A stretch of DNA of 64,000 nucleotides from NCBI GenBank assembly GCA_950097015.1, contig CATNEN010000001.1:18228001-18292000 (forward strand), in the 5' to 3' direction. Source of the stretch: Macrostomum hystrix (Eukaryota; Animalia; Platyhelminthes). The position numbers and the translations under genes were made by a program. Position 1 is the stretch's first letter. Each line of letters begins with the position of its first letter. Positions 1 to 64,000 of the stretch are shown in pieces. A model generated the notes under the pieces. That model saw nothing but the letters and a program-made list of their open reading frames with translations. It had not been told where the DNA came from and made no database searches.

Positions 1-179
1 CCACTGAAGCACTGAGATGAAAATTAGTGCGCTAATAATTATTTGGACTTCCAAAATAACATGACAGCTGATCTGAGCAAATCTTCGAGCAGATGAGATG
101 GACGATCTTTGTACACTGAGATGTAGTTGCTGAGCAGATAGAAAATAAAGTATGTAAGTTAATACATGAGTATTTAGAT

Positions 180-360
180 AGGGATAGAGAGGATAGAAGA
201 GAGGGGAGAGAGGAAGGGGGGAGAATGGAGGGAGAGTGGAGGGGAGAGAGGAGGGGGGAGAGGAGGGGAGAGTGGAGGGGAGAGAGGAGGGGAGAAAGGA
301 GGGGAAAGAGGAGGGGAGAAAGGAGGGGAGATATAAGAAGGATGAGAGGGGAGAGGGGAG
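180..360. repeat. GA-rich low-complexity repeat (~12-bp GAGGAGGGGAGA units)
   Basis: Purine-only degenerate tandem; accounts for the spurious LLSP ORF 32..382. Confidence 0.85.
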
Positions 361-1140
361 TGAGAATAGCCAGTGAATTCACAAATTGAGTTTAATATCC
401 TGAAACAAATGGCTTACATTTACAGTCGGAAATTCGTAAAAACACAAAAATATTCTCAATTGGTCACACAAGTCCAGTGTCTGCCTGAGTTGACTAAATC
501 GAGTTTCCTGTTGTAAAATGGTAAAAAGCGTTTAAACGTCACGCTCAGAGAGAATTGGACACGAGTAATTGTATTCGCTACGTTTGGCTGAGTAAAAATC
601 CAAATCTTCCTATTTCCTAAATTGTATTGTTGTTAGACAGGTCTTTGTTGAGCGTGAAAAAACTCAGTTCTAATTGGCATAATATTACAGATGGGCAACA
701 TATGCTTGTGTATATGCTTCTAGCACTTGACACTTCATGTTGAGCATGCTAATATGAGCATGAGCCATCCTTAACTGTCATGCTAGCCACCTGTGCCACA
801 CACTGGCCTGTCAAAGTAAATCTGAAAAAATGTGAACTTGGAAAGCGGCAAGATTTTAGATTAGTTGGGCTTTGAGTCGGGTTTGTTATTTTGCTAATTT
901 GTTGTTTTTGGATTTCAAACAGTTCACGGAGTGACAGCTGGGCTTCGGAAACACTTGCACAATGCATTTCCGCTTCAGGGATGCCCTGAAAATATAACAA
1001 GGCTATTCACGTTCTGAAATTTGACACCGACTACGCGAACATCCTTCTATTAACCATCCATGATACTGTCTCTCAATTTGATCCCAGACATCTTTTGAAA
1101 TGATCCCAGTCATCTTGTAAGTCTCCCAGTTTTTTCTGTT

Positions 1141-1505
1141 TATGATCCCAGTCAGTTTGTACCTATGATCCCAGTCAGTTTGTACCTATGATCCCAGTCA
1201 GTTTGTACCTATGATCCCAGTCAGTTTGTACCTATGATCCCAGTCAGTTTGTACCTATGATCCCAGTCACTTTGTACCTATGATCCCAGTCAGTTTGTAC
1301 CTATGATCCCAGTCAGTTTGTACCTATGATCCCAGTCAGTTTGTACCTATGATCCCAGTCAGTTTGTACCTATGATCCCAGTCAGTTTGTACCTATGATC
1401 CCAGTCATTTTGTACCTATGATCCCAGTCAGTTTGTACCTATGATCCCAGTCATTTTGTACCTATGATCCCAGTCATTTTGTACCTATGATCCCAGTCAT
1501 TTTGT
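1141..1505. repeat. 23-bp minisatellite (TATGATCCCAGTCAGTTTGTACC)n, ~16 copies
   Basis: Near-perfect tandem copies visible directly. Confidence 0.95.
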
Positions 1506-1885
1506 GACCCCTTCATGCATGTTCTCACTCTCGCATACGCGTTACTCATCTTTACACATGTGTTAATCGTCCGAGTTGTCTGTTCGTCAAATTAAAAGTT
1601 AGAAGGGCTGGTTGCTTGAGTTAGCTTGACTCACCCTTGCATACGTTAAGCATGAAGTTGATCTTCCCATTTAGCTGATGCTTCATCGTGCATGCTCAAG
1701 AGCTTCGTAGATTGAATTCATGCTCATCTACACAATCAACAATTGCTACCTGAATAGTCATCAATAATTAGCTTGGCTGACTTTCTGTCATGATCTCAGA
1801 TCACAGATGTCTGGATGGTACCATTATGCAACCATTTAAATTCAAATCTGCTTTCAAGTGCGACTCAGTGATTTGGTGGCAAACT

Positions 1886-3385
1886 GGAAGAAAATGAGGG
1901 GAAAAGGAAGAAAATGAGGGGAAAAAGAGGAAGAAAATGAGGGGAGAAAGAGGAAGAAAATGAGGGGAAAAAGAGGAAGAAAATGAGGGGAGAAAGAGGA
2001 AGAAAATGAGGGGAAAAGAGGAAGAAAATGAGGGGAGAAAGAGGAAGAAAATGAGGGGAAAAGAGGAAGAAAATGAAGGGAAAAGAGGAAGAAAATGAGG
2101 GGAAAAGAGGAAGAAAATGAAGGGAAAAGAGGAATAAAATGAGGGGAGAAAGAGGAAGAAAATGAGGGGAGAAAGAGGAAGAAAATAAAGGGAGAAAGAA
2201 AATGAGGGGAGAAAAAGGAAGAAAATGAAGGGAAAAGAGGAAGAAAATGAAGGGAGAAAGAGGAAGAAAATGAGGGGAGAAAGAGGAAGAAAATGAGGGG
2301 AGAAAGAGGAAGAAAATGAAGGGAGAAAGAGGAAGAAAATGAAGGGAGAAAGAGGAAGAAAATGAGGGGAAAAGAGGAAGAAAATGAGGGGAGAAAGAGG
2401 AAGAAAATGAAGGGAAAAGAGGAAGAAAATGAAGGGAGAAAGAGGAAGAAAATGAGGGGAAAAGAGGAAGAAAATGAGGGGAAAAGAGGAAGAAAATGAG
2501 GGGAAAAGAGGAAGAAAATGAAGGGAAAAGAGGAAGAAAATGAGGGGAGAAAGAGGAAGAAAATGAGGGGAGAAAGAGGAAGAAAATGAGGGGAAAAGAG
2601 GAATGAAATGAAGTGAAAAGAGGAAGAAAATGAGGGGAGAAAGAGGAAGAAAATGAGGGGAGAAAGAGGAAGAAAATGAGGGGAGAAAGAGGAAGAAAAT
2701 GAGGGGAGAAAGAGGAAGAAAATGAGGGGAAAAGAGGAATGAAATGAAGTGAAAAGAGGAAGAAAATGAGGGGAGAAAGAGGAAGAAAATGAGGGGAGAA
2801 AGAGTAAGAAAATGAGGGGAGAAAGAGGAAGAAAATGAGGGGAGAAAGAGGAAGAAAATGAGGGGAGAAAGAGGAATGAAATGAAGTGAAAAGAGGAAGA
2901 AAATGAGGGGAGAAAGAGGAAGAAAATGAGGGGAGAAAGAGGAAGAAAATGAGGGGAGAAAGAGGAAGAAAATGAGGGGAGAAAGAGGAAGAAAATGAGG
3001 GGAGAAAGAGGAAGAAAATGAGGGGAGAAAGAGGAAGAAAATGAGGGGAGAAAGAGGAAGAAAATGAGGGGAGAAAGAGGAAGAAAATGAGGGGAGAAAG
3101 AGGAAGAAAATGAGGGGAGAAAGAGGAAGAAAATGAGGGGAGAAAGAGGAAGAAAATGAGGGGAGAAAGAGGAAGAAAATGAGGGGAGAAAGAGGAAGAA
3201 AATGAGGGGAGAAAGAGGAAGAAAATGAGGGGAGAAAGAGAAAGAAAATGAGGGGAGAAAGAGGAAGAAAATGAGGGGAGAAAAAGGAAGAAAATGAGGG
3301 GAGAAAGAGGAAGAAAATGAGGGGAGAAAGAGGAAGAAAATGAGGGGAGAAAAAGGAAGAAAATGAGGGGAGAAAGAGGAAGAGA
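1886..3385. repeat. 22-23-bp polypurine minisatellite (GAGGAAGAAAATGAGGGGAGAAA)n
   Basis: More than 60 tandem copies. Confidence 0.95.
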
Positions 3386-4184
3386 ATAAAAGCAGAGTTC
3401 AGGCAGACGGATTAAACTGCTAATCGCTTTAAGAACAAGACAACAGTATCTGGGATAATCTCACTCAGAGACAATCAATGCAGCTCATCTAGCAACAACT
3501 GTGTCCCCAGCAAACAAAAGTGGACAGGAAATTGATATTAATAAGCAATTATCGAATGCAGTAATTAGCCATTTGCTTTATCCAGATTGAAAACCCTCTC
3601 GAAAGACAATAATAGGCTATAGCAACAGTGGAAAACATGCTCAATGACTCTAATCCACAAATATCCCAGTTACTCAAGTGTCCCATTGAGCATAGCGCAA
3701 AGCAAATGACATTTAGACACACGGCTGTTGACTCGAATAGGTGACTTTTTGACACCGTGTAATTACTCAAGTGGTGGCGCTGGTGAGGTGATGAACAATG
3801 CCTGGCTTGATGACCCGCACTTCAGGTGAGGATCCTCGATAAAAAACTGTCTGTGAAATTATTCCGCTCCATTGCAGCAGGCGGTCGAACAGCCTCATGA
3901 GCCCGCATGAGGCGAGTGGACTCACGATGTCTGAGGCTTGACTTTCAAATTTGATGTCGATGGCATTGTTCTATAATGAACTGCTCTGTCCAACTGTCAC
4001 TGGCCTGTGATGCATGAGCAGCCCGTTGTTTCTCACCTATAATTTGACCGTGAGCTCAACACCTTCACACTGACCTCCCTCAGTCCAGGCCGCATGCCGC
4101 CTCTAATTTTAGCCCTCATACTTCAACCATGATATAGGGGCGCTGATGTTAGAGTCAGTATCTGTCTTATTCCAGCCATAGTCT

Positions 4185-4890
4185 CACTATGATCCCTGTC
4201 ATTATCTCACTATTATTCTAGTCATGGTTTCCCTATGATTCTAGTCATTGTTTCCTTATGATCCTAGTCATTGTTTCCCTATGATCCTAGTCATTGTTTC
4301 CCTATGATCCTAGTCATTGTTTCCCTATGATCCTAGTCATTGTTTCCCTATGATCCTAGTCATAGTTTCACTATGATCCTAGTCATAGTTTCACTATGAT
4401 CCTAGTCATTATCTCACTATTATTCTAGTCATTGTTTCCCTATGATCCTAGTCATTGTTTCCCTATGATCCTAGTCATTGTTTCCCTATGATCCTAGTCA
4501 TTGTTTCCCTATGATCCTAGTCATTGTTTCCCTATGATCCTAGTCATAGTTTCCCTATGATCCTAGTCATAGTTTCACTATGATCCTAGTCATTATCTCA
4601 CTATTATTCTAGTCATTGTTTCCCTATGATCCTAGTCATTGTTTCCCTATGATCCTAGTCATTGTTTCCCTATGATCCTAGCCATAGTTTCCCTATGATC
4701 CTAGTCATTGTTTCACTATGATCCTAGTCATAGTTTCACTATGATCCTAGTCATAGTTTCCCTATGATCCTAGTCATAGTTTCACTATGATCCTAGTCAT
4801 AGTGTCCCTATGATCCCAGTCATAGTTTCACTATGATCCTAATCATATTTTCCCTATGATCCCAGTGATTCTCTCGTTATGATCCCAGGC
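4185..4890. repeat. 23-bp minisatellite (CTATGATCCTAGTCATTGTTTCC)n
   Basis: ~30 tandem copies; same unit length and core as the 1141-1505 array. Confidence 0.95.
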
Positions 4891-5339
4891 ATAACCCGAT
4901 ATCGATCAAGGGGATTAAATGATCATCAGAGTTCATAGGAAGGACAATGATTTGATGAAGTCTGCTGAGTTACTCGAGCGCTGGAAGAAAGCGTTTTATA
5001 AAAAAGCCAGCAAATCAAATTCGATGCTTGAGCTGTAAGAATCGATAGAGAAATCGGCGGCACTTAAACTCGAAAGCTGTAAAATCAAACCGGTTTATGA
5101 TGACTTCAGTCTTGATACGTAAATAAACTTAATGAGGATCTGAAGTAGCAAAGAGGCACATATGGATCTATAAAAGACAGCATTATAGCCTTCCCAGCAT
5201 TTACGAGTCCTGAAGCCATACGGAGTCAGTACTGCAGACAGTGGTGTGATTTGAGCAGTCAAGTTTCATAGCAGCGAAATAAACGCAAATAATAACTGCT
5301 TTTTAGCTTAGCACCTCTTAGAACCTTCAGAAACTGTAG

Positions 5340-7300
5340 CGAGAACCGTAGCGAGAACAGTAAGTGGAATCGTAGCTAGAACTAAAAGCAGCTAGAACTG
5401 TTAAAGGAATCGTAGCTAGAGCAGTAAGTAAAATCGTAGCTAGAACTGTGAATGGAATCGTAGCTAGAACTGTGAATGGAATCGTAGCTAGAACTGTGAA
5501 TGGAATCGTAGCTAGAACTGTGAATAGAATCGTAGCTAGAACTGTGAATGGAATCGTAGCTAGAACTGTTAAAGGAATCGTAGCTAGAACTGTGAAAGGA
5601 ACCGTAGCTAGAACAGTAAGTAGAATCGTAGGATTCGTAGCTAGAACTGTGAATAGAATCGAAGCTAGAACTGCGAAAGGAATCGCAGCTAGAACTGTGA
5701 GTGGAATCGTAGCTGGAACTGTAAATGGAATCGTAGCTATAACAGTGAATGGAATCGTAGCTAGAACTGTAAGTGAAATCGCAGCTAGAACAGTGAAAGG
5801 AATCGAAGCTAGAACTGTGAATGGAATCGAAGCTAGAACTGTGAAAGGAATCGAAGCTAGAACGGCGAAAGGATTCGCAGCTAGAACTGTGAGTGGAATC
5901 GTAGCTGGGACTGTGAATGGAATCGTAGCCAGAACAGTAAGAGAAATCGTAGCTAGAACTGTGAATGGAATCGTAGCTAAAACTGTAAGTGAAATCGCAG
6001 CTAGAACAGTGAAAGGAATCGAAGCTAGAACTGTGAATGGAATCGAAGCTAGAACTGTGAAAGGAATCGAAGCTAGAACGGCGAAAGGATTCGCAGCTAG
6101 AACTGTGAGTGGAATCGTAGCTGGGACTGTGAATGGAATCGTAGCTAGAACAGTAAGAGAAATCGTAGCTAGAACTGTGAATGGAATCGCAGCTAGAACT
6201 GTGAAAGGAATCGAAGCTAGAACTGTGAATGGAATCGTAGCTAGAACTGTAAGTGAAATCGCAGCTAGAACAGTGAAAGGAATCGAAGCTAGAACTGTGA
6301 ATGGAATCGAAGCTAGAACTGTGAAAGGAATCGAAGCTAGAACGGCGAAAGGATTCGCAGCTAGAACTGTGAGTGGAATCGTAGCTGGGACTGTGAATGG
6401 AATCGTAGCTAGAACAGTAAGAGAAATCGTAGCTAGAACTGTGAATGGAATCGCAGCTAGAACTGTGAAAGGAATCGAAGCTAGAACTGCGAAAGGAATC
6501 GCAGCTAGAACTGTGAGTGGAATCGTAGCTGGGACTGTGAATGGAATCGTAGCTAGAACAGTAAGTGAAATCGTAGCTAGAACTGTGAATGGAATCGTAG
6601 CTAGAACTGTTAAAGGAATCGTAGCTAGAACTGTAAGTGGAATCGCAGCTAGAACTGTGAATGGAATCGAAGCTAGAACTGTAAGTGGAATCGCAGCTAG
6701 AACTGTGAAAGGAAACGAAGCTAGGACTGTGAATGGAATCGCAGCTAGAACTGTGAGTGGAATCGTAGCTAGAACAGTAATTGGATCGTAGCTAGAACTG
6801 TGAATAGAATCGTAGCTAGAACTGTGAATGGAATCGTAGCTAGAACTGTGAATGGAATCCTAGCTAGAACTGTGAATGAAATCGCAGCTAGAACAGTGAA
6901 TGGAATCGAAGCTAGAACTGTGAATGGAATCGAAGCTAGAACTGTGAATGGAATCGCAGCTAGAACAGTAAAAGGAATCGAAGCTAGAACTGTGAGTGGA
7001 ATCGTAGCTGGAACTGTGAATGGAATCGTAGATAGAACTGTGAATGGAATCGAAGCTAGAACTGTGAATGGAATCGTAGCTAGAACAGTAAGTGGAATCG
7101 TAGCTAGAACTGTAAAAGGAATCGAAGCTAGAACTGTGAGTGGAATCGTAGCTGGAACTGTGAATGGAATCGTAGATAGAACAGTAAGTGGAATCGTAGC
7201 TAGAACTGCGAAAGGAATCGCAGCTAGAACTGTAAAAGGAATCGCAGCTAGAACTGTAAAAGGAATCGCAGCTAGAACTGTGAATTGAATCGCAGCTAGT
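5340..7300. repeat. 24-bp minisatellite (GCTAGAACTGTGAATGGAATCGTA)n with higher-order blocks
   Basis: ~80 copies; generates the ARTVNGIV pseudo-ORFs 5448..6791 and 6800..7288. Confidence 0.95.
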
Positions 7301-8179
7301 AGAACTACTTAATTTTCTAGCTAGTGAGTTCTGTTTTGCATGATAAACAAATGTTATTTAGAATAAAAAACTGGAAGCTCTTGATCATATTGATATTGTT
7401 AATTTTTCGCGTTTTATCGGCCATTTGTTTGAAAGTTGAAAATCTACTCTATGATTTACTTTTTCTCTCTAATAAGCAGCCCGGCCCACCTGTTTTTCCC
7501 ATTCTCCATCAATGATTTATGCTCATATTATAAAAACTGTTGTTGTTTATCTTTAAGACGACAAAAAGCAGGCTTCAAATGTGACCCAGTCTCACCCACC
7601 CCGCCGTTTGAGTTTGTTTGATGGCTCTAGCAAGTTAATTGTACAACTTCTAGCATTCACAGATAGTAATAAATATCGATAACTAGCAATTAGAGTTGCG
7701 ACTGAATGGAGAATGGAGTCAGCACAAAATGTAGTCTTTGCTCGATTCGAAGCTGTGGGCGGCAGAGTCTAGTCACCCAGGTGGCGGCAAAGTTTTTTTG
7801 ATGTATAGCTATAGTTTGACAGCCCGCAATCCCACTGTTAAATGACAATCGTTGGGTCTCAGCAATGAACTGGCTAAAACTCTAACTTTGAGGCCCGGGG
7901 CAATGTGACCCGAGTGTAGCTAAGTTGCCGCTAACATATGCGGGTCACATGCCAGGCTGTCACGAACACGTTTTCAATCGACTCCAGTGGCTATTTAGTT
8001 AGACAGGTGGGATGAATGGGGAACTAAAAAATGGACGCTTAAATTAATTTCACACAAAAACAACCAGACAAAATTCCGCTGGAAATAAGCTACTTCTAGT
8101 AGATCATATTGAACACCAACAAAATCGAGAAGCATACACTCGTAGGTTAAAAAATTTACGTAGATAATACAAAATAGCC

Positions 8180-9750
8180 AATAGATGCTTCAGCTAAGGT
8201 GCAGTCATCTTCAGTAGATCCTTCATCTAAGGTGCAGTTATCTTCAGTAGATCCTTCAGCTAAGGTGCAGTTATCTTCAGTAGATCCTTCAGCTAAGGTG
8301 GAGTCATCTTCAGTAGATCCTTCAGCTAAGGTGGAGTCATCTTCAGTAGATCCTTCATCTAAGGTGCAGTCATCTTCAGTAGATCCTTCATCTAAGGTGC
8401 AGTTATCTTCAGTAGATCCTTCAGCTAAGGTGCAGTCATCTTCAGTAGATCCTTCAGCTAAGGTGCAGTTATCTTCAGTAGATCATTCAGCTAAGGTGCA
8501 GTTATCTTCAGTAGATCCTTCAGCTAAGGTGCAGTCATCTTCAGTAGATCCTTCAGCTAAGGTGGAGTCATCTTCAGTAGATCCTTCAGCTAAGGTGCAG
8601 TTATCTTCAGTAGATCCTTCAGCTAAGGTGGAGTCATCTTCAGTAGATCCTTCAGCTAAGGTGCAGTCATCTTCAGTAGATCCTTCAGCTAAGGTGCAGT
8701 TATCTTCAGTAGATCCTTCAGCTAAGGTGCAGTTATCTTCAGTAGATCCTTCAGCTAAGGTGCAGTTATCTTCAGTAGATCCTTCAGCTAAGGTGCAGTC
8801 ATCTTCAGTAGATCCTTCAGCTAAGGTGCAGTTATCTTCAGTAGATCCTTCAGCTAAGGTGCAGTTATCTTCAGTAGATCCTTCAGCTAAGGTGCAGTTA
8901 TCTTCAGTAGATCCTTCAGCTAAGGTGGAGTCATCTTCAGTAGATCCTTCAGCTAAGGTGGAGTCATCTTCAGTAGATCCTTCAGCTAAGGTGGAGTCAT
9001 CTTCAGTAGATCCTTCAGCTAAGGTGCAGTTATCTTCAGTAGATCCTTCAGCTAAGGTGGAGTCATCTTCAGTAGATCCTTCAGCTAAGGTGCAGTTATC
9101 TTCAGTAGATCCTTCAGCTAAGGTGCAGTCATCTTCAGTAGATCCTTCAGCTAAGGTGGAGTCATCTTCAGTAGATCCTTCATCTAAGGTGCAGTTATCT
9201 TCAGTAGATCCTTCAGCTAAGGTGGAGTCATCTTCAGTAGATCCTTCAGCTAAGGTGCAGTTATCTTCAGTAGATCCTTCAGCTAAGGTGCAGTCATCTT
9301 CAGTAGATCCTTCAGCTAAGGTGGAGTCATCTTCAGTAGATCCTTCAGCTAAGGTGCAGTTATCTTCAGTAGATCCTTCAGCTAAGGTGGAGTCATCTTC
9401 AGTAGATCCTTCAGCTAAGGTGCAGTCATCTTCAGTAGATCCTTCAGCTAAGGTGGAGTCATCTTCAGTAGATCCTTCAGCTAAGGTGCAGTTATCTTCA
9501 GTAGATCCTTCAGCTAAGGTGCAGTTATCTTCAGTAGATCCTTCAGCTAAGGTGGAGTCATCTTCAGTAGATCCTTCAGCTAAGGTGCAGTTATCTTCAG
9601 TAGATCCTTCAGCTAAGGTGGAGTCATCTTCAGTAGATCCTTCAGCTAAGGTGCAGTTATCTTCATTAGATCCTTCAGCTAAGGTGCAGTTATCTTCAGT
9701 AGATCCTTCAGCTAAGGTGCAGTTCTCTCTTGTAGATCATTCAGCTATTG
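8180..9750. repeat. 33-bp minisatellite (GATCCTTCAGCTAAGGTGCAGTTATCTTCAGTA)n
   Basis: ~47 copies; generates the SSVDPSAKVQL pseudo-ORF 8199..9758. Confidence 0.95.
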
Positions 9751-9754
9751 TGAA

Positions 9755-9990
9755 GTGAGTAGGGAATTCAGTGAGTAGGGAGTCTAGTAAGCAGGGAGTC
9801 TAGTGAGCAGGGAGTTTTGTGAGTAGGGAGTCTAGTGAGCAGGGAGTTTTGTGAGCAGGGAGTTTAGTGAGTAGGGAGTCTAGTGAGTAGGGAGTCTAGT
9901 GAGCAGGGAGTCTAGTGAGCAGGGAGTCTAGTGAGCAGGGAGTTTAGTGAGTAGGGAGTTCTGTAAAAAAAGATTTTAGTGAGTAGGGAG
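9755..9990. repeat. ~17-bp tandem repeat (GTGAGCAGGGAGTCTA)n
   Basis: Degenerate tandem copies. Confidence 0.85.
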
Positions 9991-10388
9991 TTTGGCAAGT
10001 TAAGGGTTGGGGTAAGGGGTTTGAAGGAAAACGAAAAAATGGTACAACTAATATCGATTGAATTTTAAATTAAGCGAGTCAGTTGGTAACTTTCGATTTC
10101 TAAGTTTCTACTAAGAACTCGAATTTTCAAATCGTGGATCATGAACAAGGCGAATCTCAGCTGGCTGTTGGGAGATCTCGGTGGATACGCCGAGTCAATC
10201 GACCGTCAGCACGTCGCATTGGTGGCGCTAATAGGCGCTCTCATTGTGATCAATGTCGTTGTCGTGGTGTTTCTGCAGCTGCTGCGGATGTCGGTGCCAG
10301 CGTCAGAGTAATCGTTCTCCCGTGCATCGGTCGAGTCGTTCGGCTGATGAAATCGTTGCTGGATTGCCATGCTGAGTAGTGGCGTGAG

Positions 10389-10560
10389 TAGAAATGCTAA
10401 TACCGGGATCCCGGTTTCGAAAAATACCGGTTTTGGCCCCTTTTTTCTGTATTACCAATACCAGTATTAGGGTCCGGAATTGGTCCGGTATTGGTCTAAA
10501 ATTATGTCTCAAATTTTTACAAATTTGAGATTTGTTGTTTAAAATGCATTTTCCTAGAAA
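10389..10560 (+). mobile_element. Probable hAT-family terminus, truncated at the CACTA left end
   Basis: TAGAAATGCTAATACCGGGATCCCGG start with repeated ATACCGG/CCGGTATT subterminal motifs, resembling hAT ends; no partner end found. Confidence 0.4.
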
Positions 10561-11401
10561 CCCGGTGTAAAAAGCATCGTCGAAAAGACGTCTTTTCGAC
10601 GCCTACGGTCCGATCAAACCCTATGATAGCTCAGCTAAAAAAACCGAGTTAGCTGCTGAAAACGTCTTAAGAGGTCTTGATATCAGTTATAAATGCATTT
10701 AAAAGATGAAAAAATATGTACTTCGTACAGTCCGATTTTAGTCCGAAAATGGCCGACGCGTCGACCGGCTCCAAAATGGTCCGATTTGAGTCCGAAAAAG
10801 GCCGACGAGAAGGACGATGTTCCAAACAAAATTACTCGTGAGTTAGCTGCTAAAAACGTCTTAAAAGGCCTTGATTTCAGTTCTAAATGCATTTAAAAGA
10901 TGAAAAAATGTGTAATTCGTACAGTCCGAAATTAGTCCGCAAAAGGCCGACGCGTCCGCGGTCCGTTTTGAGTCCTCAATAGGGCGACGAGGACGATGTT
11001 CCATAAAAAAATTCTTGAGTTAGCTGCTGAAAACGTCATAAAAGGCTTTATTTTCCGTTACTTATGCATTTAAAAGATGAAAAATTGTGTAATTCCAACA
11101 GTCCGATTCCAGTCCGCAAAAGGTCTTTTTTTATCTACTGTACAGAGCCTAACATGCTTGAAATACTACTCGTATTTAAACGTTAGTAGTGCAGCAAGTT
11201 AAATGTTCGGTTTGTATAATCGTAATATTTAGTTTTTAGATATAAATTATTTACTATACGGCTCGTACATATACTTACTGTTTTACTGATCAGTGAGAGC
11301 TAGGAAGTAAAATTTGTGTGCATCAGTGAAACAAGTTACGAGTATATAGTGGAATCATCAAAATATTCTGAGCGTGTATACAATTCGATCTTCTGGTCGG
11401 C

Positions 11402-12557
11402 TGTGATATTTTGACTTAGGTCTCTCTTAACGTTGAGATTCCTAAATGAGGTCGGGTGTCCTACTCTTTGTGAGAGATTCTCTTTTCGCAACTCGAAAAT
11501 AACGAAGACAAGACGATTCAAATTCCAAGCTAAACAGCTGATATTTAAGTGTTAATTAGTAAATAAGAGGAAGCTATGATCACTGATCAATTCCCCTGGC
11601 AGCGCTCTTTTCGTCCCCTGCCAGGTACTGTACTTAATTCAATCCAATTCACAATTCGCACTAACAAAATCTCGATAACCGCAACACAAAACACGAACTC
11701 TACTCGATAATACGACACGATAAATAACACAAATAAATCCTAGACAAACAGATAGTCCCTATAACAAACAAGACAAATAACGCGAAACCTAACCAAAATC
11801 CCTAACATAAAACCGAGGCGACCAGCAAGCACTTCTGCACTATGGCACAACGATAGTTCTATCGTGCCACACCTAATGTCTGTTCGACGGCGTCCCACCG
11901 ATGATTGTCGGCGATATGGAGAGTGCTTCCGTGCTTGCCAATCCCTATCTAACACTCCGTCAGCAGTTGGCCAGACGTACCGAGCTCAGCGCAAGCTACT
12001 TACTGACGTGGGGTTGAGTGTGGGGGTTTTCTTTGACTAACTAGTTGGACCGGTTTACCTGTCCCGGTATCTATTTACTAGGATGCGTAACACGAATGAG
12101 AACAATATCAAGATCAAGAGCAAGAGCAAGGTCAAACGCGAGACCAGAATCACATGAGAACAATATTTCAGCGCAATAGTCAGTTTTATAGTCAAGCGCC
12201 CGCCCCAGCCCTCATCAAAGCCTGGGTGCCGGCCGCGCCGCTTGTTCTTCTGCCAGGTCGACCCTGCCGGTTAACGAACCGGCTGCTGATTGGCCCGGCT
12301 CGGGGTGTCGCACTTAAGTCGGTTCACTTCAATCGGCTAGCCGTCCTCCCATTGGTTGGGCCCACCAGACCAGGGCTAGTCTGATGCCTTGGCTGTAGAG
12401 CAGGGGTGACCGGCCGGTCGCGTGTTAGGCCTGGCTGGGGTGCGCATGTACAAACAACTAACCTATAAGATACATTAAATAATTCATAATATTGACGTGC
12501 GCGAATAAGTTACTACAAGTAGAAATATACGCATTATAAAAACATGCCGACACTACA
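11402..12557 (-). mobile_element. Solo LTR (1156 bp) nested in the CACTA element
   Basis: TGT...ACA termini; 4-bp TSD CGGC (11398-11401 and 12558-12561); minus-strand CCAAT (~12290, ~12350) and TATAAAA (~12190). Confidence 0.6.
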
Positions 12558-13859
12558 CGGCCATGCATATTCCGGCCGTCTGCAGTAAACCGCTCAATAG
12601 CCGCATTGATACTGCGGCAACTGCTTTAATTGCATTACATCTCGAATAGCTATGTATTTAGGAGTATATAGAATAGGTAGAAATCGCATAATTGTGATGG
12701 TCCGTTTTCCGTCCGATTTGAGTCCGTAAAAAGGCGACGTGAATGTAAAATTTAACAAACACATGTATTTTGACCGCAGGCAATAAAAAGTTTTGTCGCA
12801 GAAGAAGCCAGTTGCACTAAACTTAATAAGAAGTCAGAATCAATTTTTTAGTTTCAAATTGCAGCTTAAAAACGAAAGAATGGCCTGAGCAAAGTTTTTG
12901 AAAGCGCTGCAAACTTTCACTTTGACCTGACCGGATCCTCAATTAATTAGCTATTATGTACGTGAGAATTCTCGATTCGATCAACGAATTCTCAAAAACT
13001 ATTCACAGTAAGACACTAAAATTCATTAGACAAGACAAAGTGAATATAAACACCGATATCAAACTCGCCATCACTTTGTGGTTTATCTATAAAAGTTAAT
13101 TATTAAGTGAAAGTCTATTTGATCAGCAATGTCAGTGTAGCTTAGTTAGGATATATTATGAAGCTACAGGAATATTTTTTACAAAAAAGAGTGTTATTTT
13201 AAAGCGCATAGTGTATATTTACACTATTTACACTGGCCCATACTTTTATTTAGCAAAAAATACATATTTTTGCAACTATAATGAATTGTACCATGTGAGG
13301 CTTAAATGCCTATATACTATATAGCTAGGTTACAATTCCTATTTTCTGCTCTAGATACTTCAAGTCTAACTTCTGTTTATTCTTGGGCTTTCACAAGTGC
13401 CTATTTTATTGAAACAGTGAAAGAAAGAAACTGTTATATAGCTATGATATGAGAACAAATTGTCATGAAAAATGTATTATTACTTATTAGCTGGTTTAGG
13501 TATGTGGCATGCAGTTTTGGTCATGCTTAGGCATTAAGAAGCAAAGATCTGTCAGTTAACAGTGAGCTATAGTCAATCATGCCTTACATAATCTTGGATG
13601 GCAGCAGCATTCAGGCTAGCTCTTGTTGGCCAAGCACCAGATACAGTAGAAGTTCCAGTAAGCTCTCGTACATGCAGATTGAGAATCTTGCCATTCCTTA
13701 ACCTGTTTGAAAAGGATAAGGTGGTTAAGAGAGTTGTTGGTTAGCTTGTTGGTTTTAAATGTATTAAACAGAGCAGAAAAATAAATAACATAGCACATAT
13801 ATTATGTATAGGCTAAGTAATTAATATAATTTATTATACCTATCCGGCCAATTGTGCAG

Positions 13860-14003
13860 TATGGTCAAGAGCATAGCCACAGCTATTGTGCAGCATACGC
13901 TCGAATCTAAAGGCTGCACATGGCTGTTCAGTCCATGGACTGAGGGATGCCAGACCCACCTTAAGTTCAAATAGCTAATATTGGTACCCATTTTACAACT
14001 AGC
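13860..14003 (-). mobile_element. SINE family A, partial copy
   Basis: Matches the body GGCTGTTCAGTCCATGGACTG...GGTACC of copies at 14970-15155 and 22150-22340. Confidence 0.55.
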
Positions 14004-14016
14004 TCGGATACACAGA

Positions 14017-14412
14017 GGGGCGGATAGCTTGGTCAGTAAGGTGTCGGACTATGGATCAGATGGTCCTGGGTTAAACTCCCGACCTAGTCTAGAACTATGC
14101 GTGCAGCCTTTGGCAAGCTGCTTTGCCCTGATGTGCACACAGTCTACTCAGCTGCAAATGAGTACCGATATTTCGTCGGGTAATAATAATTCTGGCTGGC
14201 GTGGAATAAAGCAGTTCTGTGCGGCAATTCAGTGGGTTTGGATGCTGCCGATATGTTTGGAAAGAATAAATTCCATTGCTGACACGCGGCTGTCAACCGG
14301 TGTCCGAGAGGGCCGGGGAGTACATTAGGTGTGCAGTCCCCACCTGCTAGTGTGCTTGACACACAACACCTGCACTGGCCCTTGTGTCTAGTGTCATTAT
14401 TATTATTATTTT
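14017..14412 (+). mobile_element. tRNA-derived SINE family B, full length
   Basis: tRNA-like head (A-box GATAGCTTGGTCAG, B-box-like GGTTAAACTCC), (TTA)n tail, and a second similar copy at 36400-36667. Confidence 0.75.
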
Positions 14413-14419
14413 ACAGCTG

Positions 14420-14690
14420 GGTTGTAGCCCAGCAGTTAGAGCGTCAGACTCGCATCTTGAAGGTTGATGGTTCGATTCCTGACTCCTGTTTCTTTAAGAA
14501 ACAATTTGAAATTTGTGTCTCTAAGAAAGGCAATTAACTCTGAATTGCTTCAGTTCAGCTAGCTATTATATGGGTACCAGTATTAGCTGTGGTAACTTAT
14601 AGTGGGTGTAGCCTACCCCCAGTCGATGGACTGTACTGGCTGTAGTCCATAGCCGTACGCAGTCTTCAGATACGCCGCACAATAGTGACA
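14420..14690 (+). mobile_element. tRNA-derived SINE family A
   Basis: Head with TAGCCCAGCAGTTAG and GGTTCGATTCC boxes; body is the reverse complement of the copies at 14970-15155 and 22150-22340. Confidence 0.7.
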
Positions 14691-14969
14691 GTTGTAATTA
14701 GTTAATGGATTATTATTAATTTTATAACAGGGTGAACTGAAGCAAGCAAGTTAGGCCTCTTGCCAAAGGGCATAAGTTGTACCAGTAGAGTTAGGAATCA
14801 AACCCCCACCCTAATTCCCCCTGCCTCATCTATCCTATGTCTAATCCCTGCCCTTTCTCAGATTCCTACATTTAATACAGCCGTCGTCTTTTAGGTTCTG
14901 TAAGTGGCCCACTGGCTCATTGCCGACCCCTAGCTGCTAAATATACACTGGGGTCACTGGCTAGATTTG

Positions 14970-15155
14970 CAGCCGACAGCACAGCGGAGCTATTGCGCGG
15001 CTCATCTGAAGACTGCGTACAGCTGTACAGTCCATGGACTGGGGGGACACCACACCCACCTTTAATTATCCCAGCGAATGCTGGTACCATTTAACAGCTG
15101 GGTGAACTAAAGCAATGCAGAGTTAATTAAGTGTCTTGTTAAAGGACACAAATTG
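14970..15155 (-). mobile_element. SINE family A, 5'-truncated copy
   Basis: Closely similar to 22150-22340. Confidence 0.65.
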
Positions 15156-17533
15156 TCTCACATGAATGCAGCAGACCAAATAACCCTAGCTAGAACCAAC
15201 AGCTGGCAATAGCTAGTGAATGCTATAATTTTTATGACACTTTAGGGTCTGACATACAGAGATAGTATGTATGTTTAGTAAGCTTTTAAGTTAAAAAATA
15301 CATGCATAGTACCTTTTTAGACAAACTGAACCTGTACACATGTATTATTTAAACCAATGGCTCAATCAGTAGCTATCAATTTTGGGTTAGGTGTTAAGTA
15401 TTTCACAAAAAGATCATGATTAGTCAAGCACTTACTATGTGACCAGCAGTTCTCAGATGCACTGATGTAAGGAAAGCATTTGCTATAGGTAGTACTGCCT
15501 TAAGCCAGTCAAAAATGCCACCATTCCAGCTAGTGTGATAAGGACCTGTTTAAGAATGATGAATATTTTGAAAAACTTGTTATTATTAGCCATTTAAATT
15601 AGTCTGATAAAAAATGTTCGAGCTACAATTGAAAATTTAGTAACTCACCAGTCAGCTGAATTTATTTAATAGAAAAAACTCTTGCCGAACCTATAGTCCT
15701 TGTTTAATTTTCGTCTGTCATTCAATTTCTTTTATTTGTTCAATTCCTTCGAGATTCTTTTGATTGCTTCTCATTTGATTCCTCTGAGATTTCAGTGCCG
15801 AGTGCTCTTAAAAATCGATAATCTTACAAAGATCTGATCATACGAAGATACGAATTTAATTAAAACCAATTAATTTCAGGTCACTTAATATCAGGTCAAT
15901 TAATATCACTAATCTATAGTGATATCTGAACGTTTGAAACATCGAGTTCAGTGTAGACAGATTTGCATTGTTCAGTTTCACCCTGGTCTCTTAGTCCGCG
16001 GACTAGTGATATAATGAAGAAAAATAAAACGCAGCAGCCGCAGCAGCAGCAGCCGCAGCAGCATCAGCAGCAGCAGCACCAGTAGCAGCAGCAGCAGGGC
16101 CCTGGCTCACCGTGGCTTCTTGAGCCACACACGGTAGGCCAGGGCAGCCGAGTAGTGGTGTGGAAGGTGAAGGTAGGTGCCGGGGCATCTACCAACTTCA
16201 CCCCGCTCCGGCACCTACCTTCGGGCGGTGATAAATAAAAGGTTTGTTAAACCACGTACTTTTTGCTATTTTATACTAATGGTTCTTCGCAATTATTGAC
16301 AGTTTTTTTAAATAATTCTTAAAATATACTTTTAAACGTCCTAAAAAACTATACCCGGTTTTGCAGGTTTTACTTTCCTTAAAAAGTTCACATTGGTGCT
16401 AGGTGATAAAACTAAATATCTTTCTAGCCATTAGCTACACGTCATTGTTTAACATGCTGAAATTCACACCACAAATGCTAACACAAAATTACAATAAAGC
16501 AAAATGCATGCACTCACATTTAATGACAGTAGCTAAATGCTATAACGTTAGTCTTTTTGTCGTACGTGCCGCACTTCGTGTTTAACCATGCAGCTCATTC
16601 CATAAGCCAACCCCAAGCATTTGCTTAGAGTTGGATGCATGCCCTTGTTGCCTTTGGATAAAGCATTTATTAAAGGTGCATGTTTTTACTAAATAATGAT
16701 ATTTGCGCCTTAAAACTCATTTTCGCCTTTCAGAGCACTACACAAACTAATATTCAGAACGTACAGATCGATCTGCAGCGCAGCGCCATAGGATTCTTGG
16801 ATATCTATGCCTTCGTGTCTTTATTTATTTCACACTTATTTATTTATTACATGCACTGCATGCATTAAGAATTTATAAAATGCTTTAGCTTTGCACGACA
16901 ACAAACATATTTATTGAGCTATTGCACCTTGCTTTGTGTTTCTGCACTTAATATGCATGCATGCAATTAGCTTCTTAGAATCACTTTATATAATAATAGC
17001 TGGCTATATCGCATCTGTCCCTTAAAGGCTTGCTGAAATGTAGCTGAAGTTCATAGTTGACCAGGGATCAAATTTCAACCGAAAGCAAAAACTGTATACT
17101 GTCAAATTCCAATTTTAGTTTTCCCCGTTCCAGAAAATCCTGAGACGTGTGTTGCAAGGTGGTCGGCAGAAAATGTACCGACGATCGACATCGCTCTTAG
17201 CTTTTACCTCGGATGTACAGGTATGCAGTTACTAAAGGACTGCTTTTATAGGAAACAGTCGGTCTCAATTACATGTCTTCAAAATCAAGGCTTAATTACA
17301 GATGATAAGTCATGCATGGACAATATGAGAAAACACAAGAAAACAGAACAAAACATGACCGTGCCGTAAGAAACAATAATTTAGATGAGTGAAGTAGCGC
17401 AACTGACAATCAGACAATACGTGATGTAATTCGGAGTCATTGTCTGGATCATGTGATTTCTAGGGCAATGTAGGGATTTCTGAGGTATTAATTAAATTAT
17501 GGGATTTCTGATTTGGGTGTCATTTTGTCTCAG

Positions 17534-18316
17534 TCATTTTTCTAAAAAAAGTTTTACTTTCTCGTGGTCGAAGTGAAATTTGTAAAAGTGCTTGTCTCTT
17601 GGGTGGGTCTTGGTGATAAGCTTGTCCTCGTAGTAATGCCTCAGCGCTCGCTTCATCGTTTCAAAGCTCATGTCCCGCCGCTTGTGACTGCTCCAGGCCT
17701 CTGCTAGGCCGGTTGGGTTTAGAATTTGGAAAATGCCCTCCAGCTTGTTCTCCCAGCGCAAGCAGGGTGGCGACAGGTCAGCGACAGACGGAGTTTCGAG
17801 TAACTGGTACAGAAACTCCCACAGCCAAAAATTCCTGTCTGAGGTTGGGCAATGCTAAGTTTTGATAGCTAATTGTTGTTAAATACTAAAGATTCTCAAA
17901 TCCCAAATTTTCGCAGCTCAAAAACACTAACCGATGCCAGCACGCTTCTTCCTTGTTATTTTTATGACGCCTGGTGGCTGCACATGCGTTGGGAGATGCG
18001 AAGTGGGCGGATCAAGCGAATGAACCCAGCAAAGGGAGCAATCAATCGCCGAAGCATTCAGTCGCTGCTGCGGATGCTGTTGCTGTCCGATGGACCAGAT
18101 GGACTCCGATGCACTCATGGCCCCAGTGTCATCTTCGTTGGCAACCGGCTTGTACAAATCGAAGAGGGCAGCGCTTTCGTAAGATTGGAGGTCACTGAAT
18201 TCGCAGCGCATCACGGCGAAGTCCAAATTGTCTAGACTGCCCAGGTCATCGACGGGCTGGTAAGAATAAATGGGTTTGCGATTAGCTTGTCTCCCGTGAA
18301 CAATCAATCTAGACAC
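17534..18316 (-). CDS. ETS-domain transcription factor, ELF/E74-like. Exons (<=18316..17932) and 17838..17534; 93-bp GT-AG intron; true start uncertain
   Basis: Spliced product reads ...RKKRAGIDRNFWLWEFLYQLLE...LRWENKLEGIFQILNPTGLAEAWSSHKRRDMSFETMKRALRHYYEDKLITK...FYKF. It has the three ETS tryptophans and the RxxR recognition helix. Donor G|GTTAGT and acceptor CTCAG|AC join in frame. Confidence 0.9.
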
Positions 18317-18434
18317 TGTGTCCCATAGCTAGACAATCTAGCCACTCTCCGCAATCAAGTGTTGCTATAGTAACTGTCTTTCTAGCTATAAGCTAGCTAC
18401 CTAGAAAATCTACGAGATTTTAATTTACTCCTAG

Positions 18435-19174
18435 TGTTGTGCCGTGGTGTAATTTCACTGCTTAGCGATCTCAGGCTTGCAGTTGATTGGCGCACTGGGC
18501 ACTGTACTTTCCCTCCTCGGCTGTTTATGCTCCACTCACCCCAGTCTGTCGGGGCTCGCTGGCTTGGCTAGCTGCCCCACCCCTGTCAACGCGTCCCCCC
18601 AGCCTGATATCGCCCCACCCTCCCGCTTGCGTGACTACCTTTAAAACCCCAAGTGTTACCATGCTCGCGCAGCTGCTGATTGGTCCGGGCCGCCTCTCTC
18701 GCGCGCCGGCCAATCAGCAGCCTTCTCGCTGTTATCTTCTAAACTGGTTGTGTGGGTGGCCGGGTGGGCCCGGGGTAGCGATACCCGCGGCTTAGTCCGG
18801 CCAGCCTAAAATATATATTGGAGTGGCGCCGGTGAGGGGCTCCTTCGACCGTTTGCTCAACCCTAACCCTCCAACCGAATCTGAGACTAATTAAGATTGT
18901 ACCTTAAGGTAGTACCGACCGAGTCCCCCATCGGCGACCACCGCACAGTTAAAGTTGCAGTCTAAGAAACTGTTAAGTGAGTAACTTTGGTCTTTTTGTC
19001 ACTCATTTGCGGGTCTGGCTGGGACTGAACTGCGCCATAGGGACGGACTGATCAAGTCTCCTGACGCGACCCCACGCTCGGATTCCGAAGTCAGTCCGAC
19101 CAGCGGGCTGACGCCACCCTCGTGCTCGCTCACTGGAAGACAGGATCAGAAGGCGATCCGGCTTTGTCACAACA
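18435..19174 (+). mobile_element. Solo LTR (740 bp)
   Basis: 7-bp inverted termini TGTTGTG...CACAACA; 4-bp TSD CTAG (18431-18434 and 19175-19178); CCAAT boxes and a TATA-like AAATATATA near 18810. Confidence 0.75.
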
Positions 19175-19244
19175 CTAGTAGATACCCACTGTCTCCCATA
19201 GAACTACCAGTCACTGCCTCGAATCATAGATTTACCTTTAGGGA

Positions 19245-19348
19245 ACTGGGGGATCATTGTCAACTGTGGGATCATTGTCAACTGGGGGATCATTGTCAAC
19301 TGGGTGATCATTGTCAACTGGGGGATAATTGTCAACTGGGGGATCATA
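19245..19348. repeat. 18-bp tandem repeat (ACTGGGGGATCATTGTCA)n
   Basis: 5-6 tandem copies. Confidence 0.8.
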
Positions 19349-19667
19349 GTTATGGAATATTTAACAATTATAGAATAGTTAAACACGATTTAATTTGTTT
19401 TTTTTTTCATGCTTCTAAATCGCCCTTCTCTCCATCGCCTCTCTCACATTTCACTTGCTTGCTGACATCTCGTTTGCATCTCATCTCACTTAATCGGCCT
19501 CTACTTTTTACTCCCTCTTAATCCTCTCCTCTCTCATTAAGTTACTCAAAGAAAAACGATTACAGAAAAGGAAACTTTGCCCCTAAATCAGCTTTATACA
19601 ACCACACCATCCAATCGCACTCAATTGATTGACAAACCTCTAATCGACATACTGCTAGGGCGATTCG

Positions 19668-20272
19668 TTAAGATTGATCCACGCGTGAGTTGCCTTCGCC
19701 CTCTTCCTCGCTGTCGGAGAAGGATAATTCGACGTTGACCTCAGGGACAGCGCGTTTGTTAGTCTGAAAAATTAAACATTTTTAATATTTTCTCATTCAG
19801 AAACATGAGAATGTGCATAACAGAAATTAAGACGCGGGGCCTACATGCAAAGATTATAGTGGGAGATTATAGTTGCAGAGGGGAGAAGGAGAATACTTAG
19901 AAGGACAAGTTATTGAACAGGCAGGTAACATACATTATCATTCACCTGAAGTTCAGCCGTTGATGGAATTGCGCAAGAATGTCGCTTGAATCGGACTATA
20001 AGTCCCGGGCCAGTTTCGCAGGTCACCCTGACCTGATCAGCGCGTTGGGAAGTCTGGCAATGTATGCGTGCAATACGTGAGTGTACAATAGAAATATAAC
20101 AAAAGAATAAAGGAAAAGTTGTAAACTTTTTACAATCTCAAATAACCTGCTGCCTCTGAATTCTCACCTCATTGAGGGCGGTCGATACGCGCTTTAAACG
20201 AATTTTTAAACCGGGCGCTGCTGTGTCTGCACTTCCGCAGTCAGATATTAGCCACTGATCACTCATATCCAT
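19668..20272 (-). CDS. Predicted 3-exon small accessory protein (102 aa; 109 aa with the alternative donor at 20147). Exons 20272..20168, 20053..19946, 19763..19668
   Basis: ATG start; phase-0 canonical junctions GAG|GTGAGA, GCCAG|ACT, CAG|GTGAAT, TTTTCAG|ACT; exon lengths 105/108/96 nt with no internal stop. Product MDMSDQWLISDCGSADTAAPGLKIRLKRVSTALNE-TSQRADQVRVTCETGPGLIVRFKRHSCAIPSTAELQ-TNKRAVPEVNVELSFSDSEEEGEGNSRVDQS. Absent from the ORF track. Confidence 0.65.
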
Positions 20273-21134
20273 GAAATATTAAATACTTTTGTGATGAAAA
20301 TAAATCGCAAAATAATTTCCTGTGTAATGACTCTGAACAGGTTTGGGTGGGACCGATCAAGTGGGGTGGGGAGGGGAGCACACAGACTTGTTATTTCTAG
20401 AAGTTTCTAGAAGTTGTTATTTCTAGAAGTCTCTGGGAGCACAGACCAAATGGATAAGATAAGGCTTTCCTTCTGTCTGTGGTGGGGAGACCAGTCATCA
20501 GTTTATCCGTTTTTATTTGAGCTGCTCCTTCCTCTTTTGGCCGTGCAAGTCCTGTGACTATGCAGAAGAGCTCTACTAGCTAGATGTTTACCGTTTCTAG
20601 CAGTCACTTCAATTAATGGGAACTAAGTGATTCTGGAAGCATGCTTGTTGCTAAACACTAAGCTTCTAAGTCAATGAGTACGCGTACAATAAAAGCAATT
20701 ACGAAGATAATGACACGCTTTCGAATGCCTTATAATATTAAATTCGATTTAAGAATTTCGTAAAAATGTGCGAAAGAACAAAGTTTTGGCATTAAAGTGT
20801 CAACGCGTTCTTCAGGCAACGGACGGCAAGAAAAATGGACTCCTGTTATCGGAGACCACACACCGCCTCAAATAAACCTTATCGCTTATCATTCCCGGTA
20901 TTTTTTTTGCTATTCGGACTTTGCTGCTCAATATCTTAGTCTTGTCTCTGATCCGTACGTTTGAGTTCATACAGTGAGTTTATACTTCTGAGTTACATAC
21001 GAGTTTATGCTTGCAACTCTGGGAGTATACAGTGTTTTACATTTGTACATTTTTATGTCTGTAGTCAAATTGATGCAAAACATTAACAGTCAAAATTACA
21101 TTTGCTGACAAGGGTGGAACAGAATGCGATTCCA

Positions 21135-23577
21135 CTAATCAACACCAGAGAGAGGAATTACCAGCCATGCCTTTCCGGTCTTGCGCGGGAACAGAAAGCA
21201 CTTCCTGTGGGGAGTGCCAGTAACAAAAGATCGTGTTTTACAATAGACTCCGATACCCAGTTTTGAGGACGGATATGGACAGTCATACAAGTCCTTTTGC
21301 AGCGACGGAATATTGCCAGTTACATGGCCACCAAGAACAGAAGTAATCCGAACAACTGAGCCATTCACGATGCAACAGTTGTCGGGCATCTTAACAGAGT
21401 ACTTAATGGGCTGAATTGGGTTGCTGACTAGTAAGTCGCGAAGTGAAAGCATTTGATTTAGCAAGTAAGATGATACAAAGCGCGTTACTCGAAGGCGACC
21501 CTTTAAGTGAGAGAGGTAGTTCTCATATGGAAAGGCCGAAAAGTCGGACACATTTCCACGTTGCCTCGCGTATTGAAACAAGTGCAAAAGAACGTGAGCA
21601 TTGTGAGTCATGAAACTGTTGCCGTACAGTTGAGCTGCGTCATACACAAAAAGTTTCATGGCAGATTCAGCGGCATCAAGAAGTTCAGGCTGTGGGCTAT
21701 CAGAGCAAAGAACATAACAGGCAAAGTGAAATAGAAGAAAATGCCTGTACAACTCTGTTGGCAGAAATTTGCGAAAAAATACGGGCCCACATACAAAGTC
21801 CACGTGCGGAACTCGCTGGCTTTGAAATGTCCGAGTTCTCGGTTGATTCTCCGAGGGCGTCTTTGGAAATTTGTCGGTGTATATAGCGCACGTGATTCGG
21901 CAAAATCAGAAAGAGCGGAAACTTGATCCGGCCTAATTTTGCGCCGCTATCCGTCATCGACCGCAAAGAGGAAGGTGAAAAGACGCCTAGCGACGCCTAG
22001 AAAGAGCAGGTGCATTGGCTCCGGTGGGCAAGCATCACGTAGTTGCAAGCCTGGCAGTGACAGGAGCGGACTTGGTTCATGCCGCTGGTTGGATTCCCTA
22101 TAGTTGTTGGCGATAAAGTCTAGTAATAATAATAATTGATTACACCTGCCCCAATCGACAGCACAGCCGCAGCTAATGCGCGGCGCATCTGAAGGCTGCG
22201 TACGGCTGTTCAGTCCATGGACTGGGGGGACGCCACACCCACCTTCAATTACCCCAGCTAATGCTGGTACCTATTTAACAGCTGGGTGAACTGAAGCACT
22301 GCAGAGTTAAGTGTCTTGCTAAAGGACACAAAATTCGCAAAAGCACACACACATACACACAACCCCATGCACACACACGCACCTATTAAAACGGTAATCC
22401 TCAGCTGTGCGACACTCTCCGACTTCGACAGGGTAGACTATTCGCCGGTCGACCGTCTGGGCTACCACTCTGCAGTAGGGGCAGCCGTGATATGCGTTTT
22501 GGCCCAAAGTTGCGGTGATGAAGGACCGCGCTGGCGTGTCGCAAATGAACGTGATGTTCCTGATGTGGATTAGCACCCCATCAACTTCGACAAAGTCGGT
22601 CATGAAGGACTGCAGCTCCTTGAGGAAGTCGGCCAGGTACTCGGTAAGAGGTGGTTTACCCAACCCAGCATACACAGCAACAGGAAGTGGGCGACAGAAT
22701 CTCGAAAACTTAACGATAATAGGCCATGCCGCGTAATTTGACGAATTGTAAATCGGCATTCCGTCAATGCCAACATCAATGTCCAGTTCCAACCTTGCTC
22801 TGTCATTCTGGGTGGCTTCCGGATTTCCAAGATCCAACATGCCGCCGCGAATCAGGAACGTCAGGTTCGAAGCAATACCGATGTAGGAAAAGTGTCCACT
22901 ACCTATGGTGTACTTTTGTATTTGTACTGCTTCAGCCGAATGTTCTTTGCGCAGACGGTGCACTGTTCTTGCGACCGGCAGGCCTCGGCAGACTAGAGCA
23001 TTGAGCAGGAACTGCATCGCTCGATGTGAGATGTTGTAACGAACGAAGAATATTAGAAGCTCCTCATTCAGGCTCTCCAATGATGGCTTTGCTGTTTGGC
23101 CTGGGTCCCCATCTTCCGCATCTGTTGACAAGTGATCGGCGTAGTCGAACTCATCAGCCTCACTTTCGTCGAAAGCCTCGTTAATAGCTGATAAATGCAT
23201 GGGGTCACAGGCATTGACACCGGCACTGGTAGAATCAGGCCGCGATTCCTCAGGTGGAATGAGGCTTGCGCCATCTGCATGGGAAGATGCAACCTCCTGA
23301 TTGAAAATAATGAGGAAAAAAAGAAGACGATGAAACTGTGCATAAAATTCCAGGCAATCAATCAAACCTAGCACCCTGTCAATCCTGCCTGTCTGCCCCA
23401 CCCTCGTCAAATTTCTTCACAAACTTGCATGAAACTTAAATATAAACTCAATAAAAATTGAAAACTCACTTGGTCCATTTCTACATCACTGTCCGCAAAG
23501 TCAAGTAGGTGCTTTGTGAACCAATTTTGAAAGTTTCGTCGTGGGTTCGTGTCGCCTTTAGTCCGTCTTTTAGACAT
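21135..23577 (-). pseudogene. EnSpm/CACTA transposase, 3 exons (23577..23470, 23296..22383, 22097..21135), with one in-frame TAG near 21948 and one frameshift near 21785
   Basis: Motifs IDGMPIYNSS..AWPI, FICDTPARSF...GCPYC, EPMHLLFLGV, RRPRR...FKASEFR...LYVGP, THNAHVLLHL, FSAFPYENYL; in-frame GT-AG junctions. Confidence 0.88.
22150..22340 (-). mobile_element. SINE family A inside intron 2 of the transposase
   Basis: Homologous to 14500-14690 and 14970-15155; lies wholly within the predicted intron 22098-22382. Confidence 0.7.
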
Positions 23578-24561
23578 TTTGTATACCAGCTTATACATCT
23601 GTATATGCCTACATGGCAGGATATATGACATGTTTTTTACATGTCTACGAACCTGACCTGACGTTGTCTTAATACGTGAATCAGTTATCATATAAATGTG
23701 CAAATGGTTGTATCAGGATATGGCAACTAAAGAAATGTGATTCCGATTCAGACTGTCTATATGTCTGTCCTTTTAAATCTCAACAATTATTCACATACTT
23801 ACTATATAAAATATAAATATACAATATTCAATATACAATAATATACAATAGTTCGATTCCCGACTCCACTGAAACAATTTGTAGTACGTGTTTGTGAGGT
23901 ATAAAAATTATTCGTCTTCCTTTCTATTATTTTCCTACATGCTTTAGAAACGCGCTTAGTTATTTACGTTGAGTATAGTAAGTATAGTACACAATGATAT
24001 TTCTTGCTATGTATTTAAATTTGTAATTTTTTACCACATGTCTATGTTGCCTGTTGTGCGTTGTATTTCTGCAAAGGCATTTTATACTTTGCTTTCTGTA
24101 TTTTTGTATGAATTCTTCAATAATCCTAATTTTATAGCAAGTTCTGTCTTGCTTACTTCTATTTCAAGTTGTTCTTATTTTATAACTTGCAAATGTTTAA
24201 TGAATTGTCTTTTTCTGTTATATTGTATCTGTGAAATAATGAAATGAGTAACGTATTTGCAAATAAAAATTAATAAGAATATACGATGACATTCATTTTT
24301 TAAAGAAGAAAATTAAAATACTTTTGTTCATGTTTAATAAGTTATTTAAAGGAATACGAGAGAATAATTATTACGATTTTTCATTCAGAGCTACACTACT
24401 AATAGTAGTATTCACAACATTGTACAATGGTCCGAAATTGGTCCTCCGTCGGCCGACGGCGGACGTCCGCCGGACTAAATTTCTGCGTACAATAGACCAA
24501 AAGTCAAAGTCCGGCGGACCCAAAAAATCATCGTCCGCCGGACGATGTTTTTTACACCGGG

Positions 24562-24761
24562 CACTTCTACAGGAGACTAGACAGATCCGAGGCAAGGGGA
24601 ATCGGCGGCTACTTAATTCACCTCCGCCCCAAGCCTGGCCCTAAGATTAATGATTGTGTTCTGCGGCCAGCTGCTATGTGGGTCGCGATTATTTGGCTAC
24701 TAAAAATTGGAAAAATTCCGCTGGCTCACATTCCCACTCGATTCCCGCAGCACACTCCACA
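24562..24761 (-). repeat. Truncated 3' LTR (200 bp)
   Basis: Appears identical to 33472-33671; cut exactly at the CACTA right TIR. Confidence 0.85.
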
Positions 24762-25687
24762 CATCACTCCACCTTCGCTCACTTTCACGTAAGACACTTA
24801 CGTGCCTTCTGACAGTAGTAGCGGGGTGTCTCGAGAATCGAGGGAAAAAATGATAATAAGTACCTACAACATACTGTATAGAACCCTAAGAAGAATTCCG
24901 CTAGAGAAGAAATCCTAGATTATCGTACGTAAAATACTGCTATAAATAGATTTGTGCGAGAGTGCAAAACGGTCGGCGCCCCTAGCGACTAAGGGATAAA
25001 GTCCTGAGGGGAGGTGGGTGCGCATTCCGGCTGAGTTAAAGTTGTTCTCGTTGCCCAGGGGTGCCGTGTCCCGGCTCGCCTTCTCCTCCAGGTGGCTGCA
25101 GCTGTCCCCGTCTTTCCCTGCCCGGCTTGGTCTCGGTTGCGCAATCCTGGGAGGCTCCGGCCGTTTTCTTCTTAAGTCCGAGGGTCCGGCCGTACTCTTC
25201 TCCAGGTGGCTCCAGGTTGGTTGGCCCGTTCGCGCCTTCCCGATTCCGTTGCCGGGCCGTGGTAGCCTCTTGTTCGCCGCGCGCCCAGGTGTTCTCAGCT
25301 GGCTAGGCCCGAAAATTCTCGTCGGGCCGGTTGCCTAGCCGTTGCGCGCAGCCCAATCGGCGCTGCAGCTGGTTGCAGCTGGGAAAAACCGCTGCTCAGG
25401 CCGCTTTGCGATGCTGTTGCCGGCCGCAGGGTCTCCTCACCGAAAAGGTCAGGGCCCTAACAACTAAACTGTTACCATGGGCCCCATAAACTGGTTCTGC
25501 CCGGAATTCCCACTTTGTTCCCATTGGCTGGCGGTTAGACCGCCACGTCTCTCTAAATTAGCCCTATAAAAACAAACACTTGACGCCCCATTAACTTCAA
25601 GCCTGTTATCTCGTAAACAACTATCCGACTGCAATTTTCGCTAAGTTTCGGACATTATTGCTCGTGCACCAACCATTGCCCGCGATC

Positions 25688-26411
25688 ATGGCCCAGCAGC
25701 AGCCTGAAGGAGAGAGGTGAGTTGTTTTAACTTCTACTCGGCCCCCCAAGGCCGGTTATTAAGGATAATTGCGAGGGTTATGTCATAATCATTAGGATAA
25801 ACAGAATCCCCCTTACCCACGGCACACCTAATTATCCAAAAAGTTGAAATTGACCCTGACCCTGAAACTGTGAAAAACCCTGTCCTGGTTAGAGATCGGT
25901 TAAATTGGAAAGTATTTAGATTGCCATTTTCAACACTATTCTGTCCCCGCCTAATCTGGCTACACCCTCCTTCCATTTCCAGCGATTACCTGCCCGGATT
26001 TCTAGATCCGCCTCGGCGCCGGGCCAGCTCAGGCGGCCCCATAACTATGTCGTTTGTGATGAGTAAGTCAAACCTATTGTTATCCTACATTCCTACTTCC
26101 TCACAAATTCCATCTTTTGACCCTTCCTCCCTACTATCGCCACACCGCGATATGGCCACCATTTGATTCATTTCACAAGAAAGATTCCGGCTAACCCTTA
26201 CCCCTGATTCAAAAAAAACTCCGATGTCTAAAGATCAACCCGCCCTCCCATCTTCCGCAGATATCAACGTGCCAGAAGGGCGCGAGCAGGCCGTAGCTGC
26301 CATCGCTATGAGCTTCCTCAGGGGCCCCATTGGCCTGACGCTGTGCGTGGCCACGATCACCGCGGCCCTCGTCATGGCTGCCATGATATGGCTCCTATGA
26401 CCTTCGCTTAA
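25688..26411 (+). CDS. Predicted antisense spliced unit inside the LTR element. Exons 25688..25716, 26006..26062, 26261..26411; encodes a 78-aa Arg/His-rich ORF and an overlapping 51-aa C-terminally hydrophobic ORF (ATG 26047, stop 26400)
   Basis: ATTGG box ~25523, TATAAAA 25565, donors AG|GTGAGT and GA|GTAAGT, acceptors TTTCTAG and CTTCCGCAG, AATAAA 26550. Confidence 0.45.
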
Positions 26412-27661
26412 CTAGATGCCAACACAGTTGGACGCCTGGCGGCCAAATTCCGGTGGCACATGCTCACTGCTGACATTTTATTGCTCACTTTCTATTGCCT
26501 TTGCTTGCACTCCTGCTCAATTATCATTTCCTTTCGTGCTATCTCTGGAAATAAAGATTAGCTGACCCGCCTGGCCCTATGCCGCCATTGAATTTGTTGA
26601 AAAGACTACTCGCGATCCTTGTCCGACTTTCTTTCCTGGATGAAACACTGCTGCTCAATTTTACAACCGCCTAGTAACCGAAAAAACTAACTGATAGACT
26701 GTTAATGAGTTTTTGAAACGTCTGGAACCTTAATTCATACGATTTATTACTATTCTACCCCTCCAGGTACCTAGATTTGAATGCCCAGCTGCTAACTTCT
26801 GGCTCCCAAATAATGTTTCCTTTTTTGTCGTTTCTGGCCCTAACAAAAGAAAACTTATCATTCAAAATCTGTTGTTCATTGAAACAGCCAGATTGTCTCC
26901 CCTAGAATTCGACTACCTGACCCTACCGGCCTCTTGATTTACAACCGCCCACTCTTTAAACAAACATAAAGAAAAACTCCCGAAACATACCACCCCGCTC
27001 ACTTTAGCGGGTTGGTATTTCCCCTAATTGAAACCGGTATAGCTAAACTCCCGAAACCAAACATAGAGAACATGTGAGATAAGCAACTTTAAGAGAAGTA
27101 GGTGCGAACCCTAGTTTGTGGCAGTTAATACGAAAATATTTCATGTGAAAATTCTTACGAGGGGAATTTCACCCCACTAAGTATGTTTTTTTTGGATTTT
27201 GATTAGTTCATATGAATTTTTAAGAGGTTTTGGGGCCGAGATGGCCTTTTTTTGATTTGAACCGCCTTCCCACCCTTGAAGAATCATAGAATTTCCCAAG
27301 GCATACCACCCCGCTAACTTTAGCGGGTTGGTGTCCCTCCTAATTTAGAAGTTGTCCTAAATTGAACTCCCACAGACCCACCAGAGGCAAAAGATAAAGC
27401 AAAGGTGCCATGCATGATGTGGTGCGAATAAAAGTAGATGCTATTTGAGAAGAAGGTGCATACCCTAGTTTGCTACAATTAGATAAGCATCTCCTGTGAA
27501 AAAGGATCAGGGGAATTTCACCCCACTATGTGTATTTTTGTGGTTTTAACTAAATTTATAAGAGTTTTTGTGTGAGATTTTTGCCAAGGCGGCTTTAGAT
27601 GAAAAGGGAAAACATGCACAATAGGAAGAAAAGAACAAACGGTGCAGAGTGCGAATTATAA

Positions 27662-28399
27662 CTAAAGGGAAAGAAGGAACGGAAGGGAGGGTAGCTCGAG
27701 GAAAAGGCTCAGGCGAACAAGGGATGTCGAATCAAAAGCTGTTGACCCCTGTGCTCCCTGCGAAAGTTCCAGAAACTGAAAGTCCCCTTTCTCCGGTCCT
27801 ACTTCTCCCCTATCTCCCACTTCCTCCCCAATAGCTGTGCTCTCTGCCTCAACCCCACTTTCTTCTTCTCCCTCCATTAACCTTACCATGCGGCCGAGGG
27901 TACTATTGCCCGGCGGCGACAGCGAGGCGGCTGATCTCCCCAGCTCCCAGCTCCTCCCGGGCACAGAGCTGTGTCCTGACTCCTGAGTCGGGCCGGCTTC
28001 GCCACGTTGCAGCCACAGTCTCACCAGCTGATGTTCGAACTCAGCCCTGCCCGGAATCCAGGTTGATCGCAGCCAGGGCACTAGGGCTTCAGGCACCGAC
28101 ATGCCCCATTCTTCCGGCGGGCTGTACTCCGGCCACCGGAGGTACTGCGGCAGGGCTTCCTCGTACTCGTCCCGCGGCGGACAGGGGTCTCGCTCTTCAC
28201 CCCACGCTTGCGCCAGCCAACGCGACTCCGCTAGCCGGCAGGCGAGGGCGAGGTCCACGCCCCCTTGAGCTGCTTGTCCTAGCAGTGGCAGCAACCACAG
28301 GCGGACCATTAGCCAGGTGCGCCTGCCAGCGAGTTCTCGGCGGTAGTCAGTTGCAGCTACCTCGAGCCACCATGCTAAAGCCATCTCTCTACCTGCCAT
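27662..28399 (-). CDS. Trp-rich orphan ORF (245 aa) in the position normally held by pol
   Basis: ATG-initiated GC-rich open frame ~150 bp downstream of the protease; no motif recognised. Confidence 0.5.
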   Translation of the reverse strand: MAGREMALAWWLEVAATDYRRELAGRRTWLMVRLWLLPLLGQAAQGGVDLALACRLAESRWLAQAWGEERDPCPPRDEYEEALPQYLRWPEYSPPEEWGMSVPEALVPWLRSTWIPGRAEFEHQLVRLWLQRGEAGPTQESGHSSVPGRSWELGRSAASLSPPGNSTLGRMVRLMEGEEESGVEAESTAIGEEVGDRGEVGPEKGDFQFLELSQGAQGSTAFDSTSLVRLSLFLELPSLPFLLSL

Positions 28400-28550
28400 G
28401 CCTAAACTAGTTTCTTGGTCTTTTAGCGAGAGTAAAACTTTCCCTGCTTAATTTTCCCGGCCCTTACTTAAATAAGTCGACAACCAGAGAAGGGGTGGGG
28501 TGGGCGAGGAAAGAAAATGGTGATTAACCCTAGGTCACGGTGACCCTCAT

Positions 28551-29124
28551 TTAAAATCTAGCCTTCCGCCTGAGTGAAAAGGGGAGAAATTGGCGATAAA
28601 TGATTAATTGGCGCGAGTCAAAGTCAACGATGGCATGATGATGAGCCAACCAGGAGGCACCGAGCAGGGGAGAGCAGTCGCCCTCAACCACTAAGAACAC
28701 GGTGTCCAGCGCTTCGGTGCCAACCTGTAATTTGACCCTGACCTGCGCCTGTGCAACAATGGGTGTTCCATTATAAGCAAAAAGAGAAAATTGCGGGGGT
28801 TCGAATGGATAGTGTTGAAAGATCGATGACAACGAGTCCGGGAGCACATTCACCATAGACCCTGTGTCGATGAGGAGGTCTAGGGGTGTCCCTTCCACTT
28901 CCAAGGCGACCCACACCTCACTAAGCTGCTCAGAGCGATTTGGGCGGGTTCGCACTCGGGTGGGGACTCGGCCGAGTGCATTCACTCGCACTTCTCGGCG
29001 GTCGGAGGCAGCAGCTGCCGCCGCTCCGATTGTCGGGCTGCGGGCTGGGTCTCGGAGCCGTGGGACTGCCTCCAATTGGCGGCCCCGTTCCCATTTCCCC
29101 TTTCCGACTTGGGGTTCACCTCCT
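28551..29124 (-). CDS. Retropepsin-type aspartic protease ending in a stop codon (not fused to RT)
   Basis: LLIDTGSMVNVL catalytic motif and SPLLGASWL; frame open from 29124, +1 relative to gag. Confidence 0.85.
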
Positions 29125-30258
29125 TAGCGGCCCGTGCTCGGCACGTTTGGGGAACCACTGGTGCCCGGTTGGGTGCGGGCAAAGAGGGGGAATGAAGTTG
29201 GGCCGCGTATCCCGCAGCTGCTGAGAAACCTCAGCTAGCTGCTGGGTCACCTTGGCCAACTCTTTTGTTAGCTTAAGCAGCGGCTCCGGCTGGACCTGCT
29301 CGTCGTCGGGCTCCGCCCTAATTTGGCGCACTTGCCGGCGGGGGTCCCGCTCAACCGCCATTTCATGGGCCTGGGTGGCAGCACGCAGTTCGGCTGCGGC
29401 AGCCTCCGCCGTGGCGAACTCCATCCGCATGATGGGTGCCAAAACTTCCGGTGGGGCCACGATCCCCTCCATGAATGAGGCCAACAGGGCGCGCTCAAAG
29501 TGCACGCCCTGGCCGTTGGGGGTGGCCTGCAGGGCCGCTGTCCTTAATCTGTCGGCAAAGGCGGGGTATGTCTCATCCCGCCCTTGCTTCAGATTGCGCC
29601 CACTCAGTAATCGGGCGTAGGGGGTGCAGGCGCCACTGAGAACCTCAGTAAGGTCCTGCACAAACCTAAGGTAGGTCACCCGGCGGGGCAACCCTAACGC
29701 CTCGGTGAGGGGCTCGCCACTCAAGTGAGCGAGGAGTGTGAGGATTCTTTCTTCCTCGGGTTCTACACCCTCCGCCTCCAGCTTCAGGTTAAATCGGCGA
29801 AGCCAGAGGGGGAAGGAATCTCTTCGGGACCCGAAGGGTTCAATGGAAACTTTGACCCGGTGGTTCCGGGGTCGTCGCACCTCTAGTCGCTCTAAAAGCA
29901 GCGCTAGGCGCTCCACAGGGTCGGCTTGCTGTGCTGCAGCAGCCGCTGGGGGTTCGGCGCGCGCCGCAGCTGCGGCGCGGCCTCTGGGTGGGCGGTTGAC
30001 TCCAACCACTTCCACCACCTCACCCTCCTGGTCGGAAATTTTCGGCCAAAAGAGGAATGAGGGTTTTGCGAATGAAAAAGAGGGGGGGTCTGTCGCTAAT
30101 GCAACAATGGGGGAGGGGAGGAAAAGGAAAACACAGATCACGACTGGAGATCGTGCGGGGGGGAAAGGAAACGAGCCTGAGCTGTCAAGTCCAGCCCTGA
30201 TTAATGATGCGGCGAATTCCCTACTCCTAGAAAGCAACCCTACCGCAAAAAGGATCAA
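29116..30258 (-). CDS. Gypsy-type Gag (capsid-like); no in-frame ATG near the N-terminus
   Basis: IEPFG...FPLWLRRF...LLAHLSGEP...LKQGRDETYPAFADRLR retrotransposon-gag pattern; possible start at ATT 30039 (AAA ATT TCC GAC). Confidence 0.8.
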   Translation of the reverse strand: MILFAVGLLSRSREFAASLIRAGLDSSGSFPFPPARSPVVICVFLFLPSPIVALATDPPSFSFAKPSFLFWPKISDQEGEVVEVVGVNRPPRGRAAAAARAEPPAAAAAQQADPVERLALLLERLEVRRPRNHRVKVSIEPFGSRRDSFPLWLRRFNLKLEAEGVEPEEERILTLLAHLSGEPLTEALGLPRRVTYLRFVQDLTEVLSGACTPYARLLSGRNLKQGRDETYPAFADRLRTAALQATPNGQGVHFERALLASFMEGIVAPPEVLAPIMRMEFATAEAAAAELRAATQAHEMAVERDPRRQVRQIRAEPDDEQVQPEPLLKLTKELAKVTQQLAEVSQQLRDTRPNFIPPLCPHPTGHQWFPKRAEHGPLRR

Positions 30259-31337
30259 AGATCAATGAGAGAGAAAAGGGCCCAGGGCCCTGGCTAGCTT
30301 TGCTTCTAGCCTTGGCTACTGACAACTGTTTGCGCGCACTTAAGTTTGGGACATAGAAGTCTAGGTTTTAACTTAGCACTCGTTCTGCAACCCTATAGCG
30401 GACTGTTGCACTATAGGTACGGCGGGGTCAGTACTACTGCAAGATTGCGCCTGCAACAGCCTATCACCCTTCCTTGGAAAGTACACGACTCAAAAAGTCA
30501 CTCAAAGAAGGTTAATCCCCGACTCGTTCAGGGAGTCATCGCTTCCCGGCTGCATTGCCGGGGGCCCCCTCGCGATTAACGAGACTGGGAAGCCCAGGGG
30601 GGATATACCTGGGATCTCGCTCGGATAGGAGTCCATGGCTAAAACCTGGTTACCCCGTTTAGAAAACCCTTCAGAGAATTTCTTAGAAAGACGTGCCGAC
30701 CGAATTCTAGCCCATACTTGAAGTAGGCAGCTTCGAGAGGCGGGCACGGGGGTCGCTAGACCTCCCTCAAAGTCCCACCTCCCTAACTGTTCCCCACCAA
30801 AGTCAGACTTGGTCAAAGTTATGTGACACTCTCAAAATCAGGTACACGTAAGCAGGCCTGCATGCTGCCCAAGAGAACCAATCCCCGGTGCTCGGCGAGT
30901 CATCGATTCCCGGCTGCATTGCCGGGGGCTCCCCTCGCTCGGTTAGAAGGCCGAAAGGCGTTGCCCGGTCCCTCGTTAAGAATGGCCCCTCCCAGATCAG
31001 TCACGCGGGAAAACCCCACAGACAGTCCCTGACTCCTGCAGCAGCCACATAGCCCGAAGACACTCTAGCATGAAGTCCGCTCACACAGCCTACTCATAGT
31101 AGAAAGTCACTAATCAGAATTTTGGAAACTAACAAAAGCCTAAATTAAATTGAAAACAAATTGCGACTGTTTGAAAATTAACTGATAGCCACTAGAACTG
31201 AGATTCACCCTTTAGAGATAAGATTTCGGCATACGGATAATGAAATCTAGAAGGAGCCCTTTCGGCAAGCTACCGCAGAAATCTGCAGCGCTAAACTAAG
31301 AATTGAAATTCAAGTTCGTTTCGCGCCCTTTCTAGAT

Positions 31338-31355
31338 CCCACCCCGATGCCACCA
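31338..31355 (-). promoter_or_regulatory. Primer-binding site, probably tRNA-Leu
   Basis: TGGTGGCATCGGGGTGGG directly after the LTR terminal CA; resembles the complement of a tRNA-Leu 3' end (CCCACCGCUGCCACCA). Confidence 0.6.
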
Positions 31356-31357
31356 TT

Positions 31358-33671
31358 TGATGTGGGTGCGGGTTTTTCAATCCGATGACCTGTCCTCAAG
31401 AGAGAAAGGGAGTGTGGGAATGGCGATAGAGTTAGAAGTCGTACCGCAAAGCCTCGCGATTTGTCGCGGGAAGAGGGATGAAGGGAGAGATGAAGGGAGA
31501 GACAGTGGATGCAGGGAGTGGTCCTCTCGGCCTCAGGCTGGCCAGTCCCACTCAACCCATAGGCCACAGGCATGACTGCCGTGCCTACCCCAAGCAGTGC
31601 TCGAAATCGGCTAAATTCTAAAGAGAGATCCGACTACCCGCAAGCAGGTAGGACAGGGCTAGATAGCCTACTGTCATCAGTAGCATGTACATAACTGACT
31701 CCTAACAGTGGTAGCAGTGGTCGATTCGGCCCAGGCTCTTGTCTTAGAAATGCGGAAAGGCTATTGGCAAAGCGGAAAAGGATCTAGGGTAGCGCCAACA
31801 CCCAATGCGCCTACGTTGCCACCGCAGACATTTGGGAACTTGGGTCCCCGGAGTTCACAGCTCCTAGTTTATCACACAGATCTCAGACAAGCCGAAAAAT
31901 AGGGCATTCTGTAACTTCCGTTTTAGACTAGGGCGAAGACCCCAGAATGAATCGAGACACGCCTCAACAGGGGATTCCTGAAACTGCGCTACAGTGGTCT
32001 AGAAAGGTGGTACTCCGAACCCGAATGAGAAACCCATAGCCAGAATCCTACTCCTGGAACATCAAACACATTCCTTACATTAGATTACAGCCTACACATT
32101 AAATAACTAGCAAATCCGAATCTGCGTGAGATGAGGAGATCAGAGGCAGGAGAGGTTAAGCAGAACACTGGCTGAGTGATTATGCACGCGATGATTATTA
32201 GATCACACCCCTCGCTCCCATGGCGGCGGCAGCGAGAGGCGGGGAACAGAAGGGAAACTTAATTGACAAGGGAGGTTGACACGCACTGCTTGATCCGCCA
32301 GAAAGAGAGGAAAAGCCCGCCAAGGAATTTCCCCACCCCTAGCAGAGAAACACATGCTACGCTCCGCATATTACTCGCAAATCCCTAGCTCCATATTACT
32401 CTCATGCGCGCTCACAGTTGTCCTCCTGCCGCAGCTTTCAGCTCGGCATCACCAGAGCCCACCCCTAATGAATTAGCCGCTCATGGTTGAGGGCTGTCTA
32501 ATAGAAAAACAAAGAGAAGAGAATAGCATGATAAGGAAAGGTTTAGTTGTTATAAAATTGGCCTAATTATTAAAAACGGCAGTCAATTAATAAATGGTTT
32601 ATTAGGCTAAAATACCGCCCTTGCCCCGATTGCCCCACTAGCTAAATAATAAATCCCTTAGGGATAACAATTAGTGTCCGCTGCGCGGGTTACTTATCTG
32701 ATGCTGGCTGACTTTGCTGCAGGCCGTCGCTCTCGCAGGGATGGGCAAATAAAAAGGGGGAACGAGACGAGGAGTTGCTAAACACAGCTGGCAAGGGGCC
32801 AGGCTGCAAGGAGCTCGATGCTCAATTGGAGCTCACCCAAGGTGGCTTATGCTCACGGGATCTAACAGGTATTTACCTGTAGTTATGCTCTGGAGCCTTA
32901 GGCTCAGGGGCTAAGTGCTAGACTAGAAGGGGGAGAGTCCACGGACCGAGTTCCGGGACCGGACAGGGGGAAAAGAGGGTAAGGGGTCGGTAGGAAGGTA
33001 GGTAAAGGTGGGAAGAAGGTCCAAAGGGAGGTTGCTCTAGGGGCAGCGCAGCGCGCTTTCTTAAATAGTCCTGCAGCTCCGTCAACCCCGCATTCATCAA
33101 AGCAACCCACATGCTCGCCAGCCTGTCAGCGAGGAATCGGGTCGGCATTATGCCACCCCAATTGCCCACCGAAGCGGCGGCGAGAATCGCCAGATGCCCC
33201 ACTAGGAGCGTCTGCCGGCAGTCGGCCAATGATTGTGATCCCGCCGGGATATGGGAAGCGCAGGCGCCGACCTGCCTATAGTGTCGTTACATGTATCTAA
33301 AGGGGGAAAAGGTCATAATCGAGCTTCGGCTCGGGTTACAGTAAAGAAAAGGGGACATGAAGAATTAATGCTCACTCTAGACGCATGAGTGATCCCTACA
33401 ATCTGATCGCGGTTTGGAGGGGAATTATGACCTAAACTAGTCCATACAGTATTGCTATGGCCGCGATCAGTCACTTCTACAGGAGACTAGACAGATCCGA
33501 GGCAAGGGGAATCGGCGGCTACTTAATTCACCTCCGCCCCAAGCCTGGCCCTAAGATTAATGATTGTGTTCTGCGGCCAGCTGCTATGTGGGTCGCGATT
33601 ATTTGGCTACTAAAAATTGGAAAAATTCCGCTGGCTCACATTCCCACTCGATTCCCGCAGCACACTCCACA
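31358..33671 (-). repeat. 5' LTR, ~2.3 kb
   Basis: Boundaries set by homology with 34082-36390 and 24562-24761; TATTTAAG near 33065. Confidence 0.8.
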
Positions 33672-34067
33672 TCAGCACTATACAGTACACTCGAAGCACC
33701 AAAGGAATCACATTCAGTAGGATAGCCTATATGTTTTGAAAAACTCTGAAAAAGTATTCGAACGAAAGAATATACTAATAAATAGTAATTCTTCGTTGTA
33801 TATGGGCAATGTCAAGTGGTGAAACCGGTAGCACGTCAGCCTGACAACTGCGGGTTGTTGGTTCGACTCATTTTTTATTGAAATTAATGATTATATGTTT
33901 TGCAGAACAACAAGAACATCATATAAGCCTACTCATTTCTTAATCCGGCTGAGTAAGAAAAAAAGCGGTTTTACGCTGATTTACATAAATATCAGCACTA
34001 TACAGTACACTCGAAGCACCAAAGGAATCACATACAGTAGGATAGCCTATATGTTTTGAAAAACTCT
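33671..34067. repeat. ~77-bp direct repeat pair (33671-33747, 33991-34067) flanking a tRNA-like SINE-head fragment (~33811-33870)
   Basis: ATCAGCACTATACAGTACACTCGAAGCACC...GAAAAACTCT occurs twice; GGTTCGACTC B-box between them. Confidence 0.65.
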
Positions 34068-34081
34068 TAAATTAAGAAAAC

Positions 34082-36390
34082 TGAAGTGGGTGCGGGTTTT
34101 GCAATCCGATGACCTGTCCTCAAGAGAGAAAGGGAGTGTGGGAATGGCGATAGAGTTAGAAGTCGTACCGCAAAGCCTCGCGATTTATCGCGGGGAGAGG
34201 GATGAAGGGAGAGACAGTGGATGCAGGGAGTGGTCCTCTCGGCCTCAGGCTGGCCAGTCCCACTCAACCCATAGGCCACAGGCATGACTGCCGTGCCTAC
34301 CCCAAGCAGTGCTCGAAACCGGCTGAAAGTCTAATGAGGTGTTGGACTACCCGAAAGCAGATAGGACAGGGCTAGAGAGCCTACTGTCGTCAGTAGCATG
34401 TAAATAACTGACTCCTAACCTTGGTAGCAGTGGTCGACTCGGCCTAGGCTCTTGTCATAGAAATGCGGAAAGGCTATTGGCGAAGCGGAAAATGATCTAG
34501 GGTAGCGCCACCACCCAATGCGCCTACGTTGCCACCGCAGATATTTGGGAACTTGGGTCCCCGGAGTACACAGCTCCTAGTTTATCACACAGATCTAGAC
34601 AAGCCGAAAAATAGGGCATTCTGTAACTTCCGTTTTAGACTAGGGCGAAGACCCCAGAATGAATCGAGACACGCCTCAACAGGGGATTCCTGAAACTGCG
34701 CTACAGTGGTCTAGAAAGGTGGTACTCCGAACTCGAATGAGAAACCCATAGCCGGAATCCTACTCATGAGGCATTGGACACATGCTGTACATTAGACTGC
34801 AGCCTACACATTAAGTAACTAGCAAATCCGAGTCTGTGTGAGTTGAGGAAAACAGAGGCAGGAGAGATTAGGCTGAACACTGGCTGAGTGATTATGCAAG
34901 CGTAAGGTTAAAAGGCCATCACCCCCCACTTCCCTGGCGGTAGAAGCGAGAGGGGGAAACAGAAGGGAAACTCAATTGGCAGGGGAGCTTGACACGCACT
35001 CCCAGATCCGCCAGGAAATGGGGAAAACCCGCCAGGGAATTCCCCACCCCTGGACAGAATGAAACACGTGCTACACTCCGCATCTTACTTGCACATCCCT
35101 AGCTCCATATTACTCTCATGCGCGCTCACAATTGCCTTCCTGCCGCAGCTTTCAGCTCGGCTGTGCCAGAGCCCATTCCCCAAATAGATTAGCCACTCAT
35201 GGTAGAGGGCTGCCTAATGTGAAAATAAAGAGGAAATAACGGCATGGCGGAAAGATTTAAATTGTTATTAAATTTGGCCTAATGTTTTAATAATTGGCGA
35301 ATGAATAGTCCGTATATTAAGCCTCAAATCCTCAGCCCGTGCCCACTAATAGCCGCCTAATTAATAGAAAGCCCCTTAGGAGCAATGATCGCAAAAACCG
35401 CTGCGCGGGTTACTTATCTGGAGTCGCTTCGGCCGCGTGCTGCAATCCCGTTGATCTCGGGGAAGGGGGTGGGGTAAGACAGCAGAGACAGGGGAGGGAA
35501 GTGCTGTGAGTTGGCAGGGGCCAACACGCTTGGAGCTCAAGGCTCAATTTAAACGGCTCACCTAAAGAGGTGGCTCGCGCTCAGGGGGAAAGGGGACAGG
35601 CAATGGGCCTGCGCTAACTGTGGAGCTATGAGCTCTAGGGTCTATGCCCTAAGTGGATCTGGGGGACAAGTCCTGGGTCCGGTGGGATTCCGGCCCGGCA
35701 AAGGTAAACCGGCAGGGAGAAAGGGGAAGAGCCGGTGGGAGAAAAGAGGTCCTAGGGGGAGCAGCGCAGCGCGCTTGCTTAAATAGGCCTTGCAGCACGC
35801 CAACCCCGACATCCATCAAAACAACCCACATTCGCGCCAGCCTGTCATCGAGGAATTGAAGCGGCGATTGCCGCCCCAATTGCCCAATGAACCGGCGGCG
35901 GGAAACGACAGATGTCCTGCGCGAACAGCCGTCGGCAGTCAGCCAGCGATTGTTACTCCGCCGGGACAATGGGAAGCGCAGGCGCCGACCTGCCTACAGT
36001 GACATTTACGAGTATCTACGAGGGGGAGATCATAAAGTCGAGCTGGGCTCGAATACTGTAAAGAAGAGGGGACATGAAGAATTTAATGATCACTCATAAC
36101 GCGCGAGTGAGCCCCTATATCTGATCGCGGTTTGGAGGGGAATTATGACCTAAACTAGTTCATACAGTAACACTATGGCCGCGATCAGTCATTCCTACGG
36201 GGAGTCTAGACAACTCCGGAGAGAGAGGATTCGACAGCTACTTGATTCACCGCCGCCTCAAACCCGGCCCTAAGATTAATGATCTTGTTTGTGGCCAGCT
36301 GCTATGTGGGTCGCAATTATTAACTACTTAAAAAAATTGAAAAATTATGCTGGCTCACATTCCCACTCGATTCCCGCAGCACACTCCACA
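34082..36390 (-). mobile_element. Solo LTR of a related subfamily
   Basis: Colinear with 31358-33671; same TG...CACACTCCACA ends; ends well conserved, middle diverged; no PBS and no clear TSD. Confidence 0.8.
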
Positions 36391-36399
36391 TTAAAACTC

Positions 36400-36667
36400 T
36401 TAAAGAATTTATTTTTCTAAACATATCGGCAGCATCCGAACCCCACAGAATTGCCGCACAGAACTGCTTTATTCCACGCCAGCCGGAATTATTATTACCC
36501 GACGAAATGTCGGTACTCATCTGCAGCTGAGTAGACTGTGTGCACATCAGGGCAAAGCAGCTTGCCAAGGGCTGCACGAATAGTTCTAGACTAGGTCGGG
36601 AGTCGAACCCAGGACCAGAGTCCGAGTGATCCAGAGTCCGACACCTTACTGACTGAGCTATCCGCCC
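36400..36667 (-). mobile_element. SINE family B, 3'-truncated
   Basis: Reverse complement of ~14017-14272; B-box GGTTCGACTCC. Confidence 0.75.
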
Positions 36668-36739
36668 TCATGGGCAACCTCTCCCCCTCCTCCTTCCCCC
36701 CCGTCACCTTCCTATCCCATATCCGAGGCCCACACCAGG

Positions 36740-37012
36740 AGCGCACCCTGGGCCCATGGGCTGGGCCCATGAGCTGCGATCGGCTAGCCCAGCTCACCTC
36801 ACCATGAGGGCACCCTGGCTAGGCGCATAATAAACGCATGAGCTGGGGCCGACTAGCCCGCGGCCATAGACTGGCGATCGGCTAGCCCAGCTCATCTCAC
36901 CATGCACCTAACGGCCGTGGACTAGCCTGCCCCAGCTCACCGTAAAAAATAGACGGCTAGCCCAGGTCACCTCACCGTGCCATGAGTCCGGCTAGACGAG
37001 TGCAGCTCATGA
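36740..37012. repeat. GC-rich degenerate repeat (GGCTAGCCCAGCTCACC motif)
   Basis: Motif recurs about five times. Confidence 0.5.
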
Positions 37013-39639
37013 GCTCCCTGTGGGAACGTGAAGCGTGGGAACCCCATGATGAAGCGTGGTTGGCTCGGAGGGGTTGTTTACGCGAACTTGGGAACGAACT
37101 AGACGATGGTGCCATACATCCCTATTTGAGCGGGGGACAAAGGGGAACGAACTGTTTTTCCTCTTCCCACCAAAACTCGAATAGTAAAGAGCTCGTCAAG
37201 TCAAAACTTCAAATCTAATTCTATATTCTATACTAGCTAGAATTGTTAAATAGGAACCTTTTTTATTAGCTCAAATAAGAACTGACAGGTAAGCTAAGTT
37301 TAGGTGCCCATGTCGGTTTAATATTTTCCTATTTGTAATAATGTATTGTAAGAGTTTGTGGCATGTCAAAATCAATCCATATTTGTTACTGCTGTATAAT
37401 AGTGTACATAGTTGGAAATTGCTGGTATTATAAATATTACTATCAATATTAATAGTAGTAATAGCTCATTAATGCTGCCTGCTAAACAAGCTTTTCATGC
37501 AGATCTAAACAGTGGCATACATAGCCTAGAAATCCATTCCAGGGGTCATTACTGTCTCGGGTGTCACGGCAAGCTCATGCTGATAATTTTCGCTAATTTT
37601 TGGTGCTCAGAATTCTGATGAGTAATTGTAATGGGGCTCCAACCCCTCAGCCACATAGATCGTCACAGCGTCACCTATCCTATATGCAGAGGATAGGCCA
37701 CCCTCTCCCATTCAAATGCACGCTCTCCTATTTCCCCTGTGTTAGGCAGATTTTTGGTAACCCATATGTTACCAGTAATGTTACCAGTATGTTGCCGGTA
37801 ACCCAACATATCAAGGTGTCAAATCTTAGATAGTCCAACTCTTAATCAGTGCACCCACACCTGCAGCCCGGAGAAATATGTAACATGCCCTGTGGCCTGT
37901 GACTATGACCTGCTAAGAGTGCCTTCAAGGAAGTGAATATTTCAGTCAAACCAATACAGAAAAGTTGCGACACAGACTACTAGATGAGGAGTAGTATCAA
38001 CTGTTAGCCGTTCTTACTCTGCATCTGGCGCAGGAGAAAAGGGGAATGACGGAGAGATCGGGAGAGAGCAGATGAAAAAAGCACTGTGGAAAGCGGCAGA
38101 ATTTGAATGTAATTGAAAGTTAGAAACAGGAACAGCCTCTATTTGTCAAAGTCAGTGTGTTAAATATAAGGAAAATGCCTGACCATAGCGGGCATGTCTC
38201 CTCGAGGCTGATGCAGAGAGGAGAATCTGAGAATCACATGGAATCGAGTCCTCGTTTAATTATTGGTATTAGCATGTAGCATTAATAGAATAGGACCATA
38301 TAGGACCAAAACACATGTTTATAAAAAATGAGGGCCATTGCATTTGAATTCACATTGAACTGTAACTTTCACAAAAGCAATCAATATTTTTATAGATATT
38401 AACTCACACGCTCGTCCAAAGAGTCGAGCTGCAGGCTGATAGTAGCTAGCTCTGAGAGCAAAAGTATTGCAGTAACTTGAGGCTTGCCTAGAACCAGACA
38501 ATGGCAGTTTGACAGCATAGACCTAGTCGTCCATTAGAGTCCATAATGTTGACAAGCGAACAGTCAGGCAGCAAGCAAGGCAGGCTGAAAATGTTTGTGG
38601 AAAATGTATTAATAATATCAATATTTAGTGCAAAAACTGAAAACCATGATTAAACTGTGATTACCTCTTTAAAAGTTGAAAAAACTCAAAGCTTGTGAAA
38701 TGTCTGCAGCATGTGTTTTGACTAGGGCCTGTTAAGAGTACCTTCAAGGAAATGAATATATCAGTCCCACTGGTAGCTATAGAATACTTAAATAGCTGTT
38801 CCAAGACCAAAAAATTCACCATGCCCATGCTAAATAATTCCTGAAGAAAAAGTTTCAAAGTAGAACTAATTTTCAAGTTAAGAATTCGAAATTGTATTTC
38901 ATGAAATTTTTATGCTTTTTCCTATTAATAGCAATGGTGACATGTTACAGTTTTGGATTTTCTAACTTGACCATTTTGTGGCCCTATAATATGGTATTAC
39001 TTGACATGCCTATAGACTCTCCAAAAATATATACTTTGCCAATGAAGAGTAGGTAAATAGTTCATGTGACAGACATGTGATTTACATATTGCTAAAAACT
39101 TAATTTTAGATGGGACCTACTAGCGGCAATGAATTTCTTCGAAAGAAAGGCTGTGCTAGTAAGTGTTTTATATACAGTAAGACTTAAAGGAATTGGGCAT
39201 TTCTGCACCTACTAACTTGGTTTTTGTTCAGAATTGTACAGCTGACTGGAAAAAAAGAAAAGGGCAGCTTTCTTAGTTTTCTAAAAAATGGGTGACTGCC
39301 TTAAAAACTTGGTAAATATGCTTTCATGGATAATGCTGGTTTGGGTATTAATTTTTCATTTTTTATTTAAACAGTTAATTCAGTAATGGTGTTGTTCTCT
39401 CCCCCAAGGTAAAGGGGAGATTAACTTAAGCATGGCCTCACTTTTAATTCTGCAGTTCTGGACAAAAGCCTAGTAGTGGAAATCTTGTTTAAATATTTTT
39501 AATATCACATACCTCTTCATTTCAGCTTGGACTTCAGCATTGCTAGAGAAGTATAGGGGTCTAAGTATAGCAAAAAAAAGAACGACTAAGAAAAGCTGCT
39601 AAAAATCGACCTCGCCCAATTAAAAGAATCATTCAGGAC

Positions 39640-40662
39640 TTGGACAAACATAAAGAAACTTACATTGTTATTAGAATTACTGAACATGACAGAGCCAGTT
39701 ATTACTGTTCTAAAGATGTCACTGGCACTTTGAGTGGACAGGTCCAAGAAGCATGTAGTTCTATTGTTGATTTTATAAGAGCAGATAAGCAAGCGCAACA
39801 CAGGCTTCAAAATTTGCAGCAGCTTCCTCAAACAGAAGGAAAGTTTGAAGAAATTATTAAAAAGGGTGTTGTCTACATGCGCAAGGAGCTTAGTAAAATA
39901 GCTAAGGACGCTTATGAAAGGGCAGGCAACTCTGGTGCAATTCAATGGGCACTTATAGCTTCTGATTTAGCTACAGGTCAGAAGAAAGGGCCAGGACGTT
40001 TTATTCCCAACTTTTCTTCACCCCATAATCTTAACCAACAGCAATGTGTTGCACAATTTCAGGCAATTTCTGATCATGGTGAAGTGAAATTCTGGTCTCA
40101 TTCAGAATGGAATGAGAGAAATGTAGCACCTACAATTAGCACAGAAGGTACTCTGGCAAACCAAAATCAAGCATTGCTTGTTGGCATGCAAGGTACTAGT
40201 GCAAATGGTAATGATTCTGCAATAGTGGCTACACAGCAAAATGACTATGCTGCTGAGGCTGAGATAAGCCTCAATGAAGAATGTAGTCAAAGTACAGAAG
40301 CATCACAAAGTAATGTCAATGATATTACCAGTCTCAACAATACTACTTCAAAAATCAATAGTATTGACAATTTATTCCAAAATCCAGACGCTTATTTAGA
40401 AGACATTCATTTGCAGCAACTTAGAAGTTCTCAAAATCAAGTAATACATAGTCACCTACGTCTTGCTCAGTTTTCGCAGAATTATTACCCAGGTATGTTA
40501 TTGCCACAAGAAATACAGATATCTGAGTCTCAAGTAACTCCTCAGGTACCTTTACAATTTTCATTACCAAGCCTGTCACATATGACACAGCAAAGTGCTG
40601 CTGAAGAACATGTTATCTCACAACAGCCAAACAGTAGGACAGTCCATCTTTTTCCTAGATAG
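39640..40662 (+). CDS. Unknown protein; long exon of a probably spliced or degenerate gene, Q/S/N-rich C-terminal half
   Basis: 340-codon non-repetitive open frame in AT-rich DNA; small candidate exons at ~39110-39160 and ~39230-39310; no domain recognised. Confidence 0.45.
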   Translation: MDKHKETYIVIRITEHDRASYYCSKDVTGTLSGQVQEACSSIVDFIRADKQAQHRLQNLQQLPQTEGKFEEIIKKGVVYMRKELSKIAKDAYERAGNSGAIQWALIASDLATGQKKGPGRFIPNFSSPHNLNQQQCVAQFQAISDHGEVKFWSHSEWNERNVAPTISTEGTLANQNQALLVGMQGTSANGNDSAIVATQQNDYAAEAEISLNEECSQSTEASQSNVNDITSLNNTTSKINSIDNLFQNPDAYLEDIHLQQLRSSQNQVIHSHLRLAQFSQNYYPGMLLPQEIQISESQVTPQVPLQFSLPSLSHMTQQSAAEEHVISQQPNSRTVHLFPR

Positions 40663-41992
40663 ACTAGACTGCAAATTGTTAAATAAAACAGTCAGTATAT
40701 TGCACTTTATAGATGTGCTATTAAAATCAATGAGGATAATGTACATTGCACTCTTTAGAAGTGCTGTAAGCCTCAGTAGAAAGCTTTTTAATGTAGATTG
40801 ATATAGCTATTATGTGCTGTATTCATTTTAACCACTTGCATTTAACATAGTGCTGTGAAGCTAAAGTCTTAAAAATTGACCAAAGCTCTGAATACCTTGC
40901 ACTCAAAATCTATGGGCACTTCTGGAAACCTTCTCGCTTGGCAAAAATGGATAAAAATATAGGTAGGGTCAGCTGTCAACTCACTATTTAAATCTGAGAT
41001 CCATATTTGCCATCTGGTGTGCCTGATAATCTTTTGTATACAGCTATTTTGCTACTATACAAGGTGAGATCCTTGTGTTTTAGCATTATAAAATGTTTAC
41101 AATAGAGAGCCAATTCCAGTTAAAAAATTAACAATATCTATTATATTTTACATGTAAATCAAAAGCACACACTCCATTACAAAAAATATTTTCATATGTG
41201 TTCAATGTGGTCTATGACAACAACAGCAGCACTGATTATAGCTAGTTATGTCTTAATATAAATATTTATTCCATCCTTAAACTGAAAGAATTCCTCTAGC
41301 CAAATAGGGTTGTAATTGTAACATTTATTCCAAAAAATCATATATTAGCTAAATTTAAGCTAAGAAATTTGTTTCTTCATATAGGACTAGCTACTTCTGT
41401 TCTGTCCTCTTCAAAAGAGACTTTAATTTTTTAAAGATTCACATAGGGCATAGCTATAGCTATGCTATAGCAAATGTTTACAAAAAACTCACATAGATAA
41501 TTCACACAAGTGATATATATATGTGATCCTACATTAGTACTACTATTTGTTGTATCTGACTTTCCATCTAATTTTTTATATTAAAAATCGATTTTTAATG
41601 CAGAAAACAAATTATTTGTCCTTCTATACATTATATTAGATCATTGGTATAATAAAGTGCTTAATGTTACCAAACTTTAAAAGTTAAATTAAAACTTACC
41701 GAAATCAAAGAAAATATTGACGAATTTGATCAGGAAAATCAAGTATGAGTATCTTAAACAATAAAGCTACTAAGTGACAAAGTTTTGGAATATTCTTAGA
41801 AAAGAAAAACTCTTTTATGTGCCCGAAGAGGCCAGGTAATATTTGAACTGACAAACTCACCTATAACTTACATATACTGCTATAGCTACCTCACCGTTAG
41901 TTTACTGGTACAACACTTCCTTGAATCATGTTTGTTAATTTCCAAGAAACATAATTTGCGTGATTAACGAGTTTGGCAATACATAATTTCAG

Positions 41993-43096
41993 GCATCAAA
42001 GAAAAAGTCGGCCGGCCGGAAGAAGGGTCGGGCCGACGCCCGTCCTTTGCGGGCCCCGCCACGCCCCCCGACCCGCCCCGCGCCACCGCCAACGCCACCG
42101 TCATCGCCGCCACCGTCCAGGCCGGCCACCAGGGCTTCATATGCCCGGGTGGCCGGCGCTCCCCCCCCGATCCCGACTCAGCCTGCCCCTGCCCCAGTCC
42201 GCCCTCTTCTCCCCGCCCAACCCAACCTTCCAGCCCGCCCCATCCCTCCTCAACCCAACCCAGGCCCACAACCCACCCTCACCACCCCTGCCCCAGTCGG
42301 CCAACCGCCCCGTCCAGCCCGCCCCATCCCTCCTCAACCCAACCCAAGCCCACAACCCACCCTCACCACCCCTGCCCCAGTCGGCCAACCCCCCGTCCAG
42401 CCCGTCCCATCCCTCCCCAACCCAACCCAGGCCCAGCCCACCCTCCCCCCATCGCCAGCAGCAGCAGCAGAGTCGCCGCGGCCGCCCTCATCGGGGAGGC
42501 CGCAAGTGGCGCAGCTGGAAGATGAATGTGAGTTTCTGTGCCTTTATATAGTGTTGTTGACAGTGACCCTCCAAACTCTTTAAATTAATTCTTCAGTGCA
42601 GTCAATAGCAGAAATATGCATTTATTCGTTGATTCGGGGCTTTGGGATTTACAGCTTTAATCCCAGATCCCAAGTCCTTCTCTGATCCCAAATCCTTCTC
42701 CAAAATCCCACTTCGTCAGTTATCGACTTTATCATGCAATCATCCCCGTTCATTAGTTATCCCATTTCATGAGTTATCCCCGTTTATCAGTTATACAGTT
42801 ATACAGGATTGTACTAACAACCGTCCTTGCTCTATATTTTTTGTTTTAAAAATTTGCAGAGAGACAGCGTGCGAGCTTACCTGCTCTTGATGGAGCAGGT
42901 AAAACTTCGCTCGCTGTCGGCGTATTGTCGAGGGTGAGTTAACTTTTTGTCAATGTTAATTTCACAGCTAATGATGGAATTCTCTAAATCAATTCAATTG
43001 CCAGAAGGTCTTGTATTTTGCAGCAATTTCGGTTTCATGCCACCGCCGTGGCATTGCGGCCCGGGCGGGCCCGGTGGTGGGGGCATCGCTTTCTGG
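41993..43096 (+). other. Candidate GC-rich exons (Pro-rich 41993-42527, 42859-42933, ~43004-43095) of an unidentified gene
   Basis: TTTCAG and TTTGCAG acceptors, three GTGAGT donors, sharp GC contrast with flanks; reading frame unresolved. Confidence 0.3.
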
Positions 43097-44375
43097 TGAG
43101 TTCTGGCTATTCTGCCAACAAATAAATACGCTATTTTCTGTCTATGTGTGCCTGATCCTGTCTATCTGCCCTGCCCCTGCGTAAATCAGGCAATTTCATT
43201 GGCCACAAGTGTTAGAAAAAAGGAAGAAATGAGCTTCGCTTCCAGTCCAAATTTTAATTTTAGAATGTGACTAGCAATTAAGCCGCCCCGAGTTATTCAG
43301 TTATTCAAAAATTCGTCACAAACTAATTCGTCACTTCGTCAGATATCCTCTTCAGCAGCTATCCCCTTTCACCAGTTATCCCTCGTCTACAGTTATCCCA
43401 TATCGGCAGAAATCCCATTTCATCAGATAGCCCACTCCAGGAGTAATCCCACTTAACCTATTATCTTACTTCAGCAGTTCCAATGTCAGCAGTTATCTAA
43501 CTTCATCAGTAATTCAACTTCTGCAGTTTTCCCAGTGCAGCAGTTATCCCACTTCAGCAGTTATCCCACATAAGGGGTAGCAGGGGCCATCAGATTAGCG
43601 AGTTTAAAAAATATGTTTATCCAGACGCAAATGTATTTTATCTTCAAGGGCAATAAATTTCGAAGGTCCCAGCGAAAAAAGTAAATTTCTATGTGCATCC
43701 GTTTAAAAAAGACATCGCTTAGAAAAGTGGCCTTTAATATAATTTACAGTCTTTAAGTGCCGCGTCCTTCTACTCTAGTAGTCCTTGCAAATAACTACTA
43801 ATTTTGACTACTAACTAAACTTTTCCGTTTAGCTTCCAGTGCAGATGCTGCTATATAGGGGCCCTTTGACTAAACCCTTCTCACACCGAGCCAAACTAAC
43901 GACCGTTTAATTTATCGATCCTTCCAAACCAAAAATATTTGTCAGTCATTTAACACCCACCCCATTCCCAAAACCCCATATTCGCGTGCGATTCGCTGTG
44001 ATTCATTTAATGACACCCACCCCATTTCCCAAACCCCATAATCGCGTGTCCTCTCTGTCTTGAGGCTCCTGGCTTGCCTATTATGGTGTCCTGCATATCA
44101 CACCATCTATTTAACACAAGACCAGAACAAAGACGCTCGTTCAGTCTCGACTCTCAAACTATTTTGTCATTAGACAGTGGACTTGTTGATTCTACTAAGA
44201 AAGAAAATTGTTTATCGAATCTAATAAACTTCAGTACATCTTTATTTTTATAACGTTGAGCTTTGCAAAGACTATCTGAGATTGAGAAAAACAGAAGAAC
44301 TCTGAGAAGAACATATTCTCATCGCATTCTCCCTAACTCTCCTCTTTATTAAAGACCAAGGAACAACTAAACATC

Positions 44376-47300
44376 TGTAGTGCAGTTGAGTGAGAAAGGA
44401 ACGTGGCCTCTTGGGCCGTATATTTGAGTTGTTATATAGTGCCGTCCAGTGCAGGCAGGCCGACGTGCAGTCCAGCCATGAGCGCATTACGCAACAGTGC
44501 GTGCATACATACAGTACGTGCCAAGAGCAGTGCACGTTGACTATGCCCGCGTGGGAGGGACAGGGCAACGCAGTGCACTACATCTCTCCCCCTCAGAGTA
44601 AAAAGGTCAAACGCGCGGCGCATTGAGTGGGTCTTGAAAAATCAGAACGCAAAAAAAACGCAAATAGTTCGCATGGAAAGATGCCTCTCAGGCCCTGTCA
44701 CTACAGTCACTCCTTGTAGCAGATGTGCCTCTTAGCCTGCCTGGGGTGGGGCCTCTGCGCTATGGCACCGTCCGTGGCGCCGCCGTCTGTGGCGGGCTGC
44801 GGATGAGCGGGCCGGCCGTCCCGCGGTTCGTCTGGCTCCCAGGGGCACTCGCGCAGCGGCTTGGTCTCAGTCACGTGCCGCCGCAGCACGGCCTCGCCTC
44901 TCTCCAGCGTCAGTGCATCGCCGTGGACCGCTTTGACGAGCCAGGGGCGCGGGTCGAACGGGCACCGCAGTTTGGCCTTGCCGCGGTTCCTAAGCAGCAC
45001 GCGGGCGCCCGCCGCGATGCCGTGTGGTGCTGCCGCTCGTCGCTTGTCAGTCGCGCGGCGCATCGCCTGCTTGTAGCTGCGGTCATGACGCTGCAGCTGC
45101 CGACCGGCGTCGTCCAGCTGCTCCGCGGGGCCGGCCGGCAGGAGGTCGCCTACGGCCCTGTTAAACATGAGATCGTTGGGCGACCGGCCCGTGCCGCGGT
45201 GCACTGAGTTGCGGTAGCCGAGCAGCCACTCATGGATGGCCCGGCGCCAGTCCTTGCCCTCCGCTGCCGCGGCGTTGACACACTTGTTGAGGCTGCGGTT
45301 GAATCGCTCGACCTCGCCGTTCGCTGCCGGGTAGAGTGGGGTGACCCTGCGGTGCTGGACTCCGAGGCCGTCGAGGAACTCCTTAAACTCCTCGCTCGTG
45401 AAGTAGGTCGCGTTGTCCGTGGTGATCTGCTGTGGCACGCCGAAGCGACTGAACGAGGCCATGGCGCAGGTGATGATGCTGGCGCTCGTGAGGCTGCGCA
45501 CCACGTAAGTGTCCGGGTACCGGCTGAAGTAGTCCACCAGGACCACCACGTTCTCGCCCGTCGGGAACGGTCCGCAGACGTCCACGCTCAGCGATTGCCA
45601 CGGCCCCGGGGGCAGCGGTGTCGGTTGCATCGGCGGCTGCTTGACGGCGCCGTCCGGTCGAGCCGCCTGGCACGGGCGGCAGCGGGAGACAACGGCCTCG
45701 ACCTGCTGTGTCATGCCGGGCCACCAGACCTTCCGCTGCAGCCGGTCGCACGTTTTCTTCTGGCCGAGGTGACCCTGGTGTGCCAGTGCGATGGTCAGCT
45801 GCTGCAGCTCCGCCGGGATCACGATCTTGCTGCCCCGGAGCACCACGCCGTCGTGGACGCTGAGCTCATCCTTCAGGGACCGGAAGCTGTGCGCCGGGGC
45901 CGCGGCGCCGCAGCGCCAGTGGCCCGTCGCTAGGGCTTGCATGACGACCGTCAGGGCGGGGTCCCTCTCGGTTGCAGCGCGAATCCTGTCCATCGTCAGG
46001 CCCTTCGGTGTCGCGGCCTGGACCACGGCGTTGAGCAGCCTGGTCTCCGCGGCCACGTCCATGCCCGGCGACGTCTCCGGCAGCGGGTTGCGGCTCAGGG
46101 GATCGGCCGGATTGTCCTCGCCCTTGCGGTAGTGTAGCGTGAACGAGAAGTGCTGCGTCTGTAGCATGATGCGCTCGAGTCGCGGCGGTGGCCGGGAGTC
46201 TGGCCTGTAGATGCCCAGCAGCGGCTTGTGGTCGGTGTAGACGTCGAAATGAGGACAGCCCTCCAGGTAGAACGCGAACTTTAGGCAGCCGAACTTGACG
46301 CCCAGGGCCTCGCGCTCGATCTGGCTGTAGCGCCGCTCGACCTCGCTGAGGGTGCGGCTCGCGTAGGCCACCGGCCGGGTCTGCCCCCCGGGGTGCCGCT
46401 GCTGCAGGATGGCGCCGACGCCAGCGGGCGATGCATCGACCACCAGCTCTGTTGGCAGCTGTTTGTCGAAGAAGGCCAGGGTGCGGCTCTCCGAGATGCA
46501 GTCCTTGACGTTCTGGAAGGCCTGCTGCTGCTCGCTGTCCCAGACAAACTCCTGGCCCTTCCGTGTCAGCCGCCTGAGCGGCTCCGCCATGTCCGCTAGC
46601 TGGGGCATGAACTTTTCCAGGTGATTGGCCAGGCCGAGAAACGACCGGACCTCCTTGACGGACTGTGGGTCTTTGAAGGCTTGCAGCTCGGCGATCTTCT
46701 CTTGTGATGGCTGGATCCCAAACTTGGACAGCGTCATCGCCATGAACTTTGCCTTGCCGATCCCCCAGCGGCACTTGCTGCCGTTGAGGGTGATGCCGTG
46801 CTCTCGCAGTCTGGTCAGGCAGGCAGCCACGTGAGTCTTGTGAGCCTTCAGGTCTCGGCTGTGGACAATGATGTCGTCGTGGATCCACTTAACACCCGTC
46901 AGGCCCTCCAGCACTCGCTGCATCACGCGCTGTAGGATCTCTGACGCAGAGGCGAATCCCATACTCAGGCGAGTCAACTGCCGCATTCCTCGGGGCGTTG
47001 AGAACACGAAGTACTTCCGGCTGTCCTCGCTGATTTCAATCTGGTGGAATGCTTTGAAGATGTCGAGCTTGCTGAAGATCGATGAGCCAGCCATGTCGCT
47101 TGTCGCCTCCTCGAATGTCGGGATCTGGTGTCGCTCCCTCAGCGCCGCCTTGTTCACGTCGCGCAGATCCTGCGTGATCCGCACGCTCTTGCCGTCCTCC
47201 TTCGGCACCACGACGATGCGGCTGACCCACGGCGTGGGGCCCTCGACTGGCTGGATGATGCCCAGCTGCTCCTGCTCGTCTAGCTCGCGGTCCAGCGCCT

Positions 47301-48867
47301 CCCGGAGGTGCACCGGAACGCGGGAGGGCGGGTGGCAGATTGGTCTGGCGTCGGATTTGATGTTGATCTGCACAGAGACGTCCTTGACCTTGCCGAGGCC
47401 TCTGAAGAGCTCGGGAAATTGCCTGACGACCGCCTGGATAGCGGGGTCCTCCGTCTCGGTTGCCTCGATCGCGTGGACCTGAGGCCCCAGGCTCAGGAGC
47501 CGGAGCGCAGTCGAGGCCTCACGTCCCAGGATGTTGGTGCCGCCGCCGGGGACGACGATGAAGCGAACCGTCCTGCTGTTCTGCCCCGTTGACACCCGAA
47601 GGCTGCAGGCTCCCAGAGTGCTGAGCGGCTTCGGCGAGCGGAAGGCGAAGATCTTCGTGCGAGTTGCCTGCAGCTGCGGGGGTCCCGGCAGTGTCCGCCA
47701 GGCCTGCTCGGTGATGATGTTGCAGTCAGCGCCGCTGTCCACCAGCACGGGCAGCTGCGTTGAACCGACGAACACCGACGTCTGGGCTCCGGCTGCCGCG
47801 GTTCCTGTGGCTGCCACGGTCAGGCAGAACACGCCGTCCTCCGCCGCTGAACTGTCGCTGTCAGCCTGCAGGGCGTGGACGTCTTCCTTCGGCCGGGACA
47901 GGCAGGCCCTCGCCAGGTGATTTCGCTTGCCGCAGCGGTTGCACGTCTTGCCTTCGGCTGCGCTGCACGTGCGGTGGCCGGGGGCTCCGCACCTGATGCA
48001 CCTGGTCTGCCTGCCGTTCGGCTGCTTGTCTTGCGGCTGCCCTGTCGGCCGCCGCGCTGCAGGGGCTGCTGCACCGGCCTCCTGACGTCGGAGCCGCTGC
48101 ACAGACGCATCGTTGGCCTCCATGACGCTCGCTTGGGCCTCCGCCGCTTCCATGGCCCGGGCCGCCCGCACCGCCTGCTCCAGGTCCACGTTGTCGATGG
48201 CTAGCAGCTTTCGACGGAGCTGGTCGGAGCTGCAGCAGGCAATCACCTGATCACGGATCAGAGACTCTCGCAGGTCACCGAAGGCGCAGCAGTCGGCGGC
48301 GTCCTTGAGGCGCTGGAGCCAGTCGTCTATGGGCTCACCGGGGCGCTGAGTGCAGAGCCTGAACTGGTAGCGGGTGAACGGCAGATTCCGCTTGCCGTCG
48401 AAGTGCTGATTGAGCGCGACAACGAGTGTATCGATGTCCTTGCCCGCCGCCTCGTTGGTGAGGCCGGCCGCGATCGCCTGCAGGTCCTCGCCGGCGGTGT
48501 ACAGTAGCAGCTGGCGCAGCCGCTTCTTGTCGTCGATGCCTGCGGCGACCGCGAACAGCTGGAACTGGGCGAGCCATTTCTTCCATTTTGTCTGGGCTGT
48601 GCTAGGGTCCGTGCGCAGGTCCAGTGCGGGTGGGGTTTGAATACTGACTTGCGATGCCATTGTAGTGCAGTTGAGTGAGAAAGGAACGTGGCCTCTTGGG
48701 CCGTATATTTGAGTTGTTATATAGTGCCGTCCAGTGCAGGCAGGCCGACGTGCAGTCCAGCCATGAGCGCATTACGCAACAGTGCGTGCATACATACAGT
48801 ACGTGCCAAGAGCAGTGCACGTTGACTATGCCCGCGTGGGAGGGACAGGGCAACGCAGTGCACTACA
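44376..48867 (-). mobile_element. Intact Ty3/Gypsy LTR retrotransposon (Mag-like), recent insertion
   Basis: Apparently identical 207-bp LTRs (44376-44582, 48661-48867) with TGTAGTGCA...TGCACTACA ends; 5-bp TSD ACATC; PPT GAGGGGGAGAGA next to the 3' LTR. Confidence 0.97.
44707..48660 (-). CDS. Gag-Pol polyprotein (1317 aa): Gag, two Zn knuckles, protease, RT, RNase H, integrase
   Basis: CIRCGAPGH and CNRCGKRNHLARAC; VLVDSGAD; WIHDDIIV; VVDASPAGVGAIL; HQGH...CRPC; integrase D-D-E (DVCGPF, TTDNATYF, NGEVERFN). Confidence 0.97.
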   Translation of the reverse strand: MASQVSIQTPPALDLRTDPSTAQTKWKKWLAQFQLFAVAAGIDDKKRLRQLLLYTAGEDLQAIAAGLTNEAAGKDIDTLVVALNQHFDGKRNLPFTRYQFRLCTQRPGEPIDDWLQRLKDAADCCAFGDLRESLIRDQVIACCSSDQLRRKLLAIDNVDLEQAVRAARAMEAAEAQASVMEANDASVQRLRRQEAGAAAPAARRPTGQPQDKQPNGRQTRCIRCGAPGHRTCSAAEGKTCNRCGKRNHLARACLSRPKEDVHALQADSDSSAAEDGVFCLTVAATGTAAAGAQTSVFVGSTQLPVLVDSGADCNIITEQAWRTLPGPPQLQATRTKIFAFRSPKPLSTLGACSLRVSTGQNSRTVRFIVVPGGGTNILGREASTALRLLSLGPQVHAIEATETEDPAIQAVVRQFPELFRGLGKVKDVSVQINIKSDARPICHPPSRVPVHLREALDRELDEQEQLGIIQPVEGPTPWVSRIVVVPKEDGKSVRITQDLRDVNKAALRERHQIPTFEEATSDMAGSSIFSKLDIFKAFHQIEISEDSRKYFVFSTPRGMRQLTRLSMGFASASEILQRVMQRVLEGLTGVKWIHDDIIVHSRDLKAHKTHVAACLTRLREHGITLNGSKCRWGIGKAKFMAMTLSKFGIQPSQEKIAELQAFKDPQSVKEVRSFLGLANHLEKFMPQLADMAEPLRRLTRKGQEFVWDSEQQQAFQNVKDCISESRTLAFFDKQLPTELVVDASPAGVGAILQQRHPGGQTRPVAYASRTLSEVERRYSQIEREALGVKFGCLKFAFYLEGCPHFDVYTDHKPLLGIYRPDSRPPPRLERIMLQTQHFSFTLHYRKGEDNPADPLSRNPLPETSPGMDVAAETRLLNAVVQAATPKGLTMDRIRAATERDPALTVVMQALATGHWRCGAAAPAHSFRSLKDELSVHDGVVLRGSKIVIPAELQQLTIALAHQGHLGQKKTCDRLQRKVWWPGMTQQVEAVVSRCRPCQAARPDGAVKQPPMQPTPLPPGPWQSLSVDVCGPFPTGENVVVLVDYFSRYPDTYVVRSLTSASIITCAMASFSRFGVPQQITTDNATYFTSEEFKEFLDGLGVQHRRVTPLYPAANGEVERFNRSLNKCVNAAAAEGKDWRRAIHEWLLGYRNSVHRGTGRSPNDLMFNRAVGDLLPAGPAEQLDDAGRQLQRHDRSYKQAMRRATDKRRAAAPHGIAAGARVLLRNRGKAKLRCPFDPRPWLVKAVHGDALTLERGEAVLRRHVTETKPLRECPWEPDEPRDGRPAHPQPATDGGATDGAIAQRPHPRQAKRHICYKE

Positions 48868-49049
48868 ACATCATTATTCGTTTCTTTTATTAAAAATGGC
48901 TAATTTTGTTGACTATATTATTGACTATTTTCGTATTGTGGATTGTTCATATTGTTCATTGTTTAATTCGGGCAGACAGGAGGGAGTGAGGGGCAGAGAG
49001 GAGAGAATTGAGATCATGGGATTGGAAAGGGGATCGTGGGATTGGAAAG

Positions 49050-49465
49050 TGGTCAGTGCCCTCCTTGCTAGAGAGGGGTCAGTGCCCTCCCTGCTAGAGA
49101 GGGGTCAGTGCCCTCCCTGCTAGAGGGGGCAGTTCCCTCCCTGCTAGAGTGATCAGTGCCCTCCCTGCTAGAGGGGCCAGTTCCCTCCCTGCTAGAGGGG
49201 CCAGTTCCCTCCCTGCTAGAGTGATCAGTGCCCTCCCTGCTAGAGAGGGGTCAGTGCCCTCCCTGCTAGAGGGGCCAGTTCCCTCCCTGCTAGAGTGATC
49301 AGTGCCCTCCCTGCTAGAGAGGGGTCAGTGCCCTCCCTGCTAGAGGGGCCAGTTCCCTCCCTGCTAGAGTGATCAGTGCCCTCCCTGCTAGAGAGGGGTC
49401 AGTGCCCTCCCTGCTAGAGAGGGGTCAGTGCCCCCCCCTGTTATAGAGGGGACCAGTGCCCTCAG
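49050..49465. repeat. 22-26-bp minisatellite (CAGTGCCCTCCCTGCTAGAGAGGGGT)n
   Basis: ~17 variant copies. Confidence 0.9.
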
Positions 49466-51715
49466 GCAAGCAGGCAGGCAGGCAGGTAGGCAGGCAGACA
49501 GGTAGACAGACAGGACAGGAGCAGATATCTACCCCATACTTTACTTGTATGGCTTACTAAATCTAGCCCAAATCTACCAAACCCAACCCCACCCAATGCA
49601 GCTTCCTCTCCACTCCACCCTAGCTCTCCACCCTCTAAGCTTCTACTCTTCTACTTACACTTCCACTTCTTCCATGTGTTCATGAGCCATGACCCATGTG
49701 CTCAAATCTCTATCTGGCCTACAAGATAAAAATGGTTACCAACCCTGTCCTAATAGGTCAGTGTCCATAGATCTTATATTCCCTAGATAACCTACTCCCC
49801 ATTCAAGCAATGTGAAAAATGTGATCCCACCAAAAACATTTAATAAACCTGACCATGTCCATGCTCACTCAGAGCTCAAGTTCAGTAGCTATGGGACATA
49901 GGCAGTTATTTTTGTTTGGATGGCATTAAAAAGATGTAGCAGGAATTTCTTTAGTTGCCAATGTTTCCTACCTGTGTGAGCTATGCTCAATAGCAAATAG
50001 ATGGTGCCAGAGATTAAACTCATGTAGCTGCTGCATGAGGGGCTGCGGCACCCAAGTGCCACAGGGCCACAGGGATCCTTTTCCCTTCCTCCCATTCCTA
50101 TTCACTCACATTCCTATCCTTCTAGCTTACATAGAATTGTAGTCTACACTTTGACAGCACTTCATATGGCAAAATAAGATTAAACCACTCACTCAAATTG
50201 TAAAACCAAACACCAACTTCTCCATTTGGTTTGAAGATACATGAAAATCATTGTTAGGTTTTAGATGAAACCTAGTTACAGGAATAACTTTTTGCTATTT
50301 GACAAAATAGCAAAAGCAGACACTTTTTAGAAAGATGTAACTGTTTTCTATAACTTGGCTTTTGATTTATCATCATATCTTAAATAGAAAATCTGTAGCT
50401 TAGGTTCGAAGTTAAAAAATACACATTCTTGTTTGGTTGATGATACATTACCCTATAGATGACAGATGTTAGACTTTGGTTCCAATTTTCTTATTTCTTC
50501 CCCTCATTTTATTCAATCTTTCATTTAAAAGCACAATTCTTTTAAATATGTGACCTATGAAGTGGGTGCAAATTGGCAAGTATACCATACTGATCATACC
50601 ATTTTTGGAAGTGGATATACAATAGTCAATTAGTTTACTTTGGATTACATATTCCACTAATTATCAATTCAATCATAGAATTAAGCCCTGCGGAATTTTT
50701 TTAGGGCTACAGAAAAAAGGCCAAACTGCAATGGCAACACTAGTCGTTGATCCTAGGCTCCCAGGTCATAGATCCCATATCCCAGTAGTTGCTTGGAAAT
50801 CTTAATAAGAATTTATATTCCTGGGTCCCAATTTCATTTAGAATAATGCATTGTTTCTATACAATTATGACGAGTGGCCAGCCAACAAGCTATGCGTATA
50901 GACCCACTATACAGTTTTTTTTCCTAATATTAAGACTTATTAAGATAAGCATAAACTCTGTAGCCTATGTAAAAAGGCTTGGATAGCTCACTATTTATAA
51001 TACACTGAAACTTTATACTCTTAGAGGTCTACATTTTAATACGTGAATAGAATGAGGGTGCATTCATTTAGTGATGATCATAGCAGGTCACATATTAGCT
51101 ATGAGCCAAGCTGACAAGTTAGGACATCGGCACTGGGTTGAGAGCAGTAGATTCATATTGTTTGAGTCAAACACTTCGACTGTGCAAGTCAAACATAAAA
51201 CAAACAGCAGACTCATACTGCCTCCCCAAGCCTGTGATTAGCAGTAACACTTGTCCAGCTCTGCACATTACTTCATATTGTATTCTGCTAAATTTCAATA
51301 TTCTCCGCTTTCACATAATGCCTCGCTTTTATACTGTGAAACAAGCAATTTATAACTTGACGTAACCCTTGTCTTCATAGAAATTGACCGCGAAACGTTA
51401 ATTTAAATGGTCCCTCATAACATGCAGAGTAGAAACCATATTTCCTAGAAAGCAAGTCGTTTCATAACTGTTGTTGCTCGGTCATAAAAAATCTCATTTT
51501 AATTCTGACTTTCTGATGCCCATTTAAATGGGCTAACTTTTCCACAGAGCATGCCTTACAACACATTATTGTTATTGCTCATTTATAAAAAAATTTGCAA
51601 TTAATGCAAAATTCCAGAATATGGTGGATGCACCGCCGCCGCCGCCGCCGCCGCCGCCAGTCGCGGAGAGAAAAAGAAGAAGAATACGCCTAAGACTAAG
51701 ACGCCTTAGATCGGG

Positions 51716-51873
51716 CAATCTTCGGCTGAATCTGCGGACTTAGAATATTTTAATATTATATATAGTTGAATATTCATAGTTGATTATTAGTTGATTATTA
51801 GTTGATTATTTACAGTTGATTATATAGTTGATTTATAGTTATAGTCAAAGTCCGCATATTCAGCCGAAGATTG
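51716..51873. repeat. 26-bp inverted repeat enclosing an AT-rich (AGTTGATTATT)n tract; MITE-like
   Basis: CAATCTTCGGCTGAATCTGCGGACTT versus reverse complement of AAGTCCGCATATTCAGCCGAAGATTG, 25/26 match; no TSD. Confidence 0.6.
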
Positions 51874-52839
51874 TCTCTCCAATTATTGGTGGAAGTTATA
51901 ATTATAATTAGATAGTTATATTTGTTTTCGTACGCACCCTATATAATTGTTTTTCGTCTCTAAGTCGTAGAGATAAACGACTTATCGTGAAATTTTTTAA
52001 AACTAATATTTGTTTTTAAAGCTTCTCTTCTTCAGAAAGAATTTTTTCAACTTTTCTTGGCTCAAAAAACAGATAATTAAAGCGAACACCATGGTAATTG
52101 AATGACATGATTTAAGACAATAGGAAAAGTGTACTTTATGAATTTCTTACAAATTAAATTCTGCTAAATACAAATAGCCCGATCAGCAAAGCAGCCTTGT
52201 ATTTAAAAATAAAATGGGTCGATCTCAAACACACCTTTTGACAAGAATAAATTTAGACAAAAGTCAATTACTGTTTCTCGAATATGTGAACCGTGTCTGA
52301 AAAATCGAACTCATAAACATTCGCCCAACTTGCATCTCCTACTTGTGCGGAAGGCTTGTACAAGTGTCTATTTAGCCAGTTACAAGTACCGCTGAATACT
52401 ATTAAATATTTCTGCAAAGGCCAAGTCTTTTATGCTTCGCGTGAATGGTGTATGGTGGATGGCCTGAAGCCTATTTTTGGATAATTGTGTTGCCTTTAAT
52501 CTTCTTTCCTTTGCCATCACGGAGTCATTTTATCGCAGTACTTCATTCACTTTGATTTGACATTATTAATACGTTGTGCTAAAGCCTGCACCATTCCAGG
52601 ATTAACTTGTGTCTGATGGCAGCTGCTGACTCTTGATGTGCGATTCTGCCTAGTGCACTAGCCACGTGGCTACCTCTCTTCGACCTGTGGTCTAGATCAG
52701 TGATGCGCCTGCATTTCCAGTAAGTTACTTGACATTTTCTTATGTGAATATGAATGAAGATCAAGTCCTGTTTTAATCTGTCCATCACTAGTCATTCTGG
52801 AATTCATTTGTCATTCTAAATCTGTCATTCTGGAATTCA

Positions 52840-53085
52840 TTTCTGTTAGAAATACCTGTTAGACCAAGAGCGTCATTTGTTAGGCCGACAGCGTCAATTG
52901 TTAGACAGAGAGCGTCACCTGGTAGACAAAGAGCGTCACCTGTTAGACAAAGAGCGTCATTTGTTAGGCCGACAGCGTCAACTGTTAGACAGAGAGCGTC
53001 ACCTGTTAGACAGAGCCTGTGATCACCTGTTCTGTTAGACACAGTGTTCACCTGTTCTGCTTGGCATGGTACCTGTTAGACATCA
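52840..53085. repeat. 21-bp tandem repeat (TGTTAGACAGAGAGCGTCACC)n
   Basis: ~10 degenerate copies. Confidence 0.8.
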
Positions 53086-54089
53086 AGCCCGTACTCACCT
53101 GCACTACTCAAACAGGCCTACCGACACGTATAGTCTTCATCAGACGCATCAACGGGCTCTCAAACTTGGTTGTCAACTTGGACAATCCATCAGCTCCAGG
53201 CTTGTCCCGCCAGGACCTGCTACAGGAGCTGCTGCAGACCAACCTGATCACGGAGCTGCGCTCGAAACCGGAGGTCAAGCGAATGGGCCTGGACGTCTGC
53301 TGCCTGGGTTGGCGGCTTCGGTGGCGGAGGCGGCGTCGCGGCGTCGCGGCGGTGGCGCCACCGGCAGACGGAAGCAAGGCCAGGTGACACCCGTGCTGCC
53401 GATATTGGATCCGCAGACCTGCCTCACCGACGCCTGACTTGCGTGTTGAGAAAGTGCAAACCATGGACTGACCTCAGTGAGACAGGTGGCAAGCTGTCTC
53501 GCCGATTACTTGCCGATTGAGAGGGGAAATTCGTGACTGACTTCCACATGTAGGATGCATCACTGATCCAAGCCAAGCATGGGATGCAATAATACAAATA
53601 TACATAACAGAGGGCTGTGCAGGAGCAGTCCAAAATTAATACATTTACAGAAATAAGGTATTTTGCAGACTTTGCACAGACCCATGCACAGTAATCAAAT
53701 GTAATCAGTCGCAATCAACAGTAACGGTTTGTCCGCCGAAAGTTGATGAAATTTTAAAGACTGAATCTTTCTCCTGTTGCGCCCGCTTTTGTATGTGCTC
53801 CTGCTTAATCTGTGCTCATTATTGCTTATCTGTGCTCATTATTGCTTATGTGCTCATTATTGCTTCTCTGTGCTCAATCTTGTACTGCTGTGCTGCGATT
53901 CTGGCAACGATTCCTGCTACGGCTTTTGCTACGAATCTATGAGCCTATGAGCCTTTGATTCAACATGCCGCTCACCTTATAAACGAGATTTTTTTCCGTC
54001 ACCCTGTCGAACGCCTTTTTTGCTTATCTTCTCACTCTTGCTTACCTGTGCTTTTTATTGTTTTTGTGTTTTTTAATTACAAAAATAAC

Positions 54090-54690
54090 AGAAAGCGACT
54101 CATGCCTGATTGCGAGTATAAAGTTAAGCAACTGCTCATGCAACGTGTAAATGAGAAAATTTTGAGATGCTTTGTTTAATTCAGATTGCTTCTAGTCTCG
54201 AATCGCGATTCGCCTGATTTTTATCTCGGTATGGAATCACTGACTCACAAAGTGAGTTAAATGCTGTGAAGTATTCACTGATCACACTGGCTAGTAAGTT
54301 AAACCTATATGCAGCTGAAGATGCTGCCCAAGTTGCTACTGATAAAGACACCAGTTCAGCTTCCATTGATTTGAGTTCAGCCACAAATGCCCATTATGGT
54401 GACGACAATGATGATGTGGCAGATGAAAGCGGTCTGGCTGATCAAGTGAAGTCATTCCTAGAGAAGAGCTCTAAGCCTAAAACACACTGCATGTCACTGG
54501 AGAGTCGCATTGGTCGAGAGATTCTTCGCATTGCACAGCAGCGTGAAGCTGTGATGCTCATCCCTCCGACAAGTGTTGAAGCTGAGCGCGCCTTTTCGGT
54601 CAGTGGAACTTTTCTGACCAAAGTTCGTTCACGATCCTTTCTGACGAGACACTGTCTAGGCTGGTTTTGCTTCGTCATTTCTTTTTGAAA
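54090..54690 (+). pseudogene. hAT transposase C-terminal (dimerisation domain) remnant
   Basis: LIPPTSVEAERAFSVSGTFLTKVRS, continuing after a frameshift as SDETLSRLVLLRHFF*; stops upstream. Confidence 0.8.
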
Positions 54691-55376
54691 ACAGCTTAGC
54701 ACAATTGACTGAATGAACTTTCAAGTTCCAAGCTGTTGGTGCTGATTACTAACTTAAAAAATAAATACTAAGTCATATATCCGTATTTTGAAACATTGCT
54801 CTTGATATAGGTTTATAGGCCTCATAAAAATAATTTATTGATGGATTCTCGGATTATCTCGGATTCATCTACTGACAAACATATAAAGTACGGTACAGTA
54901 GTTGTACTGACTTTAGGTTAAGCCAGATACACACATATATATTTATTATTTTGATATGGGCTAGTGTTTGTTAAACTCTGACTTACCTCATTATTGGCTT
55001 CGTTGCACACCTCATTTTGCTCATAGATAAGTATAAGTTCATGAAGAATGCTTCCCTTTAATTTCCGTTTCTCTGAGGGATGTCATATCGTGTGACATTC
55101 ACAAAATCGTGCTGTGCATCCACAAGCTACATGTATATATCTTACTGATAATTTGTAAACGGCTTCTTAAGTAAGTTGTAATAACTCAAAGGCAGAAGTA
55201 AGGCCAGAATTGAAACACACAGTAAAGAACCAGTCTGATATCGCGGCTCCTTATATATGCGTTCATGCAGTCTAATTTCCAGACAGATCCCAGACAGACG
55301 GCCCAACCCAGTCGCACGCAAACCAAGCATGAGACTCAAACAACAGCAGACAGTGGTGACAAGTGCATGCAAACAG

Positions 55377-55950
55377 CAATAGGTGCCCACAAGCTCCAGT
55401 TCAAGTTTATAACTCTGGCTACAATAGTACTAATTAAGTAGTCTGTGCTGCGAAACAACAACAACAACAACAACTATATACGCCAGGTCTCTCCATGGAA
55501 ACTGGAGAAACTGCAGGGAAACTGGGAAACTGGCTGCGAAACGCATGCAGTTAAGGCCAAGCGTGGCACCAATTGTTGGTTTCTTGAATTTTCCTAAACG
55601 GCAATAGGTGCCCACAAGCTCCAGTTCAAGTTTGTAAATCTGGCTACAATAGTAATTAAGTATAGTCTTTGTAGTGCGAAAATCATGTAGTTGAGGCCAA
55701 GCGTGGCACCAATTGTTGGTTTCTTGAATTTTCCTAAACGGCAATAGGTGCCCACAAGCTCCAGTTCAAGTTTGTAAATCTGGCTACAATAGTAATTAAG
55801 TATAGTCTTTGTAGTGCGAAAATCATGTAGTTGAGGCCAAGCGTGGCACCAATTGTTGGTTTCTTGAATTTTCCTAAATGGCAATAGGTGCCCACAAGCT
55901 CCAGTTCAAGTTTGTAAATCTGGCTACAATAGTAATTAAGTATAGTCTGT
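55377..55950. repeat. 140-bp tandem repeat (units at 55601, 55741, partial 55881; diverged copy at 55377)
   Basis: GCAATAGGTGCCCACAAGCTCCAGTTCAAG recurs at 140-bp spacing. Confidence 0.9.
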
Positions 55951-56569
55951 GTGATGCGACGCCGCAGGCTTACTTATTGACCCCGGATTTCGACAGGGAT
56001 CGCTTCTACGTCTATCCCAGAATACGGGGAATCAAATCCCATCGAAATTCATCATAGTTAAGGGGCATCCCGAAATCACTTTTGTCAGTGGTACCCCCGT
56101 CAAAATGACAAGCCTTGACAGGCAGGGCGGTATCGACTTTGAGTGGACCCCATTTGAAAACCGCTTCATCTAGAGAGATGAGACTGACGTTGTCTGGTAG
56201 GTCAGTAGATTTAGCGTCAGATGTTGTTAATTCCGTCGATAGATTTGCTGCTGTTGTATTGTACTAAGAGCGATAATTGTACTATCTGACGATTGTGGTT
56301 TCATGATTTCAAATGATTTCTACTTGAACTTATTAACCTGGAAAGTCACCTAGAAAATCTGACGAAATACATGCGAAAACATTTCAAGTACCTAGCCGAT
56401 TGCTAGCTACTGCTTCCATACTATTAGGTACTATGTTTTCTAAACTATTTTTGGACGGGAAATTCATTCTAGGCGGTCCGAGCTCAATATCTTTTGAGGA
56501 AAAAAGTTATGACCGTTTTCTTACTTTTTAGTAATTTTATCGACTCTGACTATGTCAGTAGTATACTTT

Positions 56570-57118
56570 CTCCTCTCTGTGGCTCACTCTCTCCTCTCTG
56601 TGCCCTCACTCTCTCCTCTCTGTGCCCTCACTTTCTCCTCTCTGTGCCCTCACTTTCTCTCTGTGCCCTCACTTTCTCCACTCTGTGCCCTCACTCTCCA
56701 CTCTGTGCCCTCACTCTCCTCTCTGTGCCCTCACTTTCCTCTCTGTGCCCTCACTCTCCTCTCTGTGCCCTCACTCTCCTCTCTGTGCCCTCACTCTCCT
56801 CTCTGTGCCCTCACTCTCCTCTCTGTGCTCTCACTCTCCTCTCTGTGCCCTCACTCTCCTCTCTGTGCCCTCACTCTCCTCTCTGTGCCCTCACTCTCCT
56901 CTCTGTGCTCTCACTCTCCTTTCTGTGCCCTCACTCTCCTCTCTGTGCCCTCACTCTCCTCTCTGTGCCCCCACTTTCTCCTCTGTGCCCTCACTTTCTC
57001 CTCTGTGCCCTCACTTTCTCCTCTGTGCCCTCACTCTCTCCTCTCTGTCACCTCACTCTCCTCTGTCACCTCACCCTCTTCTCTGTCACCTCACCCTCTT
57101 CTCTGTCACCGCACCCTG
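56570..57118. repeat. 20-bp pyrimidine-rich minisatellite (CTCTGTGCCCTCACTCTCCT)n
   Basis: ~26 copies; open in all three frames, giving spurious ORFs. Confidence 0.95.
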
Positions 57119-57482
57119 TGATTCCAAGAAAGAAGTAATAATATTAACATAATAGTAATTTTAGTCAGTATACCTTGCAGCAGGTCACCTATGCCGTGCC
57201 TGTGCGGCACAATTTTTGCGAATGAGATGCGCTGATATTTTTGATAAATTAGCTTATGTATTTTCCCTGAAGTTTGACACGGAAAAGAATTGGTGAAAAG
57301 TCCTAGTTAGACAGAAACATTAATTGAACAAAGTACAGACCCTCACGTAAAAACACATACAGTGCATGCACAGTGAGCATAAAGAAAGCAGGAATTAGAG
57401 TTTGAGATTTTATCATTGTCAAACGCGTTTAGAACTTCAGAACTCTCTCCTCTCACTCCGCTGCTCGTTTGCAAGGGAGCAC

Positions 57483-58853
57483 GACCATTGAAGAAATTGC
57501 ATGACTACCAGGGAAAACTGAATAATTTAGTCATCGGAACATATTCTGAACAGTTTGACTCTAGCTCTCCTCTGACCATCCAAGAAATTGCATGACTACC
57601 AGGGAAAACTGAATAATTTAGTCATCGGAACATATTCTGAACAGTTTAACTCTAGCTCTCCTCTGACCATCCAAGAAATTGCATGACTACCAGGGAAAAC
57701 TGAATAATTTAGTCATCGGAACATATTCTGAACAGTTTGACTCTAGCTCTCCTCTGACCATCCAAGAAATTGCATGATTACCAGGGAAAACTGAATAATT
57801 TAGTCATCGGAACATATTCTGAACAGTTTGACTCTAGCTCTCCTCTGACCATCCAAGAAATTGCATGATTACCAGGGAAAACTGAATAATTTAGTCATCG
57901 GAACATATTCTGAACAGTTTGACTCTAGCTCTCCTCTGACCATCCAAGAAATTGCATGACTACCAGGGAAAACTGAATAATTTAGTCATCGGAACATATT
58001 CTGAACAGTTTGACTCTAGCTCTCCTCTGACCATCCAAGAAATTGCATGATTACCAGGGAAAACTGAATAATTTAGTCATCGGAACATATTCTGAACAGT
58101 TTAACTCTAGCTCTCCTCTGACCATCCAAGAAATTGCATGACTACCAGGGAAAACTGAATAATTTAGTCATCGGAACATATTCTGAACAGTTTGACTCTA
58201 GCTCTCCTCTGACCAACCAAGAAATTGCATGACTACCAGGGAAAACTGAATAATTTAGTCATCGGAACATATTCTGAACAGTTTGACTCTAGCTCTCCTC
58301 TGACCATCCAAGAAATTGCATGACTACCAGGGAAAACTGAATAATTTAGTCATCGGAACATATTCTGAACAGTTTGACTCTAGCTCTCCTCTGACCATCC
58401 AAGAAATTGCATGATTACCAGGGAAAACTGAATAATTTAGTCATCGGAACATATTCTGAACAGTTTAACTCTAGCTCTCCTCTGACCATCCAAGAAATTG
58501 CATGACTACCAGGGAAAACTGAATAATTTAGTCATCGGAACATATTCTGAACAGTTTGACTCTAGCTCTCCTCTGACCATCCAAGAAATTGCATGACTAC
58601 CAGGGAAAACTGAATAATTTAGTCATCGGAACATATTCTGAACAGTTTAACTCTAGCTCTCCTCTGACCAACCAAGAAATTGCATGACTACCAGGGAAAA
58701 CTGAATAATTTAGTCATCGGAACATATTCTGAACAGTTTGACTCTAGCTCTCCTCTGACCATCCAAGAAATTGCATGATTACCAGGGAAAACTCAATAAT
58801 TTAGTCATCGGAACATATTCTGAACAGTTTGACTCTAGCTCTCCCCTGACCAT
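57483..58853. repeat. 91-bp tandem satellite, 15 near-identical copies
   Basis: GACCAT recurs at 57483, 57574, 57665 ... 58848 (15 x 91 bp). Confidence 0.95.
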
Positions 58854-59379
58854 TGTTGCCACACCTGGGCTAAATTACTATAGCTAAGTGTAATGACTAT
58901 AGGTAAGTCAAATACATGCACAAGTAGGATTGCAGGCAAGCAGACACGAAAGGTGTACACACGCATATGAGCATTGACACTTGTATGCATATGAACGCAT
59001 ATGAAGCAATTATGAAGTCAGATTGGCCGAGTTCGCATAACAACAAAACGCCTTGGACGACTGGAGGGAATTGAAAAATGACATTAGACAAGGCTAAAGG
59101 CGTAGAAGTGCGTAGCCACGTACCTTTAATTGTGCAAATATTTATAAAAGCTAAAATAGCGTTAGCAAGATGCTTCTTCAAAGATTGGTCACAATGGTTG
59201 AAAGACCAGAAACACCGCCTAAAAAATTGTATGGATCGTCATTTCCATTGTGTTGAATGCTCGCGCACGTCATCATGTTGACATTGCGCACGTCATCATG
59301 TTGACATCAGAATTGTAGCTTAAAGCTGCAGCGGAGCGTTGATTACAACTGTAGTCTTGGGCCCCAGGCACCTGTGGAT

Positions 59380-59838
59380 TTAAATCAACTGAATGAGCAC
59401 TCGTAGGTTGACCAGCTGCTGGAAGAGCCGGCGATATTTCGTTGGCAGGAGTTTAGGTTTAGGACTTTTAGTAGGTTTAGTTTTACCACCAACAGCGATG
59501 TTGCGTAGCTCGTCAATGAAACTTAATGCAGCAAGGTTAGCAGCTTTGAAGTCCTCAGTCGTGATGATGATTCTATCGCCTCCTCTTCTCCCGCGATTGT
59601 GAATGAGCATGTGCATATCGAATCCCGAAGTGATAGTAGAGCAATATGGACAGAGATAAAAAATAGGAGACAACTCCAGCTTATGTTGTAGGCGACAGTA
59701 GCGAAAGTTGGCGCCGATTCGCCTTTCAGATAGGTCCGGATGAGCTCCGCGGCAATGCTGTTTAAAACCTGATGCCCTGCTACTCCAGTGGCACTGAAGA
59801 CACGTAATCGCGGCGTGAATGTTGGGAGGTGTCATCAA
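59380..59838 (-). CDS. Small protein with two C2H2-like zinc fingers (paralog 2)
   Basis: CLQC-x11-HCRGAHP and CPYC-x10-HMLIH; basic KSPKP tail. Confidence 0.6.
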   Translation of the reverse strand: MMTPPNIHAAITCLQCHWSSRASGFKQHCRGAHPDLSERRIGANFRYCRLQHKLELSPIFYLCPYCSTITSGFDMHMLIHNRGRRGGDRIIITTEDFKAANLAALSFIDELRNIAVGGKTKPTKSPKPKLLPTKYRRLFQQLVNLRVLIQLI

Positions 59839-60086
59839 CTTTCAATGGAAGTGATGCTGGCCTGAAATTTATTCGAGATTGAAGTTTGAAACGTTGACAA
59901 TTAAAGCTAGACCCTAAATGAAGGCGTGAACGCTAATATATAAACGCTAATAAGGACATTGATCTGCCATGCATATAATTGTATAAAGCAGGCAGTCTAT
60001 TCTCAAATGCACATCTATCTCCATTTGTCCTAGTTGTTCCCTGCACAGCCAACTAATGAGCAGAAAGAAAGCGCATCTAAAAAACA

Positions 60087-60559
60087 AGCAATTAAAAACG
60101 AAAACGCGAAACACTGTTTAGGAGCCCCTCCATTTATTTGACAGACAATGAAACTGTGAGCTATATAATAATAATAAAACGGAATTGAACGGAAAAGCTG
60201 ATAAATGAACGAATTTAATAGTGTCATTAGTCCCACGAATAAAAACAGTTAACGTAAGTACACTGCCAGTCCGCTGGATAGTGCAAACATGCACGGTAAG
60301 ATTGGCAGCGCACGGTAATTAGCAGATTTTATTCGCGCTCAACGAGTCCGCCGCGAAAAGGCTGACACATGGGCTCATGAAATTAGCAATTTAAAATGTA
60401 GCGCTTCACAGCACATTGAATTGCATGTGCAAAGTGAACTGTAAATATTTTGCTAGTTGAACGAATTGTATCCAAAATTTGGGCTTACTGGTATTCATTT
60501 TAGCGCTCTTAAACTTAACGCTTCACAGCACCCACACAAAAGTAGGTGCAGAGTGACTT
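60087..60559. repeat. Duplicated non-coding module, copy 1
   Basis: Highly similar to 61385-61968. Confidence 0.9.
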
Positions 60560-60637
60560 GCTGTAATTGGCTCTGTCGATATACCAATTTTTCCATGGGA
60601 TAGGGTTGGTATGGTATTTTGTTTCAACAGGAAGACC

Positions 60638-61336
60638 TCAGGTAGCAAATTTTATGGGAGACGAGGTGGGAATTTTCGGGTTATATCGGGTCAAGTTGGT
60701 AGCAGATTTACGCAAGACAATAGGCGGTAAGGGTTTGACGCAATAAGGGACTCTTGGAGGAATCACAAATGGTAATGGGTTTCGACAGATTTTAGCTGGA
60801 ACTCGATGAGTTTCTGGCGTAGGTTTAGGACTTTTAGGAGCACCTTCAGAAGAGTTGCAGCGCTCTTCCTGCTGCTGCTGTTCTGCGGGAAGTTTTGTTG
60901 ACGCACTCGTCTCTTGGCTAGTTGCTGATGTAATTTGTACCTCGCCGATATCCTTGTACATCTCAACCAGGATAGATAGCTGACTAGCAGCGAACTCAAG
61001 TTCCATGTATTGGAGTGGATGCTTTTCTTCTGTAGCAAGTTTGTGAAGTTCTGCTACACGCCGCGAACCTGATTCGCGTAATTTCAGGACAGCCGCACGA
61101 CCCGAGAGGGCTTTGCGGCGGTATGTAGAGCCATATTCAGGTACGTGGCATCTCATAAAATGCGCTCTTTGGTGAGAAATCATAGCCCCGCATATCGGAC
61201 AGAGACACACCGGCTTCGCTTTTGAAGTCGCCTTCGCGAAGTCAATCATCGCCTGAATCCTGTCATCCTCCAGAGCGGGGTGCCTTTTCTCGCAATGCCT
61301 GCGTTTCGCTGAAATCGGTGACGTATATAGGCACAA
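60638..61336 (-). CDS. Protein with C2H2-like zinc finger(s) (paralog 1); probably the last exon of a spliced gene
   Basis: HCEKRHP and CPIC-x10-HFMRCH; KSPKP motif; TTTTTTAG acceptor-like site near 61348. Confidence 0.6.
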   Translation of the reverse strand: MCLYTSPISAKRRHCEKRHPALEDDRIQAMIDFAKATSKAKPVCLCPICGAMISHQRAHFMRCHVPEYGSTYRRKALSGRAAVLKLRESGSRRVAELHKLATEEKHPLQYMELEFAASQLSILVEMYKDIGEVQITSATSQETSASTKLPAEQQQQEERCNSSEGAPKSPKPTPETHRVPAKICRNPLPFVIPPRVPYCVKPLPPIVLRKSATNLTRYNPKIPTSSPIKFAT

Positions 61337-61384
61337 GTATGTAAATGCTAAAAAAGGAAAACATGTTTATCAGGCACGGCAAGC

Positions 61385-61968
61385 AATGAAAAAAATAAGA
61401 ACGAGAAACACTGTTTAGGAGCCCCACCATTTATTAGACAGACAATGAAACTGTGAGCTATATAATAATAATAAAACGGAATTGAACGGAAAAGCTGATA
61501 AATGAACGAATTTAATAGTGTCATTAGTCCCACGAATAAAAACAACTAACATAAGTACACTGCCAGTCCGCTGGATAGTGCAAACATGCACGGTAAGATT
61601 GGCAGCGCACGGTAATTAGCAGATTTTATTCGCGCTCAACGAGTCCGCCGCGAGAAGGCTGACACATGGGCTCATAGCGCTTTAAAATGTAGCGCTTCAC
61701 AGCACATTGAATTGCATGTGCAAAGTGACCTGTATAATTTTGCTAGTTGAAAGAACTATGTGTCCAAACTTTGGGCTTACTGGTATTCATTTTAGCGCTC
61801 TTAAACTTAACGCTTCACAGCACATTGTATTGCATGTGCAAAGTGACCTGCAAAAAATTTGCTAGTTGAAAGAAATGTGTCCAAATTTTGGGCTTACTGG
61901 TATTAATTTTAGCGATCTTAAACTTAACGCTTCACAGCACCCACACAAAAGTAGGTGCAGAGTGACTT
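61385..61968. repeat. Duplicated non-coding module, copy 2, with an internal ~120-bp tandem duplication
   Basis: Matches 60087-60559; CGCTTCACAGCAC recurs near 61693, 61811 and 61928. Confidence 0.9.
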
Positions 61969-62038
61969 TACAAGGCAGCGCTTGACTTCAATTAAAAACA
62001 CAAGTAACGGTGGAATCATCAGTACACTGGTTGGATAC

Positions 62039-64000
62039 TTAATCGGAGTCGCTATCAGAAGACTCCGAATCTTCTGAAGCAACCGCTTCATTAGCGCTCT
62101 GACTCAGTGTGCTGAGGGAGAACTTATTCGCAAGAAGATATTTTACAGCATCAGTCACGCTTTTACTTGCAACATCTTCAAGCAGTCTTCTAAACAATTC
62201 CCGAAATTGAGCGGCTAAGCCCGGCTGATTCGCTAAGTCATCACAGAGGCTCTGCAAATTAACCTGAAGGTCAACCCACTCATCTGAAATAATATGCGCT
62301 TCTTCTTTTAGGCGTTTATATTTGATACTGACGTCTATAGCCCGCTGACGAAATCGGATGGAAAGGTCGGTTCCAGACAAATGTTCATATTTCGCACTAC
62401 GCGGTTTTTTATATTCATCGAAAGAAGCTCTGTCTTCAATTGGAAGACGAGCGTAGAGTTTTTTCATGTCGGATGCATAACTTTTAACCTTTCGCAAGCA
62501 CATTCTGGTTTGACTTTGGCCAACTGACTTACCAACCTGTTTACTCCAATGATCTCTGTGCACTGCAAGAGCGCGTAGCTCACATAGGATATCATCTTCC
62601 GAGTTGTGTACAGCTACTCGGAGGGAATCTTCATACCATTGGGAGCCTAAATCCAAAATTTCATCCTCAGAGATGACCAGACTGTCATTTAGGACCCCCG
62701 AGTGCTGCAAAATCGCAGACTGGCTTTGTAGCTCTTTTAGTTCACTTAGAATGCTTTTTCCCGCACCTACCATAAGCTTAATACGTTGTGTAAACCACCC
62801 AGAAGCGCTAAGAAGCTGTTGTGCATTAAAGAAGTATAGAATATGCGCCATGTATTGTGCTCGTCGGTCTTTTCGCATGTACTTTAAAAACTTACCGAAC
62901 GGCCTGAGTTGAGACCAGGCTCGCTCAGTATTCTCTCCATCGCATAGACCTGCGCCTGGAGTAACGCGAACAGAAAACTTTTTTTGACAACTGGGCAGGT
63001 GACCAAGAGCATGAAAAGCGTTTATTGCACAGCTACTCGCTTGAATGTTGGCACCAGACTTCGCAATAGCGGACGTAACCCGGCTGGATACGCGACAGCC
63101 TGTGAATTGGGATAAAGAGTAAGTCATGTTGTCATATAACTGTACACAAGCAACAGTATTTCATAGATTGTACGCATTTTATAAATTAATAATAAACTTA
63201 CCCACGTCATATACGACAAGTAATTCCTTAGACACTTTGACGTTTCGCAGAAAGTGTTCAAGGCACTGTTCCAGGTAGCAAAACTTTTCTCGACCAGTTG
63301 TGATATTTGAGCCACACAAAAGGCGATTGTGACGACAGAATAATCCAAAGAAACCCGTGACATCATGTCTCTGCTCACGGCTTAATGGTTCATGAGCACC
63401 GGCCTTCCAATTAGGACAATTCTGTTCCTCTGCTCGATTTTTTGGCACATCCGCTTTAATATCTACATAGACAAGCGGCGTAGGTAATGGACGACCATCT
63501 GATGGTATTTCCAGTTGTGTACGCCCCCTGGCTTTAAAGCGCTGCCAACCAAATAGAGCATCTGCACAGACAACAGTTTTGCGCACAGCGTGATTATCTG
63601 GACAGAGAAGACAATTATTTGGCCATTTTGCTGAGGCCATTTGCAGGTGGCGAAACCGCAGCAAAACATCATGTCGTTGAATGCGTTGATAAGTGCTTTT
63701 TACTAGAGCCAAATTATATGTACCTTGTCCCAGAGTTGGCCCAATGAGCAGTGTACTGACCGCTCTGTGAACAGGCAACTGCCCAGTCATACACAAACTG
63801 TCTAGCAGGGACAAAAAGGTAAAAGAAAAGAATGCATACCCATCTGAATCAGGCTTTGACCCTTCGCAACAAGGGAAGAACCCTTGGGAAAGGAGTGCAC
63901 CAATAAGATCACAGGAGTCGCAGGTAATAAAAATGACCTTTACGCTTCCAGCCAGATCTATAAGGTCAACTTTTGTAGCCGCACAGACATTCAGATTCAA
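62039..64000 (-). CDS. CxC cysteine cluster + KDZ (Kyakuja-Dileera-Zisupton) transposase; 5' part beyond the window; intron 63100-63201
   Basis: CDSC...LLSQGFFP...AFFSFTFLSLL (CxC-like), CLLCP, CADALF, DVTGFFGLFCRH, GREK, splice-restored VVYDVGC, FHALGHLPSC, GAGLCDGENTERAWSQL; junction G|GTAAGT to TTCACAG|GC is in frame. Confidence 0.88.

Follow-up and report, generated by a model that had tools for sequence, protein, structure and literature searches.

Accessory genes of plant transposons, such as TnpA of En/Spm and VANC of VANDAL elements, encode nuclear proteins alongside the transposase. In fungi, KDZ, Plavaka, EnSpm and other DNA transposons encode TET/JBP dioxygenases, for which a counter-silencing role has been proposed (PMC12730594), and SET-domain genes are recorded for HarbingerS and oomycete MuDR elements (Repbase Reports 2014, as cited in PMC12730594). 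The CMC, or CMCT, clade comprises EnSpm/CACTA, Mirage, Chapaev and Transib, with target duplications of 2-5 bp (Kojima 2025, PMC12730594).

The window analyzed here, a stretch of 64,000 nucleotides from the flatworm Macrostomum hystrix, contains at positions 10561-24561 a copy of a transposon family that shares features with each of these systems. An earlier note on this sequence had called it a CACTA transposon carrying an ETS factor and a 102-aa micro-protein. Like CMC elements, the family has a multi-exon transposase of RAG1/Transib-like fold with weak Transposase_21 and DUF4218 matches and the DDE/D blocks DG..., CD(T/A)PAR, C-x2-C and (D/E)-x-M-H, together with a short (2-bp) target duplication and subterminal repeats. 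It differs in that its termini are CCCGG...CCGGG, whereas most CMC elements have 5'-CA(CTA)..TG, in its sub-cut-off Pfam matches and lack of a clear H-x3-4-H, and in its very large size (23-24 kb) with two host-type regulator genes. With the fungal TET/JBP transposons it has in common the cut-and-paste mode, a gene for an epigenetic enzyme and cargo common to different transposase lineages; in contrast to them, it combines a SET8-like protein methyltransferase with a sequence-specific transcription factor, in an animal host. HarbingerS and oomycete MuDR elements are likewise DNA transposons bearing a SET histone-methyltransferase gene, but they belong to another transposase superfamily, the citing account mentions no ETS partner, and the likeness concerns the presence of a SET domain rather than its subtype. 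The parallel with TnpA and VANC lies in a second, putatively nuclear protein encoded on the transposase strand and in subterminal repeats that are candidate binding sites, although the sequences are unrelated and the termini of the present family are not enriched in the ETS core.

Element ends, family and the copy in the window

The element is bounded by 21-nt terminal inverted repeats (TIRs) with a single mismatch between them, and the TIR pattern has 34 matches in the genome versus none in a reversed control, which bears out the matching TIRs of the earlier note. All copies begin with CCCGGTG and end with CACCGGG. The parts of the window copy outside its genes are the following.

10561..10581, plus strand: left TIR (CCCGGTGTAAAAAGCATCGTC), the start base of alignments in at least 17 copies
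10582..11410, plus strand: left subterminal region; GTCCG repeats all in one orientation, often as pairs 11 bp apart; 93-98% identity in about 18 copies
11410..12558, unstranded: 1.15-kb insertion private to the window copy, possibly a nested element; absent from copies E2, E3, E4, E7, E19 and E186
12558..17243, unstranded: conserved internal DNA, 88-96% identical to sister copies
18435..19175, unstranded: 740-bp insertion private to the window copy, unmatched in the sister copies; interrupts the ETS-upstream sequence
19244..19376, unstranded: remnant of an 18-bp array (about 6 units) and junction left by the deletion of SET exon 4 and the bulk of the array
22121..22332, unstranded: 212-bp MITE/SINE-like repeat in the transposase intron of all family copies, pairing with 14508-14636
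23576..23882, unstranded: relocated 307-bp segment adjoining the junction of a 5.4-kb deletion; inverted and inside the transposase intron in the sister copies
23884..24540, plus strand: right subterminal region, 81-96% identical to sister copies
24541..24561, minus strand: right TIR

When copies are compared, both limits of homology coincide with the TIR tips, and the flanking DNA is unlike in every case. Four of the six complete copies have a perfect 2-bp target duplication (AT, TT, TG, AC); the flanks of the window copy (AA/CA) are mismatched. The GTCCG motif reaches 13 per kb subterminally in copy E2 versus 0.6 per kb internally. Full-length members measure 23-24 kb and carry the transposase, the SET gene, a tandem array in which an 18-bp unit is repeated about 190 times, and a small two-exon ETS gene, all on the same strand. 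The combination of TIRs, ETS, the exons of the supposed micro-protein and the transposase recurs in conserved order at at least seven loci with differing flanks. This was the co-occurrence proposed as a check in the earlier note, and it upholds the suggestion that a family of large transposons encodes ETS and spreads ETS copies; the cargo is not single-copy and detached from TIRs, nor do the TIRs appear to stem from independent insertions, the two outcomes that the note had set against its suggestion. Nearly all copies lie on contig C1, chiefly at 14-23 Mb, and some are in tandem, as at C1:16174019, 16180540 and 16187066, where left ends follow one another at 6.5-kb spacing.

The window copy (14 kb) is colinear with E2, E3, E4 and E186 save for defined deletions and insertions; it has lost SET exon 4, most of the 18-bp array and a 5.4-kb right-hand segment. 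Aligned to the sister sequence, the two flanks of its 1.15-kb insertion share about 14 bp. No domain-bearing ORF was found in the conserved internal DNA, which includes MITE-like inverted repeats at 14508-15154, and matches to the 212-bp repeat, at about 90% identity, are scattered over more than 20 contigs. A 165-aa ORF of Tudor-like appearance in the right-hand portion of full-length members was dropped, with Pfam, PDB and Atlas lending it no support. A Hes/bHLH gene was looked for and found neither in the window nor in the family loci retrieved.

Class of the transposase

Two parts of the transposase gene are recognizable in the window.

21135..22100, minus strand: last exon (exon 2), with the catalytic E/D-x-M-H and a DUF4218-like part; 1-bp deletion
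22382..23577, minus strand: 5' exons, comprising a leader (MSKRRTKGD) and then an exon with DG..., CDTPAR and C-x2-C

The damage to the transposase reported earlier is real: the 1-bp deletion throws the last exon out of frame, and 307 bp of the intron now lie elsewhere in the opposite orientation. In eight copies the last exon is intact (371-374 aa, 98-100% identity). Its domain matches are sub-threshold, with DUF4218 (PF13960) at 21-23 bits under a cut-off of 27 and, in the homologue P0005, Transposase_21 (PF02992) at 16 bits followed in the correct order by DUF4218 at 15.5 bits. Atlas neighbours of the transposase carry Transposase_21 and Plavaka, several database homologues carry precomputed PF13960, and the C-x2-C motif (HGCPYC) is invariant across 62 homologues. 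A search of PDB sequences with the transposase profile gave zero matches, and no H-x3-4-H was seen in the transposase, the family consensus having 'HH.G.SPL' and the window family a single H.

The fold was compared by means of the full-length homologue P0003, in place of a spliced protein of the window family; it is 33-38% identical to both transposase exons, and the top Foldseek matches of its model (pLDDT 87.8) are all RAG1, BbRAGL/ProtoRAG and HzTransib, with E-values of 1e-9 to 1e-6. On this modelled fold, the family transposase is RAG1/Transib-like and a member of the CMC clade. The CACTA label of the earlier note holds in the wide sense of a CMC/Transib-like transposase and is unsupported in the narrow sense, given the CCCGG...CCGGG termini and a target duplication of 2 bp, as in Mirage or PlavakaA, instead of the 3 bp of classical CACTA elements.

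The ETS and SET8-like cargo genes

Downstream of the transposase, and co-oriented with it on the minus strand, lie the unit formerly described as a 102-aa motif protein and the ETS gene, in the order reported earlier.

17534..17838, minus strand: ETS last exon, with a complete ETS domain (PF00178) and stop codon, and no internal stops in the window copy
17839..17931, minus strand: ETS intron, 93 nt, GT..AG, frame-keeping, defined by the exon borders
17932..18283, minus strand: conserved N-terminal exon of ETS (RKPIYSYQPVDDL...), protein 100% identical in 10 copies
19638..19763, minus strand: SET exon 3, an acidic stretch with a TGA stop private to the window copy
19946..20032, minus strand: SET exon 2, containing LIVRFKR
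20168..20272, minus strand: SET exon 1, with ATG, containing LKIRLKR

The ETS factor of the earlier note stands, with a complete, uninterrupted domain and a predicted in-frame GT-AG intron. In a sister copy PF00178 is matched with E=7e-21 (74.8 bits, the cut-off being 26.9), and the best matches among solved proteins are ETV6 (62.8 bits), ELF1/2 (54) and FLI1/ERG (53); on these scores the ELF/E74-like label of the earlier note is uncertain. The N-terminal exon is homologous to a single-copy gene on contig C39 (4927-4929 kb); it has no start codon ahead of its conserved part, and a further upstream exon is therefore expected. In the window copy the ORF is intact, but only about 170 bp of its upstream DNA remain, and these are split by the 740-bp insertion, past which the ETS-upstream sequence resumes for 70 bp (19175-19244). 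The ETS domain retains the ETV6 recognition helix (R-x-x-R-H-Y-Y). Altered specificity through the H of RALRHYY was considered and rejected, as ETV6 carries the same H. In the termini of the element no enrichment of the GGAA/GGAT core was found, the repeated motif there being GTCCG, so that a TnpA-like role of ETS is unsupported; the idea of ETS as a binder of the subterminal repeats was dropped.

The 102-aa ORF proved to be part of a larger gene. Among the six copies compared, the TGA that ends it is seen in the window copy alone, whereas in E2, E3, E4, E7 and E186 the frame of exon 3 runs on to a GT donor and joins an in-frame SET exon 274 nt downstream. Intact copies thus contain a predicted four-exon gene of 287 aa with GT-AG borders and a kept frame throughout; four copies are intact, and indels are confined to the introns. 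LKIRLKR and LIVRFKR, candidates for the short hydrophobic-basic type of motif that binds the BET ET domain, are present in six of six copies compared. Judged from these alignments, the '102-aa micro-protein' is a truncation artefact consisting of SET exons 1-3, a dead remnant in the window copy, and the ET-motif/SIM protein of the earlier note, envisaged as a separate chromatin-reader adaptor, gives way to a putative chromatin writer. The contention that only the transposase carries lesions is correct for the frameshifted transposase, but the SET gene is truncated by the loss of exon 4 and the private stop, and the DNA upstream of ETS is disrupted.

The SET domain (PF00856) is matched above the cut-off (E=9.8e-13, 48.9 bits), and a profile of this domain with its nearest relatives retrieves KMT5A with E=4e-73 (249 bits), the next family, with KMT2A at 113 bits, following at 1.6e-31. 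The ten best fold matches of the model (pLDDT 84) are all SET8, with TM 0.72-0.85, and among 1.84 billion representatives the search for SET relatives in other species gave none of more than 43% identity and none that bears on the model of exons 1-3. Conserved residues include G57, N121, H122 and Y162, and the protein ends in ...NPWLRD; the G-x-G, NHS and DY motifs, the C-terminal PWL and the missing post-SET region are as in KMT5A (SET8/PR-Set7). The element SET gene therefore encodes a SET8/KMT5A-like, putative lysine methyltransferase. KMT5A itself monomethylates histone H4 Lys20. Relative to the host proteins, the element SET is 26-28% identical to SET8 and the element ETS about 45% identical to ETV6 and devoid of a PNT domain; their N-termini are unrelated, and the genes are multi-copy and inside a mobile element. 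Searches and folds used the exons singly.

Retention of the cargo and alternative readings

At at least eight loci, transposases 37-39% identical to that of the window family have SET and/or ETS downstream with order and orientation kept. These loci were judged by coordinates, identities and open-frame lengths, and ETS loci L021-L050 also by ±1.5 kb of DNA. The dN/dS check proposed earlier, run on ETS, gave 0.33 within the family (12 synonymous versus 18 non-synonymous or stop variants), a value of marginal significance (p=0.016); estimates are 0.2-0.6 overall and 0.3-0.6 between lineages. Values of 0.3-0.8 are relaxed for a transcription factor, and part may reflect post-insertion decay. Between lineages, ETS and SET (dS about 0.35) are far less diverged than the transposases, which points to exchange of the modules by recombination, rather than long co-descent with the transposase, although this contrast alone is also compatible with passive hitch-hiking.

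Three other readings have to be weighed. The locus might be no transposon insertion at all but a cluster of host genes copied by segmental duplication, or a stretch of host sequence lying between two separate insertions. The crowding of copies on C1, partly in tandem, and the mismatched flanks of the window copy would suit this, but homology stops at the TIR tips, the flanks of all copies compared are unrelated, four copies have 2-bp duplications, and the interior of the window copy aligns in unbroken order with that of full-length copies all the way from its left end to its right; we regard this reading as exceedingly improbable. A stand-alone ET-motif/SIM micro-protein could draw on canonical splice sites, on the identity or near-identity of exons 1-3 in six copies, on the LKIRLKR motif and on exons 1 and 3 being detectable in a diverged lineage at 77-82% DNA identity. 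In that lineage, however, SET is again immediately preceded by the same exon-like blocks, the stop is private to the window copy while five sisters continue in frame, and the SET exon of the window copy was lost by deletion, so that this product is very unlikely to be real.

A weightier alternative is that host ETS and SET genes were picked up as in Pack-MULE/Pack-CACTA transduplication and are useless to the element, their open frames reflecting youth. Consistent with this are the very young copies (within the family, dS of about 0.01 in SET and transposase, a divergence too small for a selection test), the relaxed ETS dN/dS and the unenriched ETS sites in the termini. Against it stand complete multi-exon genes instead of fragments, exons spared by indels, gene order and orientation repeated beside the divergent transposases, mostly open SET frames of 189 aa at 80-82% identity in the second lineage, and ETS frames open at dS 0.3-0.7 with dN/dS <1. 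That ETS is cargo of the transposon family is clear; that ETS and SET are dead passengers we consider unlikely, while granting passive carriage an appreciable minority chance. Taken as a whole, the element at 10561-24561 is probably, and with good confidence, a deleted, non-autonomous copy of a recently active family, with an artefactual micro-protein and with host-derived cargo retained as useful. For its movement such a copy would depend on transposase from intact sister copies. ETS and SET would derive from host genes, the nearest non-transposon relative of ETS being the single-copy gene on C39, and their retention may reflect a benefit to the element, for example in directing its transcription or in placing chromatin marks that counter silencing.

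Genes of this kind are already on record as DNA-transposon cargo, with TET/JBP in fungi, SET in oomycetes and HarbingerS, and VANC in plants; in the literature searched we found no animal CMC-type element that joins an ETS factor to a SET8-like enzyme. The value of the window copy is chiefly corrective, as a dead copy whose 'micro-protein' is a truncation product. Of 55 ETS-domain loci genome-wide, about 30 belong to this transposon type, so that the majority are transposon-borne. We tentatively entertain a bolder possibility, namely that a clade of animal transposons runs its own ETS and SET8-like kit, with BET-ligand-like motifs, which the element needs in order to be expressed or targeted or to evade silencing, and that this kit has been swapped between the divergent transposase lineages and has more than doubled the host ETS repertoire. 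If the cargo is functional, the family would be a convenient example of a transposon that supplies both a transcription factor and a chromatin writer of its own, and would show a route for the expansion and rewiring of a transcription-factor family in an animal genome.

Termini, copies and the full-length element

The element at window 10561-24561 belongs to a mobile, cut-and-paste family and is not a segmental duplication. The 21-nt arms at its two ends (window 10561-10581 and 24541-24561) pair with each other at all positions but one, and a search with this terminal inverted repeat (TIR) pattern, allowing at most two mismatches, yields 34 matches in the 220-Mb assembly compared to none for the reversed pattern, which bears out the earlier note's claim that matching TIRs bound the element. 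The inner 420 bp of the left end recur at about 18 genomic places with 90-98% identity, and the right end recurs less often; at the left and right ends alike, homology starts or stops at the outermost TIR base. Among the copies fetched for flank comparison (six with both ends and two with the left end), the flanks are unrelated in all cases. Moreover, four copies are bordered by perfect 2-bp target duplications (AT, TT, TG, and AC); no matching 2-bp duplication is present around the window copy (AA/CA) or one composite copy.

Nearly all copies reside on contig C1, with a few on C5, C14, C38, and C39. C1 (27.6 Mb) accounts for 25 of the 34 TIR matches, in the region of about 14-23 Mb, and, apart from the copies on C5 and C14, all transposon-type ETS and SET genes map to this contig; such clustering could be due to hopping over short distances or to a chromosome region rich in repeats. 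Next to the left end of the window copy, its flank (window 10470-10500) contains GGTCCGG repeats similar to the subterminal motif of the family, so the insertion may have hit what was left of a related element.

Pairwise comparison of the copies defines a canonical element of 23-24 kb, of which three full-length copies are examples:

C1:15899937-15924290, E2, an intact copy and the reference for the window copy
C1:18578273-18601720, E3
C1:18141007-18164115, E4

Along the gene strand, the transposase (at least two large exons) is followed by a four-exon SET gene, a tandem array of about 190 units of 18 bp, and a two-exon ETS gene. The transposase is separated from the right end by about 5.4 kb that hold opposite-strand ORFs, one of which shows a dN/dS of 0.35-0.47 between subfamilies. 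The left kilobase contains 13 GTCCG motifs in the same orientation, frequently paired 11 bp apart, as opposed to 0.6 per kb internally.

The array of E2 (L002:2366-5799, 3.4 kb, 18-bp unit ATGATCCCCCAGTTGACA) has long open frames on the gene strand that would encode acidic hexapeptide repeats (VDNDPP)n, and another locus, L046, carries a different, 24-bp array upstream of ETS. These arrays might be coding, for example as a 5′ exon of ETS. A 212-bp MITE/SINE-like repeat (window 22121-22332 and 14508-14636), matched at approximately 90% by copies on over 20 contigs, is present once in each member of the family, within the transposase intron. Furthermore, a 1.9-kb block (E2 21172-23072) is only 86% identical between E2 and the sister copies E4 and E7, the remainder being 95-99% identical, and a locus at C1:17.81-17.83 Mb combines a left end and an ETS gene of the family type with the SET gene and transposase of a diverged lineage, B; both observations point to mosaic elements produced by recombination.

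Comparison with these copies identifies the window copy as a deletion derivative of the canonical element, with the following differences:

window 11410-12558, private 1.15-kb insertion relative to E2
E2 7297-14109 (ETS to SET intron 3), missing from the window copy
window 18435-19175, private 740-bp insertion that splits about 170 bp of remaining ETS-upstream DNA
window 23576-23882, 307-bp piece that in all other copies is inverted and lies inside the transposase intron

Beyond the split ETS-upstream DNA, about six array units are left; the 5.4-kb right-hand segment is missing, and the last transposase exon is frameshifted by the loss of 1 bp. Three further features lie elsewhere in the window:

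window 8199-9758, some 800 bp to the left of the element, 30-bp tandem repeat with a 519-aa open frame (SSVDPSAKVQ)n, possibly a minisatellite or a gene of repetitive sequence
window 44707-48660, minus strand, unbroken 1317-aa pol-type ORF of a Ty3/Gypsy-like LTR retrotransposon, covering protease, RT, RNase H, and integrase domains and located in an island of 60-65% G+C
window 62039-64000, minus strand, two neighboring ORFs matching the KDZ (Kyakuja-Dileera-Zisupton) transposase family, in a gene that continues past the window end

Transposase affinities and diverged lineages

Pfam matches of the transposase to DUF4218 and Transposase_21 are both sub-threshold. Homologues occur broadly across animals, with matches in Macrostomum lignano (53%), ants, fishes, a holothurian, a snail, and a tunicate. 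Within the homologues, the DG, CDAPAR, and C-x2-C blocks do not vary and (D/E)-x-M-H hardly does, and the window family possesses all four. For a modelled full-length homologue, the top structural matches are solely RAG1, ProtoRAG, and Transib. Together with the 2-bp duplication, these features assign the family to the CMC/Transib-like clade, where Mirage-like elements are closer to it than classical CACTA ones. The CACTA label proposed earlier holds at the level of the clade but not of the group, and the termini are not CA...TG.

Transposase matches with only 37-39% identity to that of the family have SET and/or ETS downstream of them in the same orientation, for example at these loci:

C1:19402805-19410449, ETS, SET, and diverged transposase
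C1:17817367-17826593, diverged transposase and cargo
C1:14185448-14189287, diverged transposase and cargo
C1:3662121-3663778, diverged transposase and cargo
C1:22618995-22622083, diverged transposase and cargo
C1:21285025-21290823, diverged transposase and cargo

At the 3.66-Mb locus (L041, C1:3661964-3665278, positions 572-1842), ETS has no intron and its 242-aa frame opens 10 nt ahead of the transposase stop codon, an arrangement that suggests either coupled expression or retro-copied cargo.

The SET and ETS genes

The earlier note described a stand-alone 102-aa micro-protein gene, which the comparison of copies does not sustain. The three small exons of E2 (35, 29, and 42 codons) stay open through a GT donor, followed by a 274-nt intron, an AG acceptor, and an in-frame 181-codon exon 4 with a SET domain that passes the Pfam cut-off (E=9.8e-13). 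The window copy has lost exon 4 and its acceptor by deletion, and its exon 3 carries a private TGA in place of the TTA of the other five copies, which accounts for the short ORF. The resulting 287-aa SET model is intact in E2, E3, E4, and the sister copy E186, and exon 4 of E7 has a 2-bp frameshift; the splice dinucleotides are all conserved, and indels between copies are confined to introns. In a diverged lineage, blocks matching exons 1 and 3 (77-82% DNA identity) directly precede the SET frame, and in a lineage with 78-82% identity, five of eight copies keep open SET frames of 189-215 aa.

In searches and folding, the SET exons were analyzed one by one. The single SET sequence matches KMT2D about as well as SETD8, with the C-terminus reached only in the SETD8 alignments. 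Among 1.84 billion representatives, no relative exceeds 43% identity, and the nearest ones share a ...FDYG...PWL end. A profile of the SET exon and 35 relatives, which dominate it, scores 249 bits with KMT5A compared to 113 bits with the next family. The ten best matches of the AlphaFold model (pLDDT 84) are SET8 structures (TM 0.72-0.85, rmsd about 2 Å), and the cofactor and catalytic positions G-x-G, NHS, and DY are conserved.

The last ETS exon encodes a complete ETS domain (74.8 bits) and is predicted to be joined to the N-terminal exon across a 93-nt GT..AG intron that keeps the frame. The best solved relative is ETV6, with the same RALRHYY recognition helix, and ELF1/2 come next, so the previously proposed ELF/E74-like label is one possibility. 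No ATG opens the conserved N-terminal exon, and a further exon is therefore to be expected upstream; the corresponding region is disrupted in the window copy. Transposon-type ETS domains make up about 30 of the 55 genome-wide matches, all on C1 or C5. The closest other ETS gene (C39:4927-4929 kb), whose coding parts are single-copy, shares the two-exon layout and is 53% identical in the ETS domain and, over part of the N-terminal exon, 82% identical at the DNA level; it is likely the source or a sister of the cargo. Directly downstream of one decayed ETS copy (L042, C1:17524211-17527534, positions 1800-3108) are Helitron-type helicase-like ORFs. Neither the window nor any of the retrieved loci contains a Hes-type gene.

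Retention and probable exchange of the cargo

Between lineages, the cargo is far less diverged (ETS dS about 0.35; SET about 81% identical) than the transposases, which argues that cargo modules have probably been exchanged between element lineages. The likeness is to fungal TET/JBP cargo, for which exchange between element lineages has been described (PMC12730594).

A serious alternative to a role in the life of the element is that the cargo is a passive hitch-hiker. The element termini show no enrichment of ETS core motifs, and the 18-bp array offers one GGAT per unit in poor context. Across 13 family copies, ETS has 12 synonymous against 18 non-synonymous or stop variant codons, where neutrality predicts 79% non-synonymous (p=0.016), and the summed pairwise dN/dS within the family is 0.33; between lineages, the ETS exon gives 0.3-0.6 and the N-terminal exon 0.7-0.8. 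Within-family divergence of SET and the transposase is too small for a selection test. Given the completeness of the cargo, its retention across lineages, and this mild purifying selection, we infer that the ETS and SET genes serve the element that carries them.
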